Positions 1 through 64,000 of a stretch of DNA of 64,000 bases are shown one piece after another (position 1 is the first letter of the stretch; each line of letters begins with the position of its first letter). The DNA is from Candidatus Latescibacterota bacterium. Lineage in GTDB: Bacteria > Latescibacterota > UBA2968 > UBA8231. Below the pieces are notes generated by a model. That model did no database searches, had not been told where the DNA came from, and saw nothing but the letters and a program-made list of their open reading frames with translations. Location of the stretch: NCBI GenBank assembly GCA_007571365.1, contig RKRN01000109.1:31101-95100 (forward strand). Reading direction: 5' to 3'. Position numbers and translations under genes: made by a program.

Positions 1-690
1 ATTGAGGCCTCGGGAGCCAATGCTTCAATCGTCTTTGTGCCAGCCCCCTTTGCCGCCGACGCCATCATGGAAGCGGCCGATGCCGGTATAGAGCTAGTCA
101 TTTGTATCACCGAGAACATCCCCGTGAGCGACATGGTCAAAGCCTACCATTATGTCCAAGTGCGCTCTACTCGTCTGATCGGGCCTAATTGCCCCGGCGT
201 CATTTCGCCGGGGAAGTGCAAAATCGGCATTATGCCTCACTTTATTCATCAGCCAGGTCGCGTGGGGATTATCTCTCGGAGTGGAACGCTGACCTATGAA
301 GCCGTGGGGCAACTCACTGAGCGAGGCTTGGGCCAGTCCACAGCCATCGGCATTGGCGGCGACCCAATCATCGGGACGCGCTTTGTGGACGCGCTGGCTC
401 TCTTTAAGGACGACCCCGAGACCGATGCGGTCGTGATGATCGGCGAGATTGGCGGCACGGCTGAAGAGGAAGCGGCTACCTATATCAAAGAGTGCTACGA
501 CAAGCCCGTCATTGGCTTTATCGCGGGGCGTACAGCACCTCCGGGGCGGCGGATGGGACATGCAGGAGCTATTATCTCAGGTGGTAAGGGGGCGGCCGAG
601 GACAAAATGGCGGCGATGCGGGAAGCAGGGATTCACACCTGTGAGAACCCTGCGGAAATTGGGGAAACGGTAGCGAAGGTACTGAGCTGA
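1..690 (+). CDS. sucD: Succinyl-CoA synthetase alpha subunit (5'-truncated by window)
   Basis: [20 protein letters not shown] and RMGHAGA (phospho-His) motifs; frame is open from base 1. Confidence 0.97.
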
Positions 691-743
691 TTTAATTGGG
701 AAACGTTTTTCTACGTAACTGTCTCTCCTTCAACAACTCAGTT

Positions 744-1568
744 TTAGTGGGGCGGAGCAAATTCCCTCTTGGTCAGCAGCGGCATAATGGCGGCTTGGCG
801 GCTTAGGAGCAGGAGGCCGCCAAGCAGGAGTAGGCCGGAGAGCAGGACCAAGGGCATGGGGAGATGTTGGGAGGGACCGAGGCCTTCCATGCCTAAGTAA
901 GTGCGCAAGTTGATCCCAATTATCGAAGTCGAGTTGTTTACCGCGTGGGCGAGCATGGCAGGATAGATGCTGTGAGTCCAGTAAACTAAAGCACCGAGGA
1001 AGAGCCCAAAAAAGAAGAGGGGAATCATTTGCCAAGGGTTGAAGTGAGAAGTGGCAAACAGCAGGGCCGAACCGCCTAGTGCCCAGCGCGGCCCATAGTG
1101 GGCGCAAAGGCTCGTGAATATAAGTCCGCGGAAGAGGGGCTCTTCGCAAAAAACAGGTACTAGCACTAGTGTTATCAGTCCCTTCGGGAGCTCTGCTAGG
1201 CCGCGGACAATATGAATTTCCAGCAGGTTTTTCTGAAAAGACAGCGGCATGGACAGGTCTATCTGGCCGAGAAGATAGGCCTGATACAAGTCAAGTTCGG
1301 CGATTACAAGGCTACAGCAAATAGTAACCGGGATTGTCAGCAACAGGGTCGCAGCCGACGTGGCGTTGAATAGAAGTAAATCTTCGGCAATTAGGCGATG
1401 GCGGCGAATGTAAAGAGCAACAAACCACAAAAGGGTACATTCGGCGGCAATAATACCAGCATATAGAGATAAAAAGCCGACGATGGGCCAAACTACGAAG
1501 TGGGCTAGCAGGAGCGTAGGTAGCACTAGGCGGAGAACATGGGAGAAGCGGGGATAGTGCGTACGCAT
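744..1568 (-). CDS. CPBP/CAAX (Abi) family intramembrane metalloprotease
   Basis: EEPLFRG, FxxxH and HAVNN motifs; hydrophobic helices. Confidence 0.9.
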   Translation of the reverse strand: MRTHYPRFSHVLRLVLPTLLLAHFVVWPIVGFLSLYAGIIAAECTLLWFVALYIRRHRLIAEDLLLFNATSAATLLLTIPVTICCSLVIAELDLYQAYLLGQIDLSMPLSFQKNLLEIHIVRGLAELPKGLITLVLVPVFCEEPLFRGLIFTSLCAHYGPRWALGGSALLFATSHFNPWQMIPLFFFGLFLGALVYWTHSIYPAMLAHAVNNSTSIIGINLRTYLGMEGLGPSQHLPMPLVLLSGLLLLGGLLLLSRQAAIMPLLTKREFAPPH

Positions 1569-1596
1569 GAGGCTATATAATATAAGTCGTTATTCT

Positions 1597-2526
1597 TTAT
1601 CTGTTTAGAGCGCGTAGATAACCCCGCGTTCGGCTAGACCAGAACAAATAACTAAAAAACAGATCCGGGACATAGGTTTTCACAAGAAAGCGAGTCACCC
1701 AGCGAATGGGGTAGTGAATCGGCGACAATAAGGCTAGCTGGAGCGCGAGCCGCCGAGGAGAAAAAGCAGCCGCCTTGATAAAGTCTAGCTGGAGTACGGC
1801 GTCAAGCTCGCGATGCTTTTTTAACAGGATGGGGATTGACATGCTGCCGTAGGTTTGCATCAGACGGCAAAGCGGTTCCAACGAACGCAAGTGATTGTGG
1901 TGTGACAGGGCTTCAGGGGCATAGTAAAGCGGAATACCTGCCAAGTGGAGGCGATACCCTAATTCTAGATCTTCGCCGCCATAAGCCGTGAGGTCCTCGT
2001 CGAAAAATCCCACGCGCAGCAGGGACAACCGGCGAACCGAGGAGTTGCCGGTGACAAAGCACTTGAAAGGTATGGTCTTATCCGCATCAACCCTATGGAC
2101 CCCCCTCCCTTCGAGATAGCGAGTCAGGGAGGTAGCGGGAATTTCACTGGCAAAGCGGATATTGCCGACAAAAACGGCTTCCGCGTGGTTTTGATGCCGT
2201 TGGGCATGGGCGCGGAGAAAATTTGTGCCGACGGTCATGTCGCTGTCGAGAAAGACGACGATATCGCCGCTGGCGACCCGCAGGGCTGCGTTGCGCGCCC
2301 GGGCGCGTCCCTGATTGTGTTCGTTGCGGAGGAGTTGAAACTCTAACGGCGCGACCGCCGCATGTAGCCGCTCAGCATCCAAATCGGGGGAGGCATCGTC
2401 CACTACGATGATTTGGGTCGCTTCGTGAGGGTAATCTTGCTTCGACAGGCTCTTGAGTGCTGCTTCAAGATGCCCAGGCTCGTCATAGGTTGGGATTACG
2501 ACGCTAAGCGTCAGCGGGGTGCTCAT
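1597..2526 (-). CDS. Glycosyltransferase family 2
   Basis: SVVIPTY, VVDDAS, ARNAA, FLDSD, GGEDLELGYRL. Confidence 0.92.
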   Translation of the reverse strand: MSTPLTLSVVIPTYDEPGHLEAALKSLSKQDYPHEATQIIVVDDASPDLDAERLHAAVAPLEFQLLRNEHNQGRARARNAALRVASGDIVVFLDSDMTVGTNFLRAHAQRHQNHAEAVFVGNIRFASEIPATSLTRYLEGRGVHRVDADKTIPFKCFVTGNSSVRRLSLLRVGFFDEDLTAYGGEDLELGYRLHLAGIPLYYAPEALSHHNHLRSLEPLCRLMQTYGSMSIPILLKKHRELDAVLQLDFIKAAAFSPRRLALQLALLSPIHYPIRWVTRFLVKTYVPDLFFSYLFWSSRTRGYLRALNR

Positions 2527-3638
2527 GCTAGGGTTTCGTAAAGCTGGGTGAGTTGAGCGGCTTCTCGTTCCCAGTTATAGTGCCGTGCCGCCTGCAAACT
2601 CGCCTTGGCGTACGCCTCTCGCTGCGCTGCATTATCTAAAAAAGAGGCGACCTGCGCTCGAATGGCCGCTATATTGGTTGGGTTGACCGTAGCCCCGATA
2701 TGCGTTTCGCGGACGATGCGCTCCATTTCAGGAAAGTTGCTGGCTAAGACCGGCAGCCCGGCCATCATATACTCGAAAAGCTTGTTGGGCAGAGAGTAGT
2801 AGAAGCTCTTGCCCGTGCCTTTGATCAGACACAGGCCCAAGTCGGCCGAGCAAGTATAATTGTGAAGTTGGTAAAAGGGCACCCGGGAAATAAAATAGAC
2901 CCGATCCTCTAGGCCCTCAGCGCGAACTTGGTTCCGCAGGGCCTGTTCACTCGGCCCATCCCCAATTAGCACTAGGGCGGCGGCAAGCCCTGCGGTGGCC
3001 TCAATTTGCTCGCGCAAGCCGTTTTCGGTGAGAAATCCTCCTTGATAGAGAACAACGGGACGATCATCGGACAAGCCCAGTGTTTCGCGTATCAGGTTGC
3101 TTTGGACCTTGTGGCGGAATAGCGGCAAATTGCGCAGAACGACGACCTCGTCAAGGCGGTAACGCTCCCTGAGCGATTGGGCAATAGACCCGCTGACGGT
3201 TATGACGCGATCTACTCGTCTTATCAGCCGCTGCTCCAGCAAACGCCAGCAGGACCGCATCAGCGGCCGGTTGACCAGTGAAGATTGTTCGGTCCAAAAT
3301 TCGTGTGCGTCATAGACGATGGGCAGATCTAGTCGCTGTGCAGCTCGCACTGCTGGCCAGAGTGAGTCTAAGTCGTGTGCGTGATAGGCATCCGGCTGGG
3401 TCTTGACGAGCAGAGGATAGGCCCGTTGCCAAAAAAAAGGATAGAGGCGGCGCAGCGAGCGGCTCCGGTCTAGCGGAATCGGGTAGATTTCAAAATCGTC
3501 CCATCCCTTGAGTGGGGCTAAGTTAAAAGAGGAGGCGACAATGACGACTTGGTGACCAGCGCGGCGCAGCGAAGTAGCCTCTCGGTAGATGCGGTAGTCG
3601 AAATTCAGGTCGGTGAAAGCGACCATACAGATACGCAT
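2523..3638 (-). CDS. Glycosyltransferase family 4 (GT-B)
   Basis: YDAHE, PNKLFEYMMAGLPV motifs; overlaps the GT2 start by 4 bp. Confidence 0.92.
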   Translation of the reverse strand: MRICMVAFTDLNFDYRIYREATSLRRAGHQVVIVASSFNLAPLKGWDDFEIYPIPLDRSRSLRRLYPFFWQRAYPLLVKTQPDAYHAHDLDSLWPAVRAAQRLDLPIVYDAHEFWTEQSSLVNRPLMRSCWRLLEQRLIRRVDRVITVSGSIAQSLRERYRLDEVVVLRNLPLFRHKVQSNLIRETLGLSDDRPVVLYQGGFLTENGLREQIEATAGLAAALVLIGDGPSEQALRNQVRAEGLEDRVYFISRVPFYQLHNYTCSADLGLCLIKGTGKSFYYSLPNKLFEYMMAGLPVLASNFPEMERIVRETHIGATVNPTNIAAIRAQVASFLDNAAQREAYAKASLQAARHYNWEREAAQLTQLYETLA

Positions 3639-3665
3639 GATGTATAAGGAATCGGCGTAAAGGCT

Positions 3666-3703
3666 AAAAATAAAAAAGCAGCCTATCTAAAAATGGGCTG
3701 CTT
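3666..3703 (-). terminator. Intrinsic terminator downstream of the candidate ncRNA
   Basis: AAGCAGCC/GGCTGCTT stem followed by a U-rich tract on the minus strand. Confidence 0.7.
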
Positions 3704-3712
3704 ATAAAATAA

Positions 3713-3872
3713 AGAGTATGGCGGCCGGAAGGGGTAATCTTGAAACGCAAGTGAGATCCTCAAACGAGGCGGTGTGGGGAGGTAATTTTGAAGATCCCAA
3801 CGGCCCGAAAAGGGAAATCCGAGCTTCTCGTATCAAGACTTTGACCGCGTAGCGGACCGCCACACTCTGTTT
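3713..3872 (-). ncRNA. Structured ncRNA candidate (6S-like or novel sRNA/leader)
   Basis: Ends pair (AGAGUGUGGCGG/CCGCCAUACUCU); inner stems GUCUUGA/UCAAGAU and GAUCUUCAAA/UUUGAGGAUC; all three use G-U pairs only on the minus strand; flanked by a sigma70-like promoter and a terminator. Confidence 0.7.
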
Positions 3873-3877
3873 AGAAA

Positions 3878-3906
3878 AAAATACACACGCTAGATTGTGT
3901 TGTCAA
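3878..3906 (-). promoter_or_regulatory. Sigma70-type promoter of the ncRNA
   Basis: TTGACA-17 bp-TATTTT with TG immediately before the -10 box. Confidence 0.7.
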
Positions 3907-3943
3907 GCGGAAAAATGGATCTAAAGAAAATGCCAACAGAGTC

Positions 3944-3972
3944 TTGCACACTTACAAGTGTGTGCGTATCTT
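3944..3972 (+). promoter_or_regulatory. Promoter of the XRE gene with overlapping palindromic operator candidate
   Basis: TTGCAC-17 bp-TATCTT; palindrome CACACTT-AC-AAGTGTG at 3947-3962. Confidence 0.55.
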
Positions 3973-4011
3973 TTGGCAGAGAATGGTTAAAATAATTCAG
4001 AGGGACCGCAC

Positions 4012-4545
4012 ATGCAGTTTGCAGAAATGATCAAGAAGGCCCGACGACAAGCCCACCTGAGCCAGCAGGGATTGGCCGGACAACTCGTGACGGCGCGAAG
4101 GCCCAAGGGCGTATGGGCAACCTATATAGGACAAATTGAGAAAGGGGAGAAGGTCCCTTCCGACGAAGTGTGTCTCAAGTTGGCCGAGGTTTTGGAACTT
4201 GACTCTAATAGATTGTTGATTGCTGCTTATGAGGCCAAGGCCAGTTCGGAGGAAGGACGTGCGCTCTATGGCAAGATGATGCGCTCGCTGTCGGATCCAG
4301 TCGTCAACAAGCTCCTGTCTAGCGAAGAGCCGTTGGACCCAGCCCTCTTGGGGATACTATCGAATCCAGAAATTTTGGCTCTGCTCGGGGATCAACCGTG
4401 GTTAGAGGCCGTTGCTCGGGCGCGCAAGAAGCAGAAGGAGCGCGATGTGTTACGCCTGCTCGCTCTGGTAGAGGCGATGGACGACAAACAGTGGGATATG
4501 ATAATGGGTATCATAGGGACTTGGAACCTAGAGTCGCCTAATTAG
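4012..4545 (+). CDS. XRE-family HTH transcriptional regulator
   Basis: IKKARRQAHLSQQGLA...YIGQIEKGEKVPS...KLAEVL HTH_3 pattern plus helical C-terminal domain. Confidence 0.88.
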   Translation: MQFAEMIKKARRQAHLSQQGLAGQLVTARRPKGVWATYIGQIEKGEKVPSDEVCLKLAEVLELDSNRLLIAAYEAKASSEEGRALYGKMMRSLSDPVVNKLLSSEEPLDPALLGILSNPEILALLGDQPWLEAVARARKKQKERDVLRLLALVEAMDDKQWDMIMGIIGTWNLESPN

Positions 4546-5024
4546 AAATCGGGTAGTTTGTACTCGCCGCGCTCAATGGCTTGCTCTAATTCTTGGTGGA
4601 AGGTGCTGTCTAGATGGGAAGTGATTTTCCAACCACCGGAATCGCGAAGAAAGTAAAAGAATGGCGACGTGCGCTCGTCGCCTAGCGTAGAGGAATCGAA
4701 GAGTAGGTAACCGATGCGCTCGTTGATGATGCGCTCTTCAGCGATTTCTCGCCGCAGTTGAGCCTTGATCTCTGCTGGCGTCTTTTGTCGCCACCGTTCG
4801 ACAAAGCTCTGACGATCTTCGCTCTCCACTTGCGAAGAACTGAAACATTCCCAAAGCAGGTCAAAGTCGCTGTTTTCTAGCGCGTACTTGTAAGTCTGGA
4901 AGGTCTGGGCCGGGTGTGAGAAGCGTTGGTCTAGGTCTTCGCTATTGCAGCCGAGGAGCAGGGCGAGACAAACAAATAGTTGTAGGGCCATTGTGTGTAG
5001 TGCAAGGATCAGTGTCTTGGGCAA
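4542..5024 (-). CDS. Hypothetical lipoprotein (NTF2-like fold possible)
   Basis: Lipobox LLLGC; GGWKI motif. Confidence 0.65.
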   Translation of the reverse strand: MPKTLILALHTMALQLFVCLALLLGCNSEDLDQRFSHPAQTFQTYKYALENSDFDLLWECFSSSQVESEDRQSFVERWRQKTPAEIKAQLRREIAEERIINERIGYLLFDSSTLGDERTSPFFYFLRDSGGWKITSHLDSTFHQELEQAIERGEYKLPDF

Positions 5025-5038
5025 CTTCAGCTACTTGG

Positions 5039-5767
5039 TCAGGTGTTACGTCTGCGTCCACCCGGAAGGGATTCAACGCTTGGTTTTTTGACTAGCGATT
5101 CGATGGCGTCGCGCAGACGAGCAGCTTCTTCGTATTCTTCGCATACGACGGCCTGCTGTAGCCGATGCCGAAGCAGGCTGAGTTCGTCTTTCTCTTTTTG
5201 GGGAGGGCGTTGAGCGTCGGCCTCTTCGGCATTCCGCTTCGGTGAGCGGACCTTGGCCGAACCGGCTTCTGCATTGAGTGCCGTGGAAATCTGCACTTCA
5301 AACTCGTAGAAGCGGTTCAGAGTGTGTTCAACATCCAAGTCGGTTTCCAAGGGCTCCAAGCCAACCTCGTCAAGCAACGCAGGAGCAACGTAGATTGGCG
5401 AACCTGTGCGCAAGGCCAAAGCGATGACATCGCTGGGGCGTGCGTCGATGTCCTTTATCGTGTGATTCTTCTCAATGACGATCCTCGCGTAGTAAATGGA
5501 GCGGCGCACGTTGTGGATGACAACTTGGCGTACGCGTATCGCAAGGGAACTGACCATAGAAGAGAGTAAGTCGTAAGAGATTGGGCGTATAGGTTCATCG
5601 TTTTCTAGCTGCATCCGAATGGCGGCCGCTTCAAATTCGCCAATGGGAATGGGCAGGAGCCGCGGGAGGTTACCGTTCTTCTCGCTCAACCATACCAAGG
5701 GCCTGTCCTCGTGCAAGTAGGGGCTAACCTTGACCACGGTCATCTCAACTAAAGAAGTAGTACTCAT
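5039..5767 (-). CDS. Bifunctional nuclease family (DUF151) with C-terminal UVR motif
   Basis: IGEFEAAAI, RPISYDL, DARPSD, EEYEEAARLRD. Confidence 0.9.
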   Translation of the reverse strand: MSTTSLVEMTVVKVSPYLHEDRPLVWLSEKNGNLPRLLPIPIGEFEAAAIRMQLENDEPIRPISYDLLSSMVSSLAIRVRQVVIHNVRRSIYYARIVIEKNHTIKDIDARPSDVIALALRTGSPIYVAPALLDEVGLEPLETDLDVEHTLNRFYEFEVQISTALNAEAGSAKVRSPKRNAEEADAQRPPQKEKDELSLLRHRLQQAVVCEEYEEAARLRDAIESLVKKPSVESLPGGRRRNT

Positions 5768-6384
5768 TAGTCATCCCCATTAAGACGACTAATCTCGTCG
5801 CGAAGCCGTGCGGCCTCCTCGTAGATTTCTTCGGCAACCGCTTGATGCAGGCGTCTTTTGAGTTGTTCTAGCTGATTGACGGCTGATGTAGTGATGGTCG
5901 AGTACTCTTCTCGCGGTGCGGCCACGGATTTGGTGATGGCATTAACTTCAGCCGTAACCCATTCATCGTCGTCAGAAAGAACGCATCCCACGTCTTTGAG
6001 TACCTTGACGGCAGCGTAGATCGGTGCGTCAAAGCGCAAGGCTAGGGCAATTGCATCGCTGGGACGTGCGTCGAATGTATGAGCCTTGCCCTCGTCGTCA
6101 ACGAGGTGAATATCAGCGTAGTACGTTCTTTCGCGTGAGTTAAAGTCCGTAATTTCGACCCGGATTATCCGGGCGTCGACGTGGGCGAGAATCTGATGGG
6201 CTAGATCGTAGCTGATGGGGCGTACAGGTTGACGCCTGCTGTGGGCTGTGGAAATGGCGGCCGCTTCAAAGCGGCCGATGACAATGCGCAGATAAGAGTT
6301 GCCTTCGACTTCTTTGAGTACTACTTCGGGGTATAAAGATAGAGATTTGTTGCTTAAAACCCCCTTGACGTCCATCAGGACCAT
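5767..6384 (-). CDS. Bifunctional nuclease family (DUF151) with UVR motif, tandem paralogue
   Basis: IGRFEAAAI, RPISYDL, DARPSDAIALA, YEEAARLRDEI. Confidence 0.9.
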   Translation of the reverse strand: MVLMDVKGVLSNKSLSLYPEVVLKEVEGNSYLRIVIGRFEAAAISTAHSRRQPVRPISYDLAHQILAHVDARIIRVEITDFNSRERTYYADIHLVDDEGKAHTFDARPSDAIALALRFDAPIYAAVKVLKDVGCVLSDDDEWVTAEVNAITKSVAAPREEYSTITTSAVNQLEQLKRRLHQAVAEEIYEEAARLRDEISRLNGDD

Positions 6385-6427
6385 AGCATTACACTACAAT
6401 TTAATAGGCATTTATCAATAGATGTAT

Positions 6428-6459
6428 AAAATATAATACGACGTAAAAGCGGGTGTCAA
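6428..6459 (-). promoter_or_regulatory. Sigma70-like promoter for the DUF151 genes
   Basis: TTGACA followed by AT-rich TATTATATT at 15-18 bp spacing. Confidence 0.5.
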
Positions 6460-6473
6460 CCAACTCGCGCCTC

Positions 6474-6635
6474 TTACCCATCTGGCAAATCCCCCTCTTT
6501 GTTTTTTAGCTTCAACTCGAGTCCGGCGAGTTGGCGGCCCAGTTCCCCAATGCGCCGGTTTAGGTGCGCCAAATAGGCAAAAAGCACGATCCACACGGCC
6601 GCGAAGGCAGCAAATAAGTAGTGGAGATTGTCCAT
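6474..6635 (-). CDS. ccmD: Heme exporter protein CcmD (53 aa, below the ORF track cut-off)
   Basis: Manual translation MDNLHYLFAAFAAVWIVLFAYLAHLNRRIGEL...; single TM helix plus charged tail, directly after ccmC. Confidence 0.85.
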   Translation of the reverse strand: MDNLHYLFAAFAAVWIVLFAYLAHLNRRIGELGRQLAGLELKLKNKEGDLPDG

Positions 6636-6641
6636 AGTCTC

Positions 6642-7313
6642 TTACGTTTCGTCAATTAGTTTTTGCTGCAGGAGCACCACGGCTTTTTCGATGCGGGCTA
6701 GCTCGATGCGTTGCGCTATGAGGCGAAAGAGCAGCAGGAAGAAAGCCACGCAACAGATCCACTTGGTGTATTGCATCGTCGGCTCAAGTTCTATATTGCG
6801 CGGCGGGTGTAGCTGTTGGTCGGCGGCCCACAGATCGACAGCATAGTACACCAAAGGAACGTTGGCGAAGGCGAGAATGCCCAATACAGCACTGATGCGC
6901 TGTACCGGAGTAGAGTTAGCCCCGTATCCCCGCACCATTAGGTAGGCCACGTAGATGGTGAAGGTAATCAGCATGGAGGTCAGACGCGGCTCCCACCGCC
7001 AGTAAACTCCCCAGATGGGCTTGGCCCACAAGGGGCCTGTGATCAGCACGATCAACGCAAAAATCACGCCCAATTCGGCTGAGCACAGTGCTAGGCGATC
7101 CCACTTGTCTGTGCGCGTACGCAGATACTGTACGCTGCCGACGAATACCAGAAAAAAGGCCAAAAACGAAGAAAACGCCGCTGGCACGTGAAAGTAGAAG
7201 ATTCGCTGGACGACTCCCATTTCTTTTTCCGTGGGGACCCACAGAAAAATCGCGCCCAAGGCGACGAGCATGACCACGAAAGTCAAACAGGAAAATGGGA
7301 CTGAACGCATCAC
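6642..7313 (-). CDS. ccmC: Cytochrome c biogenesis protein CcmC
   Basis: FYFHVP and WAKPIWGVYWRWEPRLT (WWD motif). Confidence 0.95.
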   Translation of the reverse strand: MMRSVPFSCLTFVVMLVALGAIFLWVPTEKEMGVVQRIFYFHVPAAFSSFLAFFLVFVGSVQYLRTRTDKWDRLALCSAELGVIFALIVLITGPLWAKPIWGVYWRWEPRLTSMLITFTIYVAYLMVRGYGANSTPVQRISAVLGILAFANVPLVYYAVDLWAADQQLHPPRNIELEPTMQYTKWICCVAFFLLLFRLIAQRIELARIEKAVVLLQQKLIDET

Positions 7314-7987
7314 TCCTCGATTGCGTACTCAAAAAGCATTAACGATAGCACCGTGAAAACCACCGCGTACACCCCCAACATCTGCAGGTGCGCGAAGAGC
7401 TTTTCGCCATAGTCATTGGCCAGCACTAGCCCCGTCGCCTCCACGCAGGAAATCAACGCCGGCAAGAGCATGGGCAAGAGCAAAAGGGGCAGCATCAACT
7501 CGCGCAAACGCATGTTGTTCGACAACGCCGCAAAAAGCGTACCCGCTGACGCCATACAAGCTGATCCCAAGACGAAGACACCCAACAGGGGTAGCAAGAA
7601 AAAGCCTAAAGACAGATTAAAAAAGAGTGCAAAAAAGGGCAAACTTAGAAGTTCGATTATTAAAAGAAAAACAAAATTGCCCAGCATTTTACCTAGGTAT
7701 ATGGCCCCGCGATCACCCGGCACTAATAGCAACGCGTCGAGCGCGTCGTTGTCTCGTTCGTCAGTAAAAGAGCGGCTCAGACTGAGTAGGCTGGCGAAGA
7801 CATAGGACGACCACAGGGTCCCAGGTCCGATCTCGCGTAGAGCACCCCCACCTAAATCGAAGGAAAAGTTGAATACCAGCAACATTAACAATATAAAGAA
7901 GACCATAGGACTGAGACGCGCCTTAGTGCGCCACTCGGCCTTCAGGTCCTTGTGCAGTATTGCCAGCGTACGCCCTAAAAAGCTCAT
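7310..7987 (-). CDS. ccmB: Heme exporter membrane protein CcmB
   Basis: KDLKAEWR, F.DE...LDAL, LLPLLLLP; position in ccm operon. Confidence 0.93.
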   Translation of the reverse strand: MSFLGRTLAILHKDLKAEWRTKARLSPMVFFILLMLLVFNFSFDLGGGALREIGPGTLWSSYVFASLLSLSRSFTDERDNDALDALLLVPGDRGAIYLGKMLGNFVFLLIIELLSLPFFALFFNLSLGFFLLPLLGVFVLGSACMASAGTLFAALSNNMRLRELMLPLLLLPMLLPALISCVEATGLVLANDYGEKLFAHLQMLGVYAVVFTVLSLMLFEYAIEE

Positions 7988-8712
7988 GGGTTGGCGTCGA
8001 GATAAGGGGCACAGAGTGTGCGCAGCCGATTAGAACCTTCCGTTAGGATTTGGTCCAAGCACCATTGACCGCGTTCGATCACCAGTAGGCGATCTACTAG
8101 GCCTTCGGCTTCACCGAGGTGATGCGTTACCAAGATGCAGGTGCGCCCTTCTTGACGAAAGCGACGCAAGAGGCGGTGCAATGCAGCACTGGCACTTGCG
8201 TCGAGGCCGGTAAACGGCTCGTCAAGCAAGAGAATAGAAGGATCATGCAGGATGGCACGAGCAATGGCCAGACGCTGTTTCATACCGCGGGAGAACGAAC
8301 CCACGCGCTGATCGAATCGCTCGTTCAGACCAACAACCGCTAAGGCCGCCGCGAGCCGTTCACTAGGGTTATCCAGGCCGTAGAGTTGGGCGAAGAAACG
8401 CAAATTCTCTCTCGCCGTCAGTTCGTCGTAAAGCAAGGTTTGATGCGAGATCAGGCCGATTTCTGCCCGCGCCTCGGGAATGCGTTGGGGATCGAGACCG
8501 TTGATTTTCACGCTCCCCGCCGAAGGTCGGCAGAGGCCGGCCACCAACCGCAATAGGGTACTCTTGCCCGCACCGTTGGCACCAACGAGCAGTGCCACTT
8601 GCCCACGCGGGATGACCAGATCGATGGGATGCAGGGCTGTGTGGATACCGAAGCGTTTAGCAGTGCCCGCTAGGACGATGGCATCGTCTCCACTCATCTC
8701 ATCACACATCAA
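7984..8712 (-). CDS. ccmA: Heme exporter ATP-binding protein CcmA
   Basis: GANGAGKST, FSRGMKQR, LLDEPFTGLD. Confidence 0.93.
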   Translation of the reverse strand: MMCDEMSGDDAIVLAGTAKRFGIHTALHPIDLVIPRGQVALLVGANGAGKSTLLRLVAGLCRPSAGSVKINGLDPQRIPEARAEIGLISHQTLLYDELTARENLRFFAQLYGLDNPSERLAAALAVVGLNERFDQRVGSFSRGMKQRLAIARAILHDPSILLLDEPFTGLDASASAALHRLLRRFRQEGRTCILVTHHLGEAEGLVDRLLVIERGQWCLDQILTEGSNRLRTLCAPYLDANP

Positions 8713-9775
8713 GCACTTGAGTCAGGGCAACAGCCTCGCGCATCAGACGCGCCCGCTGGTCCATGTAATGCGGATCTTCGGGCTGATCGGCAAAAGAGTC
8801 GTCGAGCCGGGCGAGTTCCTCAATGAGGTGCTGCCGTCGTTTCAGCGCGTAGGTACGATCGGTGCTTGGATGTTGGCGGCTCAATGACAGCGCGACACCA
8901 CCAGTGAGAAATGCGCCAGCCAGTGCGACCCATTTGAGCGACCAACGTAGCGAGGGGACTACGGGTAAGGGGATCGCCACTTGCTGACTGGGCTGTAGGT
9001 TTTCCACGACCACTTTCCGGTACTGACGGCCGTGCTGTTCAACGATACCTAGATCGATAAAAGGCGGTTTGACCTCCGTGGAGGGCGGGTCGAGAAAAAC
9101 CTCCAAGCGGTCGGTCGGATATACCACCTGATGCACGTAGGGGCTAGCGAATTTGCGGGTGTCGAGATTAAAAGAAAAACTCCGCTGCGAGCGGCCCGGA
9201 GGCAGGGGCTGATTGTCGAAGAAACGTCCTTCTCCGCCTTGGTGGAGCAGCCCAGAGTGGCTTTGGAGATTGAAGATGCCCGTTGGCAAGGCAAGTTCGG
9301 TCACTTGCCGCTCGCGTCCGTCGCCACGGCCTGCGTATGTGCGCTCGCGGGTGTTGTGAATTTGCAGGAGTTGGACGCACTCAATCGCGTTTTCTCGCAG
9401 CGCGAAAAAGAGGTGATGAGTGCCAATGCGGATTCCGGAGGGGTCATCGGTTTTTTCGTACACTTCAAGGATGACCTGTTGTTGTGCATTGGCCTCAAGA
9501 GTCGAAGAAAAGTAGGGGATGTCGTCGTAGAAGGCCGCTAGCCCGAAGAGAAGGCCGCTCTGTAGAAAAGGGCCGGCAAAAGAGAAGTGCCCCTCGGCGT
9601 CGGTCTCTTTGTGCAGCATCTCGAGGAGCTGTCCATCTTGGCGGATATAGAAAGCCACGGGAATGCCCGGAATTCGCGCTTGGGTGAAGGGGTTGAGTAC
9701 ATAACCATTGATCACCGCGCCCCACAGTTCGGAGGCGCAAAGGACGATTACAACACAAAGCGAGCGCAGAACCAT
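8702..9775 (-). CDS. Exported beta-sandwich protein with C-terminal membrane anchor (ccm-associated hypothetical)
   Basis: Signal peptide, TDAEGHFSF carboxypeptidase-regulatory-like motif, C-terminal TM helix and helical tail. Confidence 0.7.
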   Translation of the reverse strand: MVLRSLCVVIVLCASELWGAVINGYVLNPFTQARIPGIPVAFYIRQDGQLLEMLHKETDAEGHFSFAGPFLQSGLLFGLAAFYDDIPYFSSTLEANAQQQVILEVYEKTDDPSGIRIGTHHLFFALRENAIECVQLLQIHNTRERTYAGRGDGRERQVTELALPTGIFNLQSHSGLLHQGGEGRFFDNQPLPPGRSQRSFSFNLDTRKFASPYVHQVVYPTDRLEVFLDPPSTEVKPPFIDLGIVEQHGRQYRKVVVENLQPSQQVAIPLPVVPSLRWSLKWVALAGAFLTGGVALSLSRQHPSTDRTYALKRRQHLIEELARLDDSFADQPEDPHYMDQRARLMREAVALTQVLDV

Positions 9776-9778
9776 GGC

Positions 9779-10216
9779 TCAGCTAGATTCCACTAGCGAA
9801 GTGCCGCATTGTGGACAGAACCGATCACTCTCGCGCCGCACGGCCCCACAGCCGTGGCAACGAGGAATGGCAGTCTTTTGGCGCAGAGCCGCAACCTCTT
9901 CCTCGATGCGTCGTTCGAGTTGAGAGCTGCTCGCGCCGTTGAGCCGATCCAACTCGCCGATAACCGCCAGCGTCTCGGCTTCCAACGCGGCAAAAAGGCG
10001 TTGAAAATCCTCTGCGGACACTTTCCCAAGCTCGCGGTCGAGCTCTAGTTCGACGAGCTCGCCCAAAAGCTGCTCCTTGCGCTCAAAGAGCTGTCGCGGC
10101 GATCCACTCGCCGCGCTCGTCCGCTCGCCCGTTAGGAGGGGATGTGCCAGATAGAGCAACAGTCCCAACAGCAGCGCGATAGAACACAGTATAGGTAAAA
10201 GCCCTATCGCGCTCAC
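9779..10216 (-). CDS. Membrane-anchored zinc-ribbon protein (CcmI N-terminus-like)
   Basis: N-terminal TM helix, ELELDRELGKVSAEDF, CxxC...FCxxCG. Confidence 0.75.
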   Translation of the reverse strand: MSAIGLLPILCSIALLLGLLLYLAHPLLTGERTSAASGSPRQLFERKEQLLGELVELELDRELGKVSAEDFQRLFAALEAETLAVIGELDRLNGASSSQLERRIEEEVAALRQKTAIPRCHGCGAVRRESDRFCPQCGTSLVESS

Positions 10217-10267
10217 TATAATAGTATATAGCCTGTACAGGTGCAGGCTCGCGTCGGTTTGGCCGAA

Positions 10268-12724
10268 CTAGCCATCGTCGTAGCGATCCAATTCGCGTCT
10301 CAGGCGGTCCGCGTCTCGGCTGGGGTTGGCTGGCTGGGGCTTGGTCTGTAGGGGAGCTTGGCCTTGGTCCTTCCAGCGAACTAGCAGAGTGCGTACTAGG
10401 GCAAAGCCAAATAAAAGAGCCAAAAAGGGCGCGACCCAAGCGAGCAAGTTAAAGCCCTCGTGAGGCGGAGTGGCTAAGACCATCGGGCCAAAACGCGCTA
10501 CATAGCTGTCGATAATCTGCTGCCGAGTTTGGCCTTGGTCTAGGGCTGAGCCAATCGCCTCGCGTTCGGGGACCGCGAAGTCAGTACAAAGACAGGTGGC
10601 TAGGGATTCTCGAGGGCAATTACCGCAGAGACAGACCAACTCCTCAGCCACGGCCTTGATCTCCGCCGTTGTCGCTGCCTCTACTGGCGAGAAGCCTACT
10701 GCCAACGCAACGAGTAAGGGCACGTACATACGCGGCTTCCGGGCGATGGCCGCGTCCATGGCGGTCTCGCGATCGATCCGCGCTAGCCGCCGATCTCGCG
10801 GCGTGGGCCACATCGCCCACATCGCGCCCAGCACTAGGACGACAGCACCGAGCCACACGAAGTTGATTAGCGGGTTGATATAGACTTGGAACTTGGCACT
10901 TTGGTCTTCGGCAGAGCCCACCAGAATTACATAGAAGTCCTCGCGCCAAGTCGAGTAAATGGAGACTTCAGTAGTACCTTGGTCAAAGGCGGGATAGTAG
11001 CGTCGCTCCGGCAGCAGCGTACCGAGGAATTGATCGCCGCGGTGCAGAGCCAGTGCCGCCGCGGTAGTGCTGTGGTTGGCGTTTTCGGCAAAGGCTAGCG
11101 ACGCGAAGGTAAGCCGGTATTCGCCGACTTGACGCGAAGTCCCTTGGTCGAGGACGACTTCGGCTTCTTGGGTAAAGGCTTTGCCAGTAAAGCCAGCAAA
11201 GAGCAATACTAGCCCGAGATGGGTCAAATATCCGCCGTAACGCCGTCGGTTTTTGGCGCAGAGGCGATACAGTGCCACTAGATAGGATTCGTGCGTACTG
11301 CGCCGCCGCGCCCGTGCCCCAGCGTGGAATTCGGCAGAGAGCGCAACGAGTACGAAGATGCACAACCCGAATGACAGCACCACATAAGGATCCCGTATGC
11401 CAACGAAAAAAAAGACCCCGCAAGAAAGTACGCCTGCCGTCACCGGGCGAACGAAGTTTTTGCGCAGACTCTCGCGGGAGGTGCGGTGCCAAGCGAAGAG
11501 TGGACCAGCACCCGTCAACAACAGAAGCACTAGGCCGATGGGAATCGTGACTTGATTAAAAAAAGGAGGTCCGACCGTGATTTGCTCGTCGGTCAAAGCC
11601 TCGGAGACCAGCGGGAAGACCGTGCCCCAGAACACGGCGAAGAGCATTCCCAAGAGAACCCAGTTGTTGAGCAAGAAGGCCGTCTCGCGCGAAGCGAATG
11701 ATTCCAAGCGGTTCTCGGCCTTGAGCAAGGGTAGTCGCAGCCACAAAAGGCCAAAAGAAAAAACCAGCGTCAGGACTAGAAATGTGCCAAAAAAAGGGCC
11801 GATATTAGATTGGGCAAAGGCGTGAACCGAAGAGATAATACCACTGCGGGTCATAAAGGTGCCGAACAGGCACAGCGCGTACGTAAGGATCGCTAGTGCC
11901 ACATTCCATACCTTGAGCATCCCCTTGCGCTCTTGAATCATAATTGAGTGCAGAAAAGCGGTGGCGATCAGCCAAGGCATCAGCGAGGAGTTCTCCACCG
12001 GATCCCAAGCCCAGTACCCACCCCACCCTAGTTCGACATAAGCCCACTTGCCGCCTAGCAGGAGGCCGAAGCCGAGAAAGGCCCAAGGGATAAGCATCCA
12101 GCGGCGCACTGCACGCAGCCAAGTAGCGTCCAGTTTGCCGGTCAAGAGCGCGGCGATGGCAAAGGCAAAGGGAACGACCATGCCCACCATCCCCAAGTAA
12201 AGCATCGGCGGGTGAATGGCCATAACGGGGTGTTGTAGGATCGGGTTGAGCCCGCGACCGTCTTCTGGCGTAAAGGGCAGGCGCTGGAACGGGTCAGCGG
12301 CAAAAAGATGCACAATGCAAAAGAAGAAGCTGGTAAGGGATAGGGTCGCTATCGCGTAGGGCATCAATTCGCGGTAGCGCTGGCGGTAGAGTGCCGCCAA
12401 GCCCGCCGAGTAGATGGACAGGATCCAGCCCCAAAACAACAGCGATCCGTTCTGCCCGCCCCACAGTGCCGTTACTAAATAGAACAAAGGCATGGCGCGG
12501 TTGCTGTTTTCGGCCACGTACTCGACTTGGAAGTCGTGGGAGAGGAGAGCGTACCACAGCGAGAGGACCGCCAGCGTCAGCAGGGCACAGGTCGCCAAGA
12601 CCCCGTTCTCGCCCGAGCGCACCAAGCCCAACTGGCCGCGCCGCGCCCCAAAGGCCGACGCTAGAGCCCCATAGCCGGAGGCTAGGAGTGCTAGGCACAA
12701 GGCAAAGTAGCCGATATCAACCAT
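10268..12724 (-). CDS. ccmF: Heme lyase CcmF fused to a C-terminal CcmH-like domain
   Basis: IHPPMLY, WAYVELGWGGYWAWDPVEN, SVHAF; C-terminal LVCLCGNC...YVARFG..VLATP. Confidence 0.95.
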   Translation of the reverse strand: MVDIGYFALCLALLASGYGALASAFGARRGQLGLVRSGENGVLATCALLTLAVLSLWYALLSHDFQVEYVAENSNRAMPLFYLVTALWGGQNGSLLFWGWILSIYSAGLAALYRQRYRELMPYAIATLSLTSFFFCIVHLFAADPFQRLPFTPEDGRGLNPILQHPVMAIHPPMLYLGMVGMVVPFAFAIAALLTGKLDATWLRAVRRWMLIPWAFLGFGLLLGGKWAYVELGWGGYWAWDPVENSSLMPWLIATAFLHSIMIQERKGMLKVWNVALAILTYALCLFGTFMTRSGIISSVHAFAQSNIGPFFGTFLVLTLVFSFGLLWLRLPLLKAENRLESFASRETAFLLNNWVLLGMLFAVFWGTVFPLVSEALTDEQITVGPPFFNQVTIPIGLVLLLLTGAGPLFAWHRTSRESLRKNFVRPVTAGVLSCGVFFFVGIRDPYVVLSFGLCIFVLVALSAEFHAGARARRRSTHESYLVALYRLCAKNRRRYGGYLTHLGLVLLFAGFTGKAFTQEAEVVLDQGTSRQVGEYRLTFASLAFAENANHSTTAAALALHRGDQFLGTLLPERRYYPAFDQGTTEVSIYSTWREDFYVILVGSAEDQSAKFQVYINPLINFVWLGAVVLVLGAMWAMWPTPRDRRLARIDRETAMDAAIARKPRMYVPLLVALAVGFSPVEAATTAEIKAVAEELVCLCGNCPRESLATCLCTDFAVPEREAIGSALDQGQTRQQIIDSYVARFGPMVLATPPHEGFNLLAWVAPFLALLFGFALVRTLLVRWKDQGQAPLQTKPQPANPSRDADRLRRELDRYDDG

Positions 12725-12756
12725 AAAATGTTGGGAAAAGCCAAAAGGTGTGCGGG

Positions 12757-13191
12757 CTAGCCATTCGGGCTGTTCATTGCCTGCACGTGGCCTTCATAGC
12801 TTTGTCCCTCGTATTTGGAGGGGCATTTGGCAAAGACGGTATCAGCAGCAAAGACCTGATCGGCTGAATGGTATTCGCCTTCGAGAACTACCAGTGCTTC
12901 ATCTTTGAAGGTATCGGGTAGCACGGCGTGGCCGACGTAGCGCACCCGCAGTGTGTGTTGCCCGTCGGTAATCACAAATTCGGGACGCGAGCGATACCGG
13001 TCCCATTCAATCGAACCGGGCACCACGGTGCTGCCGCCTAGTTGGATGCGCTGGCTCGCGTCTATAGTCCCGTCCATCAGGATTTGCAGCGTCATGTGAG
13101 TCGCCGTTGACTGTTGGACGCCAGCTACAAAAAGGTAAATCAAGCCAGCGGCAATGACTAGAGAGCCGAGGGTAAATTTGTGCCTTCTCAT
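12757..13191 (-). CDS. ccmE: Heme chaperone CcmE, CxxxY variant
   Basis: PDTFK...VVLEG...AKCPSKY. Confidence 0.93.
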   Translation of the reverse strand: MRRHKFTLGSLVIAAGLIYLFVAGVQQSTATHMTLQILMDGTIDASQRIQLGGSTVVPGSIEWDRYRSRPEFVITDGQHTLRVRYVGHAVLPDTFKDEALVVLEGEYHSADQVFAADTVFAKCPSKYEGQSYEGHVQAMNSPNG

Positions 13192-13256
13192 AAAATAAAT
13201 CTGCTCAATTTCCCCTTTTTGTCAACGAGTACACCCGTTGGCGCAAAGGATCGCAT

Positions 13257-14396
13257 TCACACTTCAAGCACCTTGGGCAGGCTGCATAAGTTCTCGTAGC
13301 CATCGGCGCAAATGACGACCGTATCTTCGATTCGGACGCCCCCCAAGCCTCGGTAGTAAAGCCCCGGTTCCATCGTCACGACATGGCCGGACTCAAGCAC
13401 ATCGCCGCACGGGCCGATCCTCGGCCCTTCGTGGATCTCCAGCCCTAGCCCGTGCCCCGTGCCATGGATGTAGCCCTGCATATAGCCGTCTTGCTCTTTT
13501 GTCTCGTAACCAGCGTCGCGGAAAAACTGTTGGATTGCTTGGTGAATAAGGTGGCCTTCGGCACCCGGCCGGATGTGCTCTAAGCCCAGTTGTTGAGCCT
13601 CCAGCACGGTTTCGTACAGGTGCCGCAGCGGCTTGGAAACTGGTCCCTTACACACGGTCCGCGTCAAGTCGCCGTAGTAGCCGCTCGCCTCATCGCGCGG
13701 AAAAATGTCGATGACGACGGCCTCGCCAGCGCGCAAAGGCCCAAAGCCTACTTGGTGCGGGTCGCAGCCTTGGTCGCCTCCAGCGACGATGGTATGTTCG
13801 CCAATGCTGTCGCAGTCCATGAGCGTCTGATGCACCATGCGCCGCAATCTCTCCGAAGTGAGTACGTCGCCGTTGAGGAAGAGGACGCCGTCGCGCACAG
13901 CCGATGTGCGCAGCCCCTCAACCGCCGTTTCCATGCCCGCTTCGGCGGCCCGCATCGCCCGGCGCACATTCTCGATCTCGGTGGAGTCCTTGATTTTGCG
14001 CTGGGGAAAGAGCGGCTCGGTCGCAATGGCTAGTTCGATGCCTTCCCCCCGCAGAAAGTCGGCCGTACCAAGGGGAAAATCAGCGGGCACTTGCAGCTTC
14101 GCCAAGCCGAGATCGCGCAAAAGTTCCAACAACACGGCGTTGCTGTTGGGCCGCTCTTGGCACCTTTTCTTGGCCTGCTTCGCGTACTGGGTATAAGACA
14201 ATACCAGATCGACGCTAGCTTGGTCGCGTGCGCGGTTGCTTTCGAGGCTGTTGGCGAGCATGATTTTTTCGCTAGGGGTCCACAGAAAGACGAAGGGATC
14301 GGGGGCGCGAAAGCGGGTGGCGTAGAACAAGTTGGCGCAGCGTTCGCTGCTGCCGATCATCAGCAGGGCATCGGCCCCTTTTAGGTCGGGCGTCAT
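13257..14396 (-). CDS. Xaa-Pro aminopeptidase (M24B)
   Basis: GDLTRT, HGTGHGLGLEIHE, EPGLY, GVRIED. Confidence 0.93.
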   Translation of the reverse strand: MTPDLKGADALLMIGSSERCANLFYATRFRAPDPFVFLWTPSEKIMLANSLESNRARDQASVDLVLSYTQYAKQAKKRCQERPNSNAVLLELLRDLGLAKLQVPADFPLGTADFLRGEGIELAIATEPLFPQRKIKDSTEIENVRRAMRAAEAGMETAVEGLRTSAVRDGVLFLNGDVLTSERLRRMVHQTLMDCDSIGEHTIVAGGDQGCDPHQVGFGPLRAGEAVVIDIFPRDEASGYYGDLTRTVCKGPVSKPLRHLYETVLEAQQLGLEHIRPGAEGHLIHQAIQQFFRDAGYETKEQDGYMQGYIHGTGHGLGLEIHEGPRIGPCGDVLESGHVVTMEPGLYYRGLGGVRIEDTVVICADGYENLCSLPKVLEV

Positions 14397-14398
14397 GT

Positions 14399-15874
14399 TT
14401 ACTCCGGAATTTTTAGTGCCCGGACCTCAATTCCGGTAGCGGGTCGCCAAAACCAGAAAAACGCAAACTGACCTTCCTCCAGTTCGGAAACAGAGCGCAC
14501 AAATTGCTCCAACGAAGTAACGCGTTCTTGATCCACCTCGGTAATCACATCGTTCGCTTGAATCCCTTTGTCGGCGGCTAACCCCTCTGGATCTACTTCA
14601 ACTACCATCACCGGCTCCTCGCCTCGTGCAAAATCCAGTTCAGCCGCCAACTCGGTCGCCAATTCGGCGGGCAAGGTTTTAACTGAAATCCCTAGCTTTG
14701 CTAGCCGCTGATGGCCTTGGGAAAGGAGCCGGTCTTCTTCGCGCTCGCCGAGCACCACGGCGACTTGGTGGATCTGATTTTGGCGCATGACTTGCAGGCT
14801 GACCGTCTCGTTTGGGTCGCGGCTGTAGATCAGCGTCTGCAAGTGGTTGAAGTGGTTCACCTCGATACCATCGAGCGACAGGACGACGTCCCCGATGAGC
14901 AGACCACCGCGTGCGGCCGGGCTGTTGGGCTGCACATCTTTGAGGTAAACGCCGCGTGGCCGGTCAAGGTCGAGGCTGTGTTCGCGGATTAGCTCTGGGG
15001 TCATCTCGGATTCCATGGTCACGCCCAAGTAGCCGCGGACGATCCGCCCGTGGACCAGCAGATCATCCACTACCTCGTACGCTAGGTTGATCGGCACAGC
15101 TAGCCCATAGCCGATATAGTAACCAGTGCGCGTTGAAATGGCCGTGTTGATTCCTACGACTCGGCCCTGTAGGTCGAGTAAAGGGCCGCCGGAGTTGCCG
15201 GGGTTGATCACGGCATTGGTCTGGATAAAACTCTCGATGGCGTAACGGTTTTCTTCGGCGCTTCTGGGGTTGAAAATACCTGCTTGGCGCCCTAGGGCAC
15301 TGACGATGCCGTGCGTCAGTGTTGAACCCATGCCCAAGGGGTGGCCAATGGCCAGCACCCAATCGCCGATTTGCAAGCGGTCTGAGTCGGCCAACAGCAC
15401 AGTAGGTAACCCCTGCGCCTCAACCTTGAGCAGGGCGATGTCAATCAGTGAATCAAAGCCGATGACCTCAGCCTGATAGGTGCGGCGGTCCGAGAGGGTG
15501 ACTTGGATGGAGTCGGCCTCGGCGACGACGTGGTAGTTGCTCAGAATATAGCCATTGGAGCTAACGATAGTGCCGGAGCCTAGGCCGCGAAAGTCTTCGG
15601 GGATTTCCGGGTGGAAGGGGGGCAGTGTGCGCTTTGGCCGCGATCGGGCCGTCGCCGCTATCAAAACTACGGCTGGCCTCGCTTGTTCGTAGGCGTGGCG
15701 GAAAGCCCTGCTGAGACCCGCGATTGGCTGAGTGCTCTCCTCTGGCACTTGCGCTCCAGCCGGGTGTGCGCCCGCGAGCAACGCGGCGATAAGGGTGCTG
15801 CCCACCCACGGACGACAAATGCTGAACAGGGTGGAGGAGTTGTCGAGCCTGACGGCGCGGTGAAGACGCTTCAT
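14399..15874 (-). CDS. HtrA/DegP-family serine protease with two PDZ domains
   Basis: NYHVV, DIALLK, NPGNSGGPL catalytic triad; true start may be slightly downstream. Confidence 0.93.
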   Translation of the reverse strand: MKRLHRAVRLDNSSTLFSICRPWVGSTLIAALLAGAHPAGAQVPEESTQPIAGLSRAFRHAYEQARPAVVLIAATARSRPKRTLPPFHPEIPEDFRGLGSGTIVSSNGYILSNYHVVAEADSIQVTLSDRRTYQAEVIGFDSLIDIALLKVEAQGLPTVLLADSDRLQIGDWVLAIGHPLGMGSTLTHGIVSALGRQAGIFNPRSAEENRYAIESFIQTNAVINPGNSGGPLLDLQGRVVGINTAISTRTGYYIGYGLAVPINLAYEVVDDLLVHGRIVRGYLGVTMESEMTPELIREHSLDLDRPRGVYLKDVQPNSPAARGGLLIGDVVLSLDGIEVNHFNHLQTLIYSRDPNETVSLQVMRQNQIHQVAVVLGEREEDRLLSQGHQRLAKLGISVKTLPAELATELAAELDFARGEEPVMVVEVDPEGLAADKGIQANDVITEVDQERVTSLEQFVRSVSELEEGQFAFFWFWRPATGIEVRALKIPE

Positions 15875-17436
15875 TCGAGGTTGTATTCGTTCAGCTTCCG
15901 GTAGAGTGTGCGAGTGCTGATGCCGAGGATGGCGGCGGCCTTCCGGCGATTGCCGCCGACGCGGTCGAGGGCCTGTTCGATGGCTTCTCGCTCGCGGTCT
16001 TTGAGCGTGGGCAAAGGTTCAATAGCTGCGTTTTCGTGGACGCGTATTGCCGCGGGTTTCTGGGAGTCTGCGGGATGGTAAGGAGCGTCCTCAACCGGAT
16101 AGATCGGTTCCTCCGAGGCGACCGGTCGAACGGCCCTTGGCGTTACGGGAGGCGTAGAGGATGGCATCACGGAGGCATTGCCCTCGACCGCAGCTCTTAG
16201 CTCGGCGACCTCGCGCTTGAGATCCAAGAGCGCAAAGTAAATCAACTCGCGCTCGGATTGGTCGGGCGTCTTGTTGGTCGGCACGGGCAAATGGCGCGTG
16301 GGCTGGATCCCGAGATGAGATAATAGGTCTTCGGGTTCGACGAGGGTACGCGGGGCGAGAAATACCAAGTGCTCGATTAAGTTGCGCAACTCGCGCACAT
16401 TGCCAGGCCAAGCATAGTTTTGCAAAAGGTCCAGGGCCGCCGCCGAGAACCCTTCTAGACGGCTTTTGTTGTCTTGGGTCAGTTCGCTGATGAAGTGCTC
16501 GATCAAGAGGGGAATGTCCTCGGCTCGGCGGCGCAGCGGCGGAATGTCGAGCTCGACGACCTTGAGACGGTGGTATAGGTCGAGGCGGAACTCGCGTTGT
16601 TCAACCGCCTTTTGTAGATCGCGGTTGGTCGCGGCGATGACGCGAAGGTCCACTGAGACCGACGCGCTGCCGCCGATGCGGACCACCTCGCGCTGCTCGA
16701 GGACCCGCAAGAGGCGCACTTGCGCCGCCAGCGACATCTCGCCGATTTCGTCTAGAAAGACCGTTCCACTGTTTGCTTGTTCAAAGATACCTCGGTACTG
16801 AGTGCGGGCGTCGGTAAAGGCTCCCTTCTCGTGCCCGAAGAGTTCGTTCTCCAGCAGATTCTCCGGAATGGCACCGCAGTTGAGCGGGCGAAAAGGACGG
16901 TCGCGTCGGCTGCTGTAGCGATGTAGAGCTTCGGCAACTAAGTCCTTGCCCGCGCCGCTTTCGCCCGTCAGAAGAATAGAGGAAACCGGCGTCGGTGCCA
17001 CGATTAAGATGCGTTCGCGCAGTTGGCGCATTAAGGGCGACTGACCTATCAGTTCGGCCCCGTGCAAAAAGTCTCCTCGCTCTAGTAGCTGGTCCAGATG
17101 GCGACGCAGGACTGCGGCCTCAAAGGGCACGGCAATTTGGTCTTTGAGAGGCGAATCCCACAAAAGTCGGTCCCAGTTTTCATCGACGTTGCCCAAGCCC
17201 AGCATGGGCACATCGCGGTACTGGCCGAGCGCGGCGACGCCCTCGGCGAGGACGGCGGGCGCAAGCTCCAGATCAAAGGCGACCAGATCCACGCTGCGCC
17301 GCAGTAGCCGCCCTAGCGCATCGCCGTTAGCCGCGCTGAGTACGCGCAGCCGCACACCGTGGACTGCGGCCTTGAATTCCGCTTCCAACTCTACTCGCTG
17401 GGTCAGTAGTAGAATGTGACGTTGAGTCGGGGGCAC
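15871..17436 (-). CDS. Sigma54-dependent (NtrC/Fis) transcriptional activator with degenerate N-terminal receiver-like domain
   Basis: GESGAGKD, ELFGHEKGAFTDA, FLDEIGE, WPGNVREL, C-terminal Fis HTH. Confidence 0.93.
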   Translation of the reverse strand: MPPTQRHILLLTQRVELEAEFKAAVHGVRLRVLSAANGDALGRLLRRSVDLVAFDLELAPAVLAEGVAALGQYRDVPMLGLGNVDENWDRLLWDSPLKDQIAVPFEAAVLRRHLDQLLERGDFLHGAELIGQSPLMRQLRERILIVAPTPVSSILLTGESGAGKDLVAEALHRYSSRRDRPFRPLNCGAIPENLLENELFGHEKGAFTDARTQYRGIFEQANSGTVFLDEIGEMSLAAQVRLLRVLEQREVVRIGGSASVSVDLRVIAATNRDLQKAVEQREFRLDLYHRLKVVELDIPPLRRRAEDIPLLIEHFISELTQDNKSRLEGFSAAALDLLQNYAWPGNVRELRNLIEHLVFLAPRTLVEPEDLLSHLGIQPTRHLPVPTNKTPDQSERELIYFALLDLKREVAELRAAVEGNASVMPSSTPPVTPRAVRPVASEEPIYPVEDAPYHPADSQKPAAIRVHENAAIEPLPTLKDREREAIEQALDRVGGNRRKAAAILGISTRTLYRKLNEYNLE

Positions 17437-17458
17437 GATACTCTCCGCGGGCGTGGCT

Positions 17459-20400
17459 TCAGTTGAGGGTTTCTAGCTGGCGGCGCAGGGCATCGATCCG
17501 CTCGCGGGCTAGCCGTCCCTGCGGACTCTGGCCCCCTTCGCGACGTGTGATGCGCTCGTAGATGGTCACGGCCGTGGCGTGTTCGCCCAGCGACTCGTGG
17601 CAGTGGGCGCGCTGGAAATCCGCCGAGGTGATCCACATGCTGAGCCCTTGGCTACCGTGGTAACTGACTTTGTAATAGGCTTGAATCGCCTTGCGGTACT
17701 CGCCCATATTCTGATAGGATTCGCCAATGTAAAACCGGGCTTCTGAGGCACTGTTACCATCAAGTAACTGTTGGGAGAGTAGCTCGTCTAGCTGTTCAAT
17801 GGCTTGGGCGTATTGGCCCTTATTCTTGAGGATGATACCCAGTTCGAGTTGGAGCTCGATGGCTTTGGGATGCTCGGGGTATTGGCTCAGTAGCTGATCG
17901 GCTACTTGGTGAGCGGCCTCGTACTCGTGGGCACTTTGGTAGCTTTTGAGCAGTTTCCACATCGCATCTTGGGCCTGATCACTACCGACTTCTGGCGCGT
18001 CCAAGGCGTGTTTGTAGGCCCCTGCCGCTTGCAGGAAGTTGTGCAGCGAAAAGTGGTAGTCCCCCAAGCGCAAGTAGGCGTCGGCTACCTGAGGACTCGC
18101 CGGATACTCTCGTACAAAGCGCGATATGGCCTCCAATGCGAACGCCGCCCCCTCCTCGCTAGGCCTCGCCTTGTTTCGCTTCCACAGGGTTATGGCCATC
18201 CAATAGGCTCCGTCGTCGGCCCATGTGTCTCCTTGCTTTTCTACCTCTCGAAACAACTCGTAAGACTTTTTGTAGTTACCAGCCTGCAAATAGTGTTTCC
18301 CCTCTTCAAGCCGGAAGTGTTGACGCCACTCCGTTTCTTCCTTGAACCGCTTGGCAAATTGCTTGGCTAGCTTGCGTGCTTCCTCGATGCGCTTGAGTTG
18401 GAATAAGGAGAGGACGGCTTGTCCGTGGATCAAGGCGTCCTCGCTTTGCTTCAGCAAGGGCCGATAGAGTCGGTAGGCTTGTTTGTATTGCTTGAGGGCA
18501 AAGGCGATGTGGCCGGCCCGCGCCGAGGCTTCGGTCGCCAATCCGCTGGAGGTAAATTCTTGGCCGACCTTGCGGAAGAGCCGAAAGGCGTCGTCTTCCT
18601 GACCCAACCTTAGTTGCAGTACTGCTTGGGCGAAGTAGATGCTGTCTAGTCCAGCCGGGTTTGGCTCTTCGGCGAGTATTTGCCGATAGGTCTCCATGGC
18701 CTCGCCATAGCGGTTGAGATGGTGATAAGCGCGGCCAATTCGTCGAAGAATCGGTTCTCTGTCGTCGGAGATTGTCGAGTTGGAGACTAGTGGTCTATAT
18801 AGCTCGACGGCGGCGGCGTACTGGCCGAGCTGAAAATAGGTATCGCCCAACAGTTTCTGGGCGGCGCGGCGCTGGGGAAAGGCCGGGTAGCCCCAGCGCA
18901 ATTCTTGCAGTCGGGCAATGGCTTCTTGGGTCCGCTCCTGCGCTAAGCGGATATGGCCCAGTTCAAAGAGCACCGGTGCTGTCAGCGGATTATTGGGATA
19001 GTCTCGCAGAACGCGCTCGAGCAAATCGGCCGCTGCTTTGTGTCGACCTTTTTGCACTAGGCAAAGACTCTTGCCGTATAGAGCGTGGGGTACTAGTGGA
19101 CTGTTGGAAGAGAGCCGACGAAGCTGATCGTAGGCCGCAATGGCTCCGTCGAACCAAGTAGTATCAGTCTCGCCGAGTTGGCGGCGAACATCGCCTAGCT
19201 GTAAAAGGGCTTGGTCTAGATGGACACTGTGCTCTTTGGCAAACTCGGCGACAAAAGCGGCAATCCCCTCTTCGAGCGTCAACAATCGCAGCGGGGCGGG
19301 GCGGTCTTCGGCTTCAAGTTTAATGAGGCTAAGTCGTGTGCGCCGGGCCCAAGTGCCGGCGGTGGGGGCTTGTTCGACGAGAACGCGGTATTCCCGCAGG
19401 GCTAGCTCCCGTAGCGAGTCTGCGCTGGCCGGCTGCGCTTCTAACTGGCGTTGGCGGGCGAGTCGGAGTAGGCTTTCGGCCAGAAAGTACTGTGCCTCAT
19501 CCTTGTAGGGGTCGTCTGGATAGGCCCTGGCATAGTGTTTGAAAAATTGGATAGCCGCGACAAAATCGTGGTGCGCGAACAGCTCCCGGGCGACCGCTAG
19601 CTGCACTAGCTGACGCGACTTGCCGCTCAGCTCATCGAGCCAGGCTTTTTGCAAGGCCCGGCTAAGGTCGCCCGGGTCCAAGACGGTAAATTCGCGTAGG
19701 TATTCGATTCGCTGGCGCACCTTTTCGCTCTGGTGGTCGGCGGGGAAGAGTTCGAGGAAGGCCACGTACTCGCGCAGTGCCGCACGCGGTTGTCCGCTTT
19801 GCTCAAGGGTTTGAGCGAGGGCGAGCTGCGCTTTGGTCGCCACTTCGTCCTGACCCGAAGCTAGTTGGCGATAGAAAGATATGGCTTCTTCGTAGTAGCC
19901 GGTTGAGGCGTAGAGGGCGGCGAGTTCGAAGCGCACGGCGTTGGCATCGGCGGCCGCCTCGGCTTCCTGTAGGTAACGGCGGTACCAAGTTATCGCATGG
20001 CTGTGGAAAGCGGCGATCCCTTCTCCGAAAGTTAATAACCGCAGCGAATCGGAGCTGTCCTCGGCTTCGCTGTCGCCGCGCCGCTTATAGAGGGCTCCTA
20101 GTTCCCTCAGCGCACTAATGGCTTCAGGGCTGTTGCCGGCTTGGATCAATCCTTGAAAAAGGCCTACTGCGCGGGCGAATTGTCCGGTTTGGCCCAGAAC
20201 GATGGCTCGGCCTAGCTGTGCCTTGAGGTAAGCGGGGTGGCCGGGTTGAAGCATGGTGCTCAGCTTGTCGTAATGGGCGATGGCTTCGCGCGTCTGATGA
20301 CTCTGGCGTCGGGCGTCGGCCAGCCCTAGGAGCGCACTTTCTTTGAGAGCGCGGTCGCCGATTTTGTTAAAGGCCCGCTGATAGGCGTCCCCGGCTTGGC

Positions 20401-21202
20401 TAAAAAGGCGCGAGTTATAGAGATAGTCTGCGCGGTCTAGAGAGGCACTGTCGGTCTGCGCCGCCTTGGGAAAGAGCCGCTCCAGCGACTTGAACTGCTT
20501 CTCCGCGTTTTCCCTGTTGCCCATAAAGAGAGCGATGCGTCCTCCGAGGAGTAGGGCACTAGGAGCGAGAGAAGGTGGTGGTTTAGTGGCGGCGATTTGC
20601 CCGAGGAGTTGTTGGGCTTCTGCGGCCCGACCAGCCGCAAAGTGCAACTGGGCCAGCCGATAGCGCGCCAGATGCGCTTGGTCGGACCTCGCGTAATCGG
20701 CCAGCAGACGTCCATAAGCAGCTTCGGCTTGCCGCAAATTTTCGGCGCGGGTATAATTAGCCGCTGCTTCAATCAAGGCACTGGCGGCGAAATCGCTGGT
20801 GCTGAAACGACGCTGCAACTCTTCGTACGATCGGGCAGCCAGCAGGTATTGACCTTGCTCGGCCAAACAAGCCGCGCGCTCGCGCCGTGCGTTGGCGGCG
20901 TTCAACAAGTGATCGGGATGTTCGAGGTAAAACGTCTCGTAGGCTGGTGCCGCTAGGTCACAACGGCCGCTCTGGCGGTACGCACGCGCTAGCATCAGTC
21001 GGGCCTCAGCTAGCTGCGGACTATCGGGATAATTGCGAACAAACTCGGCGAATAGCCCAGCGGCCGTGGCGTAGTCGCCGGCATCCCGGAAGAGATTGCG
21101 GGCTAGTTTGAAGTCGTCCTCTGCGCTCGCTTGCGCCCAACTCTGGGTGCTTAGGCAGAGGAGAAGCACTAATATCAACTTTGGCAACATATCGATCCTC
21201 AA
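17459..21202 (-). CDS. Large exported tetratricopeptide-repeat protein (BamD/YbgF-like repeats)
   Basis: Signal peptide ending SWAQ; many TPR units with YP.S turns. Confidence 0.88.
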   Translation of the reverse strand: MRIDMLPKLILVLLLCLSTQSWAQASAEDDFKLARNLFRDAGDYATAAGLFAEFVRNYPDSPQLAEARLMLARAYRQSGRCDLAAPAYETFYLEHPDHLLNAANARRERAACLAEQGQYLLAARSYEELQRRFSTSDFAASALIEAAANYTRAENLRQAEAAYGRLLADYARSDQAHLARYRLAQLHFAAGRAAEAQQLLGQIAATKPPPSLAPSALLLGGRIALFMGNRENAEKQFKSLERLFPKAAQTDSASLDRADYLYNSRLFSQAGDAYQRAFNKIGDRALKESALLGLADARRQSHQTREAIAHYDKLSTMLQPGHPAYLKAQLGRAIVLGQTGQFARAVGLFQGLIQAGNSPEAISALRELGALYKRRGDSEAEDSSDSLRLLTFGEGIAAFHSHAITWYRRYLQEAEAAADANAVRFELAALYASTGYYEEAISFYRQLASGQDEVATKAQLALAQTLEQSGQPRAALREYVAFLELFPADHQSEKVRQRIEYLREFTVLDPGDLSRALQKAWLDELSGKSRQLVQLAVARELFAHHDFVAAIQFFKHYARAYPDDPYKDEAQYFLAESLLRLARQRQLEAQPASADSLRELALREYRVLVEQAPTAGTWARRTRLSLIKLEAEDRPAPLRLLTLEEGIAAFVAEFAKEHSVHLDQALLQLGDVRRQLGETDTTWFDGAIAAYDQLRRLSSNSPLVPHALYGKSLCLVQKGRHKAAADLLERVLRDYPNNPLTAPVLFELGHIRLAQERTQEAIARLQELRWGYPAFPQRRAAQKLLGDTYFQLGQYAAAVELYRPLVSNSTISDDREPILRRIGRAYHHLNRYGEAMETYRQILAEEPNPAGLDSIYFAQAVLQLRLGQEDDAFRLFRKVGQEFTSSGLATEASARAGHIAFALKQYKQAYRLYRPLLKQSEDALIHGQAVLSLFQLKRIEEARKLAKQFAKRFKEETEWRQHFRLEEGKHYLQAGNYKKSYELFREVEKQGDTWADDGAYWMAITLWKRNKARPSEEGAAFALEAISRFVREYPASPQVADAYLRLGDYHFSLHNFLQAAGAYKHALDAPEVGSDQAQDAMWKLLKSYQSAHEYEAAHQVADQLLSQYPEHPKAIELQLELGIILKNKGQYAQAIEQLDELLSQQLLDGNSASEARFYIGESYQNMGEYRKAIQAYYKVSYHGSQGLSMWITSADFQRAHCHESLGEHATAVTIYERITRREGGQSPQGRLARERIDALRRQLETLN

Positions 21203-21273
21203 GAGTATGTCAATCTGACACTTATATTATCTATAAATGTAAATATAGTAAAATGCGGTCAAGGTGTGCAGCG

Positions 21274-22131
21274 ATGGAGAGTCTATTGGTCGAAAAAGCA
21301 TACGGAAAAATAAATTTAGGGCTTAAGGTTGTTGGCCGCCGCCCCGATGGCTACCACGAGATTCTCAGTGTGGCTCAATGCGTGGACTTAGCGGATGTCT
21401 TGTATTTTGAATTAGCTTCCTCCGATCAGTTGACCTGTAGCCTCGATAGCCTAGCGACGGGGCCAGACAATTTGGTATGCCGTGCAGTTGACGCCTTTCG
21501 TGCTCAGCTCGACCGCCCGGCTCAGTCTTTCCGCATCCACTTAAAAAAGAATATACCCATAGGCGCGGGTCTAGGCGGGGGTAGTGCCGACGCAGCCGCG
21601 ACCCTGCGAGCACTCAATCGCTTCTATGACCAGCCATTCTCAAACGCAGACCTCTGCCAGATCGCCGCCACCCTTGGCTCAGATATTCCCTTCCTAGTGG
21701 AAGGCGGCACCGCTCTAATGAGAGGCCGAGGCGAGATACTCGAACAGCTTGGTTGGGAGGGCTCGGTTTTTTACGTGTTGGCATACCCCGAAGTCGAGAT
21801 CAGCACGGCGTGGGCGTATGGCCAACTTGGCCCCATCTTGACAGAAAATTCTCCCTATTTTAACTTTATTGTTTCCCTGAGCGGCGGGTGCGTTGACCGC
21901 GATAGGTTATTTGAAGTGCTGGAGAACGACTTCACGCCCGTGGTAGATCGCACCTATCCCATCGTCGCAGAACTTCGTTCTCAACTGGACCGAGTGAGTG
22001 CTCGCGCTACGTCCATGTCGGGCAGCGGCTCCACTGTTTACGGTATCTTCGACGACCGGAAAACCGCCTCTCAGGCGTACAACGCACTGCAAAGGCAAGG
22101 TTGCCGGTCTTTTTTATGTCAGCCGGTCTAA
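21274..22131 (+). CDS. ispE: 4-diphosphocytidyl-2-C-methyl-D-erythritol kinase
   Basis: KINLGL, RPDGYH, GAGLGGGSADAA, MSGSGS; start set at ATG 21274. Confidence 0.96.
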   Translation: MESLLVEKAYGKINLGLKVVGRRPDGYHEILSVAQCVDLADVLYFELASSDQLTCSLDSLATGPDNLVCRAVDAFRAQLDRPAQSFRIHLKKNIPIGAGLGGGSADAAATLRALNRFYDQPFSNADLCQIAATLGSDIPFLVEGGTALMRGRGEILEQLGWEGSVFYVLAYPEVEISTAWAYGQLGPILTENSPYFNFIVSLSGGCVDRDRLFEVLENDFTPVVDRTYPIVAELRSQLDRVSARATSMSGSGSTVYGIFDDRKTASQAYNALQRQGCRSFLCQPV

Positions 22132-22161
22132 TCCAAGGTAGTGCGAGGCACACAGATAGGT

Positions 22162-22236
22162 AGCCCGGTCGTTCAATTGGTAGGACAACGGATTTTGGTT
22201 CCGTTTATCGAGGTTCGAGTCCTCGCCGGGCTGCCA
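22162..22236 (+). tRNA. tRNA-Gln(UUG)
   Basis: Acceptor AGCCCGG/CCGGGCT, anticodon arm ACGGA-TTTTGGT-TCCGT, GGTTCGAGTCC, encoded CCA. Confidence 0.96.
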
Positions 22237-22281
22237 TTATGCCATTGATATTTGAATTAAGTCTTTTGAGGAGATTTTTCG

Positions 22282-22980
22282 ATGCCGCAAGTTCCGCTAC
22301 AGATCCAAGCGCGCGAGCAGGTTGTGCTCAAAGTTCAGTCCCGCCAAGAGCAGGGCAAAGGGCCGGTGGGCCAGATGCGTCGCCTACAGGGCCAGTTACC
22401 CGGGGTGATATACGGCCACAATCAGCCTGCTGAGTCCTTCAAGACGGATGCTCATACCTTGGAACGCATCCTGAGCCGGGGCGGGAAAAACGCGATCATC
22501 TTGGTTGAACACGAAGAGTCCGATAAGGCCTCTGAGCAGGCCCTGATTCGCGACATCCAATACCACAAGGTGCGCGGCGATGTGCTGCATTTAGACCTTC
22601 TACGCATCGATCCAAGCGAGACGCTGCGCGCCAATGTTCCAATCTTGACAGAGGGAGTGCCCGAAGGCGTCCGCAACGAAGGCGGGGCCTTGCAGCAGAC
22701 GCTGACCTCAATCGAAATGGAATGCGTTGTGTCGGAAATGCCCTCCCTGGTGGTGATCGACATTTCTTCTTTGGTTATCGGTGATAGTCTGCACGTGGGC
22801 GATCTCATTGAACAAGAGCCGCGCATTACCACCGAGCTAGATCGCACGATTGTTAATATCTTGACTCCGCGCTTGATCGCTGCCGAGGAAGAAGCCGAAG
22901 AGGCCGAAGCTCCCGAAGGTGAAGAAGAGGCCGTCAGAGATGGCGAGGGCGGCGAAGAAGAGGCAGGCGGCAGGGAGTAG
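22282..22980 (+). CDS. rplY: 50S ribosomal protein L25/Ctc
   Basis: PGVIYG, HLDLLR, GDSLHV; acidic tail; upstream of pth. Confidence 0.95.
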   Translation: MPQVPLQIQAREQVVLKVQSRQEQGKGPVGQMRRLQGQLPGVIYGHNQPAESFKTDAHTLERILSRGGKNAIILVEHEESDKASEQALIRDIQYHKVRGDVLHLDLLRIDPSETLRANVPILTEGVPEGVRNEGGALQQTLTSIEMECVVSEMPSLVVIDISSLVIGDSLHVGDLIEQEPRITTELDRTIVNILTPRLIAAEEEAEEAEAPEGEEEAVRDGEGGEEEAGGRE

Positions 22981-22982
22981 AT

Positions 22983-23540
22983 TTGCAAGTAGCCTTAGGT
23001 TTGGGCAATCCCGGTGTACGCTACGCATCAACGCGGCACAACATAGGATTTATGGTGATAGATCGCCTAGCGGCCCGCTGTGGTGTTGGCTGGCAGTATC
23101 AAGCAGACGTACAGGGCCAAGTGGGCCAAGTGGTGCTGGGCGGTCAGGAAGTGTTATTGGTCAAGCCCCAGACCTATATGAACCGCAGCGGCTGCACCGC
23201 CGCGGCCCTTTGCGCCCAATGGGAGGTCCCCCCCGAAGATGTAGTGGTCGTTTTCGACGATTTCCTTCTTGACTTCGGGCGTCTGCGCTTTCGCCGTGGA
23301 GGCAGTGATGGTGGGCACAACGGTTTGGCTTCGGTTCTCGAAACACTCAACACGGAGGCGGTGCCGCGTCTGCGCCTAGGGATCGGTATCCCACCCGCAG
23401 GTGCGGACATCATCGACTACGTCCTAGCTCCGTTTTCCCCAGCAGACGAGGTAGAATGCTTGATTGAGCGAGGGAATGCGGCGCTTGAAGTGTACTACGC
23501 CGAAGGCATTGAGGTGGCCATGAACCGGTTCAACGGTTAA
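22983..23540 (+). CDS. pth: Peptidyl-tRNA hydrolase
   Basis: GLGNPG..Y..TRHNIGF, KPQTYMN.SG, GGHNGL. Confidence 0.96.
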
Positions 23541-23569
23541 GAGATAAAGTAACCGAGGGAGGGTTACAA

Positions 23570-25618
23570 ATGCATATAGAAATCTGGACAAGCGCAGCAC
23601 CGTTCATGGGTCTGGGTGGTTTGCTTTGCTCGCTTTTACTGTACTTTTACATCAAAAGGTCTCCGGCTGGTACTCCAGAGATGGTGGAGATCTCAGAGGC
23701 TATCCACGAGGGAGCGATGGCCTTTCTCAGACGCGAGTACACCATTCTCGCCGGGTTTATCGTTATCGTCTTTGTCCTCCTTTTTGCTCTCGTGGGAGCC
23801 CATACCGCGTACGCTTTTTTGTCGGGAGCTGTCTGCTCCATTTTGGCCGGTTACACCGGCATGAAGGCGGCCTGTCACGCCAATGTGCGCACCGCCCAAG
23901 CAGCCAACCAGTACGGCCAAGGGTCGGCACTGAACATCGCTTTTTCAGGGGGCGCAGTGATGGGACTTGCAGTGGCTGGCCTAGGGCTTTTTGGCATTGG
24001 AGTATTGGCTAGTGCCATTGGTGTCTGGGACGATATAAGCCAATCATCCACGATCAATGGCTTCGCTATGGGGGCCTCTTCAATTGCTCTTTTCGCACGC
24101 GTTGGCGGTGGCATCTTCACCAAGACCGCTGATGTGGGGGCCGACTTGGTGGGCAAGGTGGAGGCGGGAATTCCCGAGGACGACCCCCGCAATCCAGCCG
24201 TTATCGCCGACAATGTCGGCGACAATGTCGGCGATGTCGCTGGCATGGGTGCCGATATCTTTGAATCGTACGTCGGATCGGTCATTGCTACCATTGCTAT
24301 CGCCGCCACCGCATCCGCGTCACTGCTGGCCACTCTCGCTCCCGGTATCTCCGATCCGACCGAGGCGAAACTTGCGGCGATGAGCTTCCCGCTGATCGTC
24401 ATCACGATCGGTATAGCCGCGTCGCTGCTGGGCGTGTTGATGGTGCGGGTACTGCAGAATTTTGATCCCGGTGCCGCATTGCGCTACTCGACTTGGGTTG
24501 CTGCCGCACTAGTGATTTTGGGTGCTTGGTGGGTCGCCGGGACAATCGGCCTATCCAATCAGCCGGTGTGGGCCCTGTGCGCGGGCTGCTTGGCTGGGAT
24601 CGCTATCGGTCTTTTTACCGAGTACTACACCGGCGGCAAGCCCATCCGTACCATCGCTGAGACCTCCAAGACCGGCGTGGCGACCAATATCATTTCCGGC
24701 CTAGCCATAGGCATGGAAAGCGTCGTCCTGCCGACCTTGGGGATCGTCGTCGCCATTGGCTTGGCCTTCCACTTTGCCGGGCTTTTTGGGATCGGCATCG
24801 CCGCTGTCGGTATGCTGGCCACAGTAGGTATCACCATGTCGGTTGACGCCTATGGTCCCATCGCCGACAACGCCGGCGGCATTACCGAAATGGCGGGCTT
24901 GGGCGAAGACACGCGCAAAATTACCGATGGCCTCGACTCGCTCGGCAACACGACCGCGGCCATGGGCAAAGGATTTGCCATTGGCTCGGCGGCGTTGACG
25001 GCGTTGGCGCTTTTTTCCGCCTATTCCTCCGCTATTGAGACCGTAACCGGCGAGCCGATCGTCATTGACGTGACGACGCCAGTTGTCGTTGGCGGGCTTT
25101 TTATTGGCGCGATGATTCCCTACCTCGCGGCCTCCATCACCATGACCTCGGTCGGCAAGGCCGCCTTCAAGATGGTCGAGGAAGTCCGGCGTCAGTTCCG
25201 CGAGATTGAGGGCCTGATGGAAGGCAAAGCCAAACCCGATACGCGACGCTGCGTGGAGATTAGTACGGCCGCGGCTCTGCGCGAAATGATTCTTCCGGGT
25301 CTGTTGGCGGTGTTGGCTCCGGTCGCTGTTGGTTTCGGGCTCGGTCCCATCGCCTTAGGCGGAATGCTCGCCGGGGCGACGGTCAGCGGCGTCCTGTTGG
25401 CTCTGATGATGGCCAACAGCGGCGGAGCTTGGGACAACGCCAAAAAGTGGATCGAAGAGGGCCATTTGGGGGGCAAAGGATCTGACCCCCACAAAGCCGC
25501 GGTCGTCGGCGATACGGTTGGCGACCCATTCAAGGACACCTCGGGGCCGTCTCTCAACATACTCATCAAGCTGATGTCGGTGATATCTCTCGTCCTGGCA
25601 CCGCTTTTTGCCGTCTGA
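23570..25618 (+). CDS. hppA: Membrane pyrophosphatase, K+-dependent, probably Na+-translocating
   Basis: [23 protein letters not shown] (Ala = K+-dependent), DIFESY. Confidence 0.95.
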
Positions 25619-25656
25619 AGGCTGTGCCTCAGACCAGAACTAAGAAAGCGCAAACA

Positions 25657-26175
25657 ATGAGAAACTACGAACTCGTATGTATCTTGGATCCCCAAGTCGG
25701 CGAGGGCCAATACGAACAAGTCGTCGAAAAATACGAGGCGCATCTCGAAGAAAACGGAGGGCAAGTCGCCCGAATCGACAATTGGGGCCTGCGGCGTCTA
25801 GCCTATACTTCGGCTAGCCTGAAGAATCGGCATCAAGGCTACTACGTGCTCTATCAGTTTTCCGCTAAGCCAACGGCGATCGAAGGGCTGGAGCAGACGC
25901 TAAAGCTCGACGAAGCGGTGCTGCGCTATCTCATCACTGCGGTCGAAGGCGAGTTTATCCACGTGCCCCAGCTAGCCGCCGACAACTTCCTCGAAGAAGC
26001 CTTTGCCCGAACGACCCGCGGCCCGAGGGACCGAGGGGGCCCACATCGAGACTCCCGCGGCCCGAGGGACCGCGCCGACAGCCGGCGCAATACTGCCTCT
26101 GAGGACGATGAGCCTAGGGAGGTAGTAGAAGGGGCACCCGAAGAGGCCGTAGTCCAAGAGTCCGACGACTCTTAG
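25657..26175 (+). CDS. rpsF: 30S ribosomal protein S6 with long charged C-terminal tail
   Basis: MRNYE, WGLRRLAY, GYY, VLRYL. Confidence 0.94.
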   Translation: MRNYELVCILDPQVGEGQYEQVVEKYEAHLEENGGQVARIDNWGLRRLAYTSASLKNRHQGYYVLYQFSAKPTAIEGLEQTLKLDEAVLRYLITAVEGEFIHVPQLAADNFLEEAFARTTRGPRDRGGPHRDSRGPRDRADSRRNTASEDDEPREVVEGAPEEAVVQESDDS

Positions 26176-26187
26176 CGTCGGCAGCCG

Positions 26188-27000
26188 ATGCTGATCCTGC
26201 TGGGCATAGTGCTGGCGGTCATTTCGCTCTTGACCAGTTTGCGCTACGGCTCGCGCGGAGCCTTGCCCTTGATTGGCTTACTTTGCTTGGGTGCCGTCAT
26301 GTTGCTAGGTGTCATGTTGGGGCTGGTGCCCATTATGGGGTTGCTCGCTGTTTTGCAAATAGAGCGTCAGCAGACCTATGGTCGCGTCATGGCCATGGCC
26401 TGTGCGCCGCCGGTCGGCTTGTGTTTCTGGCAGTTAATTCAGGTGCGCGATGGCGCACATCGCCAAGAGCAAGCCGCTGCCATCTTGGAGCAGTTCCAAG
26501 CCTTGGGGATGGCTTTAGAGGAAAGCGGCCAGGCCCTAAGCGCGGTGATTGACGCGGTTCTGCGAGTGCAGCCAGCCATCGAGATGGCCACTCTGCTTTT
26601 GATTTTTGTCGTGGCGTATCGGTTGAGCCAAGGCTTGGCCTTGCGGTTGGGGCTGTCGCTGCCTGCTCCCCTGCCGCTGGTTTTGTGGCGGCCTTGGGAA
26701 GAGTTGATCTGGGTATTAATCGCGGCCTTGGGTCTAAGCCTTTTGAGCGGTGGGTTGCTGGCCGACTTAGGCCTCAATTTGATCGTGTTGATGGGGATTA
26801 TCTACGCAGTGCAAGGCTTGGCCGTCTTGCGTTTTTTTGCCCAGCGCCAACGGGTGCCGCCATTGGTTGAGTTGTTGTTTTACGTAGGGCTTTTCTTTGT
26901 CGCGGGCTTGGCGTTTCTGCTCTTGGCAGGACTGGGGCTTTTGGATACTTGGTTCGATTGGCGTCGGCTGCGTCCGGCTCCCACAGAGGAAGAAGCGTAA
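26188..27000 (+). CDS. DUF2232/YybS-family membrane protein
   Basis: Hydrophobic; QGLAV and GLLDTWFDWRR; typical position before rplI. Confidence 0.85.
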   Translation: MLILLGIVLAVISLLTSLRYGSRGALPLIGLLCLGAVMLLGVMLGLVPIMGLLAVLQIERQQTYGRVMAMACAPPVGLCFWQLIQVRDGAHRQEQAAAILEQFQALGMALEESGQALSAVIDAVLRVQPAIEMATLLLIFVVAYRLSQGLALRLGLSLPAPLPLVLWRPWEELIWVLIAALGLSLLSGGLLADLGLNLIVLMGIIYAVQGLAVLRFFAQRQRVPPLVELLFYVGLFFVAGLAFLLLAGLGLLDTWFDWRRLRPAPTEEEA

Positions 27001-27044
27001 GGCTCAAGCAACAGTGCCGTTTTCTATGAAGTGGAGGACAAGTC

Positions 27045-27488
27045 GTGAAAGTGATTCTATTAAAGGACATTGAATCCTTGGGTTTGGCCGGCGAGGTCGT
27101 GGAGGTGAAGAACGGGTATGGTCGCAACTTCCTGATCCCTCGCAGTGAGGCCTTGATCGCCAGCACTGCCAACATGGCTCAATTTGAGTCTAGGCGCAAA
27201 CAGCAAGAGACCTTGGCCGAGCGCGACCTCCGCGCCACCGAGGCTCTCGCCAAAAAGCTGGAAGCGGAGTCTCTCACCGCGCAAGTCAAGGTTGGCGAGG
27301 AGGACCGCCTCTTCGGTTCGGTAACTGCCCAACATATCGCTGAATTGCTGGGTGAAAAGGGCTACCAGATAGATCGCCGCGCTATCCTTCTCGAAGACCC
27401 CATCCGCGAATTGGGTGTTTACAATGTCGAAGTGCGCCTCCACCCGGAGGTAGCAACAGCGGTCAAGCTCTGGGTCGTCAAGCAGTAG
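27045..27488 (+). CDS. rplI: 50S ribosomal protein L9
   Basis: MKVILL, VKNGYGRNFLIP, RLFGSVT. Confidence 0.97.
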   Translation: MKVILLKDIESLGLAGEVVEVKNGYGRNFLIPRSEALIASTANMAQFESRRKQQETLAERDLRATEALAKKLEAESLTAQVKVGEEDRLFGSVTAQHIAELLGEKGYQIDRRAILLEDPIRELGVYNVEVRLHPEVATAVKLWVVKQ

Positions 27489-27516
27489 TGCCCTCCCTCC
27501 TCAGCGGAGGTAATTC

Positions 27517-28446
27517 ATGCTAGGCAGGGTCTTGTTCCTCTGCTGGATGTGCGCGGTGACCGTTGGCTGCGGCCCAGAACGTTCGCAAGGTCCTTTTGCA
27601 CGCGTCGGACAGGAAGTATGGCGCACCGTAAACAGAAGCCATCGGGGCGTCGATGGAATCTTGGTACAGGCGACCTTGCACACCTTCGCCTACGAAGTTG
27701 CCCACGCCTATGCGCGGGCTGAGCGCGAGGACTTGGGACAAGAGCAACTCGAATTCCGCATCAAGCAGCTACTCTACTCCTACGTTGATGGCACCTATCC
27801 GGCCGAAGACGGCACGGACATCAACAGCCTTTACTTTCAGTACCTTATCTACGTAAATCCGTCCTTTGATGTGCGCAATCCCTTGCACAAACGCGCCTTC
27901 GACATTTGGCGGGCCGAATATATACGCCGGGTCGTTGATGCCATCTACGACCCCAAGTTTCCCATTCTGCGCGACCGGTATGATGACCGTTGGGGCTTGA
28001 CGCTCTATAGTCGTTTGGTCTTTACTGTTTATCTGTCGAGCGGCGAGTCTCAGCTCGAGCCATATATCGCCGATATCGGTGCGCACACGTTCTTGGTCAA
28101 TCAGCGGGGCACGCGCTTTCAGCCCAGCGGGACGTTTGGCTCCTATCCGTACGAGAGCGACCGGCCCGAAGGCGAGGTGCTCGCCGGCAAGACCTACTAC
28201 CGAGTCTTTTTCCCCAATCGCAAGAGCGACGACAAGACGCCTATTGTCCGGCGCGACGACGACTATCTCGAGCTGCAGATCGAGAATTTGGGCGAGGTCC
28301 CATTGCGAACCCTGCGCTGGGAACTGCCGCTTGAGTATCCAGAAATGCCCGCGAGGCGCTTGCCGACAGAAGCCGAGGTGGCCGAGCGCAAGGCGGCCGA
28401 GCGAGCCGAGCGCGAGGCGCGGGCAGCAGCAGCGCGGACAAAGTAG
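27517..28446 (+). CDS. Hypothetical lipoprotein
   Basis: GGAGG RBS, lipobox VTVGC, coding-like composition. Confidence 0.7.
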   Translation: MLGRVLFLCWMCAVTVGCGPERSQGPFARVGQEVWRTVNRSHRGVDGILVQATLHTFAYEVAHAYARAEREDLGQEQLEFRIKQLLYSYVDGTYPAEDGTDINSLYFQYLIYVNPSFDVRNPLHKRAFDIWRAEYIRRVVDAIYDPKFPILRDRYDDRWGLTLYSRLVFTVYLSSGESQLEPYIADIGAHTFLVNQRGTRFQPSGTFGSYPYESDRPEGEVLAGKTYYRVFFPNRKSDDKTPIVRRDDDYLELQIENLGEVPLRTLRWELPLEYPEMPARRLPTEAEVAERKAAERAEREARAAAARTK

Positions 28447-28515
28447 CACCGTAGGTCTCGTTGGTGCTACTGGGAAGTCACTCTATATTTTTGCCTACCC
28501 AAACGAAAATTTTGC

Positions 28516-28614
28516 GGGAGCGGATGTGTGCCTGGTGGCTGCCGCGGACTTCAAATCCGTTGCGGCGTAGCGAGAGTTGCGCTGGGTGGGTTCGATTCCC
28601 ACACGTTCCCGCCA
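28516..28614 (+). tRNA. selC: tRNA-Sec(UCA)
   Basis: GGACTTCAAATCC anticodon arm, long variable arm, GGTTCGATTCC, acceptor GGGAGCG/CGTTCCC, GCCA end. Confidence 0.93.
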
Positions 28615-28649
28615 GATTCTAAATATGTAAATACAGCGAGAGACAAGCG

Positions 28650-31292
28650 ATGAAATGGACTTTGGCAGCGGTGTTGTTGATGGGGAGACTGGCGTGGGCG
28701 CAGGACACGGCGGTAGTGCCAAGTATATCCGGGACAATTCCGACGGAACGTCCAAGTGAGAACATCGCGCTAGGGGCGAGCTACACGATAGAGCCGAGCC
28801 CGAATTACGGGCTTTGCTCGGACCTTGGTGATTACGAGCAGCTGACGGATGGGGTCTATACGGAGGGCTATTTCTGGGCTCAGTTATCGACCGTGGGCTG
28901 GCAGGAAAAGACCCCTGCAATCCTGACGCTAGACTTGGGTACGGTGAAACCGATACGAGGAGTGTCGTTCCACACGGCGGCGGGTTTTGCGGACGTGAGG
29001 TGGCCACTGACGATCCGCATCCTCGTGGCGGGTGAAAACAGAGAATTCCATGAAATCGGGGACTTGGTGCAGTTGAGCGCAGAACAACACGGTCCGTTCG
29101 TACCGACGAAGGCGAGCGATGCCATGTGGGCCCAAGACGGCGCGAGTTTCAATGAAGCCGAGATACACCATTATTACGATCTCCACCGGGATCGCTACCC
29201 ACCGAAGCTCACCGCCGAAGTGCGTCAGCAGATCCTCCGCGACCTCGACGAAGAGCGCGCCGCTAAGTATGGGACCTATCGGTACTGGACGGACCGGTTG
29301 CGGACGCACGGCCGCTATGTCAGCCTAGTTGTGTGGAACGAGCCGTATACGTTCGTGGACGAGATTGAGGTCTACGCGGGAGAGCCGGAGTGGGTGGATG
29401 AGCCGCTGCCGGGGCCGGCCATTGCAAACGTGAAGGAGTATGTGCGTCGTATCGCCATCCAGAAAGGAATTCGGACGCGCCTTGTGCGGGACATCCAGGC
29501 CCTGAAAGAAGCGGCGGAAGAAGAGGGTGTCCCGGTGCAGACGCAGGGCGATGTGCTAGGCGAGCTGGCGTCTGTGGAAGGGGAGTTGGGGCTGGCCACC
29601 GCGTTCGGGGATGACTTCCAAGCCGTGCTGCCGCTGAATCCGTGGCACGAACGGGTGTTGCGTACGCAGGCGTGGCTCTGGCGCGCCAGAGGATTTGAAC
29701 CGCTCACGTTCTGGTGCTCGAATCTATGGGATCCGCTGCCGCTCATCGGCACGCCGGACGAGACGGCGGAATTGGCCGTTGAGGTGCATCTGATGCGCCG
29801 GGAATACCGGGCAGCGGCGTTCAATGTGAGCAACAGCAGTGACGAGCCGACGCAGGTTCTGTTCCGCTTGAGCGGGCTGCCCGGCGGCGACAATCCGGGG
29901 TATGTGACCGTTCACGAGGTGGCTTGGACGGACACGCGGTCCGGGGTGCCGGTGGCGGCGGCCCTGCCAGAAGTTGTTGCCGAGAACGGTCTGTATGCGG
30001 TGACCGTGCCCTCGGGCATGACGCGGCAGGTGTGGCTGACCTTCCAGCCGACGGACGTGGAGCCGGGCACCTACGAGGGCGAAGTCGTCGTGGAGTCCGC
30101 GTCCGGGGCTAGGAAATTTCCGTTGTGCATGTACCTATATCCCTTGGATTTCCCGGAGCAGCAGTCGCTACATCTGGGCGGATGGGACTATACGGATCGG
30201 GTCGGTCATTTTCGCTTTGTGACAGAGCAGAACCGGTTGGTGCTCATTGAGCACCTGCGCGAACACTTCGTCGATTCGCCGTGGGGCCTCAAACTGGTGC
30301 TGCCGCGGGGCACGCACAATGCACAGGGGGTAATGACGGCACCACCCGCCACCGACTACTTCGATGCGTGGATCGAATTGTGGCCGGATGCAGCCCAGTA
30401 CCTCGTGTTCGCGAAAGTGGGCAGTCATTTCGAGTCGTGGCCCATGGACACGCCAGAATTTACGACCGCGGTGAAGGCATGGGTGACTTTCTGGGCGGAG
30501 CATATGGTGGCGAAGGGGTTGAAGCCGGAGCAGTTCGCGCTACTGCTGGTGGATGAGCCTGACGAGCCGTGGATGGACGAGCGCATTCTGGCGTGGGCGA
30601 AGGCGATCCGCGAAGCAGACACGGGCGTCCGTATCTGGGAGGATACGAATCACCGGGACATGGACGACGCGAATCAGGAGATGATTGACGCGTGCCACGT
30701 GTTGTGCCCGAACTATTCGGCCTTCTTGAGACAGGGTGAGGACTATCGCGGCTACTATCTGAAGAAGCGAGATCAGGGGATCGGATTGGAATTCTACACG
30801 GCGTGGACGGGCCGGGTCTTCGATCCGTATGCCGGCCGCCTCATGGCGTGGACGAGCTGGCGTTATGGAGCGACGGCCATTTACATGTGGTCGCTGACCG
30901 ACACGGGTGGAGCGTCATCGTGGAACGAGTATCTCACCATCAAGGATGCGTATTCGCCGCTGTTTATCGACGAGGACTCGGTGACGGCCGGGAAACACCT
31001 CGAGGCAGCTCGGGAAGGGGTGCAGGACTACGAGTACTTCGCCATGTTGGACCGGGCGATCCGGAAGGCGTCTGCCCAAGGGAGGACGGGCCCGAAGGTA
31101 GAAGAGGCCCGTCGGTTGCTGGAGAACCTGCCGGCGAGTGTCTGTGATGCGGCGGGCCACGGGGGCGGGATTGACTCCGACCAGCTCTTGGGCGGCTTTC
31201 ACTGGTTGAACGAGAAAGTGGACCGCACGCTGGCGGACGAGGCGCGGATCCAGGTGTTGGCGGTGTTGACGGAGTTGGCCGATCACGAGTGA
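28650..31292 (+). CDS. Secreted protein: discoidin (F5/8C)-like domain plus GH123/DUF4091-like glycoside hydrolase region
   Basis: Signal peptide; NIALG...LTDG...LDLG...GRYV...DEIEVY; VDEP motif; REGVQDYEY. Confidence 0.7.
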   Translation: MKWTLAAVLLMGRLAWAQDTAVVPSISGTIPTERPSENIALGASYTIEPSPNYGLCSDLGDYEQLTDGVYTEGYFWAQLSTVGWQEKTPAILTLDLGTVKPIRGVSFHTAAGFADVRWPLTIRILVAGENREFHEIGDLVQLSAEQHGPFVPTKASDAMWAQDGASFNEAEIHHYYDLHRDRYPPKLTAEVRQQILRDLDEERAAKYGTYRYWTDRLRTHGRYVSLVVWNEPYTFVDEIEVYAGEPEWVDEPLPGPAIANVKEYVRRIAIQKGIRTRLVRDIQALKEAAEEEGVPVQTQGDVLGELASVEGELGLATAFGDDFQAVLPLNPWHERVLRTQAWLWRARGFEPLTFWCSNLWDPLPLIGTPDETAELAVEVHLMRREYRAAAFNVSNSSDEPTQVLFRLSGLPGGDNPGYVTVHEVAWTDTRSGVPVAAALPEVVAENGLYAVTVPSGMTRQVWLTFQPTDVEPGTYEGEVVVESASGARKFPLCMYLYPLDFPEQQSLHLGGWDYTDRVGHFRFVTEQNRLVLIEHLREHFVDSPWGLKLVLPRGTHNAQGVMTAPPATDYFDAWIELWPDAAQYLVFAKVGSHFESWPMDTPEFTTAVKAWVTFWAEHMVAKGLKPEQFALLLVDEPDEPWMDERILAWAKAIREADTGVRIWEDTNHRDMDDANQEMIDACHVLCPNYSAFLRQGEDYRGYYLKKRDQGIGLEFYTAWTGRVFDPYAGRLMAWTSWRYGATAIYMWSLTDTGGASSWNEYLTIKDAYSPLFIDEDSVTAGKHLEAAREGVQDYEYFAMLDRAIRKASAQGRTGPKVEEARRLLENLPASVCDAAGHGGGIDSDQLLGGFHWLNEKVDRTLADEARIQVLAVLTELADHE

Positions 31293-32404
31293 AGCCTGCC
31301 GACCCTGTCATAGGTCGATCTACGGGGGAACAATTGATCAAGCAAACATGCGGAATCGCAGCGGCCGTGCTGCTGAGTATCTCACCGTCTCAGGCCCTAC
31401 AGCGAACCGACACGGAATTCAAGATCTTCCAGTTCCCCGCCAACATGATTCCCCGCATTGACGGCCAGACCGACGACTGGACGATGGTACCCGACAGCTA
31501 CGCATACGGAACCGACCAGCTTTCCGACACGGTCATGGGGAACTTCACCAACTACGACCGCGAAGACTTGGACGTCACCGTGCGCGTCGGTTGGGTCAAG
31601 GGCCTGAACCGGCTCTATTTCCTCTACGAGGCGTACGACGACTATTGGAATATGTACTACAAATACGGTGACTTGTTCGAGATCGCCATTGACGCGGACC
31701 GGTCCGGCGGGCCGAACATTGCCAATCCCCAGATTGACGATCCATGGGAAAGCCACTTCCTGTTCAAGGGCGTACATGCCCAGAACTACCATATCTTCAC
31801 ACCGTCCGGGGAAGGACGGGATTGGGTGTTCGTCTGGGGGTGTCAGCCGTGGATCGGCAGGTTGCCGTACGCCAATCACGCGTACTCGTACGATTTCGAG
31901 GAAGGGGAAAGCGGCAAGCTCGTGCTGGAGTTCTGGATCACGCCCTTCGACTACGCTCCGTACGATGGCCCGGAGCGGGCAGCCGTGTCAAAGCTGGAGG
32001 AGAATAGTTTGATCGCCCTGTCTTGGGCGGTCCTTGATTTCGACGAGGACCACACGGAATACGAGGGGTTTTGGAACCTTTCCCACGAGACGCGCATGGA
32101 CAGCGACGCCTCGAACCTGTGCGCATTCCGATTGATGCCGCTGGAACCGGAATACCTCAAGCCGCTTGAGGCGGAATACTCCTTTACGGTGGTCAATATG
32201 GATCGCCGCCTGGTCGCCTTCACGGATCGGTCCCGCGGAGCGATCACGTCGTGGTCGTGGGACTTCGGCGATGGCAGATCGTCCACCGAACAGCACCCGA
32301 TTCACCAGTACGAGGAACCGGGCGAGTTCGTGGTTACGCTGGATGTCGAGGGACCGCAGGGAAAGGCCCGGCGCGTCAAAGTAAACCAAGTGATGGTAAA
32401 GTGA
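31289..32404 (+). CDS. Secreted CBM9/DOMON-like protein with C-terminal PKD domain
   Basis: IDGQTDDW; FTDRS...SWSWDFGDG...P.HQY..PGEF.V.L (PKD). Confidence 0.8.
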   Translation: MKPADPVIGRSTGEQLIKQTCGIAAAVLLSISPSQALQRTDTEFKIFQFPANMIPRIDGQTDDWTMVPDSYAYGTDQLSDTVMGNFTNYDREDLDVTVRVGWVKGLNRLYFLYEAYDDYWNMYYKYGDLFEIAIDADRSGGPNIANPQIDDPWESHFLFKGVHAQNYHIFTPSGEGRDWVFVWGCQPWIGRLPYANHAYSYDFEEGESGKLVLEFWITPFDYAPYDGPERAAVSKLEENSLIALSWAVLDFDEDHTEYEGFWNLSHETRMDSDASNLCAFRLMPLEPEYLKPLEAEYSFTVVNMDRRLVAFTDRSRGAITSWSWDFGDGRSSTEQHPIHQYEEPGEFVVTLDVEGPQGKARRVKVNQVMVK

Positions 32405-32573
32405 AGGGCGCGGATCACCCCCGCATGCTCAGGTCTCGCTACCGTCAATTGGCAGAGCACTAGTGGGCCAACCAGTTTAATTTGAAGGGTCGGGGTTTTT
32501 GTCGTATCCTTGCACGGCTTGGTTCAGCCAGCCGCGCCTAGCATTCACAATCCGCCGGGTGCTTGGCATTTCA

Positions 32574-34568
32574 ATGGTAGCAGCTTCCGCCAAATTTTTC
32601 TGCCAGATGACGACGGGAATGTTCCTGCTTGTCTTAATTGCCCTCGTTTTCAATGTGCACGACGCTTCGGGCGTGATCGTCTATCGCATCGGTACGCCCT
32701 TTTCCAAGGCGGAAAAGGATAGCCTAGAGGGGATCGGCATCGACTTCAGGGAGTTCGACTGGTCGGAAAACTCGCAGTTGGAGGATGCCCTCGATCCAGA
32801 CTCGCTACAAGTGGGCGTACTGCAGCCCAATTTCTTCGCAGAAAACGAGGATATCGCCGCAACGCTGTTGAGCAGAGACGGCTGGGTGGCAGTGCAGCGG
32901 GAAGCTGGTAGGAGCAACTTCGACCAGACGATCGGAAACCTGCTGGTCGATCAGGATCCGAGTACGGCGCACACATGGAAGGCCATAGATCAAGCGACCC
33001 TCGACTTTCGCGCCGCCTGTTGTAACGACCCGGGTGCATCGTTGAGAGTGCATTTCGATCTAGGGGGACGGTTCCTCATCCGGGAGGTGAGACTGCGGCC
33101 TCTGGCGGACAGGTCGGATCACTTCTTGGAGCAATTCGTCATCGGTGTCAGCGACGAGAGATATGGTGTAGTTGGACACGTCCCGAATCTCCCAACTGTC
33201 GTGGAGGTAGAGGGCAATACTGAACCCGAAGTCAGCGTGATGCTCGATCGACCCGTGACGACCAACTTTGTGCAGTTGCGGATCCTGCGGCAAACGCCCA
33301 AGGAGATCGGGCTGGCCGCTTTCGAGTTGTACGGGGGGGGGTATGTGAGGAAGGCCTCCTATGAATCCGACATCATCGAATTGGACGACATCGCCAGTCT
33401 AGGCGAGATCCGCTGGTCGGGACGGCAGGATCCTCACGCCCAGGTCGCGATTCGCACCCGGGCCGGTACCGACCCGCAGCCGGTCATTTTCTGGGAGACC
33501 CGCCCCGAGCAGCAGGACATCGTCAGGTTTCTCCAAGGGGGCGGCGATCTGAGTATGACGGAGTACAAGCACCAGTACGACAAACTGGCTGATTTCCTCA
33601 AGCCGGAAGACGAGCAGGACCGGGTGCGTCCCGACACGGAGCACTGGAGCTTCTATTCGAGTCCGTATGCGTTCGGGCATCCCGGGGTCCCCATTGCATC
33701 CCCCGGTCCGCGGAAGTTTGTCCAGATCCGAGTGGATTTTGCCTCTACCACCGTCAAAGAGGGGGGCAAGATCGACTATATAGAGTTCAAGGCGTCGGTC
33801 CCGCCGTCGGTTCGCCGCTTGGTAGGGGAGATTCACCCGACCGAGACCGAAGTGGGCGAAGCGACGCAATTTACGTATTACATCAGTCCGACGATCCGGT
33901 CCATCGACAGCAGTTTTGACGGGGTGGAGATCGCGACACCTTCAGGGGTAGTGTCGGTTGATTTGCTGCGCATAGCCGGCATCGATCAGGAGGATTTCTC
34001 GTGGACTATCCACGAAGACGGTCTGGGGTTTGAGGTTCTGCTCCCGCGCCGGTTGGAGTCGACGGACAGCGGTGCGCTAGTAGAGGTGGTGTTCACCGCT
34101 CCGGTGCTGAGAGAAGTGGGCACCCTGTTTGCAGGCAGGGTGTTCGACACGACTAGGCCGCATGAGGTGCGGCAGCGGGTCGTGCCGGGCAATGCTACCA
34201 ATGAGATCGAAGGCGATCGTTTGTCGGTGAGCACGGCTCTGAGCGAATCGCTGGTATTTTCGCCGCGGATCTCGCCGAATCCGTTCACGCCGAACGGCGA
34301 TGGGGTGAATGAAGTGGTGAACATATCGTACAAGCTGCTGCGGTTGATCTCAGCGGTGCCGGTGTCGCTCGAGATCTACGACCTGTCGGGCCGGTTGGTG
34401 AGGCGGGTGTATGAAGGGGAGGATCCGGTGGGTGAGTACCGCCACGTGTGGAATGGCCGGGATGACTCGAACGGGCTGGTGCCGCCGGGGCTGTATCTGT
34501 ACCGACTGGCGGTGGACGTGCAGCTAGAGAAGGAAACCCGCAGCGGCGTCGTTGCGGTGGCCTATTGA
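32574..34568 (+). CDS. Secreted protein with discoidin-like domain and FlgD-Ig/T9SS type-B-like C-terminal domain
   Basis: PNPFTPNGDGVNE...IYDLSGRLVR...WNGRD..NGLVPPGLY; start uncertain (32499-32619). Confidence 0.8.
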   Translation: MVAASAKFFCQMTTGMFLLVLIALVFNVHDASGVIVYRIGTPFSKAEKDSLEGIGIDFREFDWSENSQLEDALDPDSLQVGVLQPNFFAENEDIAATLLSRDGWVAVQREAGRSNFDQTIGNLLVDQDPSTAHTWKAIDQATLDFRAACCNDPGASLRVHFDLGGRFLIREVRLRPLADRSDHFLEQFVIGVSDERYGVVGHVPNLPTVVEVEGNTEPEVSVMLDRPVTTNFVQLRILRQTPKEIGLAAFELYGGGYVRKASYESDIIELDDIASLGEIRWSGRQDPHAQVAIRTRAGTDPQPVIFWETRPEQQDIVRFLQGGGDLSMTEYKHQYDKLADFLKPEDEQDRVRPDTEHWSFYSSPYAFGHPGVPIASPGPRKFVQIRVDFASTTVKEGGKIDYIEFKASVPPSVRRLVGEIHPTETEVGEATQFTYYISPTIRSIDSSFDGVEIATPSGVVSVDLLRIAGIDQEDFSWTIHEDGLGFEVLLPRRLESTDSGALVEVVFTAPVLREVGTLFAGRVFDTTRPHEVRQRVVPGNATNEIEGDRLSVSTALSESLVFSPRISPNPFTPNGDGVNEVVNISYKLLRLISAVPVSLEIYDLSGRLVRRVYEGEDPVGEYRHVWNGRDDSNGLVPPGLYLYRLAVDVQLEKETRSGVVAVAY

Positions 34569-36138
34569 CAGTCGTTTTTTCAGCATGACCAGTGCTAAGT
34601 TGCGTCGCCAATGCTGGTGCTGGCGACGGACAGCGCGCGGTGTCGTCGGCTGCGCGGCATTCGCCGTCTGCTTCTTGGTATGCCCCCAGACGCTTCTCAG
34701 CCAGGAGTCCGACGGACTCTTGGCCCGACAGAGTGAACACCACTACAGACTCGGTCTGCGCCATGTGCAGAGCGGTGACTTCCAGAGTGCCGAGCGGGAA
34801 TACAGGAAAGCGATCGCGATGGACTCGACCGACATCCGCCCGCGCGACGGCCTCGGTTTCATCTATGCTCTGCAGAACAGATTTCGAGAGGCAGAGGTAG
34901 AATTCGAGAGAGTACTGGAGATCGACCCCGACTACGCGCCGTCTCTCTACAAGCTGGGAAAGATCTTCCTGATCCGCCAAGATCGCGAAAAAGCGAAGGA
35001 TGCCTACGAAAGAGTGATCGCATCCGAGCCGACATACTTCCCTGCTCATCACGGGCTCGGCATGATCTACTCGCAGGAGGGAGAACCGACAGAGGCGGCG
35101 GAGCACTTCAAGACGGTGCTCCGGCTCAAGCCCGACTACGGCCCCTCTCGCTATCGACTTGGAGCCATCTATCTTCGAGAACAGAAATACGCTAAAGCGA
35201 TAGCAGAACTGCAGCGGGCTGCAAAGCTGGACGAGAATGAACCGTCGATCCACTACGTCTTGGGAAATGCGTACATGGCCATCGGCAGATTGAGCGAAGC
35301 GGCAGACTCATTTGCCGCAACCCTGCGGCTCGACCCCCGTCGTGCAGATGCACACGACAAGCTGGGGCTGGTCTACACCGAACAGTCACACGTGCCCTTG
35401 GGAGCGACAATGGCAGACCAGGACAAACTCGCGGCCGCCGTGGAGGAACACCGCAAGGCGGTTGCGCTGGCCCCCGACAACGGCTGGTTCCAGCACAACC
35501 TCGGCATGGCCTATGAGCGGCAGCGCAAGTACGAAAAAGCCGCGGCGCAGTACGGAAAGACCCTGACGGTGGATCCCGACCTTGGGTACACGCGCTATCG
35601 CCTCGGTATGATTTACTCCAGAAACAGGAAATACGAAGGGGCTATCGACCAGTACAGGCAGGCAATTGAGCGCGAGCCGGACAACACTCTCTTCCACTAC
35701 GCCCTAGGATCTGTGTACGACCGGACCGGAAGGGCCGAAGAGGCGATTGCGGAGTATGATAGGGCCATCGCGCTCGACTACTTCAACACAGAAGCGCATT
35801 TCGGTCTTGCCAATGCCTATTTCAAGCAAGGGAATCGCGCAGAGGGCGAGAGGGCGATGCAGATATTCCGGAAGCAGCGCGAAGGCAACATCGCCGAACT
35901 CGAACGCCGCGTCGTCCTAGTCCCCGACAATCCGCAGTTTCACTTCGAGCTCGCTGTGCAGTACTCCAGACAGGGACGGGACATCAGCGCCATCAGTGAG
36001 TACAAGCTCGCCATTGCTCTCGACCCGGCCAATGCCGAATACCATCGCCGTCTCGGCGACGCCTATCTGAAAACGGGCAGGTACCACGAAGCGGATGAGC
36101 AGTTCGAGATCGCTCGCCGTCTGGAGCCGGGACCATGA
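34552..36138 (+). CDS. Exported TPR protein
   Basis: About 12 regular TPR repeats; signal-like segment; start uncertain. Confidence 0.88.
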   Translation: MRWPIDSRFFSMTSAKLRRQCWCWRRTARGVVGCAAFAVCFLVCPQTLLSQESDGLLARQSEHHYRLGLRHVQSGDFQSAEREYRKAIAMDSTDIRPRDGLGFIYALQNRFREAEVEFERVLEIDPDYAPSLYKLGKIFLIRQDREKAKDAYERVIASEPTYFPAHHGLGMIYSQEGEPTEAAEHFKTVLRLKPDYGPSRYRLGAIYLREQKYAKAIAELQRAAKLDENEPSIHYVLGNAYMAIGRLSEAADSFAATLRLDPRRADAHDKLGLVYTEQSHVPLGATMADQDKLAAAVEEHRKAVALAPDNGWFQHNLGMAYERQRKYEKAAAQYGKTLTVDPDLGYTRYRLGMIYSRNRKYEGAIDQYRQAIEREPDNTLFHYALGSVYDRTGRAEEAIAEYDRAIALDYFNTEAHFGLANAYFKQGNRAEGERAMQIFRKQREGNIAELERRVVLVPDNPQFHFELAVQYSRQGRDISAISEYKLAIALDPANAEYHRRLGDAYLKTGRYHEADEQFEIARRLEPGP

Positions 36139-37862
36139 GCCGACACCGGATGGCTCGCCGATCTCGCCTCTACACCGCCGGGCTCTATTTTCTAATCTCG
36201 ATTTCCCCCTGTGGCCGCTCGCAGGCCGACGACGGGCTCGCGCTCGGTGCCCGCGTGCAGTTTGTCGATGTCGCGGCAGAGGTTGGCGTCTCCTTGATGA
36301 ACGTCTCCGGTGATGGCGAACAGCAGTACGTGGTTGATGCCTTCATAGGGGGGTCGGCCTTCTTCGACTACGATCGAGACGGGGACCTGGATCTGTACGT
36401 GCTGAACGGGTCGAGAGTGGGCGGCTTTCCCGGCCGGGATCGTCCGCGCAATGCCCTCTACCGCAACGAGGGCGCGACGTTTTCAAACCCCACAGAAGAA
36501 TCGGGCCTCGGGGACACCGGTTGGGGAATGGGCTGCGCCGTCGCCGATTACGACAACGACGGGGATGGAGACCTCTACGTGACCAACTACGGCAGCAATG
36601 CGCTGTACGAAAATCGGGGAGATGGAGCCTTTGCCGACGTCGCGCAGCGTGCCGGAGTCTTAGGAGATGAGGCATTCAGCACCGGATGTGCTTTCTTCGA
36701 CTACGACCGCGATGGCGATCTCGACCTGTACGTGGCGAACTACGTCGATTTCGATCACTTCATGGAAACCACTCCCGACAGGAGACACGAGTGGCGGGGG
36801 TTGACCGTCCATTTCGGACCGCATGGGATGCGGGGGGAGGGGGACGTATTCTACCGCAACGAAGGCGAGGGCGTCTTTTCCGATGCGACTGCCGTAGCCG
36901 GTCTTGTGGATCGCGACCTGCTGTACGGACTCGGTGTCGTGGCGGGAGACTACGACAATGACGGCGATTCGGATATTTACGTGGCCAACGATACGGGGCC
37001 CAACTATCTCTACGAAAACAGGGGCGACGGGACCTTTACCGACGTGGCCTGGATGAAGGGTGCGGCATACGGCGAGGGCGGCCAGTCACAGGGATGCATG
37101 GGTATCGCCTTCGGGGACTACGACAACGACGCGTATCTGGACATACTGGTCACCAACTTCTGGGAAGAGACGAACACCCTGTATCACAACGACGAAGGGC
37201 GGTTTTTCTCGGATCTCACTTTCGATGCGGGAGTGGGGTTGGCCAGCTTCCAGTTCCTCGCCTGGGGCACCGAGTTCTTCGATTACGACAACGACGGCGA
37301 CAAGGATCTCTTCGTCGCCAACGGCCATGTCTATCCGCAGGTCGACAGGGCAAACTTGGGAGTTAGCTATGCCCAGACAAATCAGCTATTCGAGAATATG
37401 GGGGATGGGACCTTTGCCGAAGTGTCCCTGATCTCGGGCGCGGGACTGCAGATCGAGAAGGTAAGCAGGGGTGCTTCTTTCGGGGATTACGATGGGGATG
37501 GCGACCTCGACATATTCGTTCTGGAGCTCAACGATCTCCCGACGCTGCTGCGCAACGACGGGGGCGATAGCAACAACTATCTGATAGTCCAGACGGAAGG
37601 CACAAAGAGCAACAGGGACGGCATAGGCACTCGGGTAAAACTCCGCTGCGGGGACGTGACTCAAGTGGGTGAGGTGCGGAGTGGCTCGAGCTATCTATCG
37701 CAGAACGACTCGAGGGTCCACTTCGGCTTGGGCGAGTGCATTACTGTAGCCCGGCTGGAGGTATTCTGGCCGAGCGGTCTAGTTGAGTGCTTTGAAGGTC
37801 TGGCCTCCAACAGGGTTCTGGTGATTCGCGAGGGAAGCGGAATCGTTCAGTCGAGCCAGTGA
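36135..37862 (+). CDS. CRTAC1/ASPIC-UnbV family FG-GAP repeat protein
   Basis: Repeated DYDNDGDxDLYV; C-terminal NRDGIG...SYLSQ...HFGLG...V.WPSG. Confidence 0.93.
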   Translation: MSRHRMARRSRLYTAGLYFLISISPCGRSQADDGLALGARVQFVDVAAEVGVSLMNVSGDGEQQYVVDAFIGGSAFFDYDRDGDLDLYVLNGSRVGGFPGRDRPRNALYRNEGATFSNPTEESGLGDTGWGMGCAVADYDNDGDGDLYVTNYGSNALYENRGDGAFADVAQRAGVLGDEAFSTGCAFFDYDRDGDLDLYVANYVDFDHFMETTPDRRHEWRGLTVHFGPHGMRGEGDVFYRNEGEGVFSDATAVAGLVDRDLLYGLGVVAGDYDNDGDSDIYVANDTGPNYLYENRGDGTFTDVAWMKGAAYGEGGQSQGCMGIAFGDYDNDAYLDILVTNFWEETNTLYHNDEGRFFSDLTFDAGVGLASFQFLAWGTEFFDYDNDGDKDLFVANGHVYPQVDRANLGVSYAQTNQLFENMGDGTFAEVSLISGAGLQIEKVSRGASFGDYDGDGDLDIFVLELNDLPTLLRNDGGDSNNYLIVQTEGTKSNRDGIGTRVKLRCGDVTQVGEVRSGSSYLSQNDSRVHFGLGECITVARLEVFWPSGLVECFEGLASNRVLVIREGSGIVQSSQ

Positions 37863-37895
37863 CGCGGGGGCAGACGGGCATTGGGTGCTAGGAGC

Positions 37896-39527
37896 TCACA
37901 GTTTGCTTGAGGGCCATGCAAAAGGGTGCCGGCCGTCGTGCCCGTACGTGAAGAGCGCTGTCCGCCTCGGTGACTCGGCCTCCCAGCGGTACGCCCCGTG
38001 ACAGACCGTCCCTCCCAAAAAGAAGAGAACAGACCCGCGACGCATTGGAATGTGGCGGATCGGCGTGCGCTCGTTGCAGACCCGCACCGAATGCGGCAAG
38101 GGGTAGCACGATTTGTGACTGCCCGGCACTACGACAAATCCGCCATCGTCGGGCCCGACGTCGTTGAGCTGCCAGGCGACGTTGATGCCCGACCTCGTGT
38201 GTACGCGCCCGTTTACCATCTCGTAGTGCTTGCCGATGCCGGTCGGGTTGGCGTTTCCCGAGTGCAGCATTTGCCCGCTTGAGCCTTTGACGTGGCACAA
38301 GGCCGTGTTCTGAGTTACCCTGTACCCTGGTCCAATCATCCAGTTCAGGCGCTGGATGACGGCCGGGTGCGCCAGCATTTTGAGGAAAGGCGCATTGTGC
38401 GGCGCCGGTAGCTGAAACAAGTCCTTCAGGTCCGGCCGGCCCGTGCCCGATATCGTCGGCGCCCCAGGGATGTCGGCAAGCGTCACGTCCCCGTCAAGCT
38501 TGTCGCCTACGCCCCGGTACACTAGGTGATTGAGGTTGGCGTCGATGCCCGCCACGGCCGCATTGACCCAATCGTCGTCCATGACGCCCTCGACCAACAG
38601 GAAGCCCTGGGTGTCAAACGCCCAGCGCTCGGCATGATCATCTCGGCGTTCGAACTTGAGGGCAGAGGAGGCCCTCTGCGCCGCGTCGGCATCGGCGGCC
38701 GAGGTGAGCCAGGTGGTCGTGCCGTCCGATAGGAGCAGGCGACGCGAGTCGCCGCCCGCCAGCACGGTTTGCTCGGCCTCGCCCAGCCCTTCCGCCCATG
38801 CGGGCAGGGGCTGCTTGTCCGGCTGGTCAGGTGGCCCCTGTGGCCGAGCCGTGCGCGAAATGAAATTTACCACGAGTAGCTCGCCTCCGTCGCCCTGCGG
38901 GCAAACCCCGTGCAGTGTGCTGGCGGCGCACAGCAGCACGTCGCCCGCCGCCAGAGCCGGGCGCTCGGCGAAGCGGCTGGAGGATGGAAGCGGTGGGGCC
39001 GGCAGTCCGCTTTTGTGCGAGGAGGGCACGACCACCAGCGGGCACTTGCCTTCTGCGGAGTCCGCGAGGGCGATGGCCACCACCAGCCCTTGGCACTGCC
39101 GGATGCGGACCTCTTCCCAGGCGCCGCCGGCCCGCTGGAGCTGAGTTCCGTCGGCGTTGCGGCCATTCCACCCCGCCAGGTTGATGTACGCCCGGTCCAG
39201 CGTATGCACCCCGCCTTCCAGTCGCAGCGAGGCCTCGTCGTACCCTCCTGCGGCGGCAGAGACATGCCTCGCCGGGCCGTCTTGGCGAAAGCCGTCGCCG
39301 CACAACTCGCGCACATAGCGTCCGATGGCACCGGCCTCGCTGCAGAGATCGCCCAGCCCATCGCCGCTGTCGCGGCACGCGGACAGCTCGGCTTGGCTGA
39401 GGAGTTGTGGTAGCACGACGAACCCGAGCGCGTCGAAGGTGAAGTCCTGCTCTATGGTGAGGATCGATGGCTGGTGTACGTGCGTCGCCTCGTTCCAGTG
39501 GTTCACGGTGTAAGTGTCAATGCCCAT
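37896..39527 (-). CDS. Tandem-domain PhyH-like Fe(II)/2-oxoglutarate oxygenase
   Basis: Two copies of FDxxGF...VVP(G/S)SHKS...HG; C-terminal copy has HSG instead of HxD. Confidence 0.8.
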   Translation of the reverse strand: MGIDTYTVNHWNEATHVHQPSILTIEQDFTFDALGFVVLPQLLSQAELSACRDSGDGLGDLCSEAGAIGRYVRELCGDGFRQDGPARHVSAAAGGYDEASLRLEGGVHTLDRAYINLAGWNGRNADGTQLQRAGGAWEEVRIRQCQGLVVAIALADSAEGKCPLVVVPSSHKSGLPAPPLPSSSRFAERPALAAGDVLLCAASTLHGVCPQGDGGELLVVNFISRTARPQGPPDQPDKQPLPAWAEGLGEAEQTVLAGGDSRRLLLSDGTTTWLTSAADADAAQRASSALKFERRDDHAERWAFDTQGFLLVEGVMDDDWVNAAVAGIDANLNHLVYRGVGDKLDGDVTLADIPGAPTISGTGRPDLKDLFQLPAPHNAPFLKMLAHPAVIQRLNWMIGPGYRVTQNTALCHVKGSSGQMLHSGNANPTGIGKHYEMVNGRVHTRSGINVAWQLNDVGPDDGGFVVVPGSHKSCYPLPHSVRVCNERTPIRHIPMRRGSVLFFLGGTVCHGAYRWEAESPRRTALFTYGHDGRHPFAWPSSKL

Positions 39528-39674
39528 AGTTAGACCTCAATGGATTCTGGAAGGTAAACGTTGTTTTTTGGCATCTCTCCGTCCCACTCAACCCATTAAC
39601 ATCCGCGGCTATACTATATATCTCAGGCACACAGGCTTTTTAATAGGTTGAGTTGTGGCCAGTACACAGGACCT

Positions 39675-41336
39675 CTACCGCACGGCAAACGCTGCCTCGA
39701 GCCTGTGCTCGTGGATTGACACCTCTGACTCGTAGCGGCTGTGCAGTTCCTCCATGTATTCATTGAACGCGTTCCGGTGCCTCTCGCGTCTGAGCTGAGA
39801 TCGGACCCTCATCTCAGCTTCGGCGAAGGTCTCGCGCTTGCGTTCCCGGGAGAGCACTTTGAAGATGGAGTAGCCCTCCTGCACCTCGACCGGTCCGGTG
39901 AGCTCGCCGATTTGGGCCTCGACCGCAGCTTCCACGAAACCGCCGAACTGGGGCGATTCGTAACGATGCACGTGGAATCGACCCTCGTCATCGCGCACTT
40001 CGAGCGAGCGAATCGAATGTCTCTTCGCCAGATCGCCAAAAGCGGCACCGTCCTCGATCATCCCTTTCAACCGCAGTGCTTCCATTTCTGTTCTTACGAG
40101 GATCTCCTGTACCTCGGTCTGTTCGGGATGCAGGAATCTCTCGGCGTTGGCCTCGTAGTACTGGCGCAGGTCGTCTTCCGCGATAGTCACTCTCTCCTTT
40201 AATACCTTGGACCTGAGGCCCCGTACCAGCAACTGCTTTCCCTGCTCTTCGAGCCATCGGGCCACCATCTCTTCGCGATCGATCCCTTGGCGCCTAGCTG
40301 CCTCCTGAATCATCACGTCCGGGACGATGTACTGCTCGGCGAAGGAGATCACCTGCTCGGCGTCGCGGAATGTCTCCAGGATACTGCCCTTGCGGCTTTT
40401 GGTCGCGCCAATGAGGTCGGCGGCTGTGATCTCTCCGCCATCGTACTGGTAGAGTGCGATCGCAGATGGGGCCGGGCCGACGTCCACCGCACCGGTGCGC
40501 AGTGCCTCGACGACAGCGGCTATGGCGTCTCGGACCGGCTCGAGGCGGTATCTATCCCTCAATTCCGCTACCAGTTTGGCCTTCGCGATTCCGCGCTTCT
40601 TTCGTTCGAATTCTTTCGCGATTCTCGTCCGCTGCCGCAGATTGAGTTGAGCGGTCATCTCATCGAGGATCTTGAAGACGATGTATCGGTTGCCGATTCG
40701 GACAGGGTCTGACACCGATCCTTCCGTGAGCCCGAACAACTTCTCGGCGATGACGGGAATGATGTCGGCCTTGGTGGCGAACCGGCCGGTGTCTCCGCCC
40801 CGGGCAGCGGTCTCTTCGTTCATCGACAGCTTGTGCGCGACGTCGGCGAAGCTCGCCCCGGCCTCGATCTGTTTGGCGGCCTTCTCCGCCGTCTCAAGGT
40901 CGGCGACCACGATTTCTCCCAGTCTGATGGCGCGGGCGAGCCCCTCTTGGTCTATGTACTCTTCTACTTCACCGTCTTCTACCGTAGCCTCGATCGTTCT
41001 GCGCTCGTATTCATCGACGAGCTTGGCCTTCCTGATCCGGTTCATCTTGGTCAGGTAGGCCGAACTCCTATCGAAACCTTGGCTTCGGGCTTCCATCAGC
41101 AGCAGTTCCGTGTCGATCATGGTCTGCAGATGGACCCTCAACTGCTCCTTCCCGGCCTCTTCGCCCTTGGTGTGCTCGGGCAGTTTGGCGAGGAAACCTC
41201 GCACGTCCCGTACAGTAATCGTCTGGTCGCCAACCTCGGCGACCGTGGGATTTTCATCCTGCGGTCCGCAGCCGGTAAAAATTAAAAGGAGTGCTAGACT
41301 GATTAGCGTTCCGCAGGAAAGAGAAAAAACGCGCAT
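39675..41336 (-). CDS. Lipoprotein foldase with two parvulin PPIase domains (PrsA/SurA-like)
   Basis: GGAGG RBS, lipobox IFTGC, GASFADVAHKLS...GGDTG and GAAFGDLAKRHS. Confidence 0.88.
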   Translation of the reverse strand: MRVFSLSCGTLISLALLLIFTGCGPQDENPTVAEVGDQTITVRDVRGFLAKLPEHTKGEEAGKEQLRVHLQTMIDTELLLMEARSQGFDRSSAYLTKMNRIRKAKLVDEYERRTIEATVEDGEVEEYIDQEGLARAIRLGEIVVADLETAEKAAKQIEAGASFADVAHKLSMNEETAARGGDTGRFATKADIIPVIAEKLFGLTEGSVSDPVRIGNRYIVFKILDEMTAQLNLRQRTRIAKEFERKKRGIAKAKLVAELRDRYRLEPVRDAIAAVVEALRTGAVDVGPAPSAIALYQYDGGEITAADLIGATKSRKGSILETFRDAEQVISFAEQYIVPDVMIQEAARRQGIDREEMVARWLEEQGKQLLVRGLRSKVLKERVTIAEDDLRQYYEANAERFLHPEQTEVQEILVRTEMEALRLKGMIEDGAAFGDLAKRHSIRSLEVRDDEGRFHVHRYESPQFGGFVEAAVEAQIGELTGPVEVQEGYSIFKVLSRERKRETFAEAEMRVRSQLRRERHRNAFNEYMEELHSRYESEVSIHEHRLEAAFAVR

Positions 41337-41368
41337 CGCGTACCTCCACTCAAGCTCGCGTTGGTGCC

Positions 41369-44077
41369 CTAATCTAGACCGGCGTACACCGTGGCAAAGG
41401 TCACTCTGCCCGTCTTGGACTTGTCATCTATCGCTCTTCTCGTCAATCTCATACCCATCTTCGTCTCCAAGCGGTAACCTAGGTAACTGGTGTTGTTCGA
41501 GAACTGTATCGCTCCGACGATTTCACCGAAATCGTCGATCAGTCCCTCCTTGACCGCGGTCTCGGATTGGCGCAGTTGGTTGAAGATCGTGTACTCCACA
41601 CCGGCCTGCATGGAGGAAGAGGAAAACACCGGCCAGCGCGCCAGCAGGGAGAGTTGCACCGCGTTTTCCCGGCGCTTGGGATCGGATCTCAGGGCCGGGG
41701 ACTCGAGCCTAAGCTCATTCTTTATTCTCGGCATGAGATCGACATTGGCGACCTTGCGCTCGAGGTCCACCTTGTTGATGAGACCGAAGAAAGTGTAGTC
41801 CTCGCGCAGATCGGGCTGTCGTTCGTTCTGGTGCCAGCGATCGTATTTGAACTTACTCACGAAATTCACATCCTCGATCTTGGTGTACTTGAAGCTCAGG
41901 AACGTGGAGTTTATCCACGTGTCCTGAGCCGCCAAAGGATCGATGGTTGGAACGTTCCGCCGCTCGAACTCGCTCCACTGGCGAAGATCGTTCTCGATGG
42001 TGTCCTTGGCGATTCTGAAGTTCTCGTAGATTTTCAACCTGCCAAGACCCGGATAGTCCCGTTCGAGGGTGAAGAGCACGTAGTTCGTCGTGTTCTCCCC
42101 GTCGCCGGCAATCAGTCTCTCATCCGTTCGTCCGACGATCAGCCTGATGCCCGGCAGCAGGTCGACGCCGCCGTAGATGTTGTACCCTCGGTGGTCCCTC
42201 GGATAGGGAAAATCCGGCTCGTCGTCGTTTTCGAACCGATCTACCCAAGTATTGTTGTTCATATCCAATCCGAACAGGTACTCCGGCCGGTCTGTTCCGT
42301 ATCTCAAGAACGGCTCGTCGTAGTCCGGGACGAGATTGGGCAGATCTTCGCTGTCGTTCTGGTTAAAATCGGATATGAAGTCGAGGTTTTCGTCGTACCC
42401 GGGAAACACCTCGGTGTCTATGTTTTGGAATATCCTCTGCCAGTCGGGGAATCGGTCCTGATCGTCGTTGTCGTCGACGAGTTCATAGAAGAACCTCCCC
42501 TTGTCTGCGTAGTCTATGTTGGTCTCGCCCCTGGCCAAGATGGTGCTGGTGTTGTAGTTGTGGGCCATGCTATAGGCTTCGCCGAAGAAGAAGAACGGAT
42601 GGGCGATCTTCGACAAGTTCAACATCCAGCCATCGCCTTCGTCGGAGGTCCCTAGGTGCTCGGTATGCGCCCTGTTGGGGTACTTCCTATAACTGATGCT
42701 GCGATCCCATTCCCCATATAGGTTGAATCCCCAGACGCGGGTTGCCTCCAGCGTGAACCCGAATAGCTCGGTAGCCGTCGGCAGACCATACGGGATCTTC
42801 AGGATGGTCAGGTTGGAGCCATCTTTGACGTTTTCAGCGGCCCTAGCAGCCAGCAGATAGACGTTGGCCAACTGCCTGTCGAACTGGCGGTCCGAGGTTA
42901 TCTCGATCCGGTAGTCGTTGGCGACTACCAACTCGAATGTCACCTTTCTTATCTCTGACGGATCCGGGCCCGTGTACGTCCCCACCGAGAAGTCGTAGAC
43001 CAATTCGATCTGCTCGGAGCCGTTCGCCTCCCAGAACCCCAGCTTCTGAAAGCCGCCTTGGGGCGCGGGAATCAGCCCGACTTCGCTGGCCCGGACGGTC
43101 TCCCTGTCGAAACGCACATCCCCCCTCGCATCGATCGTTTCGACGTCGGCCTCTATGATCAGGTCCCACGCAAACAGCGCGGCGCCGCCTTCGTTGTCCT
43201 CGGGCGAGTCGTCCGAGAGACGCACGAAGACTTGGGCGACGTTCTCCGCATTCTGACTGGAGACGATCGAACCGCTTCGCGGGCTGCCCTCGAAGGCGTC
43301 GATGAGTTGGGAGGAGTTGTGGGCGCTCACGTAGTTGGCACCGAGTCTGAGATAATCTCCAATCTGGGTCGTCGCGCGTCCGCCGGTCAGGGTCGTCGTG
43401 CTCGTCGTCTGGTTACTGGGGCTTCGCGGGCCGGCGGCACCCAGCGAGCTGATCCGCGAGAGGAGAGCCGTGGCCTCGTACTTGTCGGACTGATAGTCGA
43501 TCTGGATGCCATCGAACGCCGGCTTGGAGAAGGTCATCGGGGTCAGGGTTGACCGAATCTCGTCCCCTATGGTGATGGCCAGATTGTGCTGTCCCTTCTG
43601 ATCGGAGGCTATGACCAGATTGCTGAACCACTGTTGGAACCGTTCGGTCTTGAACAGGTTGCTTCCCCCCTGCTGGGGCTGGGTCTGGCTCCAGTCGTAG
43701 ATCAGCCATCCTCTGGTGATGTACGAACCGTAGATGTCGTAGAAGTAGTCCCCCTCGAGATTGGTCGTTACATAGCGCTGGTAGTGGTCTCTCGCGTAGT
43801 TGCTGTACTCCCACTGCTTCCACTGATATTCGCGAAACAGCTCCTGTGGAACGTACCACTTCTTGACCGCCGGGTCTAGCGCACCGAATAGGACGCCGGG
43901 CCCGGTCGGTTCGAACGTGAGCTCGCCGCCGCGGCGAAACCCCGTTATCCGATCTCGATCGGGACCTTGGGCTTCCGAGCGAGTACTGTACAGCAGGATT
44001 ACCGAGACGATGATGCACCACGTGGCCAGCGTACCGGCTAGGCGCATCGCACCTCTGACTCTATGACCGGTCACCAT
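41369..44077 (-). CDS. Large exported protein, putative outer-membrane beta-barrel with acidic Ca-binding insert
   Basis: RBS GGGGGAG before ATG 44077; signal peptide; many amphipathic aromatic strands; C-terminal TFATVYAGLD. Confidence 0.65.
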   Translation of the reverse strand: MVTGHRVRGAMRLAGTLATWCIIVSVILLYSTRSEAQGPDRDRITGFRRGGELTFEPTGPGVLFGALDPAVKKWYVPQELFREYQWKQWEYSNYARDHYQRYVTTNLEGDYFYDIYGSYITRGWLIYDWSQTQPQQGGSNLFKTERFQQWFSNLVIASDQKGQHNLAITIGDEIRSTLTPMTFSKPAFDGIQIDYQSDKYEATALLSRISSLGAAGPRSPSNQTTSTTTLTGGRATTQIGDYLRLGANYVSAHNSSQLIDAFEGSPRSGSIVSSQNAENVAQVFVRLSDDSPEDNEGGAALFAWDLIIEADVETIDARGDVRFDRETVRASEVGLIPAPQGGFQKLGFWEANGSEQIELVYDFSVGTYTGPDPSEIRKVTFELVVANDYRIEITSDRQFDRQLANVYLLAARAAENVKDGSNLTILKIPYGLPTATELFGFTLEATRVWGFNLYGEWDRSISYRKYPNRAHTEHLGTSDEGDGWMLNLSKIAHPFFFFGEAYSMAHNYNTSTILARGETNIDYADKGRFFYELVDDNDDQDRFPDWQRIFQNIDTEVFPGYDENLDFISDFNQNDSEDLPNLVPDYDEPFLRYGTDRPEYLFGLDMNNNTWVDRFENDDEPDFPYPRDHRGYNIYGGVDLLPGIRLIVGRTDERLIAGDGENTTNYVLFTLERDYPGLGRLKIYENFRIAKDTIENDLRQWSEFERRNVPTIDPLAAQDTWINSTFLSFKYTKIEDVNFVSKFKYDRWHQNERQPDLREDYTFFGLINKVDLERKVANVDLMPRIKNELRLESPALRSDPKRRENAVQLSLLARWPVFSSSSMQAGVEYTIFNQLRQSETAVKEGLIDDFGEIVGAIQFSNNTSYLGYRLETKMGMRLTRRAIDDKSKTGRVTFATVYAGLD

Positions 44078-44105
44078 GTGACTCCCCCTTACCTTTCGCG
44101 AAAAA

Positions 44106-45851
44106 TCAATAGACCAAAGGCAAGATCGCAGTCTTGCTTTCCTTACCTGTATCTGCAGCGACTTCCACGCGCACGAGGTAGACTCCCGGCGATAGCATTT
44201 GTCCGTTGTTGTCCGCGCCGTCCCAGATTCTCTGATATCTTCCACTGATGTCGAGGTCGGAGTAGAGCACCCTTTTGCGGTGGCCGGCGAGGTCGTAGAC
44301 TTGTACCGACACCAGAGTACTGCTCGTCAGGTTAACGATATCGTAGGTGACAATGGCTTGGTCGTTCACTCCATCGCCATTGGGCGTAAACGGAGCCGGG
44401 GCAGCCTCGAGGAAGTAGATGCGGTTGCCGGCGACCCGGGTGGTGACCGACAGGTCGTCGCCCACGGCGACGGGGTCGGCGTCCACGTCTCCCGGGACGA
44501 GCGTCTGCGGCAGGTTCTGCGGTCTCTGGGTATCGAAGACCCGGCCGACGAAGACGGTGTTGTAGTGCAGCGCGATGCTCTCGAACACGACGCGCAGCAG
44601 CCGGTCGTCGCCGGTGATCCTCGGGAAGCTGATTCGGACGCCGCCGATGTCGCCGTTTTCTTCTTCGATGTCCTCCTTGTCCCACGCCACGTCGGTCCCG
44701 TCGATCTGGACGGATCGGATGACCTCCACTGGTGCCTGCGTCTCGATGTCGAGCCGGTCGAAGCCACTGCTGTTGTAGCAGCGTACCCAGTAGGTCAGCT
44801 CGGTCGTCTGCCCGATCACGGCGTCTTGGGGCCACACCTCCCCTACCACGGAATCGGCCAGTGCTGGCGAGACCTCCACGGCGATCGAATCGACCGTCGC
44901 TGCCGAAAGGATGTCGCTGCTCTGGAACAGAACGCGAAACTGCCAGTACTGGCGAGGTGCAGGTGATGCGATCTGCGTGCGGACGCTGGCCGGATAGGGA
45001 CGAGACCATCCGCTCCACTTTAGGCTATCGCTCGGGTCCGGCGTACTGCCGCTCCGGGTGGATACGGTAGCAGATACTTTGGTAGGCTCTCCTATCGTCT
45101 TCTTTGCCCACATTATACTGCCAAAGACGGCCGGCCGACCTTCGTCGAACACCTTCGAGGTGTACGCAGCAGCCGATACGAACCCTTCGCCGAAGACCTC
45201 GAACTCGTCGATCTCCCATTCCCCCCGAACGAGCTGTTTCACCTCTATAAAACGCACGAACTGCAGCGGCACATCCATGTCGACGACCGGGTCATCATTG
45301 CGCTCGACGGCCCTGAAGAGCCTGAGATCGGGATTACCGGAGAGGGTCTTCTGCGCCTCGCTGCCGTCGTTCAGCGATACCTCGTACCCTTTTAGAAAAA
45401 ACTCCTCGAACCCTTCGCGGGGGTAAAACCTGATCCTGTTGATTCCGAAACGCTCGCCCAGATCAAATCTCAGTATGATCCCTGTGGCCGACGGGATCTT
45501 GATTTCAAAGGCCGTGTTCCTGCCGTCCACCATGTTGTCCAACAAGTCCTCGAATTCACTCTGGGTGACTTCGAGGACCGTGCGTGCATTTGGCGACGTT
45601 ATTTGCCCCCCCCTTTCGATCAACTTCAGGGAGATATTGTCTTCAGGATCGTTCTGTAAAGGTTGAATGGAACCGGGGTTGGCTGCGAAATCGATGACCG
45701 CTATGTCAGAATGTGCCTGATCCCAGGCGCGGGAACCCGGGCCACCTCCGAAGACGATCGTCTCTCCATTGCCTGCCGCCGCAAGTCCGAGGAGAGCTAC
45801 GGACAGAACGGGCAGGGCCACTGTTCTATGAGGTAATGTTCCAGTTATCAC
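44106..45851 (-). CDS. Secreted protein with discoidin-like domain and FlgD-Ig/T9SS type-B-like C-terminal domain
   Basis: PAPFTPNGDGVND...VYDLAG...WDGADNNG..LSPGVY; start re-set to GTG 45851 (upstream ORF part is a shadow of the neighbour). Confidence 0.8.
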   Translation of the reverse strand: MITGTLPHRTVALPVLSVALLGLAAAGNGETIVFGGGPGSRAWDQAHSDIAVIDFAANPGSIQPLQNDPEDNISLKLIERGGQITSPNARTVLEVTQSEFEDLLDNMVDGRNTAFEIKIPSATGIILRFDLGERFGINRIRFYPREGFEEFFLKGYEVSLNDGSEAQKTLSGNPDLRLFRAVERNDDPVVDMDVPLQFVRFIEVKQLVRGEWEIDEFEVFGEGFVSAAAYTSKVFDEGRPAVFGSIMWAKKTIGEPTKVSATVSTRSGSTPDPSDSLKWSGWSRPYPASVRTQIASPAPRQYWQFRVLFQSSDILSAATVDSIAVEVSPALADSVVGEVWPQDAVIGQTTELTYWVRCYNSSGFDRLDIETQAPVEVIRSVQIDGTDVAWDKEDIEEENGDIGGVRISFPRITGDDRLLRVVFESIALHYNTVFVGRVFDTQRPQNLPQTLVPGDVDADPVAVGDDLSVTTRVAGNRIYFLEAAPAPFTPNGDGVNDQAIVTYDIVNLTSSTLVSVQVYDLAGHRKRVLYSDLDISGRYQRIWDGADNNGQMLSPGVYLVRVEVAADTGKESKTAILPLVY

Positions 45852-45889
45852 TTGCTGAACCCAGGCTCCTTGGTGTCCTGTCGCGGAAA

Positions 45890-48607
45890 CTAGTAGGCGA
45901 CGCGCACCAATCGGTGGATCGAGGTTTTCTTTTTCGACGTCGAATCCACTTTTAGGTCGATGTGCATCAGATAGATCCCCGGTGGTACGACCGCTCCCGA
46001 TTGGTCGACGCCCGTCCACGCCACCGTATGACGGCCTGCCGTTATGGTCGTCTCGGCTATACGCGCCACCGGCCGGCCGGCCAGATCGTACACGTCCACT
46101 TGGACCGGCGCTGAACTGAGCACCCGCATCAGCGAAAAACGGACCTCCAGCTCGTCGTTGACGCCGTCGCCATTGGGCGTGAAAACGCGATCGACCTGTA
46201 GATCCCCTAGCAACTCGCCGCGCTCCAGTGCCAACACCACCGTCGTCTCGCTGTCCACAACCCCGTTGGCATCGCCGTCGTCTACCCGCTGCCACGAGTT
46301 CTCGAACTGCGAGTGCCCCATGGAACCGATGAAAAACGTGTTGAACCCGAATATGGTCGCCTCGAACTGGAGCTCCACCAGCGCGGATCCCCTTATCGTC
46401 TTGATCGGGGCCGGCAGACGCACCCACAGCGAATCCGTCTCCATCACCACCTCGAACCCCTCGCTCTCGGCTGTATACGTTACGGCGTCCTGCCCCGTCA
46501 CGTCGACATGCACCTGTTTCAGCGTCATGTCGACGCCCTCGGGTCCCTCAATGAGGATCTCGTCGAACCCCCCGCTGCCCGCGTCGAAGGTCGGGCGGAT
46601 GAAATACGACATTTGCTGCTTCGTGCCGATCTCCTCCAGGCGCGAGGGCAGTATCTCGCCCACGATCGCGCCGGCCACCGGCGTCACGAAGTTCAGCACC
46701 ACCGAACGCAGCGTGGCCGCCGCCTTGGGGTCTTCCGTCAGGAAGATCGCCCTGATGGCGACGAACCGTCTGGGACTGGGCGAGGTAATTTTTGCGCCTG
46801 AATCGAAGTAGGGCTGACTCCAGCCGCTCCAGTCATTGCCCGGGCGCGTCTCGGTTAAGACCGGCCCTACCGAAGCATCCCCGAAGAACTTTTTGTCCGT
46901 CTCCCAGGCCTCGGCCGCCTCCTCTTCGGTGCCCGGATACAAATCCCCGTTCTTCTTGTAGTAGCGGGTTATGCTCTCGACCGTATCGCCGGTCCGGGTT
47001 TGCAAGATCAGCTCCGTACCCGGCGGCACATCGGCCTCCCACTCGATGGTAGCCAAGTTCTGAGGGGTCCGCGCCACCTCTATGAACGGGGCCTCCCCTC
47101 CGAACTCGGACGAGATCTGCGACTCCGGCAGGAATCCTTCCCCGAAAAACTGGACCTCCGACACCCCGTGGCTCCCTTGCCCGGGCTCGTACGTAGAGCG
47201 GTCGTGGAGCCTATAGGTAAAGGCAAAATGCTCAACCTTCGTGAGCGGGAACTTGAAGTCGTGGAAGTTCTGCCCCCGCACGATGTCGCTGAGCGACCCC
47301 ACCGTCTTCCAGGCTAGTTCGCCGCCGGCATTGGTGGAGCCGTCCGAGAGTTGAATGCGGTAGGCTCTGAACGGAGGTGGGTTGGGGAGGGCGTGGAGTA
47401 TTCTGATATTGTCCACAAAGTAGGAGCCTCCGAGATCTATGAACATCGAGCGCTCCGCATCCCGCGGATCCGCAATCGGCAACCTGTTGGGATCGTAACT
47501 CCCGTTGGCAGACCAGAACACGACCTCGCCGAAGAGGTCCCCATCTACCACGGCCGCCCCCTTGTTGACATTCTCCCGGGCGGTCACCCTGCCGCCCCGC
47601 TCCAGTACGCCCGTGCCGATGTTGTCGCCGATGGTCCAGACCTCGATCTCGGCCAGCCTGGGTATTTCGCGGCGGTAGTAAACCACCGGCCCCTGCCGCT
47701 CGGTGCCCGCCAGAGCTTCCCAATCCTCTTTCCCATCCAGCAACCTCACCGTCCCCGACACTTCTCGCCGGAAGTACTCTATCTCTCCCTGTTGATCGGC
47801 TGGCAAACTATCGTATTCGGACTGAGAAACCTGCCTCGCCCTGCCGAAGTCGCTGTCCGTGATCCCCACCCCGACGTATTGGATGACGTCGCCGGTGAAG
47901 TCGCCCAGTGCATCGGGCCACTTCGTCGGTAGCTGTCCGGTCAGGTCGATCTCGAAAACCCGCTCGTTCTTGTTCGGGCCGTCCGTGGTGAAGCGCGTCC
48001 GGAAAAGGAGCTGACCGAGCGTTTTCTGTCCCTGTGAAGTGATCACCTTGAACTGCAGAAAAGGGTCTCCCAGCTCTTCACCGACAAACTTGAGGACGAT
48101 CTTGGTGGCCGATACCGTCCGCCCCAGATCGATCTGCACCCACCAGTCCTGCAACAGGTCGGAGGGGTCCGGTTCCCAGAAGGTGTCCATCCTGCCATCC
48201 ATGAGGTCGATGCCGCCCGAGCGATTAGACCCGGCATTCAACACACCGCCGCCGAAATCGACGGCATTGAGGACGGCGTTGATGCCTGGAACCACGACTT
48301 CTTCATCTTCTATTTGCAGTCCCGTGTGCTTGCGGATGAAGGCGGGTTTCACTCCCTCATCGCCGATCTGGACCGTGTTGGCAGCGGAGTGCCAGTGTTC
48401 CCAATGCGCCCTAGAATCGACGACCACTCTGCCTGAACCCAGGGAGTACCCCTCCTGTCCCCAGCACAGACATGCCGCCGACAACGTCAACGCGGAACAG
48501 ACGAGTGCCGTGCGGAGGGGGGCCGCTAGCCGTTGAGCGCCGACCCATCCCCGCTCGCGGTGCCTACCTACGCTGCGCGGCACTCGGGTTCTTGTCGAGT
48601 TCAGCAA
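45890..48607 (-). CDS. Secreted protein with two discoidin-like domains and FlgD-Ig/T9SS type-B-like C-terminal domain
   Basis: MDGRMDTFW...IDLG twice; VFTPNGDGVND...VYDLAG...PPGIY; AAGGAG RBS before TTG. Confidence 0.8.
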   Translation of the reverse strand: MLNSTRTRVPRSVGRHRERGWVGAQRLAAPLRTALVCSALTLSAACLCWGQEGYSLGSGRVVVDSRAHWEHWHSAANTVQIGDEGVKPAFIRKHTGLQIEDEEVVVPGINAVLNAVDFGGGVLNAGSNRSGGIDLMDGRMDTFWEPDPSDLLQDWWVQIDLGRTVSATKIVLKFVGEELGDPFLQFKVITSQGQKTLGQLLFRTRFTTDGPNKNERVFEIDLTGQLPTKWPDALGDFTGDVIQYVGVGITDSDFGRARQVSQSEYDSLPADQQGEIEYFRREVSGTVRLLDGKEDWEALAGTERQGPVVYYRREIPRLAEIEVWTIGDNIGTGVLERGGRVTARENVNKGAAVVDGDLFGEVVFWSANGSYDPNRLPIADPRDAERSMFIDLGGSYFVDNIRILHALPNPPPFRAYRIQLSDGSTNAGGELAWKTVGSLSDIVRGQNFHDFKFPLTKVEHFAFTYRLHDRSTYEPGQGSHGVSEVQFFGEGFLPESQISSEFGGEAPFIEVARTPQNLATIEWEADVPPGTELILQTRTGDTVESITRYYKKNGDLYPGTEEEAAEAWETDKKFFGDASVGPVLTETRPGNDWSGWSQPYFDSGAKITSPSPRRFVAIRAIFLTEDPKAAATLRSVVLNFVTPVAGAIVGEILPSRLEEIGTKQQMSYFIRPTFDAGSGGFDEILIEGPEGVDMTLKQVHVDVTGQDAVTYTAESEGFEVVMETDSLWVRLPAPIKTIRGSALVELQFEATIFGFNTFFIGSMGHSQFENSWQRVDDGDANGVVDSETTVVLALERGELLGDLQVDRVFTPNGDGVNDELEVRFSLMRVLSSAPVQVDVYDLAGRPVARIAETTITAGRHTVAWTGVDQSGAVVPPGIYLMHIDLKVDSTSKKKTSIHRLVRVAY

Positions 48608-48675
48608 TACTTCTTTCTCCTTATCTCGCTCCCGAGCTTGCGCTCCGCTCGTGTCGGAAACGCCGTTGAGTGCCG

Positions 48676-48715
48676 AAAAAAGGGGGGGCGAGGATCAACG
48701 ATCTCGCCCCCCCTT
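48676..48715 (-). terminator. Strong intrinsic terminator inside the minus-strand operon
   Basis: GGGGGGGCGAG...CTCGCCCCCCC stem followed by U6 on the minus strand. Confidence 0.85.
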
Positions 48716-48755
48716 CAACAACAGCCGTCCTGGGTCCTTATAGCCGACCTTTCTC

Positions 48756-49673
48756 CTATTTGGAGAAGCCCGCCTTAATGCGGCCCCAGCTATCGTCCTC
48801 GACCGCTGTGGCGTCGGTGTCGGACACCCAGTTGTTTGCGTCAAAACCAAGTAGCACGTAGTCCACTAGGGAGTCGGCGTGGAAGTACATGTTGATGTCG
48901 CCCGTGGAGACCCAGTAGCCGTTGTACGAATTGCCCGGGCCGTTGTCATCGTCCTGAATGGCCATGCCGATGCCCATGACCTGGCCTTCCTCCAAGTCGT
49001 GGATAATCAGGTCGGGATCGTCGGAACCGGTCGAACTGGCAGGCAGGTCGTCGAAGGTGGTGAACCAACTCTCCTGATAGAGGGTGGCGGGTCCACCGGC
49101 CTCGCCCTCAACGTCCCATCTGATGCCGGCGTAAGGCTCCACGGAAGCCCATACTCCGCCGCCCCACAACCACAGGTTGTTGTCCGCGTTATTGAGCGAC
49201 TGCTGCCAGTCCTGCGCGGTGGCCCCGGCCCATCGCGCCGGATCTAGGTCGATAGATTCCACGCCTTGGAACTGTCCGCCGCTGTGGTCGGCATCAAGCA
49301 CGAGCTCGAGTTTGTCGTTAGTGTCGTCGAGGGTGCCGTACCAGACGTCGTCGAACCTTTCCTCCATGACGTACACAAGGTTGGTCTCTGGGTGCCAGCC
49401 GACGATGATGCGCTCGGCGAGGTTGCCCGGATCCGGGTCGCCTTGGGTGCCCGTGACGACCTCGACCAAGTCATCTTGGGTTACCCAGAAGACAGACGGT
49501 ACGTTGTCCCAATCGCTGAGATCACCGTCCATCACGACGTCCCTGATTCCATCGACGTCGATGGGCACCTGTACCGCCGCCCAGTTCCGGTCTGTCCGCT
49601 GGTGGGCCGAACTCGGGGTAAAGGAGGCGAGAACGAGGCCCAAAACGGTAGCTATAACGATAATCCTCTTCAC
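48756..49673 (-). CDS. Secreted acidic CBM9/DOMON-like protein with C-terminal TAVE..SWGRIK tail
   Basis: AAAGGAG RBS, GTG start, signal peptide MKRIIVIA...SSA; MDGDLSDW; ends TAVEDDSWGRIKAGFSK. Confidence 0.8.
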   Translation of the reverse strand: MKRIIVIATVLGLVLASFTPSSAHQRTDRNWAAVQVPIDVDGIRDVVMDGDLSDWDNVPSVFWVTQDDLVEVVTGTQGDPDPGNLAERIIVGWHPETNLVYVMEERFDDVWYGTLDDTNDKLELVLDADHSGGQFQGVESIDLDPARWAGATAQDWQQSLNNADNNLWLWGGGVWASVEPYAGIRWDVEGEAGGPATLYQESWFTTFDDLPASSTGSDDPDLIIHDLEEGQVMGIGMAIQDDDNGPGNSYNGYWVSTGDINMYFHADSLVDYVLLGFDANNWVSDTDATAVEDDSWGRIKAGFSK

Positions 49674-50406
49674 TGTTGCTTCTCCTTTCATCTGGGAGAT
49701 GATGACTGCTGCTACTGCGTTGATTCCTGAAATGCGGGTTTTGCTTTTAAACACCTCCTTTCAGCGCGCCATTCGCTCAGCGAACGAGAGCAAACGAGAA
49801 CTGGTGGTTTTGTGCAAATTAGCTCTCGCCGCTGTTTTTATTAGTTGCTGTAAATAAATAGCTTACGGTCTTATGGATGAATGACCTGCGTTTATCTATT
49901 TATTGAAACAATGAAGCAATGAGCGTTAATATGAGGAAATTTGCCCGGAAGTCCAAGAAAAACTTCCAGCATGTTGATGCCCCAAATCCACCCCGCTGAC
50001 CGGGCCTGTCCTCACGTCGGACCTCGGCAGCTATGCTTCGTTGGGGTTTACCCCCAGTTTGCCCAGAGTTTGCCTAGGGTCGGTTCCTCGAAGCCGACCG
50101 GGTGATGTCCTCGAAGCGTCCCCTGTAGAGCGTATTGCTACGAGGCGTTATAAACACTATCGGGGTATCCATTTAACCGGACCTAGGGTATCTTACGTAG
50201 GAGCGCAGAACATGAGATGGCGAACCGGGCCTGGGTACTTCTCGTGCAGCATCTCTATCTGCGAGATGGGCGGGGCCTACAATCTCGTCCCGCCCGCCGG
50301 CACGTTTGGAGACATCACGGGTCGATCTATCCGTCAACACGGCGGTGGAGGGCGAAGCTCGGTCGCTGCTGCCTCCTCACTTGGGTAGTTCCTTAGTAAG
50401 GTGTAG

Positions 50407-51840
50407 ATGATGCAGGCACAAACAGGGCAAACCATTAAGTGGTCTAGAAAAACTACCATATTCATTGACATCCTTTTGGTTATTACCCCCTTTCTACTGC
50501 TTATAGGACTAGAGATCTATTTGCGGCATACTGATTACGGCCTTGATGACAGGCTATTTATCCCTCAAAGCTCTTCTTTCACGTACCAACTTAATCAGGA
50601 GTTGTACCGAAAGTATTATTCAATTAATAATCCCATGCTTAAACAGCTAATTCCCAAGGTAAGCATGAAACAGCAGAAATCCGAAAAGGATTTTCGCATC
50701 TTTTGTCTTGGGGGTTCAACGACAAGAGGGCCGTTTCCTATGCTACTTCACGAATTATTAAAACGTGCCAAAGTGGATAAGACGGTAGAAGTGGTTAACT
50801 TAGGAATAGATACTTTTAATAGTTACCAGGTCCTCGACATTACAAAAAAACTTCCTCAGTACGATCCCGATCTTTTGATCATTTATATGGGACATAACGA
50901 AATTTATGGACCATACGGTGCAGCATCGAATGTGGCATTGGGCACGTCTCGTAACGCAATCAATCTAATTTTGCGATTACGCGAGATTAAGATATTTCAG
51001 CTAGCAAACAACTTTTACTCAAAGTTAGGAGCACCTTCTAATCAATTTGAAAAGGAACGATCGCCATATAGAATGATGGTAAACAGTTCCCTTGCCCCTC
51101 ATCATCCTCTACGGGAGCAAGCCATTGAGAATTTCAGGGGAAATCTCCGCGAAATTATCTCTATTGCAAAGCGTCATCAAATCCCTGTGGTTTTAGGGAC
51201 GATCGTTGCCAATCTTCGAGATTGGTGCCCATTTGACTCAGAACCGCCGCCATCTTCCCTCGACGTTACCCAATGGCAACAGTTGTTAGAGAATGGCAAG
51301 GCTGCATTTGAACAAAGTCATCTAGAAGAGGCGGAACGCATCTACCAGACAGCAATTGAACTTTTCCCAGATCATGCCCAAACTCATTTTGATCTAGGTC
51401 ATGTTTACCTTGCCCAAGGACATCAAGATAAAGCTAAACGATCCTTCACAATAGCAAGAGACTTGGATATTTTACCGATCAGAGCTTCATCAGAGATAAA
51501 CGAAACGATAAAAAGTGTTGCTAAGGAAACAGACATCATATTAGCAGACCTTGAAACCGTATTCCAAAATTGCGATCCCAAGAGTGTGATTGGCAAACCA
51601 ATGATTGTTGAACACCTGCATCCTTCAAATGAAGGATATTATTTAATCGCAAGCCATCTGACCCACATCATTCTTAAAGAAGGGTTTTTGGCGGCGAGTA
51701 AAAGGTTGAATTTTGACGATCCATCGTTAAAAAGAGAACTGGATATAGGAGAATTGAACAAAGAGGACCTCGTTCGACTCAGACTTATGTTGAAGATCTG
51801 GCCATTTAACATTAACAATGAAGGTTATCAGTATCCTTGA
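50407..51840 (+). CDS. Membrane-anchored SGNH/GDSL hydrolase with TPR insert (low GC)
   Basis: GGSTT, GHNE and EHLHP blocks; TPR pair; markedly AT-richer than flanks. Confidence 0.82.
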   Translation: MMQAQTGQTIKWSRKTTIFIDILLVITPFLLLIGLEIYLRHTDYGLDDRLFIPQSSSFTYQLNQELYRKYYSINNPMLKQLIPKVSMKQQKSEKDFRIFCLGGSTTRGPFPMLLHELLKRAKVDKTVEVVNLGIDTFNSYQVLDITKKLPQYDPDLLIIYMGHNEIYGPYGAASNVALGTSRNAINLILRLREIKIFQLANNFYSKLGAPSNQFEKERSPYRMMVNSSLAPHHPLREQAIENFRGNLREIISIAKRHQIPVVLGTIVANLRDWCPFDSEPPPSSLDVTQWQQLLENGKAAFEQSHLEEAERIYQTAIELFPDHAQTHFDLGHVYLAQGHQDKAKRSFTIARDLDILPIRASSEINETIKSVAKETDIILADLETVFQNCDPKSVIGKPMIVEHLHPSNEGYYLIASHLTHIILKEGFLAASKRLNFDDPSLKRELDIGELNKEDLVRLRLMLKIWPFNINNEGYQYP

Positions 51841-51914
51841 ATTTAAAAACTGATCTTCCGCTAGAGAGTTCTGGACGCCCGCGGCATCATGCTGGGCATT
51901 AGATTGTCCCTCTC

Positions 51915-53367
51915 TCAGGCGGGCAGGGGCACGAACTGCAGGCTGTACAAGTCAGCGTCGCTGAGGGCGAAGCGCAGGCGGATCGGTTTGCCGGCCAGGC
52001 TGCGGACATCGGCCTGGCCCTTCCAAGTGACCATGAGGTCTAGGTAGTCGCCGTAGATCTCATCGCAGTCGTGCAGGGTGTACCCCTTCAGTGCTTTGCC
52101 GTCGCCATCCTGAATCTCGACGCGCACCGAGCCGGCAGCGGAAGTGCCTACGTTCAGGCTCAGAGTGCCGCCGGCGAAGGTGAAGGGCCGCGTGGTCAGT
52201 TCGCCCCCCTTCAGCGGCGCGTTGGCGGACACGAAGCCGTCCACGCGGAGCGTGAAGCGCCGCAGCCGGGAGACCTCGCCGCCGTAGTATCCCTCGCTGT
52301 TGAAAATCGACAGTTCCTTCGGCGCCGCGGGAAGGTCGTTGGCTGTCTCCAGAATGCCCCAAGCCGTCATGTTGTTGCGGGTTTCCCAGCGCTCCGGCTG
52401 CAGGCCGGGCCGCACGAAGGCCGCGTCCCAGCGCTTGAAGTGCAGGCCGTCGCGGCTGGTCATGTACACGCCGTCCGATACGCCGCTGGCCCGGTTGCTG
52501 GACAGGCGGCGATCTGGCAACAGGCGCTTTGGGAAGCCCATGTAGATGTGCGGTGCCCGGTAGTAGGGCGTCACCGCGTTCGTGTAGAGGTGCTCAAGGG
52601 GTGCGCCGCCGAAGTCGAGTAATTGCGGCTTCGTCCAGCGGCGGAAGTCCGTTGAGGTACAGGTCATGATCTGGCGAAAGCGCACACCGCCGGGGTAGAT
52701 GGAGTCGCGGTGATATGCGACGTAGCAGCCGCGCAGCGGGTCGTAGAAGGCTAGGTTCTGCGAATCGAAAACATTGGCCCCCACGGTGTGGTCCATCACC
52801 GGTTTCTCCGACAGCAGGCTCCAATGCACGCCGTCCGGCGATTTGAAGGCGAAGAGGGCCTGCTCTTCGTGGTTGCGCGCTCGGGCTGCCCAGAGCCTTG
52901 TACTCCTCGCCCTCCCGGCAATTCGGGTTGCGGTCGCGGAAGGGCGTGAAGTTGAGCGAGCCGGGACCGTCCCAGATGATGTTGTTGCGCGTCGAGCCCT
53001 TGTAGTTGACCAAGCCTAGTTCCGGCCGGTACCACTCGATGCCGTCGCGGCTTTCGGCGTAGCACACGACCGGTGTGTAGGCACCAGACGGGCCGTAGTG
53101 CGAGCCGCGGTAGTAGGCGCGGAACAGATTGTCGTCCTGGAACACCGTGTGGTAGCCGCTGGTGTTGCCCTCCCACGGTGCGTCGTGGTCGATTGCCACG
53201 TTTCGCGGCACTGGCTTCTGCAGGCGTAGTTCGACGCCGTGCAGCCGCTCAATCAGGTAGTCGTCGACGAACAGTTCGCGCCTGTCGCCCAACTCGATGA
53301 CGCCCGCCGGGGTGCTGCTGGCGGTTTTCCTCTTTTTCGTTGGCTTCGCTCTCTTGCTCTTGGCCAT
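51915..53367 (-). pseudogene. Frameshifted beta-propeller glycoside-hydrolase-like gene (GH32/43/130 superfamily-like)
   Basis: N-half (RELFVDD...YAESRDGIEW..P.LG...YKALG) and C-half (SPDGVHW...FDSQN...LRVDGF) are in different frames; shift near 52880. Confidence 0.75.
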
Positions 53368-53522
53368 CTCTGGTTCCCTTTCTGTATTGCGGCTACCCTG
53401 CCGACCATCTGCGCCGGCGTCAACCGAAGCTCGATTTCGCCACGGGCAACGCGCCATGGGAGACGCCTTCCGTCGTCCTGTTCTTGGTCGCTCTGCGCTG
53501 CTTAGCTTGGCCGCGACCGCCT

Positions 53523-55475
53523 TCAGATCTGGGTCAGGAAGCTGCCGGTGTGCCCGGTGGCGTAGTCGACGAGCACAAACACCCCGGCCCCGACGATTTC
53601 GCCTAGGATCAGGCCCAGGAAGAAGGGCCGCAGGTTGCGGTAGAGGCGCACACCACCGTAGCGCAGGATCACCAACTTCAGGAACCAAGCTAGCAGGGCG
53701 CTGCAAAAGATGTGGCCCGTCTTCCAATTGGCGGCGATCGTGAACCCGAGTGGGTTGAGGGGCCACCACAGGAAGTGGTGGCGTGCCCACATGAGTGCCA
53801 CCATCACACCCGCTCCGATGCCCATAAACTGCCAAGCGTCCCAGCGCGGGCCTTCGGGTTCGGCGGCGATGCGCGGGGCCATATCCATGGGGCCGAAATG
53901 GGTGGACTGCCAGGAGAAGAACAGGGGATTGAGGTTGATGCCGCCGTGTTCGTACGCCATGACCAAGGTGACGTAGGAGGAGCCCGCTAGGCTGACTAGG
54001 ATGGCCAAGACAATGGCCCAGAATAGCCGGTGCTTTTGGCTGCGGATCATTTCGCTCATCTTCAGCCCGTTGGCGACCGAGGCCATCACGAAGGAACGGA
54101 CCTCGGCGTGCCAGCCGTAGGAGAAGCCGAGTGCCACCAAGCCTTGGGTGCCGATAGAGGAGGTGCCGACCGCGGAGATCACGAAGGTCGAGGTCATCAG
54201 GGGCGGACGCATGGCCGGGATGCCGCCCTCGGCGACCACCCGCGTCAGTGCCATGAATAGGATCATGGCACCGAAGACGAATAGCAGGGCCACCGGGAAG
54301 GGCAGGCCGATCGTCCACAGCCAGACGGCGACGGCGATCAGGCCGGCGAGCAGCCCGAAAAACGCCTGTCGGTAGGAGAGGATCTCGCCGCCGTCATCGA
54401 TCTCCCGCAGCCCGACGACGGCCTTCGCCACCACATCGCGCAGGTGCCGGCGCGCCACCCACAGCCCGACGACTACGAAGGCGATCATCGCTCCGAGACC
54501 TTGGTGGGCTAGAAAGGGATCTTCGGAGTAGAAGTCAATCCGCTGTGTGCTCTGTACGCCAAGCGTGTTGAAGATGCCCCGCTGCAGCCTGACGAGGACA
54601 TAGAAGACCCAGATCGAAGCCGAAATGTCGAGGTTGACGAAATAGAAGAACCCGGTCCAGGGCGGGCTAAACCAGAAGCTGAGCCAAGTATTGCCAAACA
54701 GGGGTACGCCCGCGGTGCGCTCAAAGCGGGGAAATTCCGGAAAGTAGGAGTGTATGCCGTTGATGCTCAACAGCAGGAAGGAGATGGCGAAGCCCAACCA
54801 CATGGTCTTGTTGGTGAAGAACGAGCGGCCCACGGTGCCGCCTTCTTCCTGCCGCATCATCTCCATCGGCACCTGCACCAGCGCGTAGCTGAGTTTCTCG
54901 TTGTCGACCCACTGCCTGCGCAGAATGACCATCGTGCAAATCATCGCGAAGGCGAGGGCGAGAAAGAAGCCGAACCACAGGCTCAGCGGTACGACCCAAG
55001 CACTCCATGGGATTGAGGCTCCCTCGGGCAACCCCTCAAAAAAGTGGCGGGCCACGTTCTCGCCGCGCGGGATCATCCACTGGGGGATGTATTGATTGTA
55101 GAGGGAATCCCAGTTGTTCTCGGGCGTGGCGTAGTAGGTTGACCCGAGGAGGCAGGGGATCATAAACTGGGTGAAACCCATGCCGGGGATGCAGCAGGCC
55201 ACCACCAGCATGATATAGATGGTGATCAGTTCCGCCCGGGTCAGCGCCAGCCATCGGCCGACCATGGCGCTGGCTAAGACGAGGAAGAAAAACAAGAAGA
55301 GGGCGGCCGGAGTGCTGAAGTTGAGGGTTAGGTAGGAACCTTGGATCGCATTGGTCGCGTAGGTATCGCAGATGTTGAGCACCAGTGCCAGCACCGCCCC
55401 GATAAGGATACCCCGCAGAGGGATCCCCTGCAGATCCCGCGCCTGCTGTGGGTCCCCCTGCGTAAGCACCGTCAT
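53523..55475 (-). CDS. Polytopic membrane protein, DUF6785/DUF6784-like (possible OPT-like transporter)
   Basis: RRQWVDNEKLSY, RVVAEGG, WWPLNPLG, PFFLGLILGE; ATGA overlap with upstream gene. Confidence 0.75.
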   Translation of the reverse strand: MTVLTQGDPQQARDLQGIPLRGILIGAVLALVLNICDTYATNAIQGSYLTLNFSTPAALFLFFFLVLASAMVGRWLALTRAELITIYIMLVVACCIPGMGFTQFMIPCLLGSTYYATPENNWDSLYNQYIPQWMIPRGENVARHFFEGLPEGASIPWSAWVVPLSLWFGFFLALAFAMICTMVILRRQWVDNEKLSYALVQVPMEMMRQEEGGTVGRSFFTNKTMWLGFAISFLLLSINGIHSYFPEFPRFERTAGVPLFGNTWLSFWFSPPWTGFFYFVNLDISASIWVFYVLVRLQRGIFNTLGVQSTQRIDFYSEDPFLAHQGLGAMIAFVVVGLWVARRHLRDVVAKAVVGLREIDDGGEILSYRQAFFGLLAGLIAVAVWLWTIGLPFPVALLFVFGAMILFMALTRVVAEGGIPAMRPPLMTSTFVISAVGTSSIGTQGLVALGFSYGWHAEVRSFVMASVANGLKMSEMIRSQKHRLFWAIVLAILVSLAGSSYVTLVMAYEHGGINLNPLFFSWQSTHFGPMDMAPRIAAEPEGPRWDAWQFMGIGAGVMVALMWARHHFLWWPLNPLGFTIAANWKTGHIFCSALLAWFLKLVILRYGGVRLYRNLRPFFLGLILGEIVGAGVFVLVDYATGHTGSFLTQI

Positions 55476-56548
55476 CGGGGGCGTGGCTGGTGGTGCGACC
55501 AAGCCTGAGGGTCCAGCCCGAGGCTGTGTGCGGCCTCGACGATGTGGCCCCAAGTCGTGTCGTCGATGGGAATACCCTCTTCTCGACGCTGGCGTCCCGT
55601 GCGGTATTCGGGGTCGCCGGGCAGCAGTATCTCGCCGATGTGCGAATCGACGCGGCTGGTGGATACGTGGCGGACTAGGCTTTCAAGTTCGTCGAAGTAG
55701 TAGTCCATTTCGACGAAGTGCTCGATGTTGTACACCGTCAGGTGCAGCCCGTTGCTCTGCATGACGGTCTCGCCGTTGGCACAGCCCTGACCGCTGAGAG
55801 CCCCGCCTAGAATCTCTACTACCATACTCAGGCAGTACCCCTTATAGGCTACCGGACCCCCAAAAGGCAGAATTGCGCCAGGCGGATCGCCGACAAATGC
55901 TAGCGGGTCGGTAGAGGGATTGCCATCGTGGTCAATGATCCGTCCTTCAGGTAACTGTTCTCCGCGGTTATAGGCGACGCGGACCTTGCCTTCGGCGCAG
56001 ACCGAGGTGGTCATATCGACCAAGATCGGATCGGCACTGCGGCGCGGCGCGGCGCAGGATATGGGGTTGGTGCTGAGCTTGCCGTCGATCCCACCGTAAG
56101 GAGCGATCTGTCGCCCGAGATGACCGGCGTTGCAAAAGGCCAATCCAATCATCCCTTGACGAGCAACCTGTAGCGGATAGGCACCCACCCGACCAACGTG
56201 CCCGCAATTGCGCAGGGTGGCAGTAGCGACTCCGTACTGGGCGGCCTTGTCGATGGCTAGCTGGGTGGCGAAGGTCCCGCCGATTTGGCCCATGGTCCCG
56301 CCGCCATCAACGACCACCGTGCAGGGTTTTTCGCTGACAATAGAGGGCTGACCTTGGGGGTCAAAGATGCCGTCTTGAATCTGTTGGATGTATTCGTAGA
56401 GGCGTAGGCTGCCGTGTGAATCGTGTCCGTAGAGAGACGACTCGACTAAGTGGTCAGTCACGGCGCGGGCGCTTGCGGGAGGGCAGCCAGCCGTCTCGAA
56501 AAGCTGGTAGCCGATCTGGCGCAGGTCGTCGGGTTTGATGTGCGGCAT
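55472..56548 (-). CDS. Ldh_2 family (malate/L-lactate/sulfolactate-type) oxidoreductase
   Basis: GHDSHG, HVGRVG.Y, STNPI, YKGY.L. Confidence 0.92.
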   Translation of the reverse strand: MPHIKPDDLRQIGYQLFETAGCPPASARAVTDHLVESSLYGHDSHGSLRLYEYIQQIQDGIFDPQGQPSIVSEKPCTVVVDGGGTMGQIGGTFATQLAIDKAAQYGVATATLRNCGHVGRVGAYPLQVARQGMIGLAFCNAGHLGRQIAPYGGIDGKLSTNPISCAAPRRSADPILVDMTTSVCAEGKVRVAYNRGEQLPEGRIIDHDGNPSTDPLAFVGDPPGAILPFGGPVAYKGYCLSMVVEILGGALSGQGCANGETVMQSNGLHLTVYNIEHFVEMDYYFDELESLVRHVSTSRVDSHIGEILLPGDPEYRTGRQRREEGIPIDDTTWGHIVEAAHSLGLDPQAWSHHQPRPR

Positions 56549-57363
56549 TAGTTGATTGCTCCCTTGAGGACGCGCTCGATTTCTCGTTCCCAAGTCCCAA
56601 CGACGCGTACGCCGTATTCGGCTTCACCACCCGTGGCTTCCGGCCCCGCTAAGATGGGCTGACCGCGTCGTTCGCCGATGAGTCTGGCGCGCTCGACACA
56701 GGCGGTGTGTAGGAAGTGAAAGGCAAGTCCGGCGCGCTCGCGATCAGTAGTATTGGCCTTAGTCGCATGGGCCGTGCCGTAGCAGAAGAAAGCGACGCCA
56801 CCGGCCTTTAGCTCAATGGGCACGGCGCGCTCTTCGGGTACTTGGCAGTGAATGTGGTGATCGGAGTAGAGATCGCGCTCGTGCGGGTACTCTTCCTTGA
56901 AGGAGTCGTGCACGACGTGGATGGTGCCGTTTTGGATGGTTGCGTCGTGAACGGCGACCCACATGGCAGTGCCTTTTAATGGATCGTCTATTTTGAAATA
57001 GGCGTTGTCTTGGTGCCAGTCCGTGCCAATGCCGTGGCCAGCCGGCTTGAGAAACATCTGATCGAGGTGCAAGATGAAGGGCGAACCGATGAGCTGTGAG
57101 ACAGCGACGGTGATTTTTTCGTCAAAGGGCAGGGCGCGGATGAGATCGCTTTTGTCGTACAGAGGAATCAGTTGCAGGTTGACCTTGGTGGTGGAGGGGG
57201 TCTGGCCGTCGCCCTCAGTGGCGACATTGCGGACCAAGCCCTCGCGTTTGAAGCGCTCAACTTCGGCTTGTATGGCTTGGACTTCGCGGGAGTTAAAAAA
57301 ATCGGGAACCGCAGTGTAGCCGTGATTTTTGAAGTGGGCTACTTGGGCGTGGGAGAGAGGCAT
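56548..57363 (-). CDS. PhyH/EctD-family Fe(II)/2-oxoglutarate dioxygenase
   Basis: FLKPA, WHQDNAY, distal His, N.T.R.R. Confidence 0.9.
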   Translation of the reverse strand: MPLSHAQVAHFKNHGYTAVPDFFNSREVQAIQAEVERFKREGLVRNVATEGDGQTPSTTKVNLQLIPLYDKSDLIRALPFDEKITVAVSQLIGSPFILHLDQMFLKPAGHGIGTDWHQDNAYFKIDDPLKGTAMWVAVHDATIQNGTIHVVHDSFKEEYPHERDLYSDHHIHCQVPEERAVPIELKAGGVAFFCYGTAHATKANTTDRERAGLAFHFLHTACVERARLIGERRGQPILAGPEATGGEAEYGVRVVGTWEREIERVLKGAIN

Positions 57364-57396
57364 GGGTGGTTCCTTGTCTTGTGCAGAATGGCGGGA

Positions 57397-58809
57397 CTAG
57401 GTCGTGCGCTGAGATGCTCGCGCCAATTCGCATAAGAGCGCAGCCGAAGTGCGGATGCCGCGGTGAAAGTCGCGCATGGAAAAGCGCTCGTTGGGGCCGT
57501 GCCAATTGTCGGTGATTTGCCCTAGGCCGATGAGCAGGACCGGCGCGCCTGTCGCGGCGGCAAAATCGACGACGATGGGGATGGAGCCGCCCTCGCGGGT
57601 AAACACCGGCTCGACCCCGAATCCCTGGCGCATCGCCTCAAGGGCTGGTTCGACTAGTGGATGCTCTAGGTCCAAGTAATAAGCCGGTGAACAATGCTGG
57701 TTTTTGAACTCGACGCGGGTGCCTGCGGGCACCCGAGCGCGGATGTGCTCTTCAAGGGCCGCTTGGATGTGCCCGGGATCTTGGTTGGGCACTAATCGGC
57801 AGGAGATGGCCGCTCGGGCCACAGCCGGAATGACGGTGCGCGGACTGCCGCCGCTGAGGAGGTTGATGTCGAGCGTGGGACGAGTCCAGCGCCTTTCGAG
57901 AATGGGGTATTCCCGCTCTCCCACTAGCGATTTCACGCCCAGGGTGCGGCAATAGGCTTCCTCGTCCACCGCGAGGGCCGCGTAGAGGCTCTTTTCGCGG
58001 GCCGAGAGCGGCTGCACCTCCTCGTAGAAACCGGGCACAGCAATGCGCCCTTCGGCGTCAATGAGACCAGCTAGGGCGTTGACGAGAAGTTGGTTGGGGT
58101 TGTGGACAATGCCGCCGAAAAGGCCGGAATGCACATCCTGCGTCGGGCCAAAAACCTCGACCTCGGTATAGACAATGCCGCGCAGCCCCAAAGTCAGCGA
58201 GGGCTGGTCCGGCCCGTACATGCTGGTGTCGGAGATCACCGTACAAAGCACCGGGGCAAATTCGTCGAGCCCCCCCTCGGCCACAAACTGGCGCAACGCA
58301 GTGCTGCCGCACTCCTCCTCGCCTTCGATCAGGAAGACTAGGTTGAACGGAAGTTGGTTCCCCTTGGCGAATACTACTTCGGCGGCCTTCAGATGCGCCA
58401 AGCAAGGCCCCTTATTGTCGCTGGCTCCCCGGGCAATGAGAAAGCCGTCCTGTTCTTCGGCGGCAAAGGGGGCCACCTTCCAAGCCGAGCGCGGATTGTC
58501 CACCCCTTGTACATCGTAGTGGCCATAGATCAAGACGGTGGGTTGGTGCGGCGCGAACGCGGGGCTACGGGCGACGACTAAGGGGTTGGTAGCGGCCCTT
58601 ACTTGGATCTTCTCGACCTCAAACCCCATTTGGTTGAATTGGCCAACGAGAAAATCGGCCGCTTGGACGAGGCTGTCGCCTGTGTCACCGTCGGCACCAG
58701 TGCTGACGCTGGGGATGCGGATAAAGGATTTCAGTTGTTCAATATAGGCCCGCTGCTGCTCATCAATACACAGCAGTGTTTGCTCTAAGGCTATGCCTTC
58801 CCCGCGCAT
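57397..58809 (-). CDS. M20 family dipeptidase
   Basis: YGHYDVQ, ARGASDNKG, EGEEE, HSG, GGSIP, HGPNE. Confidence 0.93.
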   Translation of the reverse strand: MRGEGIALEQTLLCIDEQQRAYIEQLKSFIRIPSVSTGADGDTGDSLVQAADFLVGQFNQMGFEVEKIQVRAATNPLVVARSPAFAPHQPTVLIYGHYDVQGVDNPRSAWKVAPFAAEEQDGFLIARGASDNKGPCLAHLKAAEVVFAKGNQLPFNLVFLIEGEEECGSTALRQFVAEGGLDEFAPVLCTVISDTSMYGPDQPSLTLGLRGIVYTEVEVFGPTQDVHSGLFGGIVHNPNQLLVNALAGLIDAEGRIAVPGFYEEVQPLSAREKSLYAALAVDEEAYCRTLGVKSLVGEREYPILERRWTRPTLDINLLSGGSPRTVIPAVARAAISCRLVPNQDPGHIQAALEEHIRARVPAGTRVEFKNQHCSPAYYLDLEHPLVEPALEAMRQGFGVEPVFTREGGSIPIVVDFAAATGAPVLLIGLGQITDNWHGPNERFSMRDFHRGIRTSAALLCELARASQRTT

Positions 58810-59130
58810 CGCTTCTCTGTTCTTTGATCGTCCGCCCCGCCTCTCAGCCTAGTCCGCCAGAGTGCCTCTCGGCCAGTGGTCGTGCTCTTGCTGAGGTGGG
58901 GTTTATTCGTTAGCTTTTTGCAACGCAAAAAACATAAAAGTTGAGAATCAAGTCCGATTTGCCCGCCTTGCCCGCTTCCCGCGACTGTGCAATATAAGTT
59001 TTTACATCGGGCTGTAAAGTTCCGTTCATCTCTTTTGGTTCTATATCCGTTTGGCTAGTCGCCTAGCCCGCAGGGGTGAGCGATTGACTTTTTTCGATCC
59101 CTATATCTACTGCCGTTTATCGTTCATTAA

Positions 59131-60150
<1,020 letters not shown>

Positions 60151-60219
60151 GCGAGCCGTAGGAGTGGATGACTCAATACAAGGCCCTGAGACTCAGGCGG
60201 AGGCAGAAAGGCGAAACGC

Positions 60220-60765
60220 ATGTTTGAGGAAGTCTGGAGAGCCTACCAAGAAAACGAACTAAGCCACAGCGCGGCGCACCATCTGATGGCAATCCACGAG
60301 TTGCGCGGGGAGTACGGCTACGCCCGCGTCTCGGACATCGCCAAGCACCTGAGCATCACCAAAGGTAGCGTCTCGACAGCCATGAAGCACCTCAAAGAGC
60401 GCGGCTACGTACAAGAGGACCCTAACCGCTTCCTCGAACTTACCGATCAGGGCCTGAAAATTGTCCAGGAAACCGAGGCCACGCGCTTGGTCGTGCAGCG
60501 ATTCCTCAGAGACGCCCTCGGCATGGACGAAGACGACGCCATGATCGACGCCTGCAAGGTTGAGCACCTAATCAGCAATGAGGCGCGGCAGCGGTTGGTC
60601 TGCTTTTTGCGCGTGTTGTTCTCGGAAAAACCTTTGGCCAATGAGTTTCTCCAGATGTTCCGCAATGATGCCCTAGAGTGCCGCGATGGCGATGTGGAAT
60701 CGTGTACCGTCTGCGAGGACATCTGCTACGGCTACCGCACCGTTGCCTTGGCCGAGAGCGAGTAG
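60220..60765 (+). CDS. DtxR/MntR-family metal-dependent regulator with Cys-rich tail
   Basis: ARVSDIA..L.ITKGSVS, LT..G, DACKVEH; CxxC tail. Confidence 0.9.
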   Translation: MFEEVWRAYQENELSHSAAHHLMAIHELRGEYGYARVSDIAKHLSITKGSVSTAMKHLKERGYVQEDPNRFLELTDQGLKIVQETEATRLVVQRFLRDALGMDEDDAMIDACKVEHLISNEARQRLVCFLRVLFSEKPLANEFLQMFRNDALECRDGDVESCTVCEDICYGYRTVALAESE

Positions 60766-60798
60766 ATCGATCCCAAGCATACGCAGTGTTAGCGATCT

Positions 60799-60823
60799 GG
60801 CCGGGCGGTGTCCGGCCTTTTTT
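60799..60823 (+). terminator. Intrinsic terminator after gap and the regulator gene
   Basis: GGCCGG...CCGGCC followed by T6. Confidence 0.7.
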
Positions 60824-60834
60824 GTGAGCGGACC

Positions 60835-61812
60835 ATGCTAGATTTTCTACAGCGGCAATTTCTGCCTATTGGTCTGTTGGTCGTGGCCGTGGTGGGATTC
60901 TTCTTTCCCCGTCCCGGCCTTTACATGGCCGAACTGCCCACTCAGTACGTTGCGGTCAGTCTTATTTTTTTTCTTTCGGGGCTGATGCTAAAAACCGACG
61001 AAGTCCACGCGGCACTCGCGGCGTGGAAGGCGATGTCTTGGGGATGTGTTTCTATTCTTTTCGCCACGCCTTTTCTCGGTGCGGCACTCGCGTTCCAACT
61101 CCCGATGGAACCCGCCTTCCAATTCGGTCTAGCCCTGTTCTGCTGCATGCCGACGACCCTGACTTCGGGCGTGGCACTGACGGCGCAGGCCCGAGGCAAT
61201 GTAGCACTTGCCCTGCTTTTGACCGTGCTGACCAATATCGCCGGCATTTTCACAGTGCCCTTCGTGTTGGCGCATCTGCTGAGTGCTCTAGGCCAAGTCG
61301 AGCTTTCGGCTAGCGATCTGTTTGTCAAACTCTGTCTTTCGATCTTGCTGCCCCTGGGCATCGGCAAGTACCTGCGGTGCTTCGCCGTCGCTTGGATCAA
61401 CGCCCAGCGCTCGCGGTTGACTTTGGCCAGCAACGCGGCGCTGATCTCGATTCCGTGGATGAAATTCAGCGAGTCTTCTGGACAGCTAGCTCAAATAGAG
61501 CCGATGAGTTTGTTGATTCTGGTGGCGTCTGGCTTGGCCATTCACGCGCTCTACCTGCTGCTCAATGGCGGTGCTTGCGCACTTTTGCGGCTCGAAGCGG
61601 CGGTGCGCAAGGCCGTTGTGCTGATGGCGAGCCAGAAGACCTTGCCGGTGGCAATGACAGTGCTGGCGTTTTTGCCGGATTCGGCGGTGTCGCCCGAGCA
61701 GAAGGGGTTAATAGCCATACCTTGTATTGTGTTTCACCTAGGGCAGATTTTCATGGACGCCGTTATCGCAACGCGGTGGGGGAATGTTTCGCCCGGAGAT
61801 CGCGTACGCTAG
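60835..61812 (+). CDS. Bile acid:sodium symporter family (SLC10A7/BASS4-like)
   Basis: FFLSGL.L, PTTLTSGVALT..A.GN, SQKTLPVA. Confidence 0.88.
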   Translation: MLDFLQRQFLPIGLLVVAVVGFFFPRPGLYMAELPTQYVAVSLIFFLSGLMLKTDEVHAALAAWKAMSWGCVSILFATPFLGAALAFQLPMEPAFQFGLALFCCMPTTLTSGVALTAQARGNVALALLLTVLTNIAGIFTVPFVLAHLLSALGQVELSASDLFVKLCLSILLPLGIGKYLRCFAVAWINAQRSRLTLASNAALISIPWMKFSESSGQLAQIEPMSLLILVASGLAIHALYLLLNGGACALLRLEAAVRKAVVLMASQKTLPVAMTVLAFLPDSAVSPEQKGLIAIPCIVFHLGQIFMDAVIATRWGNVSPGDRVR

Positions 61813-61902
61813 CTCACCGGCCCCGCAGCCACGAGTTCGCTCCGGCTCGGGGAACTTGGGGCTAAGATCAAATTCACTTCGTGGCCTTCCGTTGAAAGGA
61901 AT

Positions 61903-62502
61903 ATGCTCATGTTCCGCCTGACTGCTTTTATAGGAATCCTGCTTTTCATTCTGTCCTGCTCGCAAGATAAGCCTACGGCTCAAGACGCCTTTGATGTGAA
62001 GGCCGGGCCGTGGCAGACCGTTGAAATCAACGGTGCGCTCTACCAGCGCGTGGCCGCCAAGCCAACCTCAACGGCTCAAGGAGACTTGCTTATTACCATT
62101 CCCATTCGCTGGGAGGCGACCGCCTACGGAGCTATCCGCCTTTCGAATACCGTAGAGATCGCCGGGCGTACCTACACAGCCGACTGTGTGCAGACCGAGG
62201 AAGGCGACCAGGCACAGCTAGCGGATATGCGACGGGAAATCGACAAGCTCGTCGGCGACGCTGCGAGCGCGTCAATTGAGGACTGTCGCTATGCGGGCTT
62301 GGGCTCCAAGCCCTGCGGCGGTCCTTGGGAGTACGTAATTTACTCTGCTTCGTCCACTGATTCGACGGCACTAGCCGAGCGGCTGACAGCGTATAACGAC
62401 TTTGAAGCTGAGATGAATGAACGCTATGGGTATGCTTCGGACTGCTCAGTGCCCAACGCGCCGGTTTTGGCCTATAGGGATGGGCGGTGCGTCGCTGAGT
62501 GA
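61903..62502 (+). CDS. Hypothetical lipoprotein with Cys-rich C-terminal domain
   Basis: Lipobox ILSC; G.KPCGGP..Y..YS...SDC. Confidence 0.75.
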   Translation: MLMFRLTAFIGILLFILSCSQDKPTAQDAFDVKAGPWQTVEINGALYQRVAAKPTSTAQGDLLITIPIRWEATAYGAIRLSNTVEIAGRTYTADCVQTEEGDQAQLADMRREIDKLVGDAASASIEDCRYAGLGSKPCGGPWEYVIYSASSTDSTALAERLTAYNDFEAEMNERYGYASDCSVPNAPVLAYRDGRCVAE

Positions 62503-62525
62503 CGCCTTGCCTTCAAGAGCGTCGC

Positions 62526-63515
62526 TCAAATTTGCGAACTGTAAACCGCGTCGACCAATTCCATGGTCTTGATCGCGTCGTCGAAGTTCGTTTCGGGGTC
62601 TTTTCCCTTTAACATGCAATCCACGAAGTGGCGGTTGATATCGTAGGGGCCGAAGGCTCGGTAGTCCTCTGCGCTGTCGGCCAAGATAAAGGGGTCCAAT
62701 TCGTCGACGGGCTTGGTCTTGTTGTCGGCGTAGAGCTGGCCGCCTTCTTCGGGGTCGCCGAAGAAGGAGATGCCCGGGGCATGGACCTCGACGCTAAACA
62801 TCCGTCGACCGGCCATGAAGTTGTTGAGCAGGAGTCCGGTGGCCCCGCTGCTGAAACGAACCAGGGCTAAGTGGACATTCCAGTGGTCGGTGTCGAGGCG
62901 GCGCGAGTCGCTGGCGACGGATTCGACTTCGCCGCCACACAAATAGCGCAGGGTATCCACAGCGTGAATGCCGTCGCAGGTAAGCATGTCTAACGCTCCG
63001 CGATAATAGGGCGTACCGCCGACCCAGTTTTTGTAAAAGCTGGCGTGGGCGGTATGTACGGGCCCGCGTTTTTCGCACAGCATTTTGCCGCGGCGAATGA
63101 CCGGGGCAAAGCGGCGTTGGAAGGCGACGCCGGTCCGCACTTTGTGGCGACGGGCCAAAGCGGCGAGCTGGCGAATTTGCTCGGTGGTAACAGCCGGGGG
63201 TTTTTCGATGATGAGGTGGCAGCCGTGCTCGATAACGGTGGCGCAGATGTCAAAAAGGTGGTGCGGCGGCATAATGGCGTAAATCGCGTCGGGCTTTTCG
63301 CGCTCGAGCATTTGGCGGTAGTCGCGGTAGCGACCTTTGATGTCGTAGAGGTCGCAGGCTTTGTGCAGACGCTGTTGGTCGAGCTCGGCGACGGCGACTA
63401 GTTCGGCCTCGGGGATGGCGCACAGTGAGGGGTAGTGGGCCATCAGGGCGCGTCCACCAGCGCCGATGACAGCGACGCGGAGTTTCTTGTGGGCACAGCT
63501 TTTGGCGTTGGCCAT
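62526..63515 (-). CDS. Gfo/Idh/MocA family oxidoreductase
   Basis: VIGAGG, EKP, DGIHAVD. Confidence 0.92.
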   Translation of the reverse strand: MANAKSCAHKKLRVAVIGAGGRALMAHYPSLCAIPEAELVAVAELDQQRLHKACDLYDIKGRYRDYRQMLEREKPDAIYAIMPPHHLFDICATVIEHGCHLIIEKPPAVTTEQIRQLAALARRHKVRTGVAFQRRFAPVIRRGKMLCEKRGPVHTAHASFYKNWVGGTPYYRGALDMLTCDGIHAVDTLRYLCGGEVESVASDSRRLDTDHWNVHLALVRFSSGATGLLLNNFMAGRRMFSVEVHAPGISFFGDPEEGGQLYADNKTKPVDELDPFILADSAEDYRAFGPYDINRHFVDCMLKGKDPETNFDDAIKTMELVDAVYSSQI

Positions 63516-63562
63516 ATCTATTCTCCAAACGCGGCTAGCATTAGCTAAGGGATCGGCTCTTA

Positions 63563-63726
63563 GAAGCTGTTTTTAAAATTCTGCTTGGCGTTGCTTGTGC
63601 CCGGCCGCCCCGCTTGCGCGGGAAGGACGGCATAGGCGGGAAACCACTCCCGCGACCACGCCGCCAGTGGATTCCCACACGGCATGGCATCTCGGCTAAG
63701 CCCATTGAGGGCTTTAAAACAGCTTC
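63563..63726. mobile_element. 164-bp MITE-like element
   Basis: Terminal inverted repeats GAAGCTGTTTT(T)AAA / TTTAAAACAGCTTC, TA on both flanks, intergenic, no transposase. Confidence 0.75.
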
Positions 63727-63730
63727 TAAG

Positions 63731-64000
63731 TTACGCTTCTCGCTCCTCAAAATTTCCCGCCTGACGCAACGCTTCGACGCCGGATTCGGCGAGCGAGACG
63801 GGAAAGTGAACCGGGCGATTGCCCGCTAGCTGCGACTGGTAGATAGCCATGACCATTTCCAACGAGCGACGGCCCACCGCACCGTCGCTGCGCAAAGTGC
63901 CGCGGCCTTCAAGAGCGTCGATCAACTCGGACAATGCTGCGACGTACGTAGAAACCGGAGCCGGCCGTTCGACTTCGACTTCTTCGAGGCTGCTCCATTC
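63731..64000 (-). CDS. C-terminal fragment of a probable Gfo/Idh/MocA oxidoreductase (runs off window)
   Basis: GRRSLEMVMAIYQS...V.FP typical C-terminus. Confidence 0.7.
   Translation of the reverse strand, partial: EWSSLEEVEVERPAPVSTYVAALSELIDALEGRGTLRSDGAVGRRSLEMVMAIYQSQLAGNRPVHFPVSLAESGVEALRQAGNFEEREA

Follow-up and report, generated by a model that had tools for sequence, protein, structure and literature searches.

Results

A structured RNA gene precedes a glycosyltransferase operon

The window, that is, the whole 64,000 nt stretch of DNA analysed here, derives from an uncultured, sponge-associated family of Candidatus Latescibacterota. Its minus strand contains, immediately ahead of two overlapping glycosyltransferase genes, a gene for a structured RNA (the large RNA) with a core of ca. 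160 nt, or ca. 206 nt including its terminator. The features of the locus, in window positions, are the following:

1597–2526, minus strand: GT2 glycosyltransferase gene, overlapping the GT4 gene by 4 nt
2523–3638, minus strand: GT4 glycosyltransferase gene, the first gene past the terminator
3703–3666, minus strand: intrinsic terminator, with a stem at 3703–3696/3683–3676 and a U-tract reaching to ca. 3666 (from folds and covariation)
3871–3666, minus strand: large RNA transcript of ca. 206 nt, its start predicted by the position of the −10 hexamer and its end by that of the U-tract
3883–3878, minus strand: −10 hexamer TATTTT, with a 17-nt spacer to the −35 hexamer
3883–3900, minus strand: inverted repeat ACACA-N8-TGTGT, within the promoter spacer
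3906–3901, minus strand: −35 hexamer TTGACA, from a promoter scan, kept in the genus and in several other genera
4012–4545, plus strand: XRE-family HTH gene, divergent from the RNA

The putative promoter is sigma-70-like, matches 10 of the 12 consensus positions and is the single promoter-like site found in a scan of positions 3500–4100, for which shuffled sequences yielded 0.4 ± 0.6 sites. The inverted repeat in its spacer is a possible operator. A simple terminator scan of the same interval did not flag the minus-strand terminator, which we call because it is seen in the folds and because its stem covaries. An initial annotation, prepared from the bare sequence, had already proposed a near-consensus promoter, a terminator and an RNA of around 200 nt ending about 30 bp before the glycosyltransferase operon; all three proposals hold, and GT4 starts 27 nt after the U-tract. 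The large RNA has therefore, as a trans-encoded sRNA does, its own promoter, a Rho-independent terminator and a discrete transcript, whose ends are predicted.

The neighborhood was compared across the 54 distinct homologues described below. A GT4 orthologue (49–94% identity by tblastn) occurs directly downstream on the same strand in 53/54 loci, placing the RNA 5′ of the operon as expected for a leader, at 58–276 nt from the end of P1 to the orthologue with the terminator included, and GT2 comes next in 52/54. The exception, genome G098, keeps an intact RNA with no GT4 orthologue behind it and has only a paralogue of 30% identity, at a distance of 2.4 kb downstream. On the other side, 41 of the 54 loci have the XRE gene, whereas the other 13 have in its slot a HEAT-repeat gene on the strand of the RNA. 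Synteny reaches further upstream (P160 in 44/54 loci), so the adjacency of RNA and GT4 may in part be inherited gene order. A repeat similar to ACACA-N8-TGTGT occurs in the window at 3945–3966, ahead of the XRE gene.

The large RNA folds into a covarying three-way junction

The minus-strand RNA folds with −79.1 kcal/mol (z = −6.27), and none of 200 shuffled sequences folded equally well. The plus strand of the same region likewise folds well (z = −4.91), so energy by itself cannot fix the strand. The RNA was assigned to the minus strand on account of G-U pairs that are valid only there, of the scores of a covariance model (36–185 bits in sense, at most 30 in antisense) and of the direction of promoter and terminator. 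The alignments contain many G-U pairs of this kind, which bears out the strand that the initial annotation had read from G-U wobbles in the window. The paired elements, all on the minus strand, are as follows:

3868–3857/3724–3713: P1, the closing stem, extended by 3855–3853/3727–3725 (from alignments and fold)
3840–3833/3743–3736: P2, helix 3 of the alignment, with compensatory change in 4/4 pairs
3831–3829/3747–3745: P3, helix 4, with compensatory change in 6/6 pairs
3824–3818/3809–3803: P4, a covarying 7-bp hairpin with the C-rich loop L4 at 3817–3810
3799–3787/3764–3752: P5, a 13-bp hairpin, helix 6, with compensatory change in 10/12 pairs
3786–3765: L5, the conserved 22-nt apical loop of P5, where a partner sRNA is predicted to dock with its 5′ end

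In the consensus fold P3, P4 and P5 meet in a three-way junction, and just small internal loops separate P1 from P2. The 5′ strand of P1 (3853–3868) is almost unchanged in sequence among the 54 homologues. P3 is weakened in the window's own sequence and comprises 5–6 bp in its relatives.

Absence of covariation had been put forward by the initial annotation as an argument against a functional RNA. Among the 54 homologues, changes on both sides occur at 31 of the 47 pairs, and 94.3% of the paired cells are filled by valid pairs, compared with 36–46% when the partners are slid by 1–3 columns; in 500 shuffles these values were never attained, in an alignment that was fitted to the covariance model and so favours the structure. 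An independent MAFFT/RNAalifold alignment recovered the same helices, with compensatory changes at 15/47 pairs, and divergent members folded singly agreed with the consensus structure. Two open reading frames of 53 and 44 aa overlapping the RNA were rejected as coding sequences, since single-base indels and compensatory changes of paired bases fall within them.

Some of the details first read from the window alone have to be redrawn. Of 40 aligned sequences, that of the window alone has the hairpin CGAG-AAG-CUCG; in the 39 others its 5′ half, the CGAG segment, forms P3 with a partner on the 3′ side. There is a hairpin at CCC-UUUUC-GGG, but it is better drawn as the 7-bp covarying P4 (GCUCGGA/UUCGGGC), and, although the window has the 11/12 direct repeat (at 3733 and 3781), its two copies are not conserved as such in other species.

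The large RNA is restricted to one family and matches no Rfam family

Blast comparisons against 61 related genomes retrieved a single full-length copy in 32 of them, including 28 of the 30 other genomes of the genus; second matches in those genomes were pieces of only 22–31 nt. The invariant 19-mer of L5, compared with genomes of 185,579 species, occurred at 46 loci: 40 are homologues, whose records carry the name Candidatus Latescibacterota or the label Gemmatimonadetes, and six are chance matches in unrelated GC-rich genomes. Of 151 genomes of the phylum, 47 gave a match to a covariance model derived from 40 distinct sequences, and every match falls in one family; the RNA is present in 46/63 genomes of its family and in 0/87 from 13 other families of the phylum. 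The collection of homologues that the initial annotation had advised thus amounts to 54 distinct sequences from a single family of Candidatus Latescibacterota, with one copy per genome, including the 41 with the XRE gene that it had expected beside the RNA.

Within the family, the large RNA is missing from five near-complete genomes (92–96%; two of them single-contig). Three of the five (94–96%; in one, two and six contigs) belong to genus g19, other members of which carry it; these three genomes keep the GT4 orthologue, and a coding gene ends 70–110 nt upstream of it in place of the RNA. Neither the large RNA nor the GT4 orthologue was found in family f2 (0/13) or in genus g23. The pattern of presence and absence, together with the GT4 neighborhood, indicates that the large RNA is an accessory element associated with this glycosyltransferase operon.

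Comparison of the window with Rfam 15 at the gathering thresholds, and of positions 3600–4050 at E up to 10, retrieved nothing relevant, and at E up to 10 the RsaE/RoxS family model had no match either. A divergent 6S RNA had been among the options first considered for this RNA, together with a search for Rfam 6S (RF00013) to check it. This search gave no match in the window's genome (91.7% complete) or in any of 61 genomes of the class, control searches with RF00013 having matched in 4–5 of 14 named genomes. Moreover, instead of a rod with a large central bubble the large RNA has a three-way junction, and instead of a housekeeping distribution it has one restricted to a single family, with near-complete genomes that lack it; we therefore regard the 6S assignment as unsupported. 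Full-text searches of the literature on regulatory RNAs in Candidatus Latescibacterota found no such RNA. The large RNA is a new, family-restricted, abundant structured RNA.

The large RNA is abundant in sponge metatranscriptomes

Conserved words of the large RNA are present in several RNA libraries, and four of these were compared over positions 3300–4300. Contigs covering 3723–3843 were found in three sponge metatranscriptomes from two studies, with word depths of 4917 (X18), 4114 (X19) and 14302 to ca. 25000 (X20), whereas contigs of the flanking genes from the same runs had depths of 3–60. The body of the RNA is thus 100–3000 times deeper than the flanking genes, with the qualification that contig depth is a crude measure of expression and that the runs were picked up by this same RNA. 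A difference of this size, two to three orders of magnitude, is expected of a small RNA that is stable and abundant. Lack of a transcript was the other observation that the initial annotation had held to speak against the RNA, and its body is covered at high depth in all three sponge metatranscriptomes; the contigs from the RNA libraries extend neither to the terminator nor to the outer pairs of P1. A coral metatranscriptome (X12) had a flat depth of ca. 20 over genes and spacers, was uninformative and may be DNA.

The invariant loop L5 is complementary to a second conserved small RNA

L5 is the most conserved part of the large RNA, with 19 nt identical in 40/54 homologues, whereas the stems are variable. 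The C-rich loop with an anti-Shine-Dalgarno ACCUCC that had been noticed in the window is thus real and conserved, on a stem of 13 bp and with 22 nt in the loop. ACCUCC is also found at the 3′ end of the 16S rRNA of the window's genome, in which Shine-Dalgarno (SD) motifs precede 31% of crude gene starts versus 8% of controls.

A scan of the window's genome for complements of L5, with G-U pairs allowed, revealed a 15-nt exact Watson-Crick complement at positions 4914–4928 of contig C169, which is the sole exact Watson-Crick complement and the top match with the features of an sRNA:

4908–4957 of contig C169 (genome G000), outside the window, intergenic: partner sRNA of ca. 55 nt, consisting of a seed, a 10-bp GC-rich hairpin and U6

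In this genome a promoter-like sequence, TTGTTG-17-TATATT, is followed by the complement of L5, the 10-bp hairpin and U6. A simple scan flagged neither the promoter nor the terminator of the partner sRNA there, and both are called from the folds and from clearer promoters in other genera. The partner sRNA matches no family in Rfam 15.

The partner element occurs in all 30 genomes of the genus examined, and the exact 15-mer in 52/76 genomes of the family, compared with 0/76 for a reversed control pattern. After leaving out matches inside coding regions and adding further genera with an sRNA model search, a copy of the partner sRNA was found in 49/76 genomes of the family, from 8 of 18 genera, located downstream of a TTGACA-17-TAnnnT promoter and upstream of a GC-rich hairpin (100% of cells paired). 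In 10/18 genera, mostly with a divergent L5, no partner was found by this search, which depends on similarity to the canonical seed. Likewise, complements of the divergent L5 sequences from g6 (G159 and G035) and from G104 were limited to the RNA gene itself and to 3-mismatch matches at control level. Among genomes at least 90% complete, the partner sRNA was in no case found without the large RNA. At 15 of 16 loci, from three genera, it is the divergent neighbor of a gene for a GalE/TviC-like NDP-sugar epimerase.

Several matches were set aside as chance. Exact 15-mer matches L167, L171, L173 and L195–L197 lie in GC-rich coding regions and have no promoter or hairpin, which are also lacking from the weak sRNA-model matches L242–L249. 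An exact 13-mer scan with the whole RNA retrieved a 16-mer complement of L4/P4 in C292, which is antisense within an oxidoreductase ORF, so that the corresponding mRNA has the same sense as the large RNA.

Sequence variation in the partner sRNA is not evenly spread: conservation is limited to the hairpin and to the stretch complementary to L5, of 15–22 nt at the 5′ end. The few bases that precede the seed vary from genus to genus and lengthen the complementarity in a lineage-specific manner, up to 22 bp in g17 and g18. Predicted duplexes between L5 and the sRNA span 18–22 bp, with energies of −34.6 to −46.4 kcal/mol computed on the two segments, given that RNAcofold cannot represent docking into a loop and gave no intermolecular pairs. 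In g3, a C to U change in L5 is faced by a G to A change in the sRNA, which is one compensatory change, and a G-U pair is retained after an A to G change in L5 (G118), a C to U change in the sRNA (G098) and an A to G change in the sRNA (G134 and G100). Not all variants preserve pairing, since a U to A change in the sRNA of g18 leads to a central A-A mismatch in the duplex and the first base of the seed is mismatched in G161.

Taken together, L5 provides the large RNA with a seed that is conserved, is single-stranded and has a conserved complement in the partner, as in trans-encoded sRNAs, and L5 is complementary to the seed of another sRNA, as in sponges. Judging from the sequences, a trans-acting sRNA, one of the options in the initial annotation, is favored by this second conserved sRNA complementary to the invariant loop, and it is likely that the large RNA and its partner pair in cells.

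Discussion

A proposed decoy coupling two glycan loci

The data show the large RNA with its structure and expression, the gene of its partner, a complementarity that is conserved, and the synteny; the pairing in cells, the direction of control and any effects on GT4-GT2 or on the epimerase are our inference. The two RNAs probably pair to tune sugar-coat genes. As to how, we give an even chance to a reading in which the large RNA, derived from the leader, is a decoy that binds the partner sRNA and couples the two glycan loci, while read-through feeds GT4-GT2. Given the strong promoter, most transcripts would not extend beyond the terminator and would build up as a stable RNA, and those that read through would become the GT4-GT2 mRNA. 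L5, kept open by the 13-bp P5, would bind the 5′ end of the partner sRNA. The activity of the GT4-GT2 promoter would then set how much free partner sRNA remains, and the large RNA, acting as a sponge, would couple the expression of the GT4-GT2 and epimerase loci.

A comparable arrangement exists in enterobacteria, where an intergenic decoy in the chbBC operon transcript titrates the sRNA ChiX and couples two sugar-related loci. Both cases have a decoy site in an operon transcript that links two sugar-related loci; however, the decoy is a short stretch of mRNA in chbBC and would here be the loop of a discrete, terminated and structured RNA. A decoy role leaves the invariance of P1, of L4 and of the junctions unexplained, which suggests an additional partner (possibly a protein) or a function in cis, and for this reason control in the reverse direction and a leader role stay real as rivals.

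Alternative roles of the large RNA

In the reverse direction, the large RNA would itself be the effector, either as a C-rich riboregulator masking SD sequences through L5 and L4 or as a scaffold for proteins, and the small RNA its antagonist; we regard this as possible, although doubtful. The many conserved features of the large RNA beyond L5 are in its favor, as are the ACCUCC shared by L5 and the 16S 3′ end in a genome with frequent SD motifs and the failure to find the small RNA without the large one in genomes of at least 90% completeness. The unpaired CUCCCC and UCCC-type motifs in L5 and L4 also resemble the RsaE/RoxS class of C-rich sRNAs, which, in the part of the account in PMC2790875 used here, have unpaired UCCC/CCCC loop motifs that are anti-Shine-Dalgarno-like. 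As far as that account allows the comparison, the resemblance is one of mode of action only: the two are not homologous, and the large RNA is approximately twice as long, has a three-way junction and finds its best partner in another sRNA. Against this role, the best complements of L5 in the window's genome, besides that sRNA, are G-rich coding stretches. No antisense target of the L5 21-mer was found within 4 mismatches at gene starts of this genome, and no mRNA target is prominent. Other targets of the small RNA did not come to light there either, the only sequences resembling L5 having 4 mismatches. Furthermore, the invariance of L5 over 19 nt fits the length of an sRNA seed and not that of an SD sequence.

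A mainly cis-acting leader, which would sense a ligand, a protein or the small RNA itself and thereby adjust terminator read-through into GT4-GT2, is in our view unlikely. An attenuating leader of this operon had been among the first proposals, and part of it stands. GT4 follows directly on the same strand in all but one locus, and this downstream link is retained while the upstream neighbor varies between the XRE and the HEAT-repeat gene; RNA and GT4 orthologue are jointly missing from family f2 and genus g23; and between RNA and GT4 the window offers neither space nor a second promoter-like site for separate transcription of GT4, which keeps a leader role alive. Yet the inspected folds and alignments contain no conserved antiterminator alternative, and the linker between P1 and the terminator is variable in length and sequence. 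The 100–3000-fold greater depth of the RNA body relative to GT4 in the RNA contigs also argues against it, as do G098, with the RNA and only a distant GT4 paralogue, and the three g19 genomes, with GT4 and no RNA.

One form of this idea takes in the partner sRNA, whose co-transcriptional docking in L5 over 18–22 bp would decide between termination and read-through into GT4-GT2. It would resemble the T-box, in which a structured, terminator-bearing leader makes a codon-sized contact, through one of its loops, with a tRNA encoded in trans. The large RNA is likewise a structured leader followed by a terminator, with a loop predicted to pair with a trans-encoded RNA. However, its partner is a dedicated sRNA, the contact would be of 18–22 bp, and no alternative antiterminator was found; such RNA sensing seems quite unlikely to us.

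The shared 15–19 bp could also be, in both genes, a double-stranded DNA operator of one transcription factor, with no pairing between RNAs. As the match is to the antisense strand, it is strand-neutral at the level of DNA, and the element of the small gene is located immediately past the promoter, a frequent position for operators. Nevertheless, this is improbable because a covarying stem, with 10/12 compensatory pairs, presents the element in the large RNA, and because four single-sided substitutions keep a G-U pair and one pair is changed on both sides; in the small gene, in addition, the element is always followed by a hairpin with 100% of cells paired.

Finally, a divergent 6S RNA sequestering RNA polymerase is highly improbable: size, closing stem and abundance are compatible with it, canonical 6S was not found in 61 genomes of the class, and the complementary small RNA is superficially like product RNAs, but no RF00013 or other 6S-clan match appears even at E up to 10, the three-way junction lacks a large central bubble, and the RNA is confined to 46/63 genomes of one family, against 0/87 in 13 others, and absent from five near-complete genomes of that family. 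In Escherichia coli, the 6S gene ssrS precedes the co-oriented ygfA. The large RNA shares with 6S this position before a co-oriented gene, besides the length class, the closing stem and the abundance, and differs from it in having no model match or central bubble and in being family-restricted and dispensable.

Relation to known sRNA pairs and significance

Returning to the decoy reading, the closest parallel is RosA-RoxS of Bacillus subtilis, a sponge pair of sRNAs that, in the portion of PMC8216469 drawn on here, is linked to carbon and sugar metabolism. On that portion, the likeness lies in two separately encoded, pairing sRNAs, one C-rich and the other G-rich, with no Hfq-type hub needed. 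There is no sequence or Rfam relation between the systems, which belong to different phyla. Measured against the same partial description, the C-rich partner is here long, structured and in the position of a leader, and the G-rich one is a minimal RNA of seed plus terminator. Here, too, the complementarity amounts to one long site of 18–22 bp in a hairpin loop, whose direction and effect are predicted only.

For evidence drawn from sequence, the case is unusually complete, as it comprises a structured RNA whose coverage in sponge metatranscriptomes is among the deepest of its locus, a dedicated partner, substitutions that preserve pairing and two genes that both lie beside genes of glycan biosynthesis. 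We provide two covariance models, one for the large RNA and one for the partner sRNA. If the large RNA were an RNA-sensing leader, the GT4-GT2 operon would directly read the level of an sRNA made beside the epimerase gene, with a T-box-like logic in which an sRNA replaces the tRNA, in an uncultured phylum. To our knowledge, sRNA-sRNA pairs are few and come mostly from Firmicutes and enterobacteria. The pair described here would extend such systems to FCB-related candidate phyla and to symbionts, and cell-surface glycans matter to symbionts that live inside a host.

A shared inverted repeat in the promoter regions of the large RNA and the XRE gene

The promoter of the large RNA (the structured RNA of about 206 nt upstream of the GT4-GT2 operon) and the region preceding the divergent XRE-family HTH gene each contain a CACA(C)...GTGTG inverted repeat:

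3883–3900, minus strand: inverted repeat in the promoter of the large RNA
3945–3966, plus strand: inverted repeat before the divergent XRE gene, flagged as a hairpin by the scan

Both copies are flanked by −35-like and −10-like hexamers. The repeat occurs again before the large RNA in other genera, in tandem in some of them, and it is still found at this position in two loci that lack an adjacent XRE gene. This repeat may be an operator.

Variants of the large RNA and its upstream region

At loci L026–L029, L046, and L049, which belong to genus g20 and to a subgroup of the window's genus, the conserved TTGACA promoter lies some 80–85 nt farther upstream of the large RNA, and a similar, second promoter-like element adjoins it; transcription of the large RNA may begin at two sites there, or its 5′ leader may be longer. 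In two species (L024 and L025), the 3′ strand of P1, the closing stem of the large RNA, is duplicated in tandem over 11 nt (GGCCGCCACA), with either copy being usable in the predicted fold.

Two sponge RNA runs from one study yielded high-depth contigs that are bordered by adapters at window positions 3723/3724; the other contig border in these runs is near position 3859, where the adapter is reached through a loose end. Both borders are nearly opposite each other within P1, and these contigs could represent a processed form of the large RNA, of about 137 nt, or a library artefact.

Other features of the window and taxonomic labels

At gathering score, Rfam models match the window at two places only, 28516–28610 and 22162–22233: one match is a selenocysteine tRNA (70.3 bits), and the other is a further tRNA. 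Other genes in the window include:

5039–5767 and 5767–6384: a pair of neighbouring paralogues, both combining a bifunctional-nuclease domain with a UVR motif
6642–8712: ccmC/ccmB/ccmA-like cytochrome c maturation genes, after the two paralogues

Several records labelled Gemmatimonadetes or Gemmatimonadota contain large-RNA sequences identical to those of genomes in the genus of the window; the public labels of these records are in conflict with the genome taxonomy.

The small RNA region and other sequences related to L5

The stretch between the start of the epimerase gene and the promoter of the small RNA, the partner of about 55 nt whose 5′ end is complementary to the apical loop L5 of the large RNA, shows conservation throughout the main group of the genus (about 995–1075 in locus L131, corresponding to about 4794–4874 in contig C169 of the window's own genome), and could be either the promoter of the epimerase gene itself or its 5′ leader.

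Near-copies of the L5 complement within coding regions (L248, L249, L245, and others) encode HEAAW- and YEAAW-like peptides, and were taken as chance occurrences. In three species (L162–L164; genomes G023, G014, and G016), a third locus carries 23 nt copied from the 5′ portion of L5, with 22 of the 23 positions identical to the window's L5. The promoter scan flagged none at L162–L164; read on the opposite strand, the 23 nt are complementary to L5, and 12 nt beyond them lies a 17-bp hairpin, flagged as a terminator by the scan. This element may represent another anti-L5 RNA or an additional target site.

Follow-up and report, generated by a model that had tools for sequence, protein, structure and literature searches.

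A recurrent gene set of Latescibacterota combining lectin-like proteins with type IX secretion-type tails and a predicted large outer-membrane barrel

The window, a 64,000-nt stretch of DNA from the 5.5-Mb genome of a sponge-associated bacterium, carries a cassette of five genes (g1 to g5), all on the minus strand, which we call W, D1, D2, B and P after their families. W (g1, 48756-49673) is an open reading frame for an acidic secreted protein with the C-terminal tag TAVEDDSWGRIKAGFSK. D1 (g2, 45890-48607) encodes 905 aa with a discoidin (F5/8 type C) region and a CHU_C/FlgD_ig-type C-terminal domain, and D2 (g3, 44106-45851), directly upstream of the barrel gene, a paralogue of about 581 aa. 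B (g4, 41369-44077) encodes a 902-aa protein of an unnamed family, predicted to be an outer-membrane beta-barrel, and P (g5, 39675-41336) a 553-aa lipoprotein in which two parvulin domains accompany a SurA-N-like region. From D1 to P the genes overlap or have 32 nt between them, while W is separated from these four by an intrinsic terminator (minus strand, about 48673-48716, between g1 and g2). This reads in the sequence as a G+C hairpin (about 48679-48716) followed by a U run, and none of 200 shuffles was as stable as its predicted fold (-36.7 kcal/mol, z -6.0). A simple consensus terminator scan missed it; that scan was at chance level (11 sites vs. 8.9 expected), as was a consensus promoter scan (3 sites vs. 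3.1 expected). All the parts that a sequence-only reading had listed for this cassette, namely the secreted acidic protein, the terminator, the two paralogues, the protein of about 900 aa and the parvulin lipoprotein, all co-oriented, are thus there as described. Among contigs from RNA libraries, those with g1 were deeper in three of four libraries and some parts were uncovered; such contig depth is unfit to rank genes or to prove transcription.

The two D proteins are paralogous at 30% identity over 343 aa (E 8e-35), and both carry FTPNGDGVND and a CHU_C match above the Pfam cut-off of 27 bits (34.5 for D1, 32.0 for D2). D1 further matched PF22633 (37.3 bits), PF00754 (31.5) and FlgD_ig (34.1), with the discoidin models above their cut-offs. 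The AlphaFold2 model of D2 (pLDDT 89.7) is all-beta: a CBM32-like domain and Ig-like domains, with a CHU_C-type domain at the C-terminus. D is a non-enzymatic, all-beta, lectin-like binder with a type-B-like T9SS tail: we call it a binder rather than an enzyme because its profile matches CBM32 modules (discoidin) and FlgD, and because a Foldseek search with the D2 model returned no catalytic domain: where larger proteins were matched, it was in their lectin and Ig-like parts only. The class of the tail needs more care. The NCBI type-B model TIGR04131 scored 16.2 and 19.8 bits on the D proteins of the window, below its cut-off of 35, and the type-A model TIGR04183 gave 18.1 bits for D2 (cut-off 23), D1 being absent from the matches listed. 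The tail misses TIGR04131, and since FlgD Ig domains and type-A tails are similar to it too, its type-B class is assigned by Pfam CHU_C alone. Across the genome, 83 CHU_C rows exceeded the cut-off, of which 76 fall in frames of the D family and 53 no more than 10 kb from a B gene; the corresponding figures for type A were 67 rows, 7 in D-family frames and 9 near B. This distribution suggests two tail classes, one type-B-like on D and the other type A on about 60 other proteins.

W starts at a GTG behind AAGGAG and has a signal peptide ending in SSA, with H following; read as 301 aa, it has a pI of 4.05, with 55 D+E vs. 11 K+R, and it lacks a lipobox as well as a T9SS domain. Its C-terminal tag is kept across the family alignment. 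The pattern WG.[IVL]K within the last 20 residues occurs in 56 frames of the genome, where 6.4 were expected; 31 of these belong to the W family, the others include proteins with PD40, FGE-sulfatase, fasciclin, Cache and temptin domains, and some of the tagged proteins are encoded away from B genes. The WGRIK tail is a modular tag on several unrelated domains. As to the body of the protein, 143 W homologues were found, PF06452 being carried by three of the 10 weakest listed; CBM9_1 matched 5 of 38 aligned family members (best E 6.9e-6); and the W profile had one weak match among solved structures, a xylanase chain (E 0.022). The window's own W protein had no CBM9/DOMON-like (PF06452) match in the Pfam scan. 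Judging from these relatives the fold is probably CBM9/DOMON-like, and, together with the CBM32-type discoidin matches of D, the CBM9 matches suggest that the subunits are glycan binders, as the sequence-only reading had proposed. The N-terminal histidine is invariant in the W family and a second histidine lies in DADHSGG; the two may form a copper histidine brace.

P has the lipobox LIFTGC and matched Rotamase_2 (78.9 bits) and Rotamase (66.5 bits) above cut-off, each in two stretches, while SurA_N_3 fell just short (22.9 bits, cut-off 27.2). It also aligns with the PrsA and SurA models of NCBIfam, all scores being far below the equivalog cut-offs. By its domains, then, P appears to have the makeup of the SurA/PrsA type, parvulin domains with a SurA-type N-terminal region, and shares with SurA, PrsA and PpiD the two parvulin domains and the SurA-N-like region. 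It differs from these chaperones in number: known bacteria have one or a few housekeeping copies, whereas P has 32 paralogues in one genome, most of them encoded in modules of the present kind.

B has a signal peptide and at least 970 homologues, none functionally named; no family of NCBIfam matched it, nor did any of Pfam with the threshold relaxed to E 10. An AlphaFold2 model from an alignment of 57 sequences (pLDDT 78.2, pTM 0.75) has long strands numbering some two dozen or more; a beta domain is inserted at about 282-430, and an Asp/Asn-rich loop at about 530-628 is highly conserved. The top Foldseek matches of this model were SlpA (Deinococcus), MtrB, LptD, FimD and porins, at E 2e-9 to 9e-9 with TM-scores of just 0.17-0.25 and 6-10% identity. 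In VIA-align all 50 of the matches listed were membrane beta-barrels, three of them mitochondrial SAM-complex entries, the best being 7zgx_A (Z 13.6, 437 residues aligned, rmsd 7.2). When the B profile was run against solved structures, the only match, to a restriction enzyme subunit, was at chance level (E 0.01). The predicted fold thus bears out the earlier proposal that the 900-aa protein is a membrane barrel: B is, on this model, a large outer-membrane beta-barrel, and its likeness to SlpA, MtrB, LptD and FimD, its best structural neighbours, is one of fold class only. The same reading had recognised no PorP/SprF, usher, SusC/TonB-box or SusD motif, and indeed no PorP/SprF, usher, TonB-receptor or SusD model of Pfam or NCBIfam matches it. 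TonB-dependent receptor structures gave only generic barrel matches (Z 9-11), FimD was matched no better than porins (Z 9.2), and in the place of a PapD-like chaperone partner the neighbouring 'chaperone' is the parvulin lipoprotein. The PorP/SprF models TIGR03519 and PF11751 matched nothing in the whole genome (91.7% complete) despite its at least 83 CHU_C tails, in a search that was silent in 14 control genomes as well. An Atlas lead (0.88) to DUF6029 (PF19494) was rejected, since that model, run over the genome, left all 56 B frames unmatched and found a single other frame, on contig C129. A search of the literature and Pfam found no name, model or paper for the system.

The locus is a single member of a conserved, multi-copy gene set, and the uniqueness implied by the sequence-only reading falls away, since dozens of paralogous loci exist. 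Open frames of this genome include 56 of B, 127 of D, 39 of W and 32 of P, together 9.4% of the assembly (11% with DUF6785, below). We compared 80 related loci, 63 of them titled Latescibacterota or Latescibacteria and mostly from MAGs, which places the system outside Bacteroidota as had been supposed. D occurred in 79, P in 70, W in 65 and all three in 59; because the same four families thus recur jointly in 59 of the 80, their grouping exceeds chance. In 76 of the 80 the gene immediately upstream of B, and on its strand, is a D gene (in this genome, at 30 of its 56 B frames), so that the conserved co-occurrence and order proposed as a check on the cassette were found. Co-occurrence among loci that share descent is no proof of physical contact, and with 127 D frames to 56 B frames one-to-one pairing fails. 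In 121 genomes of the phylum, B was found in 72, D in 70, W in 68 and SprA in 116; in three families (f2, f3 and f4) B, D and W were found in 0 of 44, and SprA in 44 of 44. The phyletic pattern is common to B, D and W and differs from that of SprA.

These counts bear on the plainest alternative, that there is no functional unit and a common porin family happens to lie near abundant secreted proteins by chance or genome crowding. With 127 D frames some adjacency is expected, and 84 of them are indeed found no more than 10 kb from a B gene; just 12.7% of the genome, however, is that close to one. The co-directional placement of D immediately before B, an order W-D-D-(D)-B-P that orthologous loci retain even where their B proteins are only 62% identical, and the shared phyletic pattern all argue against chance, and we consider this explanation, already disfavoured, extremely improbable.

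The cassette had been taken for a self-contained module, and here the genome disagrees. It encodes SprA (a 2156-aa open frame, 606.5 bits) and PorU (617 bits), the latter adjoining a PorV-like gene (142 bits, below the cut-off of 250), and the D tail is itself a type IX secretion-type domain. A check for core T9SS genes came out positive for SprA and PorU and, below cut-off, for a PorV-like gene; the TIGRFAM models for the T9SS motor part, GldL and GldM, matched nothing in the genome and nothing in the controls either, and are hence uninformative. In the self-contained view, B would act like an usher or two-partner pore, exporting and assembling W and D independently of T9SS, with P as a dedicated foldase. 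B is big enough for a translocation pore, and its fold matches include FimD, PapC and FhaC/CdiB (Z 9-12.6), but these matches are generic to barrels, porins scoring as high, and models for ushers, POTRA domains or TPS found no match in B. W, having no lipobox or T9SS domain yet a conserved C-terminal tag, needs something to read that tag, and P accompanies most of the related loci; against this, the tag is also found on proteins encoded away from B genes, SprA is present in this genome and in nearly all genomes of the phylum, and D ends in a domain of T9SS type. We regard T9SS-independent export by B as improbable.

The reading we put first, at somewhat less than even odds (about 0.45), is that B takes the place of PorP/SprF towards D cargo, and that the module, working on top of the T9SS of the cell, assembles surface complexes that bind glycans. 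SprA would carry the D proteins across the outer membrane; the barrel encoded just downstream would receive them and hold them at the surface, as PorP/SprF does for type-B cargo; W, probably CBM9-like in fold, would join the complex or the surface by way of its short C-terminal tag (TAVExxSWGRIKxxF); and the SurA/PrsA-like P would chaperone the barrel or the cargo in the periplasm. The assembled complexes would bind glycans or glycoproteins, for capture or for attachment in the sponge matrix, and the many diverged paralogous loci would represent different specificities.

This reading draws on the closest known systems, the type-B cargo and PorP/SprF pairs exemplified by SprB-SprF of Flavobacterium johnsoniae and PG1035-PorP of Porphyromonas gingivalis. 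They have the same CHU_C-type cargo tail with FTPNGDGxND, several cognate pairs per genome, and SprA and PorU in the cell. The barrel gene directly downstream of the cargo gene is likewise shared: according to PMC12618676, type-B cargo genes are directly followed by porP/sprF-like genes, and according to PMC9143113, PorP-like proteins bind type-B cargo and anchor it. The differences are equally clear. The barrel here, of about 900 aa, has no sequence relation to PorP/SprF, which speaks against the role, and is about three times their length; the D tail stays below the NCBI type-B cut-off; there are dozens of loci per genome where type-B systems number about a dozen; further conserved partners are added here (W with its new tag, the lipoprotein with two parvulin domains and, in many loci, a membrane protein of the DUF6785 family); and the phylum is another one, Latescibacterota. 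A predicted complex of B (residues 88-902) with the D2 tail (466-580) scored 0.00 against a mark of 0.32, in a run without controls that counts neither way.

Some neighbouring genes of the window belong to the same families. On the plus strand lie a W-family body that ends in a PKD domain (31289-32404; PKD_4 52.8 bits), 29% identical to the g1 open frame over 295 aa and matched by the W profile with the WGRIK tail absent, and a third D paralogue of 689 aa (32499-34568; CHU_C 39 bits vs. 27), 27% identical to D1 over 446 aa (E 2e-38). These are followed by two Pfam-assigned proteins with many relatives, a TPR protein (34552-36138, plus strand; in 34 of the 80 related loci, 42 paralogues in the genome) and an FG-GAP/ASPIC protein (36135-37862, plus strand; in 35 of the 80, 46 paralogues). 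An 880-aa family-less protein at 28650-31292 was considered as a second barrel and rejected, its best local match to B being 29 bits. On the minus strand, 53523-55553 encodes a polytopic membrane protein with 11 hydrophobic segments that matched DUF6785 (430.9 bits) and DUF6784 (102.1 bits). It has 45 paralogues in the genome, 14 of them within 10 kb of a B gene (as against the 12.7% of the genome so placed), and recurs in 34 of the 80 related loci, often right after the D genes. Outside its own Pfam families its nearest clusters are 'peptide transporter' and OPT (0.77-0.79, a lead only). It may be an inner-membrane permease.

This membrane protein brings in the main rival, that B is a TonB-independent uptake channel, a functional analogue of SusC: D and W would catch ligands at the surface, B would let them through to the periplasm, P would hand them on and DUF6785/6784 would import them. 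The presence of this membrane protein in so many related loci is no less in keeping with uptake than with display, and its nearest clusters are a lead in that direction. The partners D and W are of lectin type, and the massive expansion of the families, at about a tenth of the assembly, resembles that of polysaccharide utilisation loci. Near paralogous loci we found two sulfatases, one 3-keto-disaccharide hydrolase and one sodium:solute symporter, and sponge Latescibacteria are reportedly enriched in glycoside hydrolases (PMC8163846). In the accessory scan, however, which covered 48 frames from 16 stretches around paralogous loci (of 176 candidate frames), no glycoside hydrolase family appeared, and a classical polysaccharide utilisation locus with such enzymes was rejected. 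Nor did Pfam and NCBIfam models reveal a plug, TonB box or energy-coupling part in B, and uptake alone leaves the strict D-then-B order and the split of tail classes unexplained. The SusC/SusD loci of Bacteroidota do share with the present ones a large outer-membrane barrel (here predicted) beside surface glycan-binding proteins, and dozens of diverged copies over about a tenth of the genome; they differ in their TonB-dependent receptor, SusD and glycoside hydrolases, none of which was matched in B or the neighbours scanned, and in that the binders here are T9SS-type proteins and not lipoproteins. We hold an uptake channel to be rather unlikely, and note that it is compatible with an anchoring role of B.

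The two roles can be joined in a wider reading, which as a whole we find doubtful. The cassette would be the Latescibacterota counterpart of the Bacteroidota utilisation loci, phylum-wide and at 40-60 copies per genome, in which the 900-aa barrel would replace PorP/SprF as receiver of type-B-like T9SS lectins and also gate an OPT-like permease encoded along with it. A second class of proteins, including W with its candidate copper site, would be recruited to the barrel by a new C-terminal sorting tag of 15 residues, and each locus would have its own SurA-like lipoprotein.

Type IX secretion has been studied almost solely in Bacteroidota, and here it is apparently coupled, in another phylum, to a barrel family that is unnamed in databases and present at 56 copies, the four families together occupying about a tenth of the genome. 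Unnamed B, W and their DUF6785 companion, with the poorly described D, account for a large share of the phylum's 'hypothetical' genes, and the WGRIK tag is a candidate for a new sorting signal. If B does receive type-B-like cargo, cargo-specific shuttles could be built from an unrelated barrel, which would bear on the sorting and anchoring of T9SS substrates; if it is also a channel, it would provide a TonB-independent route of nutrient capture in abundant uncultured bacteria of sponges and sediments.

The cassette consists of five co-oriented minus-strand genes that, in our reading of the window's open reading frames, occupy 39675-49754. The first, g1 (48756-49673, minus strand), has a GTG start with AAGGAG ahead of it and encodes W, a secreted, strongly acidic protein (pI 4.05, 55 D+E vs. 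11 K+R in the 301-aa reading) whose C-terminal end is ...TAVEDDSWGRIKAGFSK. A G+C hairpin and its U run separate g1 from g2 (-36.7 kcal/mol, z -6.0, equalled by 0 of 200 shuffles), which is not among the sites from a simple consensus terminator scan. The next two genes, g2 (45890-48607, minus strand; 905 aa) and g3 (44106-45851, minus strand), are paralogs (343 aa at 30% identity, E 8e-35) of the D family, each with a discoidin region and a C-terminal domain matching both FlgD_ig and Pfam CHU_C (34.5 bits for g2 and 32.0 for g3; cutoff 27). They are followed by g4 (41369-44077, minus strand), encoding the 902-aa protein B with a signal peptide, and g5 (39675-41336, minus strand), encoding P, with the lipobox LIFTGC and two parvulin stretches. 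From g2 to g5 the genes overlap or are separated by 32-nt gaps, as in an operon. These gene-by-gene features and the g1-g2 hairpin confirm the cassette as the sequence-only reading had seen it: five genes, hairpin, paralogous D pair and lipoprotein.

No Pfam family matched g4 even at E 10, nor did any NCBIfam family, and its sequence matched no solved structure. Its AlphaFold2 model, built on an alignment of 57 homologs (pLDDT 78.2, pTM 0.75), consists of long antiparallel strands, about two dozen of them or more, together with a beta-domain insertion at ~282-430 and a long loop at ~505-628. With this model, Foldseek against the PDB placed SlpA, MtrB, LptD, FimD and porins at the top (E 2e-9 to 1e-4) with low TM-scores of 0.12-0.25, and all 50 rows listed by an independent VIA-align search were membrane beta-barrels (outer-membrane proteins and three mitochondrial SAM-complex entries), led by 7zgx_A (Z 13.6, rmsd 7.2, 437 residues aligned). 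Together these results argue that the ~900-aa protein is, in its predicted fold, a membrane barrel, and that it has no detectable identity as a PorP, usher or TonB-dependent receptor; on both points the sequence-only reading had anticipated the outcome. DUF6029, an Atlas lead (0.88), was ruled out, its model matching a single other frame in the assembly and no g4 paralog. Conservation across the B alignment peaks in an Asp/Asn-rich loop (530-628), where D536, D562, D570, D605 and D613 are invariant and many more residues nearly so, with a DxNxDG-like spacing that may resemble calcium-binding loops. A distant B subfamily (24-28% identity to g4) forms tandem triplets behind a D gene (contigs C70, C74, C92 and C159).

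The g3 model, from 48 sequences, is all-beta (pLDDT 89.7), and its profile hit glycosidase discoidin modules of the CBM32 type (4lks, E 6e-6; 2v72, E 3e-5) as well as the Ig domain of FlgD (3osv, E 2.7e-10). Because Foldseek returned only lectin-like and Ig-like portions of bigger proteins (ScpA, PorU and the N-terminal region of galactose oxidase), D is, as modeled, a binding protein rather than an enzyme. For W we collected 143 homologs; PF06452 was found on three of the ten weakest among the matches listed, and CBM9_1 matched five of the 38 aligned members. In that alignment two histidines are invariant (38/38), the one that would become N-terminal after signal-peptide cleavage as predicted (..SSA, then H..) and the one in DADHSGG, a pair reminiscent of the histidine brace that holds copper in LPMO/CopC-type proteins.

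In the window's own genome, 56 frames of 100 aa or longer carry WG.[IVL]K in their last 20 residues, vs. 6.4 expected. The tag has the consensus T-A-V-E-x-x-S-W-G-R-I-K-A-x-F, with 3-9 residues beyond the K and no hydrophobic helix after it. Lowering the minimum length to 80 aa gives 57 tagged frames, 31 of the W family and 26 others; scanning 20 of the latter gave four PD40 propellers, one each of FGE-sulfatase, fasciclin, Cache and temptin-C, one long frame with a PIN domain (possibly the result of merging or chance) and 11 without a family. Since it also ends proteins of these PD40, FGE-sulfatase, fasciclin, Cache and temptin-C types, the tag behaves as a modular C-terminal element. TAVExxSWGxIK tails of non-W proteins lie on contigs C28, C81, C119, C77, C258, C214 and C43 (loci L113-L132). 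To our knowledge, no sorting signal resembling this tag has been described.

A check for core type IX secretion (T9SS) genes recovered SprA (a 2156-aa open frame, 606.5 bits) and PorU (617 bits), the latter adjoining a PorV-like gene that at 142 bits falls short of its cutoff of 250. The 83 CHU_C rows over cutoff fall mostly inside D-family frames (76) and often no farther than 10 kb from a B gene (53), vs. 7 and 9, respectively, of 67 type-A (TIGR04183) rows; because the two kinds of row split in this way between D-family and other frames, the D tail is, judged by profile matches, a class of its own, Pfam's type IX 'CHU_C' signal. The tail carries the motif FTPNGDGxND, and the two D tails score 16.2 and 19.8 bits against the NCBI type-B model, under its cutoff of 35. 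In Bacteroidota-type systems, porP/sprF-like genes are reported to stand directly downstream of type-B cargo genes (PMC12618676), and PorP-like proteins are described as binding and anchoring type-B cargo (PMC9143113). No PorP/SprF model matched in the own genome, but as control genomes gave no match either, this negative is no evidence of absence. Four more PorV-like (FadL-type) frames (24-53 bits; contigs C318, C73, C55 and C234) could be PorQ/PorP-like shuttles missed by the PorP models. The sequence-only reading had proposed a self-contained export and assembly system; the cassette and predicted barrel agree with it, but self-containment fails against a genome encoding SprA, PorU and a PorV-like gene and a D tail of type IX class, and we regard a T9SS-independent exporter as improbable.

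The cassette is one among many paralogous loci. When every stop-to-stop frame of the own genome (344 contigs totaling 5.47 Mb, 91.7% complete) was searched by BLASTP with the five proteins, there were 56 B, 32 P, 29 W (39 by profile) and 127 D frames (alignment at least 180 aa), the four families making up 9.4% of the assembly, and 53 of the 56 B frames had a D frame within 10 kb. The window itself also holds a third D paralog (32499-34568) and a W body ending in a PKD domain (31289-32404). B had 528 relatives (one genome per species), of which the best 80 loci, non-independent in that several came in places from one genome, were analyzed; their titles were Latescibacterota/Latescibacteria (63), Gemmatimonad-type labels (14), Handelsmanbacteria (1), Planctomycetota (1) and 'uncultured bacterium' (1). 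D was present in 79 of the 80, P in 70, W in 65 and all three in 59; where 10-kb flanks were full, the counts were 63, 62, 56 and 55 of 63. In 76 of the 80 a D gene runs directly into a B gene of the same direction. Where B identity is 62-91%, the order W-D-D-(D)-B-P is kept, and in more distant paralogous loci it is shuffled with the families retained. The homologs are thus not scattered, in keeping with the conserved co-occurrence and order that had been predicted, and a chance neighborhood is scarcely credible.

Presence was counted in one common set of 121 genomes from the phylum: B in 72, D in 70, W in 68 and SprA in 116. All four occur throughout family f1 (40/40), while in f2, f3 and f4 SprA is universal (29/29, 13/13 and 2/2) and B, D and W are each absent (0/29, 0/13 and 0/2). 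Elsewhere B and D agree save in f7 (B 1/1, D 0/1) and f10 (B 13/13, D 12/13), and in f5, f7 and f14 B is found with W missing. These counts, a pattern and not a test given the non-independence of related genomes, do show a module added onto a T9SS background, with B, D and W moving as a set. A strict DNA pattern of the tag occurs in 46 of the 121 genomes (reversed, in none), in 0 of the 44 genomes of f2-f4 and in 0 of 13 in f10, a family with B and W.

Near the cassette, 53523-55553 (minus strand) encodes a DUF6785/DUF6784 polytopic membrane protein with 11 hydrophobic segments and 45 paralogs in the genome, 14 of them no more than 10 kb from a B gene, a zone that covers 12.7% of the genome. 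It appears in 34 of the 80 best loci, often on the same strand directly after D genes, and of the Atlas clusters beyond its own families the closest are 'peptide transporter' and OPT (0.77-0.79, a lead only). This companion bears on the main rival reading, a TonB-independent uptake channel formed by B and feeding the DUF6785 protein, which is possible though rather unlikely; anchoring and uptake by B can be compatible. TPR proteins accompany 34 of the 80 loci and FG-GAP/ASPIC proteins 35, and 48 accessory frames near 16 paralogous loci included ~11 TPR, three FG-GAP/ASPIC, two sulfatases, two PhyH, two DUF4159, one 3-keto-disaccharide hydrolase, one sodium:solute symporter and no glycoside hydrolase. 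PhyH-type dioxygenase genes flank the module (37896-39527 and 56548-57363, both minus strand; 18 genome paralogs, relatives in 7/80 loci), and a GDSL-lipase/TPR gene (50407-51840, plus strand; relatives in 15/80) sits in a low-G+C stretch, 0.459 vs. 0.58-0.64 around it. A neighboring plus-strand cluster is headed by an 880-aa protein (28650-31292) without a Pfam family, unrelated to g4, with one distant paralog in the genome and relatives in 0/80 loci; a tRNA-SeC gene (anticodon TCA; 28516-28614, plus strand) lies just upstream, and a tRNA-Gln at 22162-22236.

The entire window was found in one sponge-metagenome run, which may be its source, and 0.58-0.66 of its words in two further runs of that study. 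Contigs from four RNA libraries (four studies) contained relatives at 88-99% over 25-30 of 30 bins, a hint of expression only, since DNA may be among these contigs and they give no ranking of genes. Contigs over g1 (48718-49690) were far deeper than those over g2-g5 in three of the four libraries (e.g., 280 vs. 5-17), and one ends next to the terminator, at 48725. As contigs cannot rank genes, this is no more than a hint that g1 has an abundant transcript of its own.

No source gave a functional name for B or W homologs, and neither family has a Pfam or NCBIfam model. In a full-text search of openly available main texts, no paper linked Latescibacter* to type IX secretion/T9SS or to DUF6785. 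Passages located by term in papers on Latescibacteria genomics (PMC4454575) and sponge MAGs (PMC8163846) do not mention such a system, the PAUC34f paper (PMC7081726) has the relevant terms once, in its reference list, and the introduction of PMC11285876 does not include Latescibacterota among the FCB phyla it names as possibly having T9SS. We rate the kind of system as known, T9SS cargo with a cognate outer-membrane partner, and the component families as themselves undescribed.

With a probability of roughly 0.45, we favor B as an analog of PorP/SprF, the cargo barrels of Bacteroidota. This proposal builds on the barrel fold, lectin-like D, T9SS genes, two tail classes, D-then-B order, shared phyletic pattern and modular tag. 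D would be exported via SprA, and the barrel specified by the next gene would receive or anchor it, W would join by means of its tag, P would chaperone barrel or cargo, and the assembled complexes would bind glycans.
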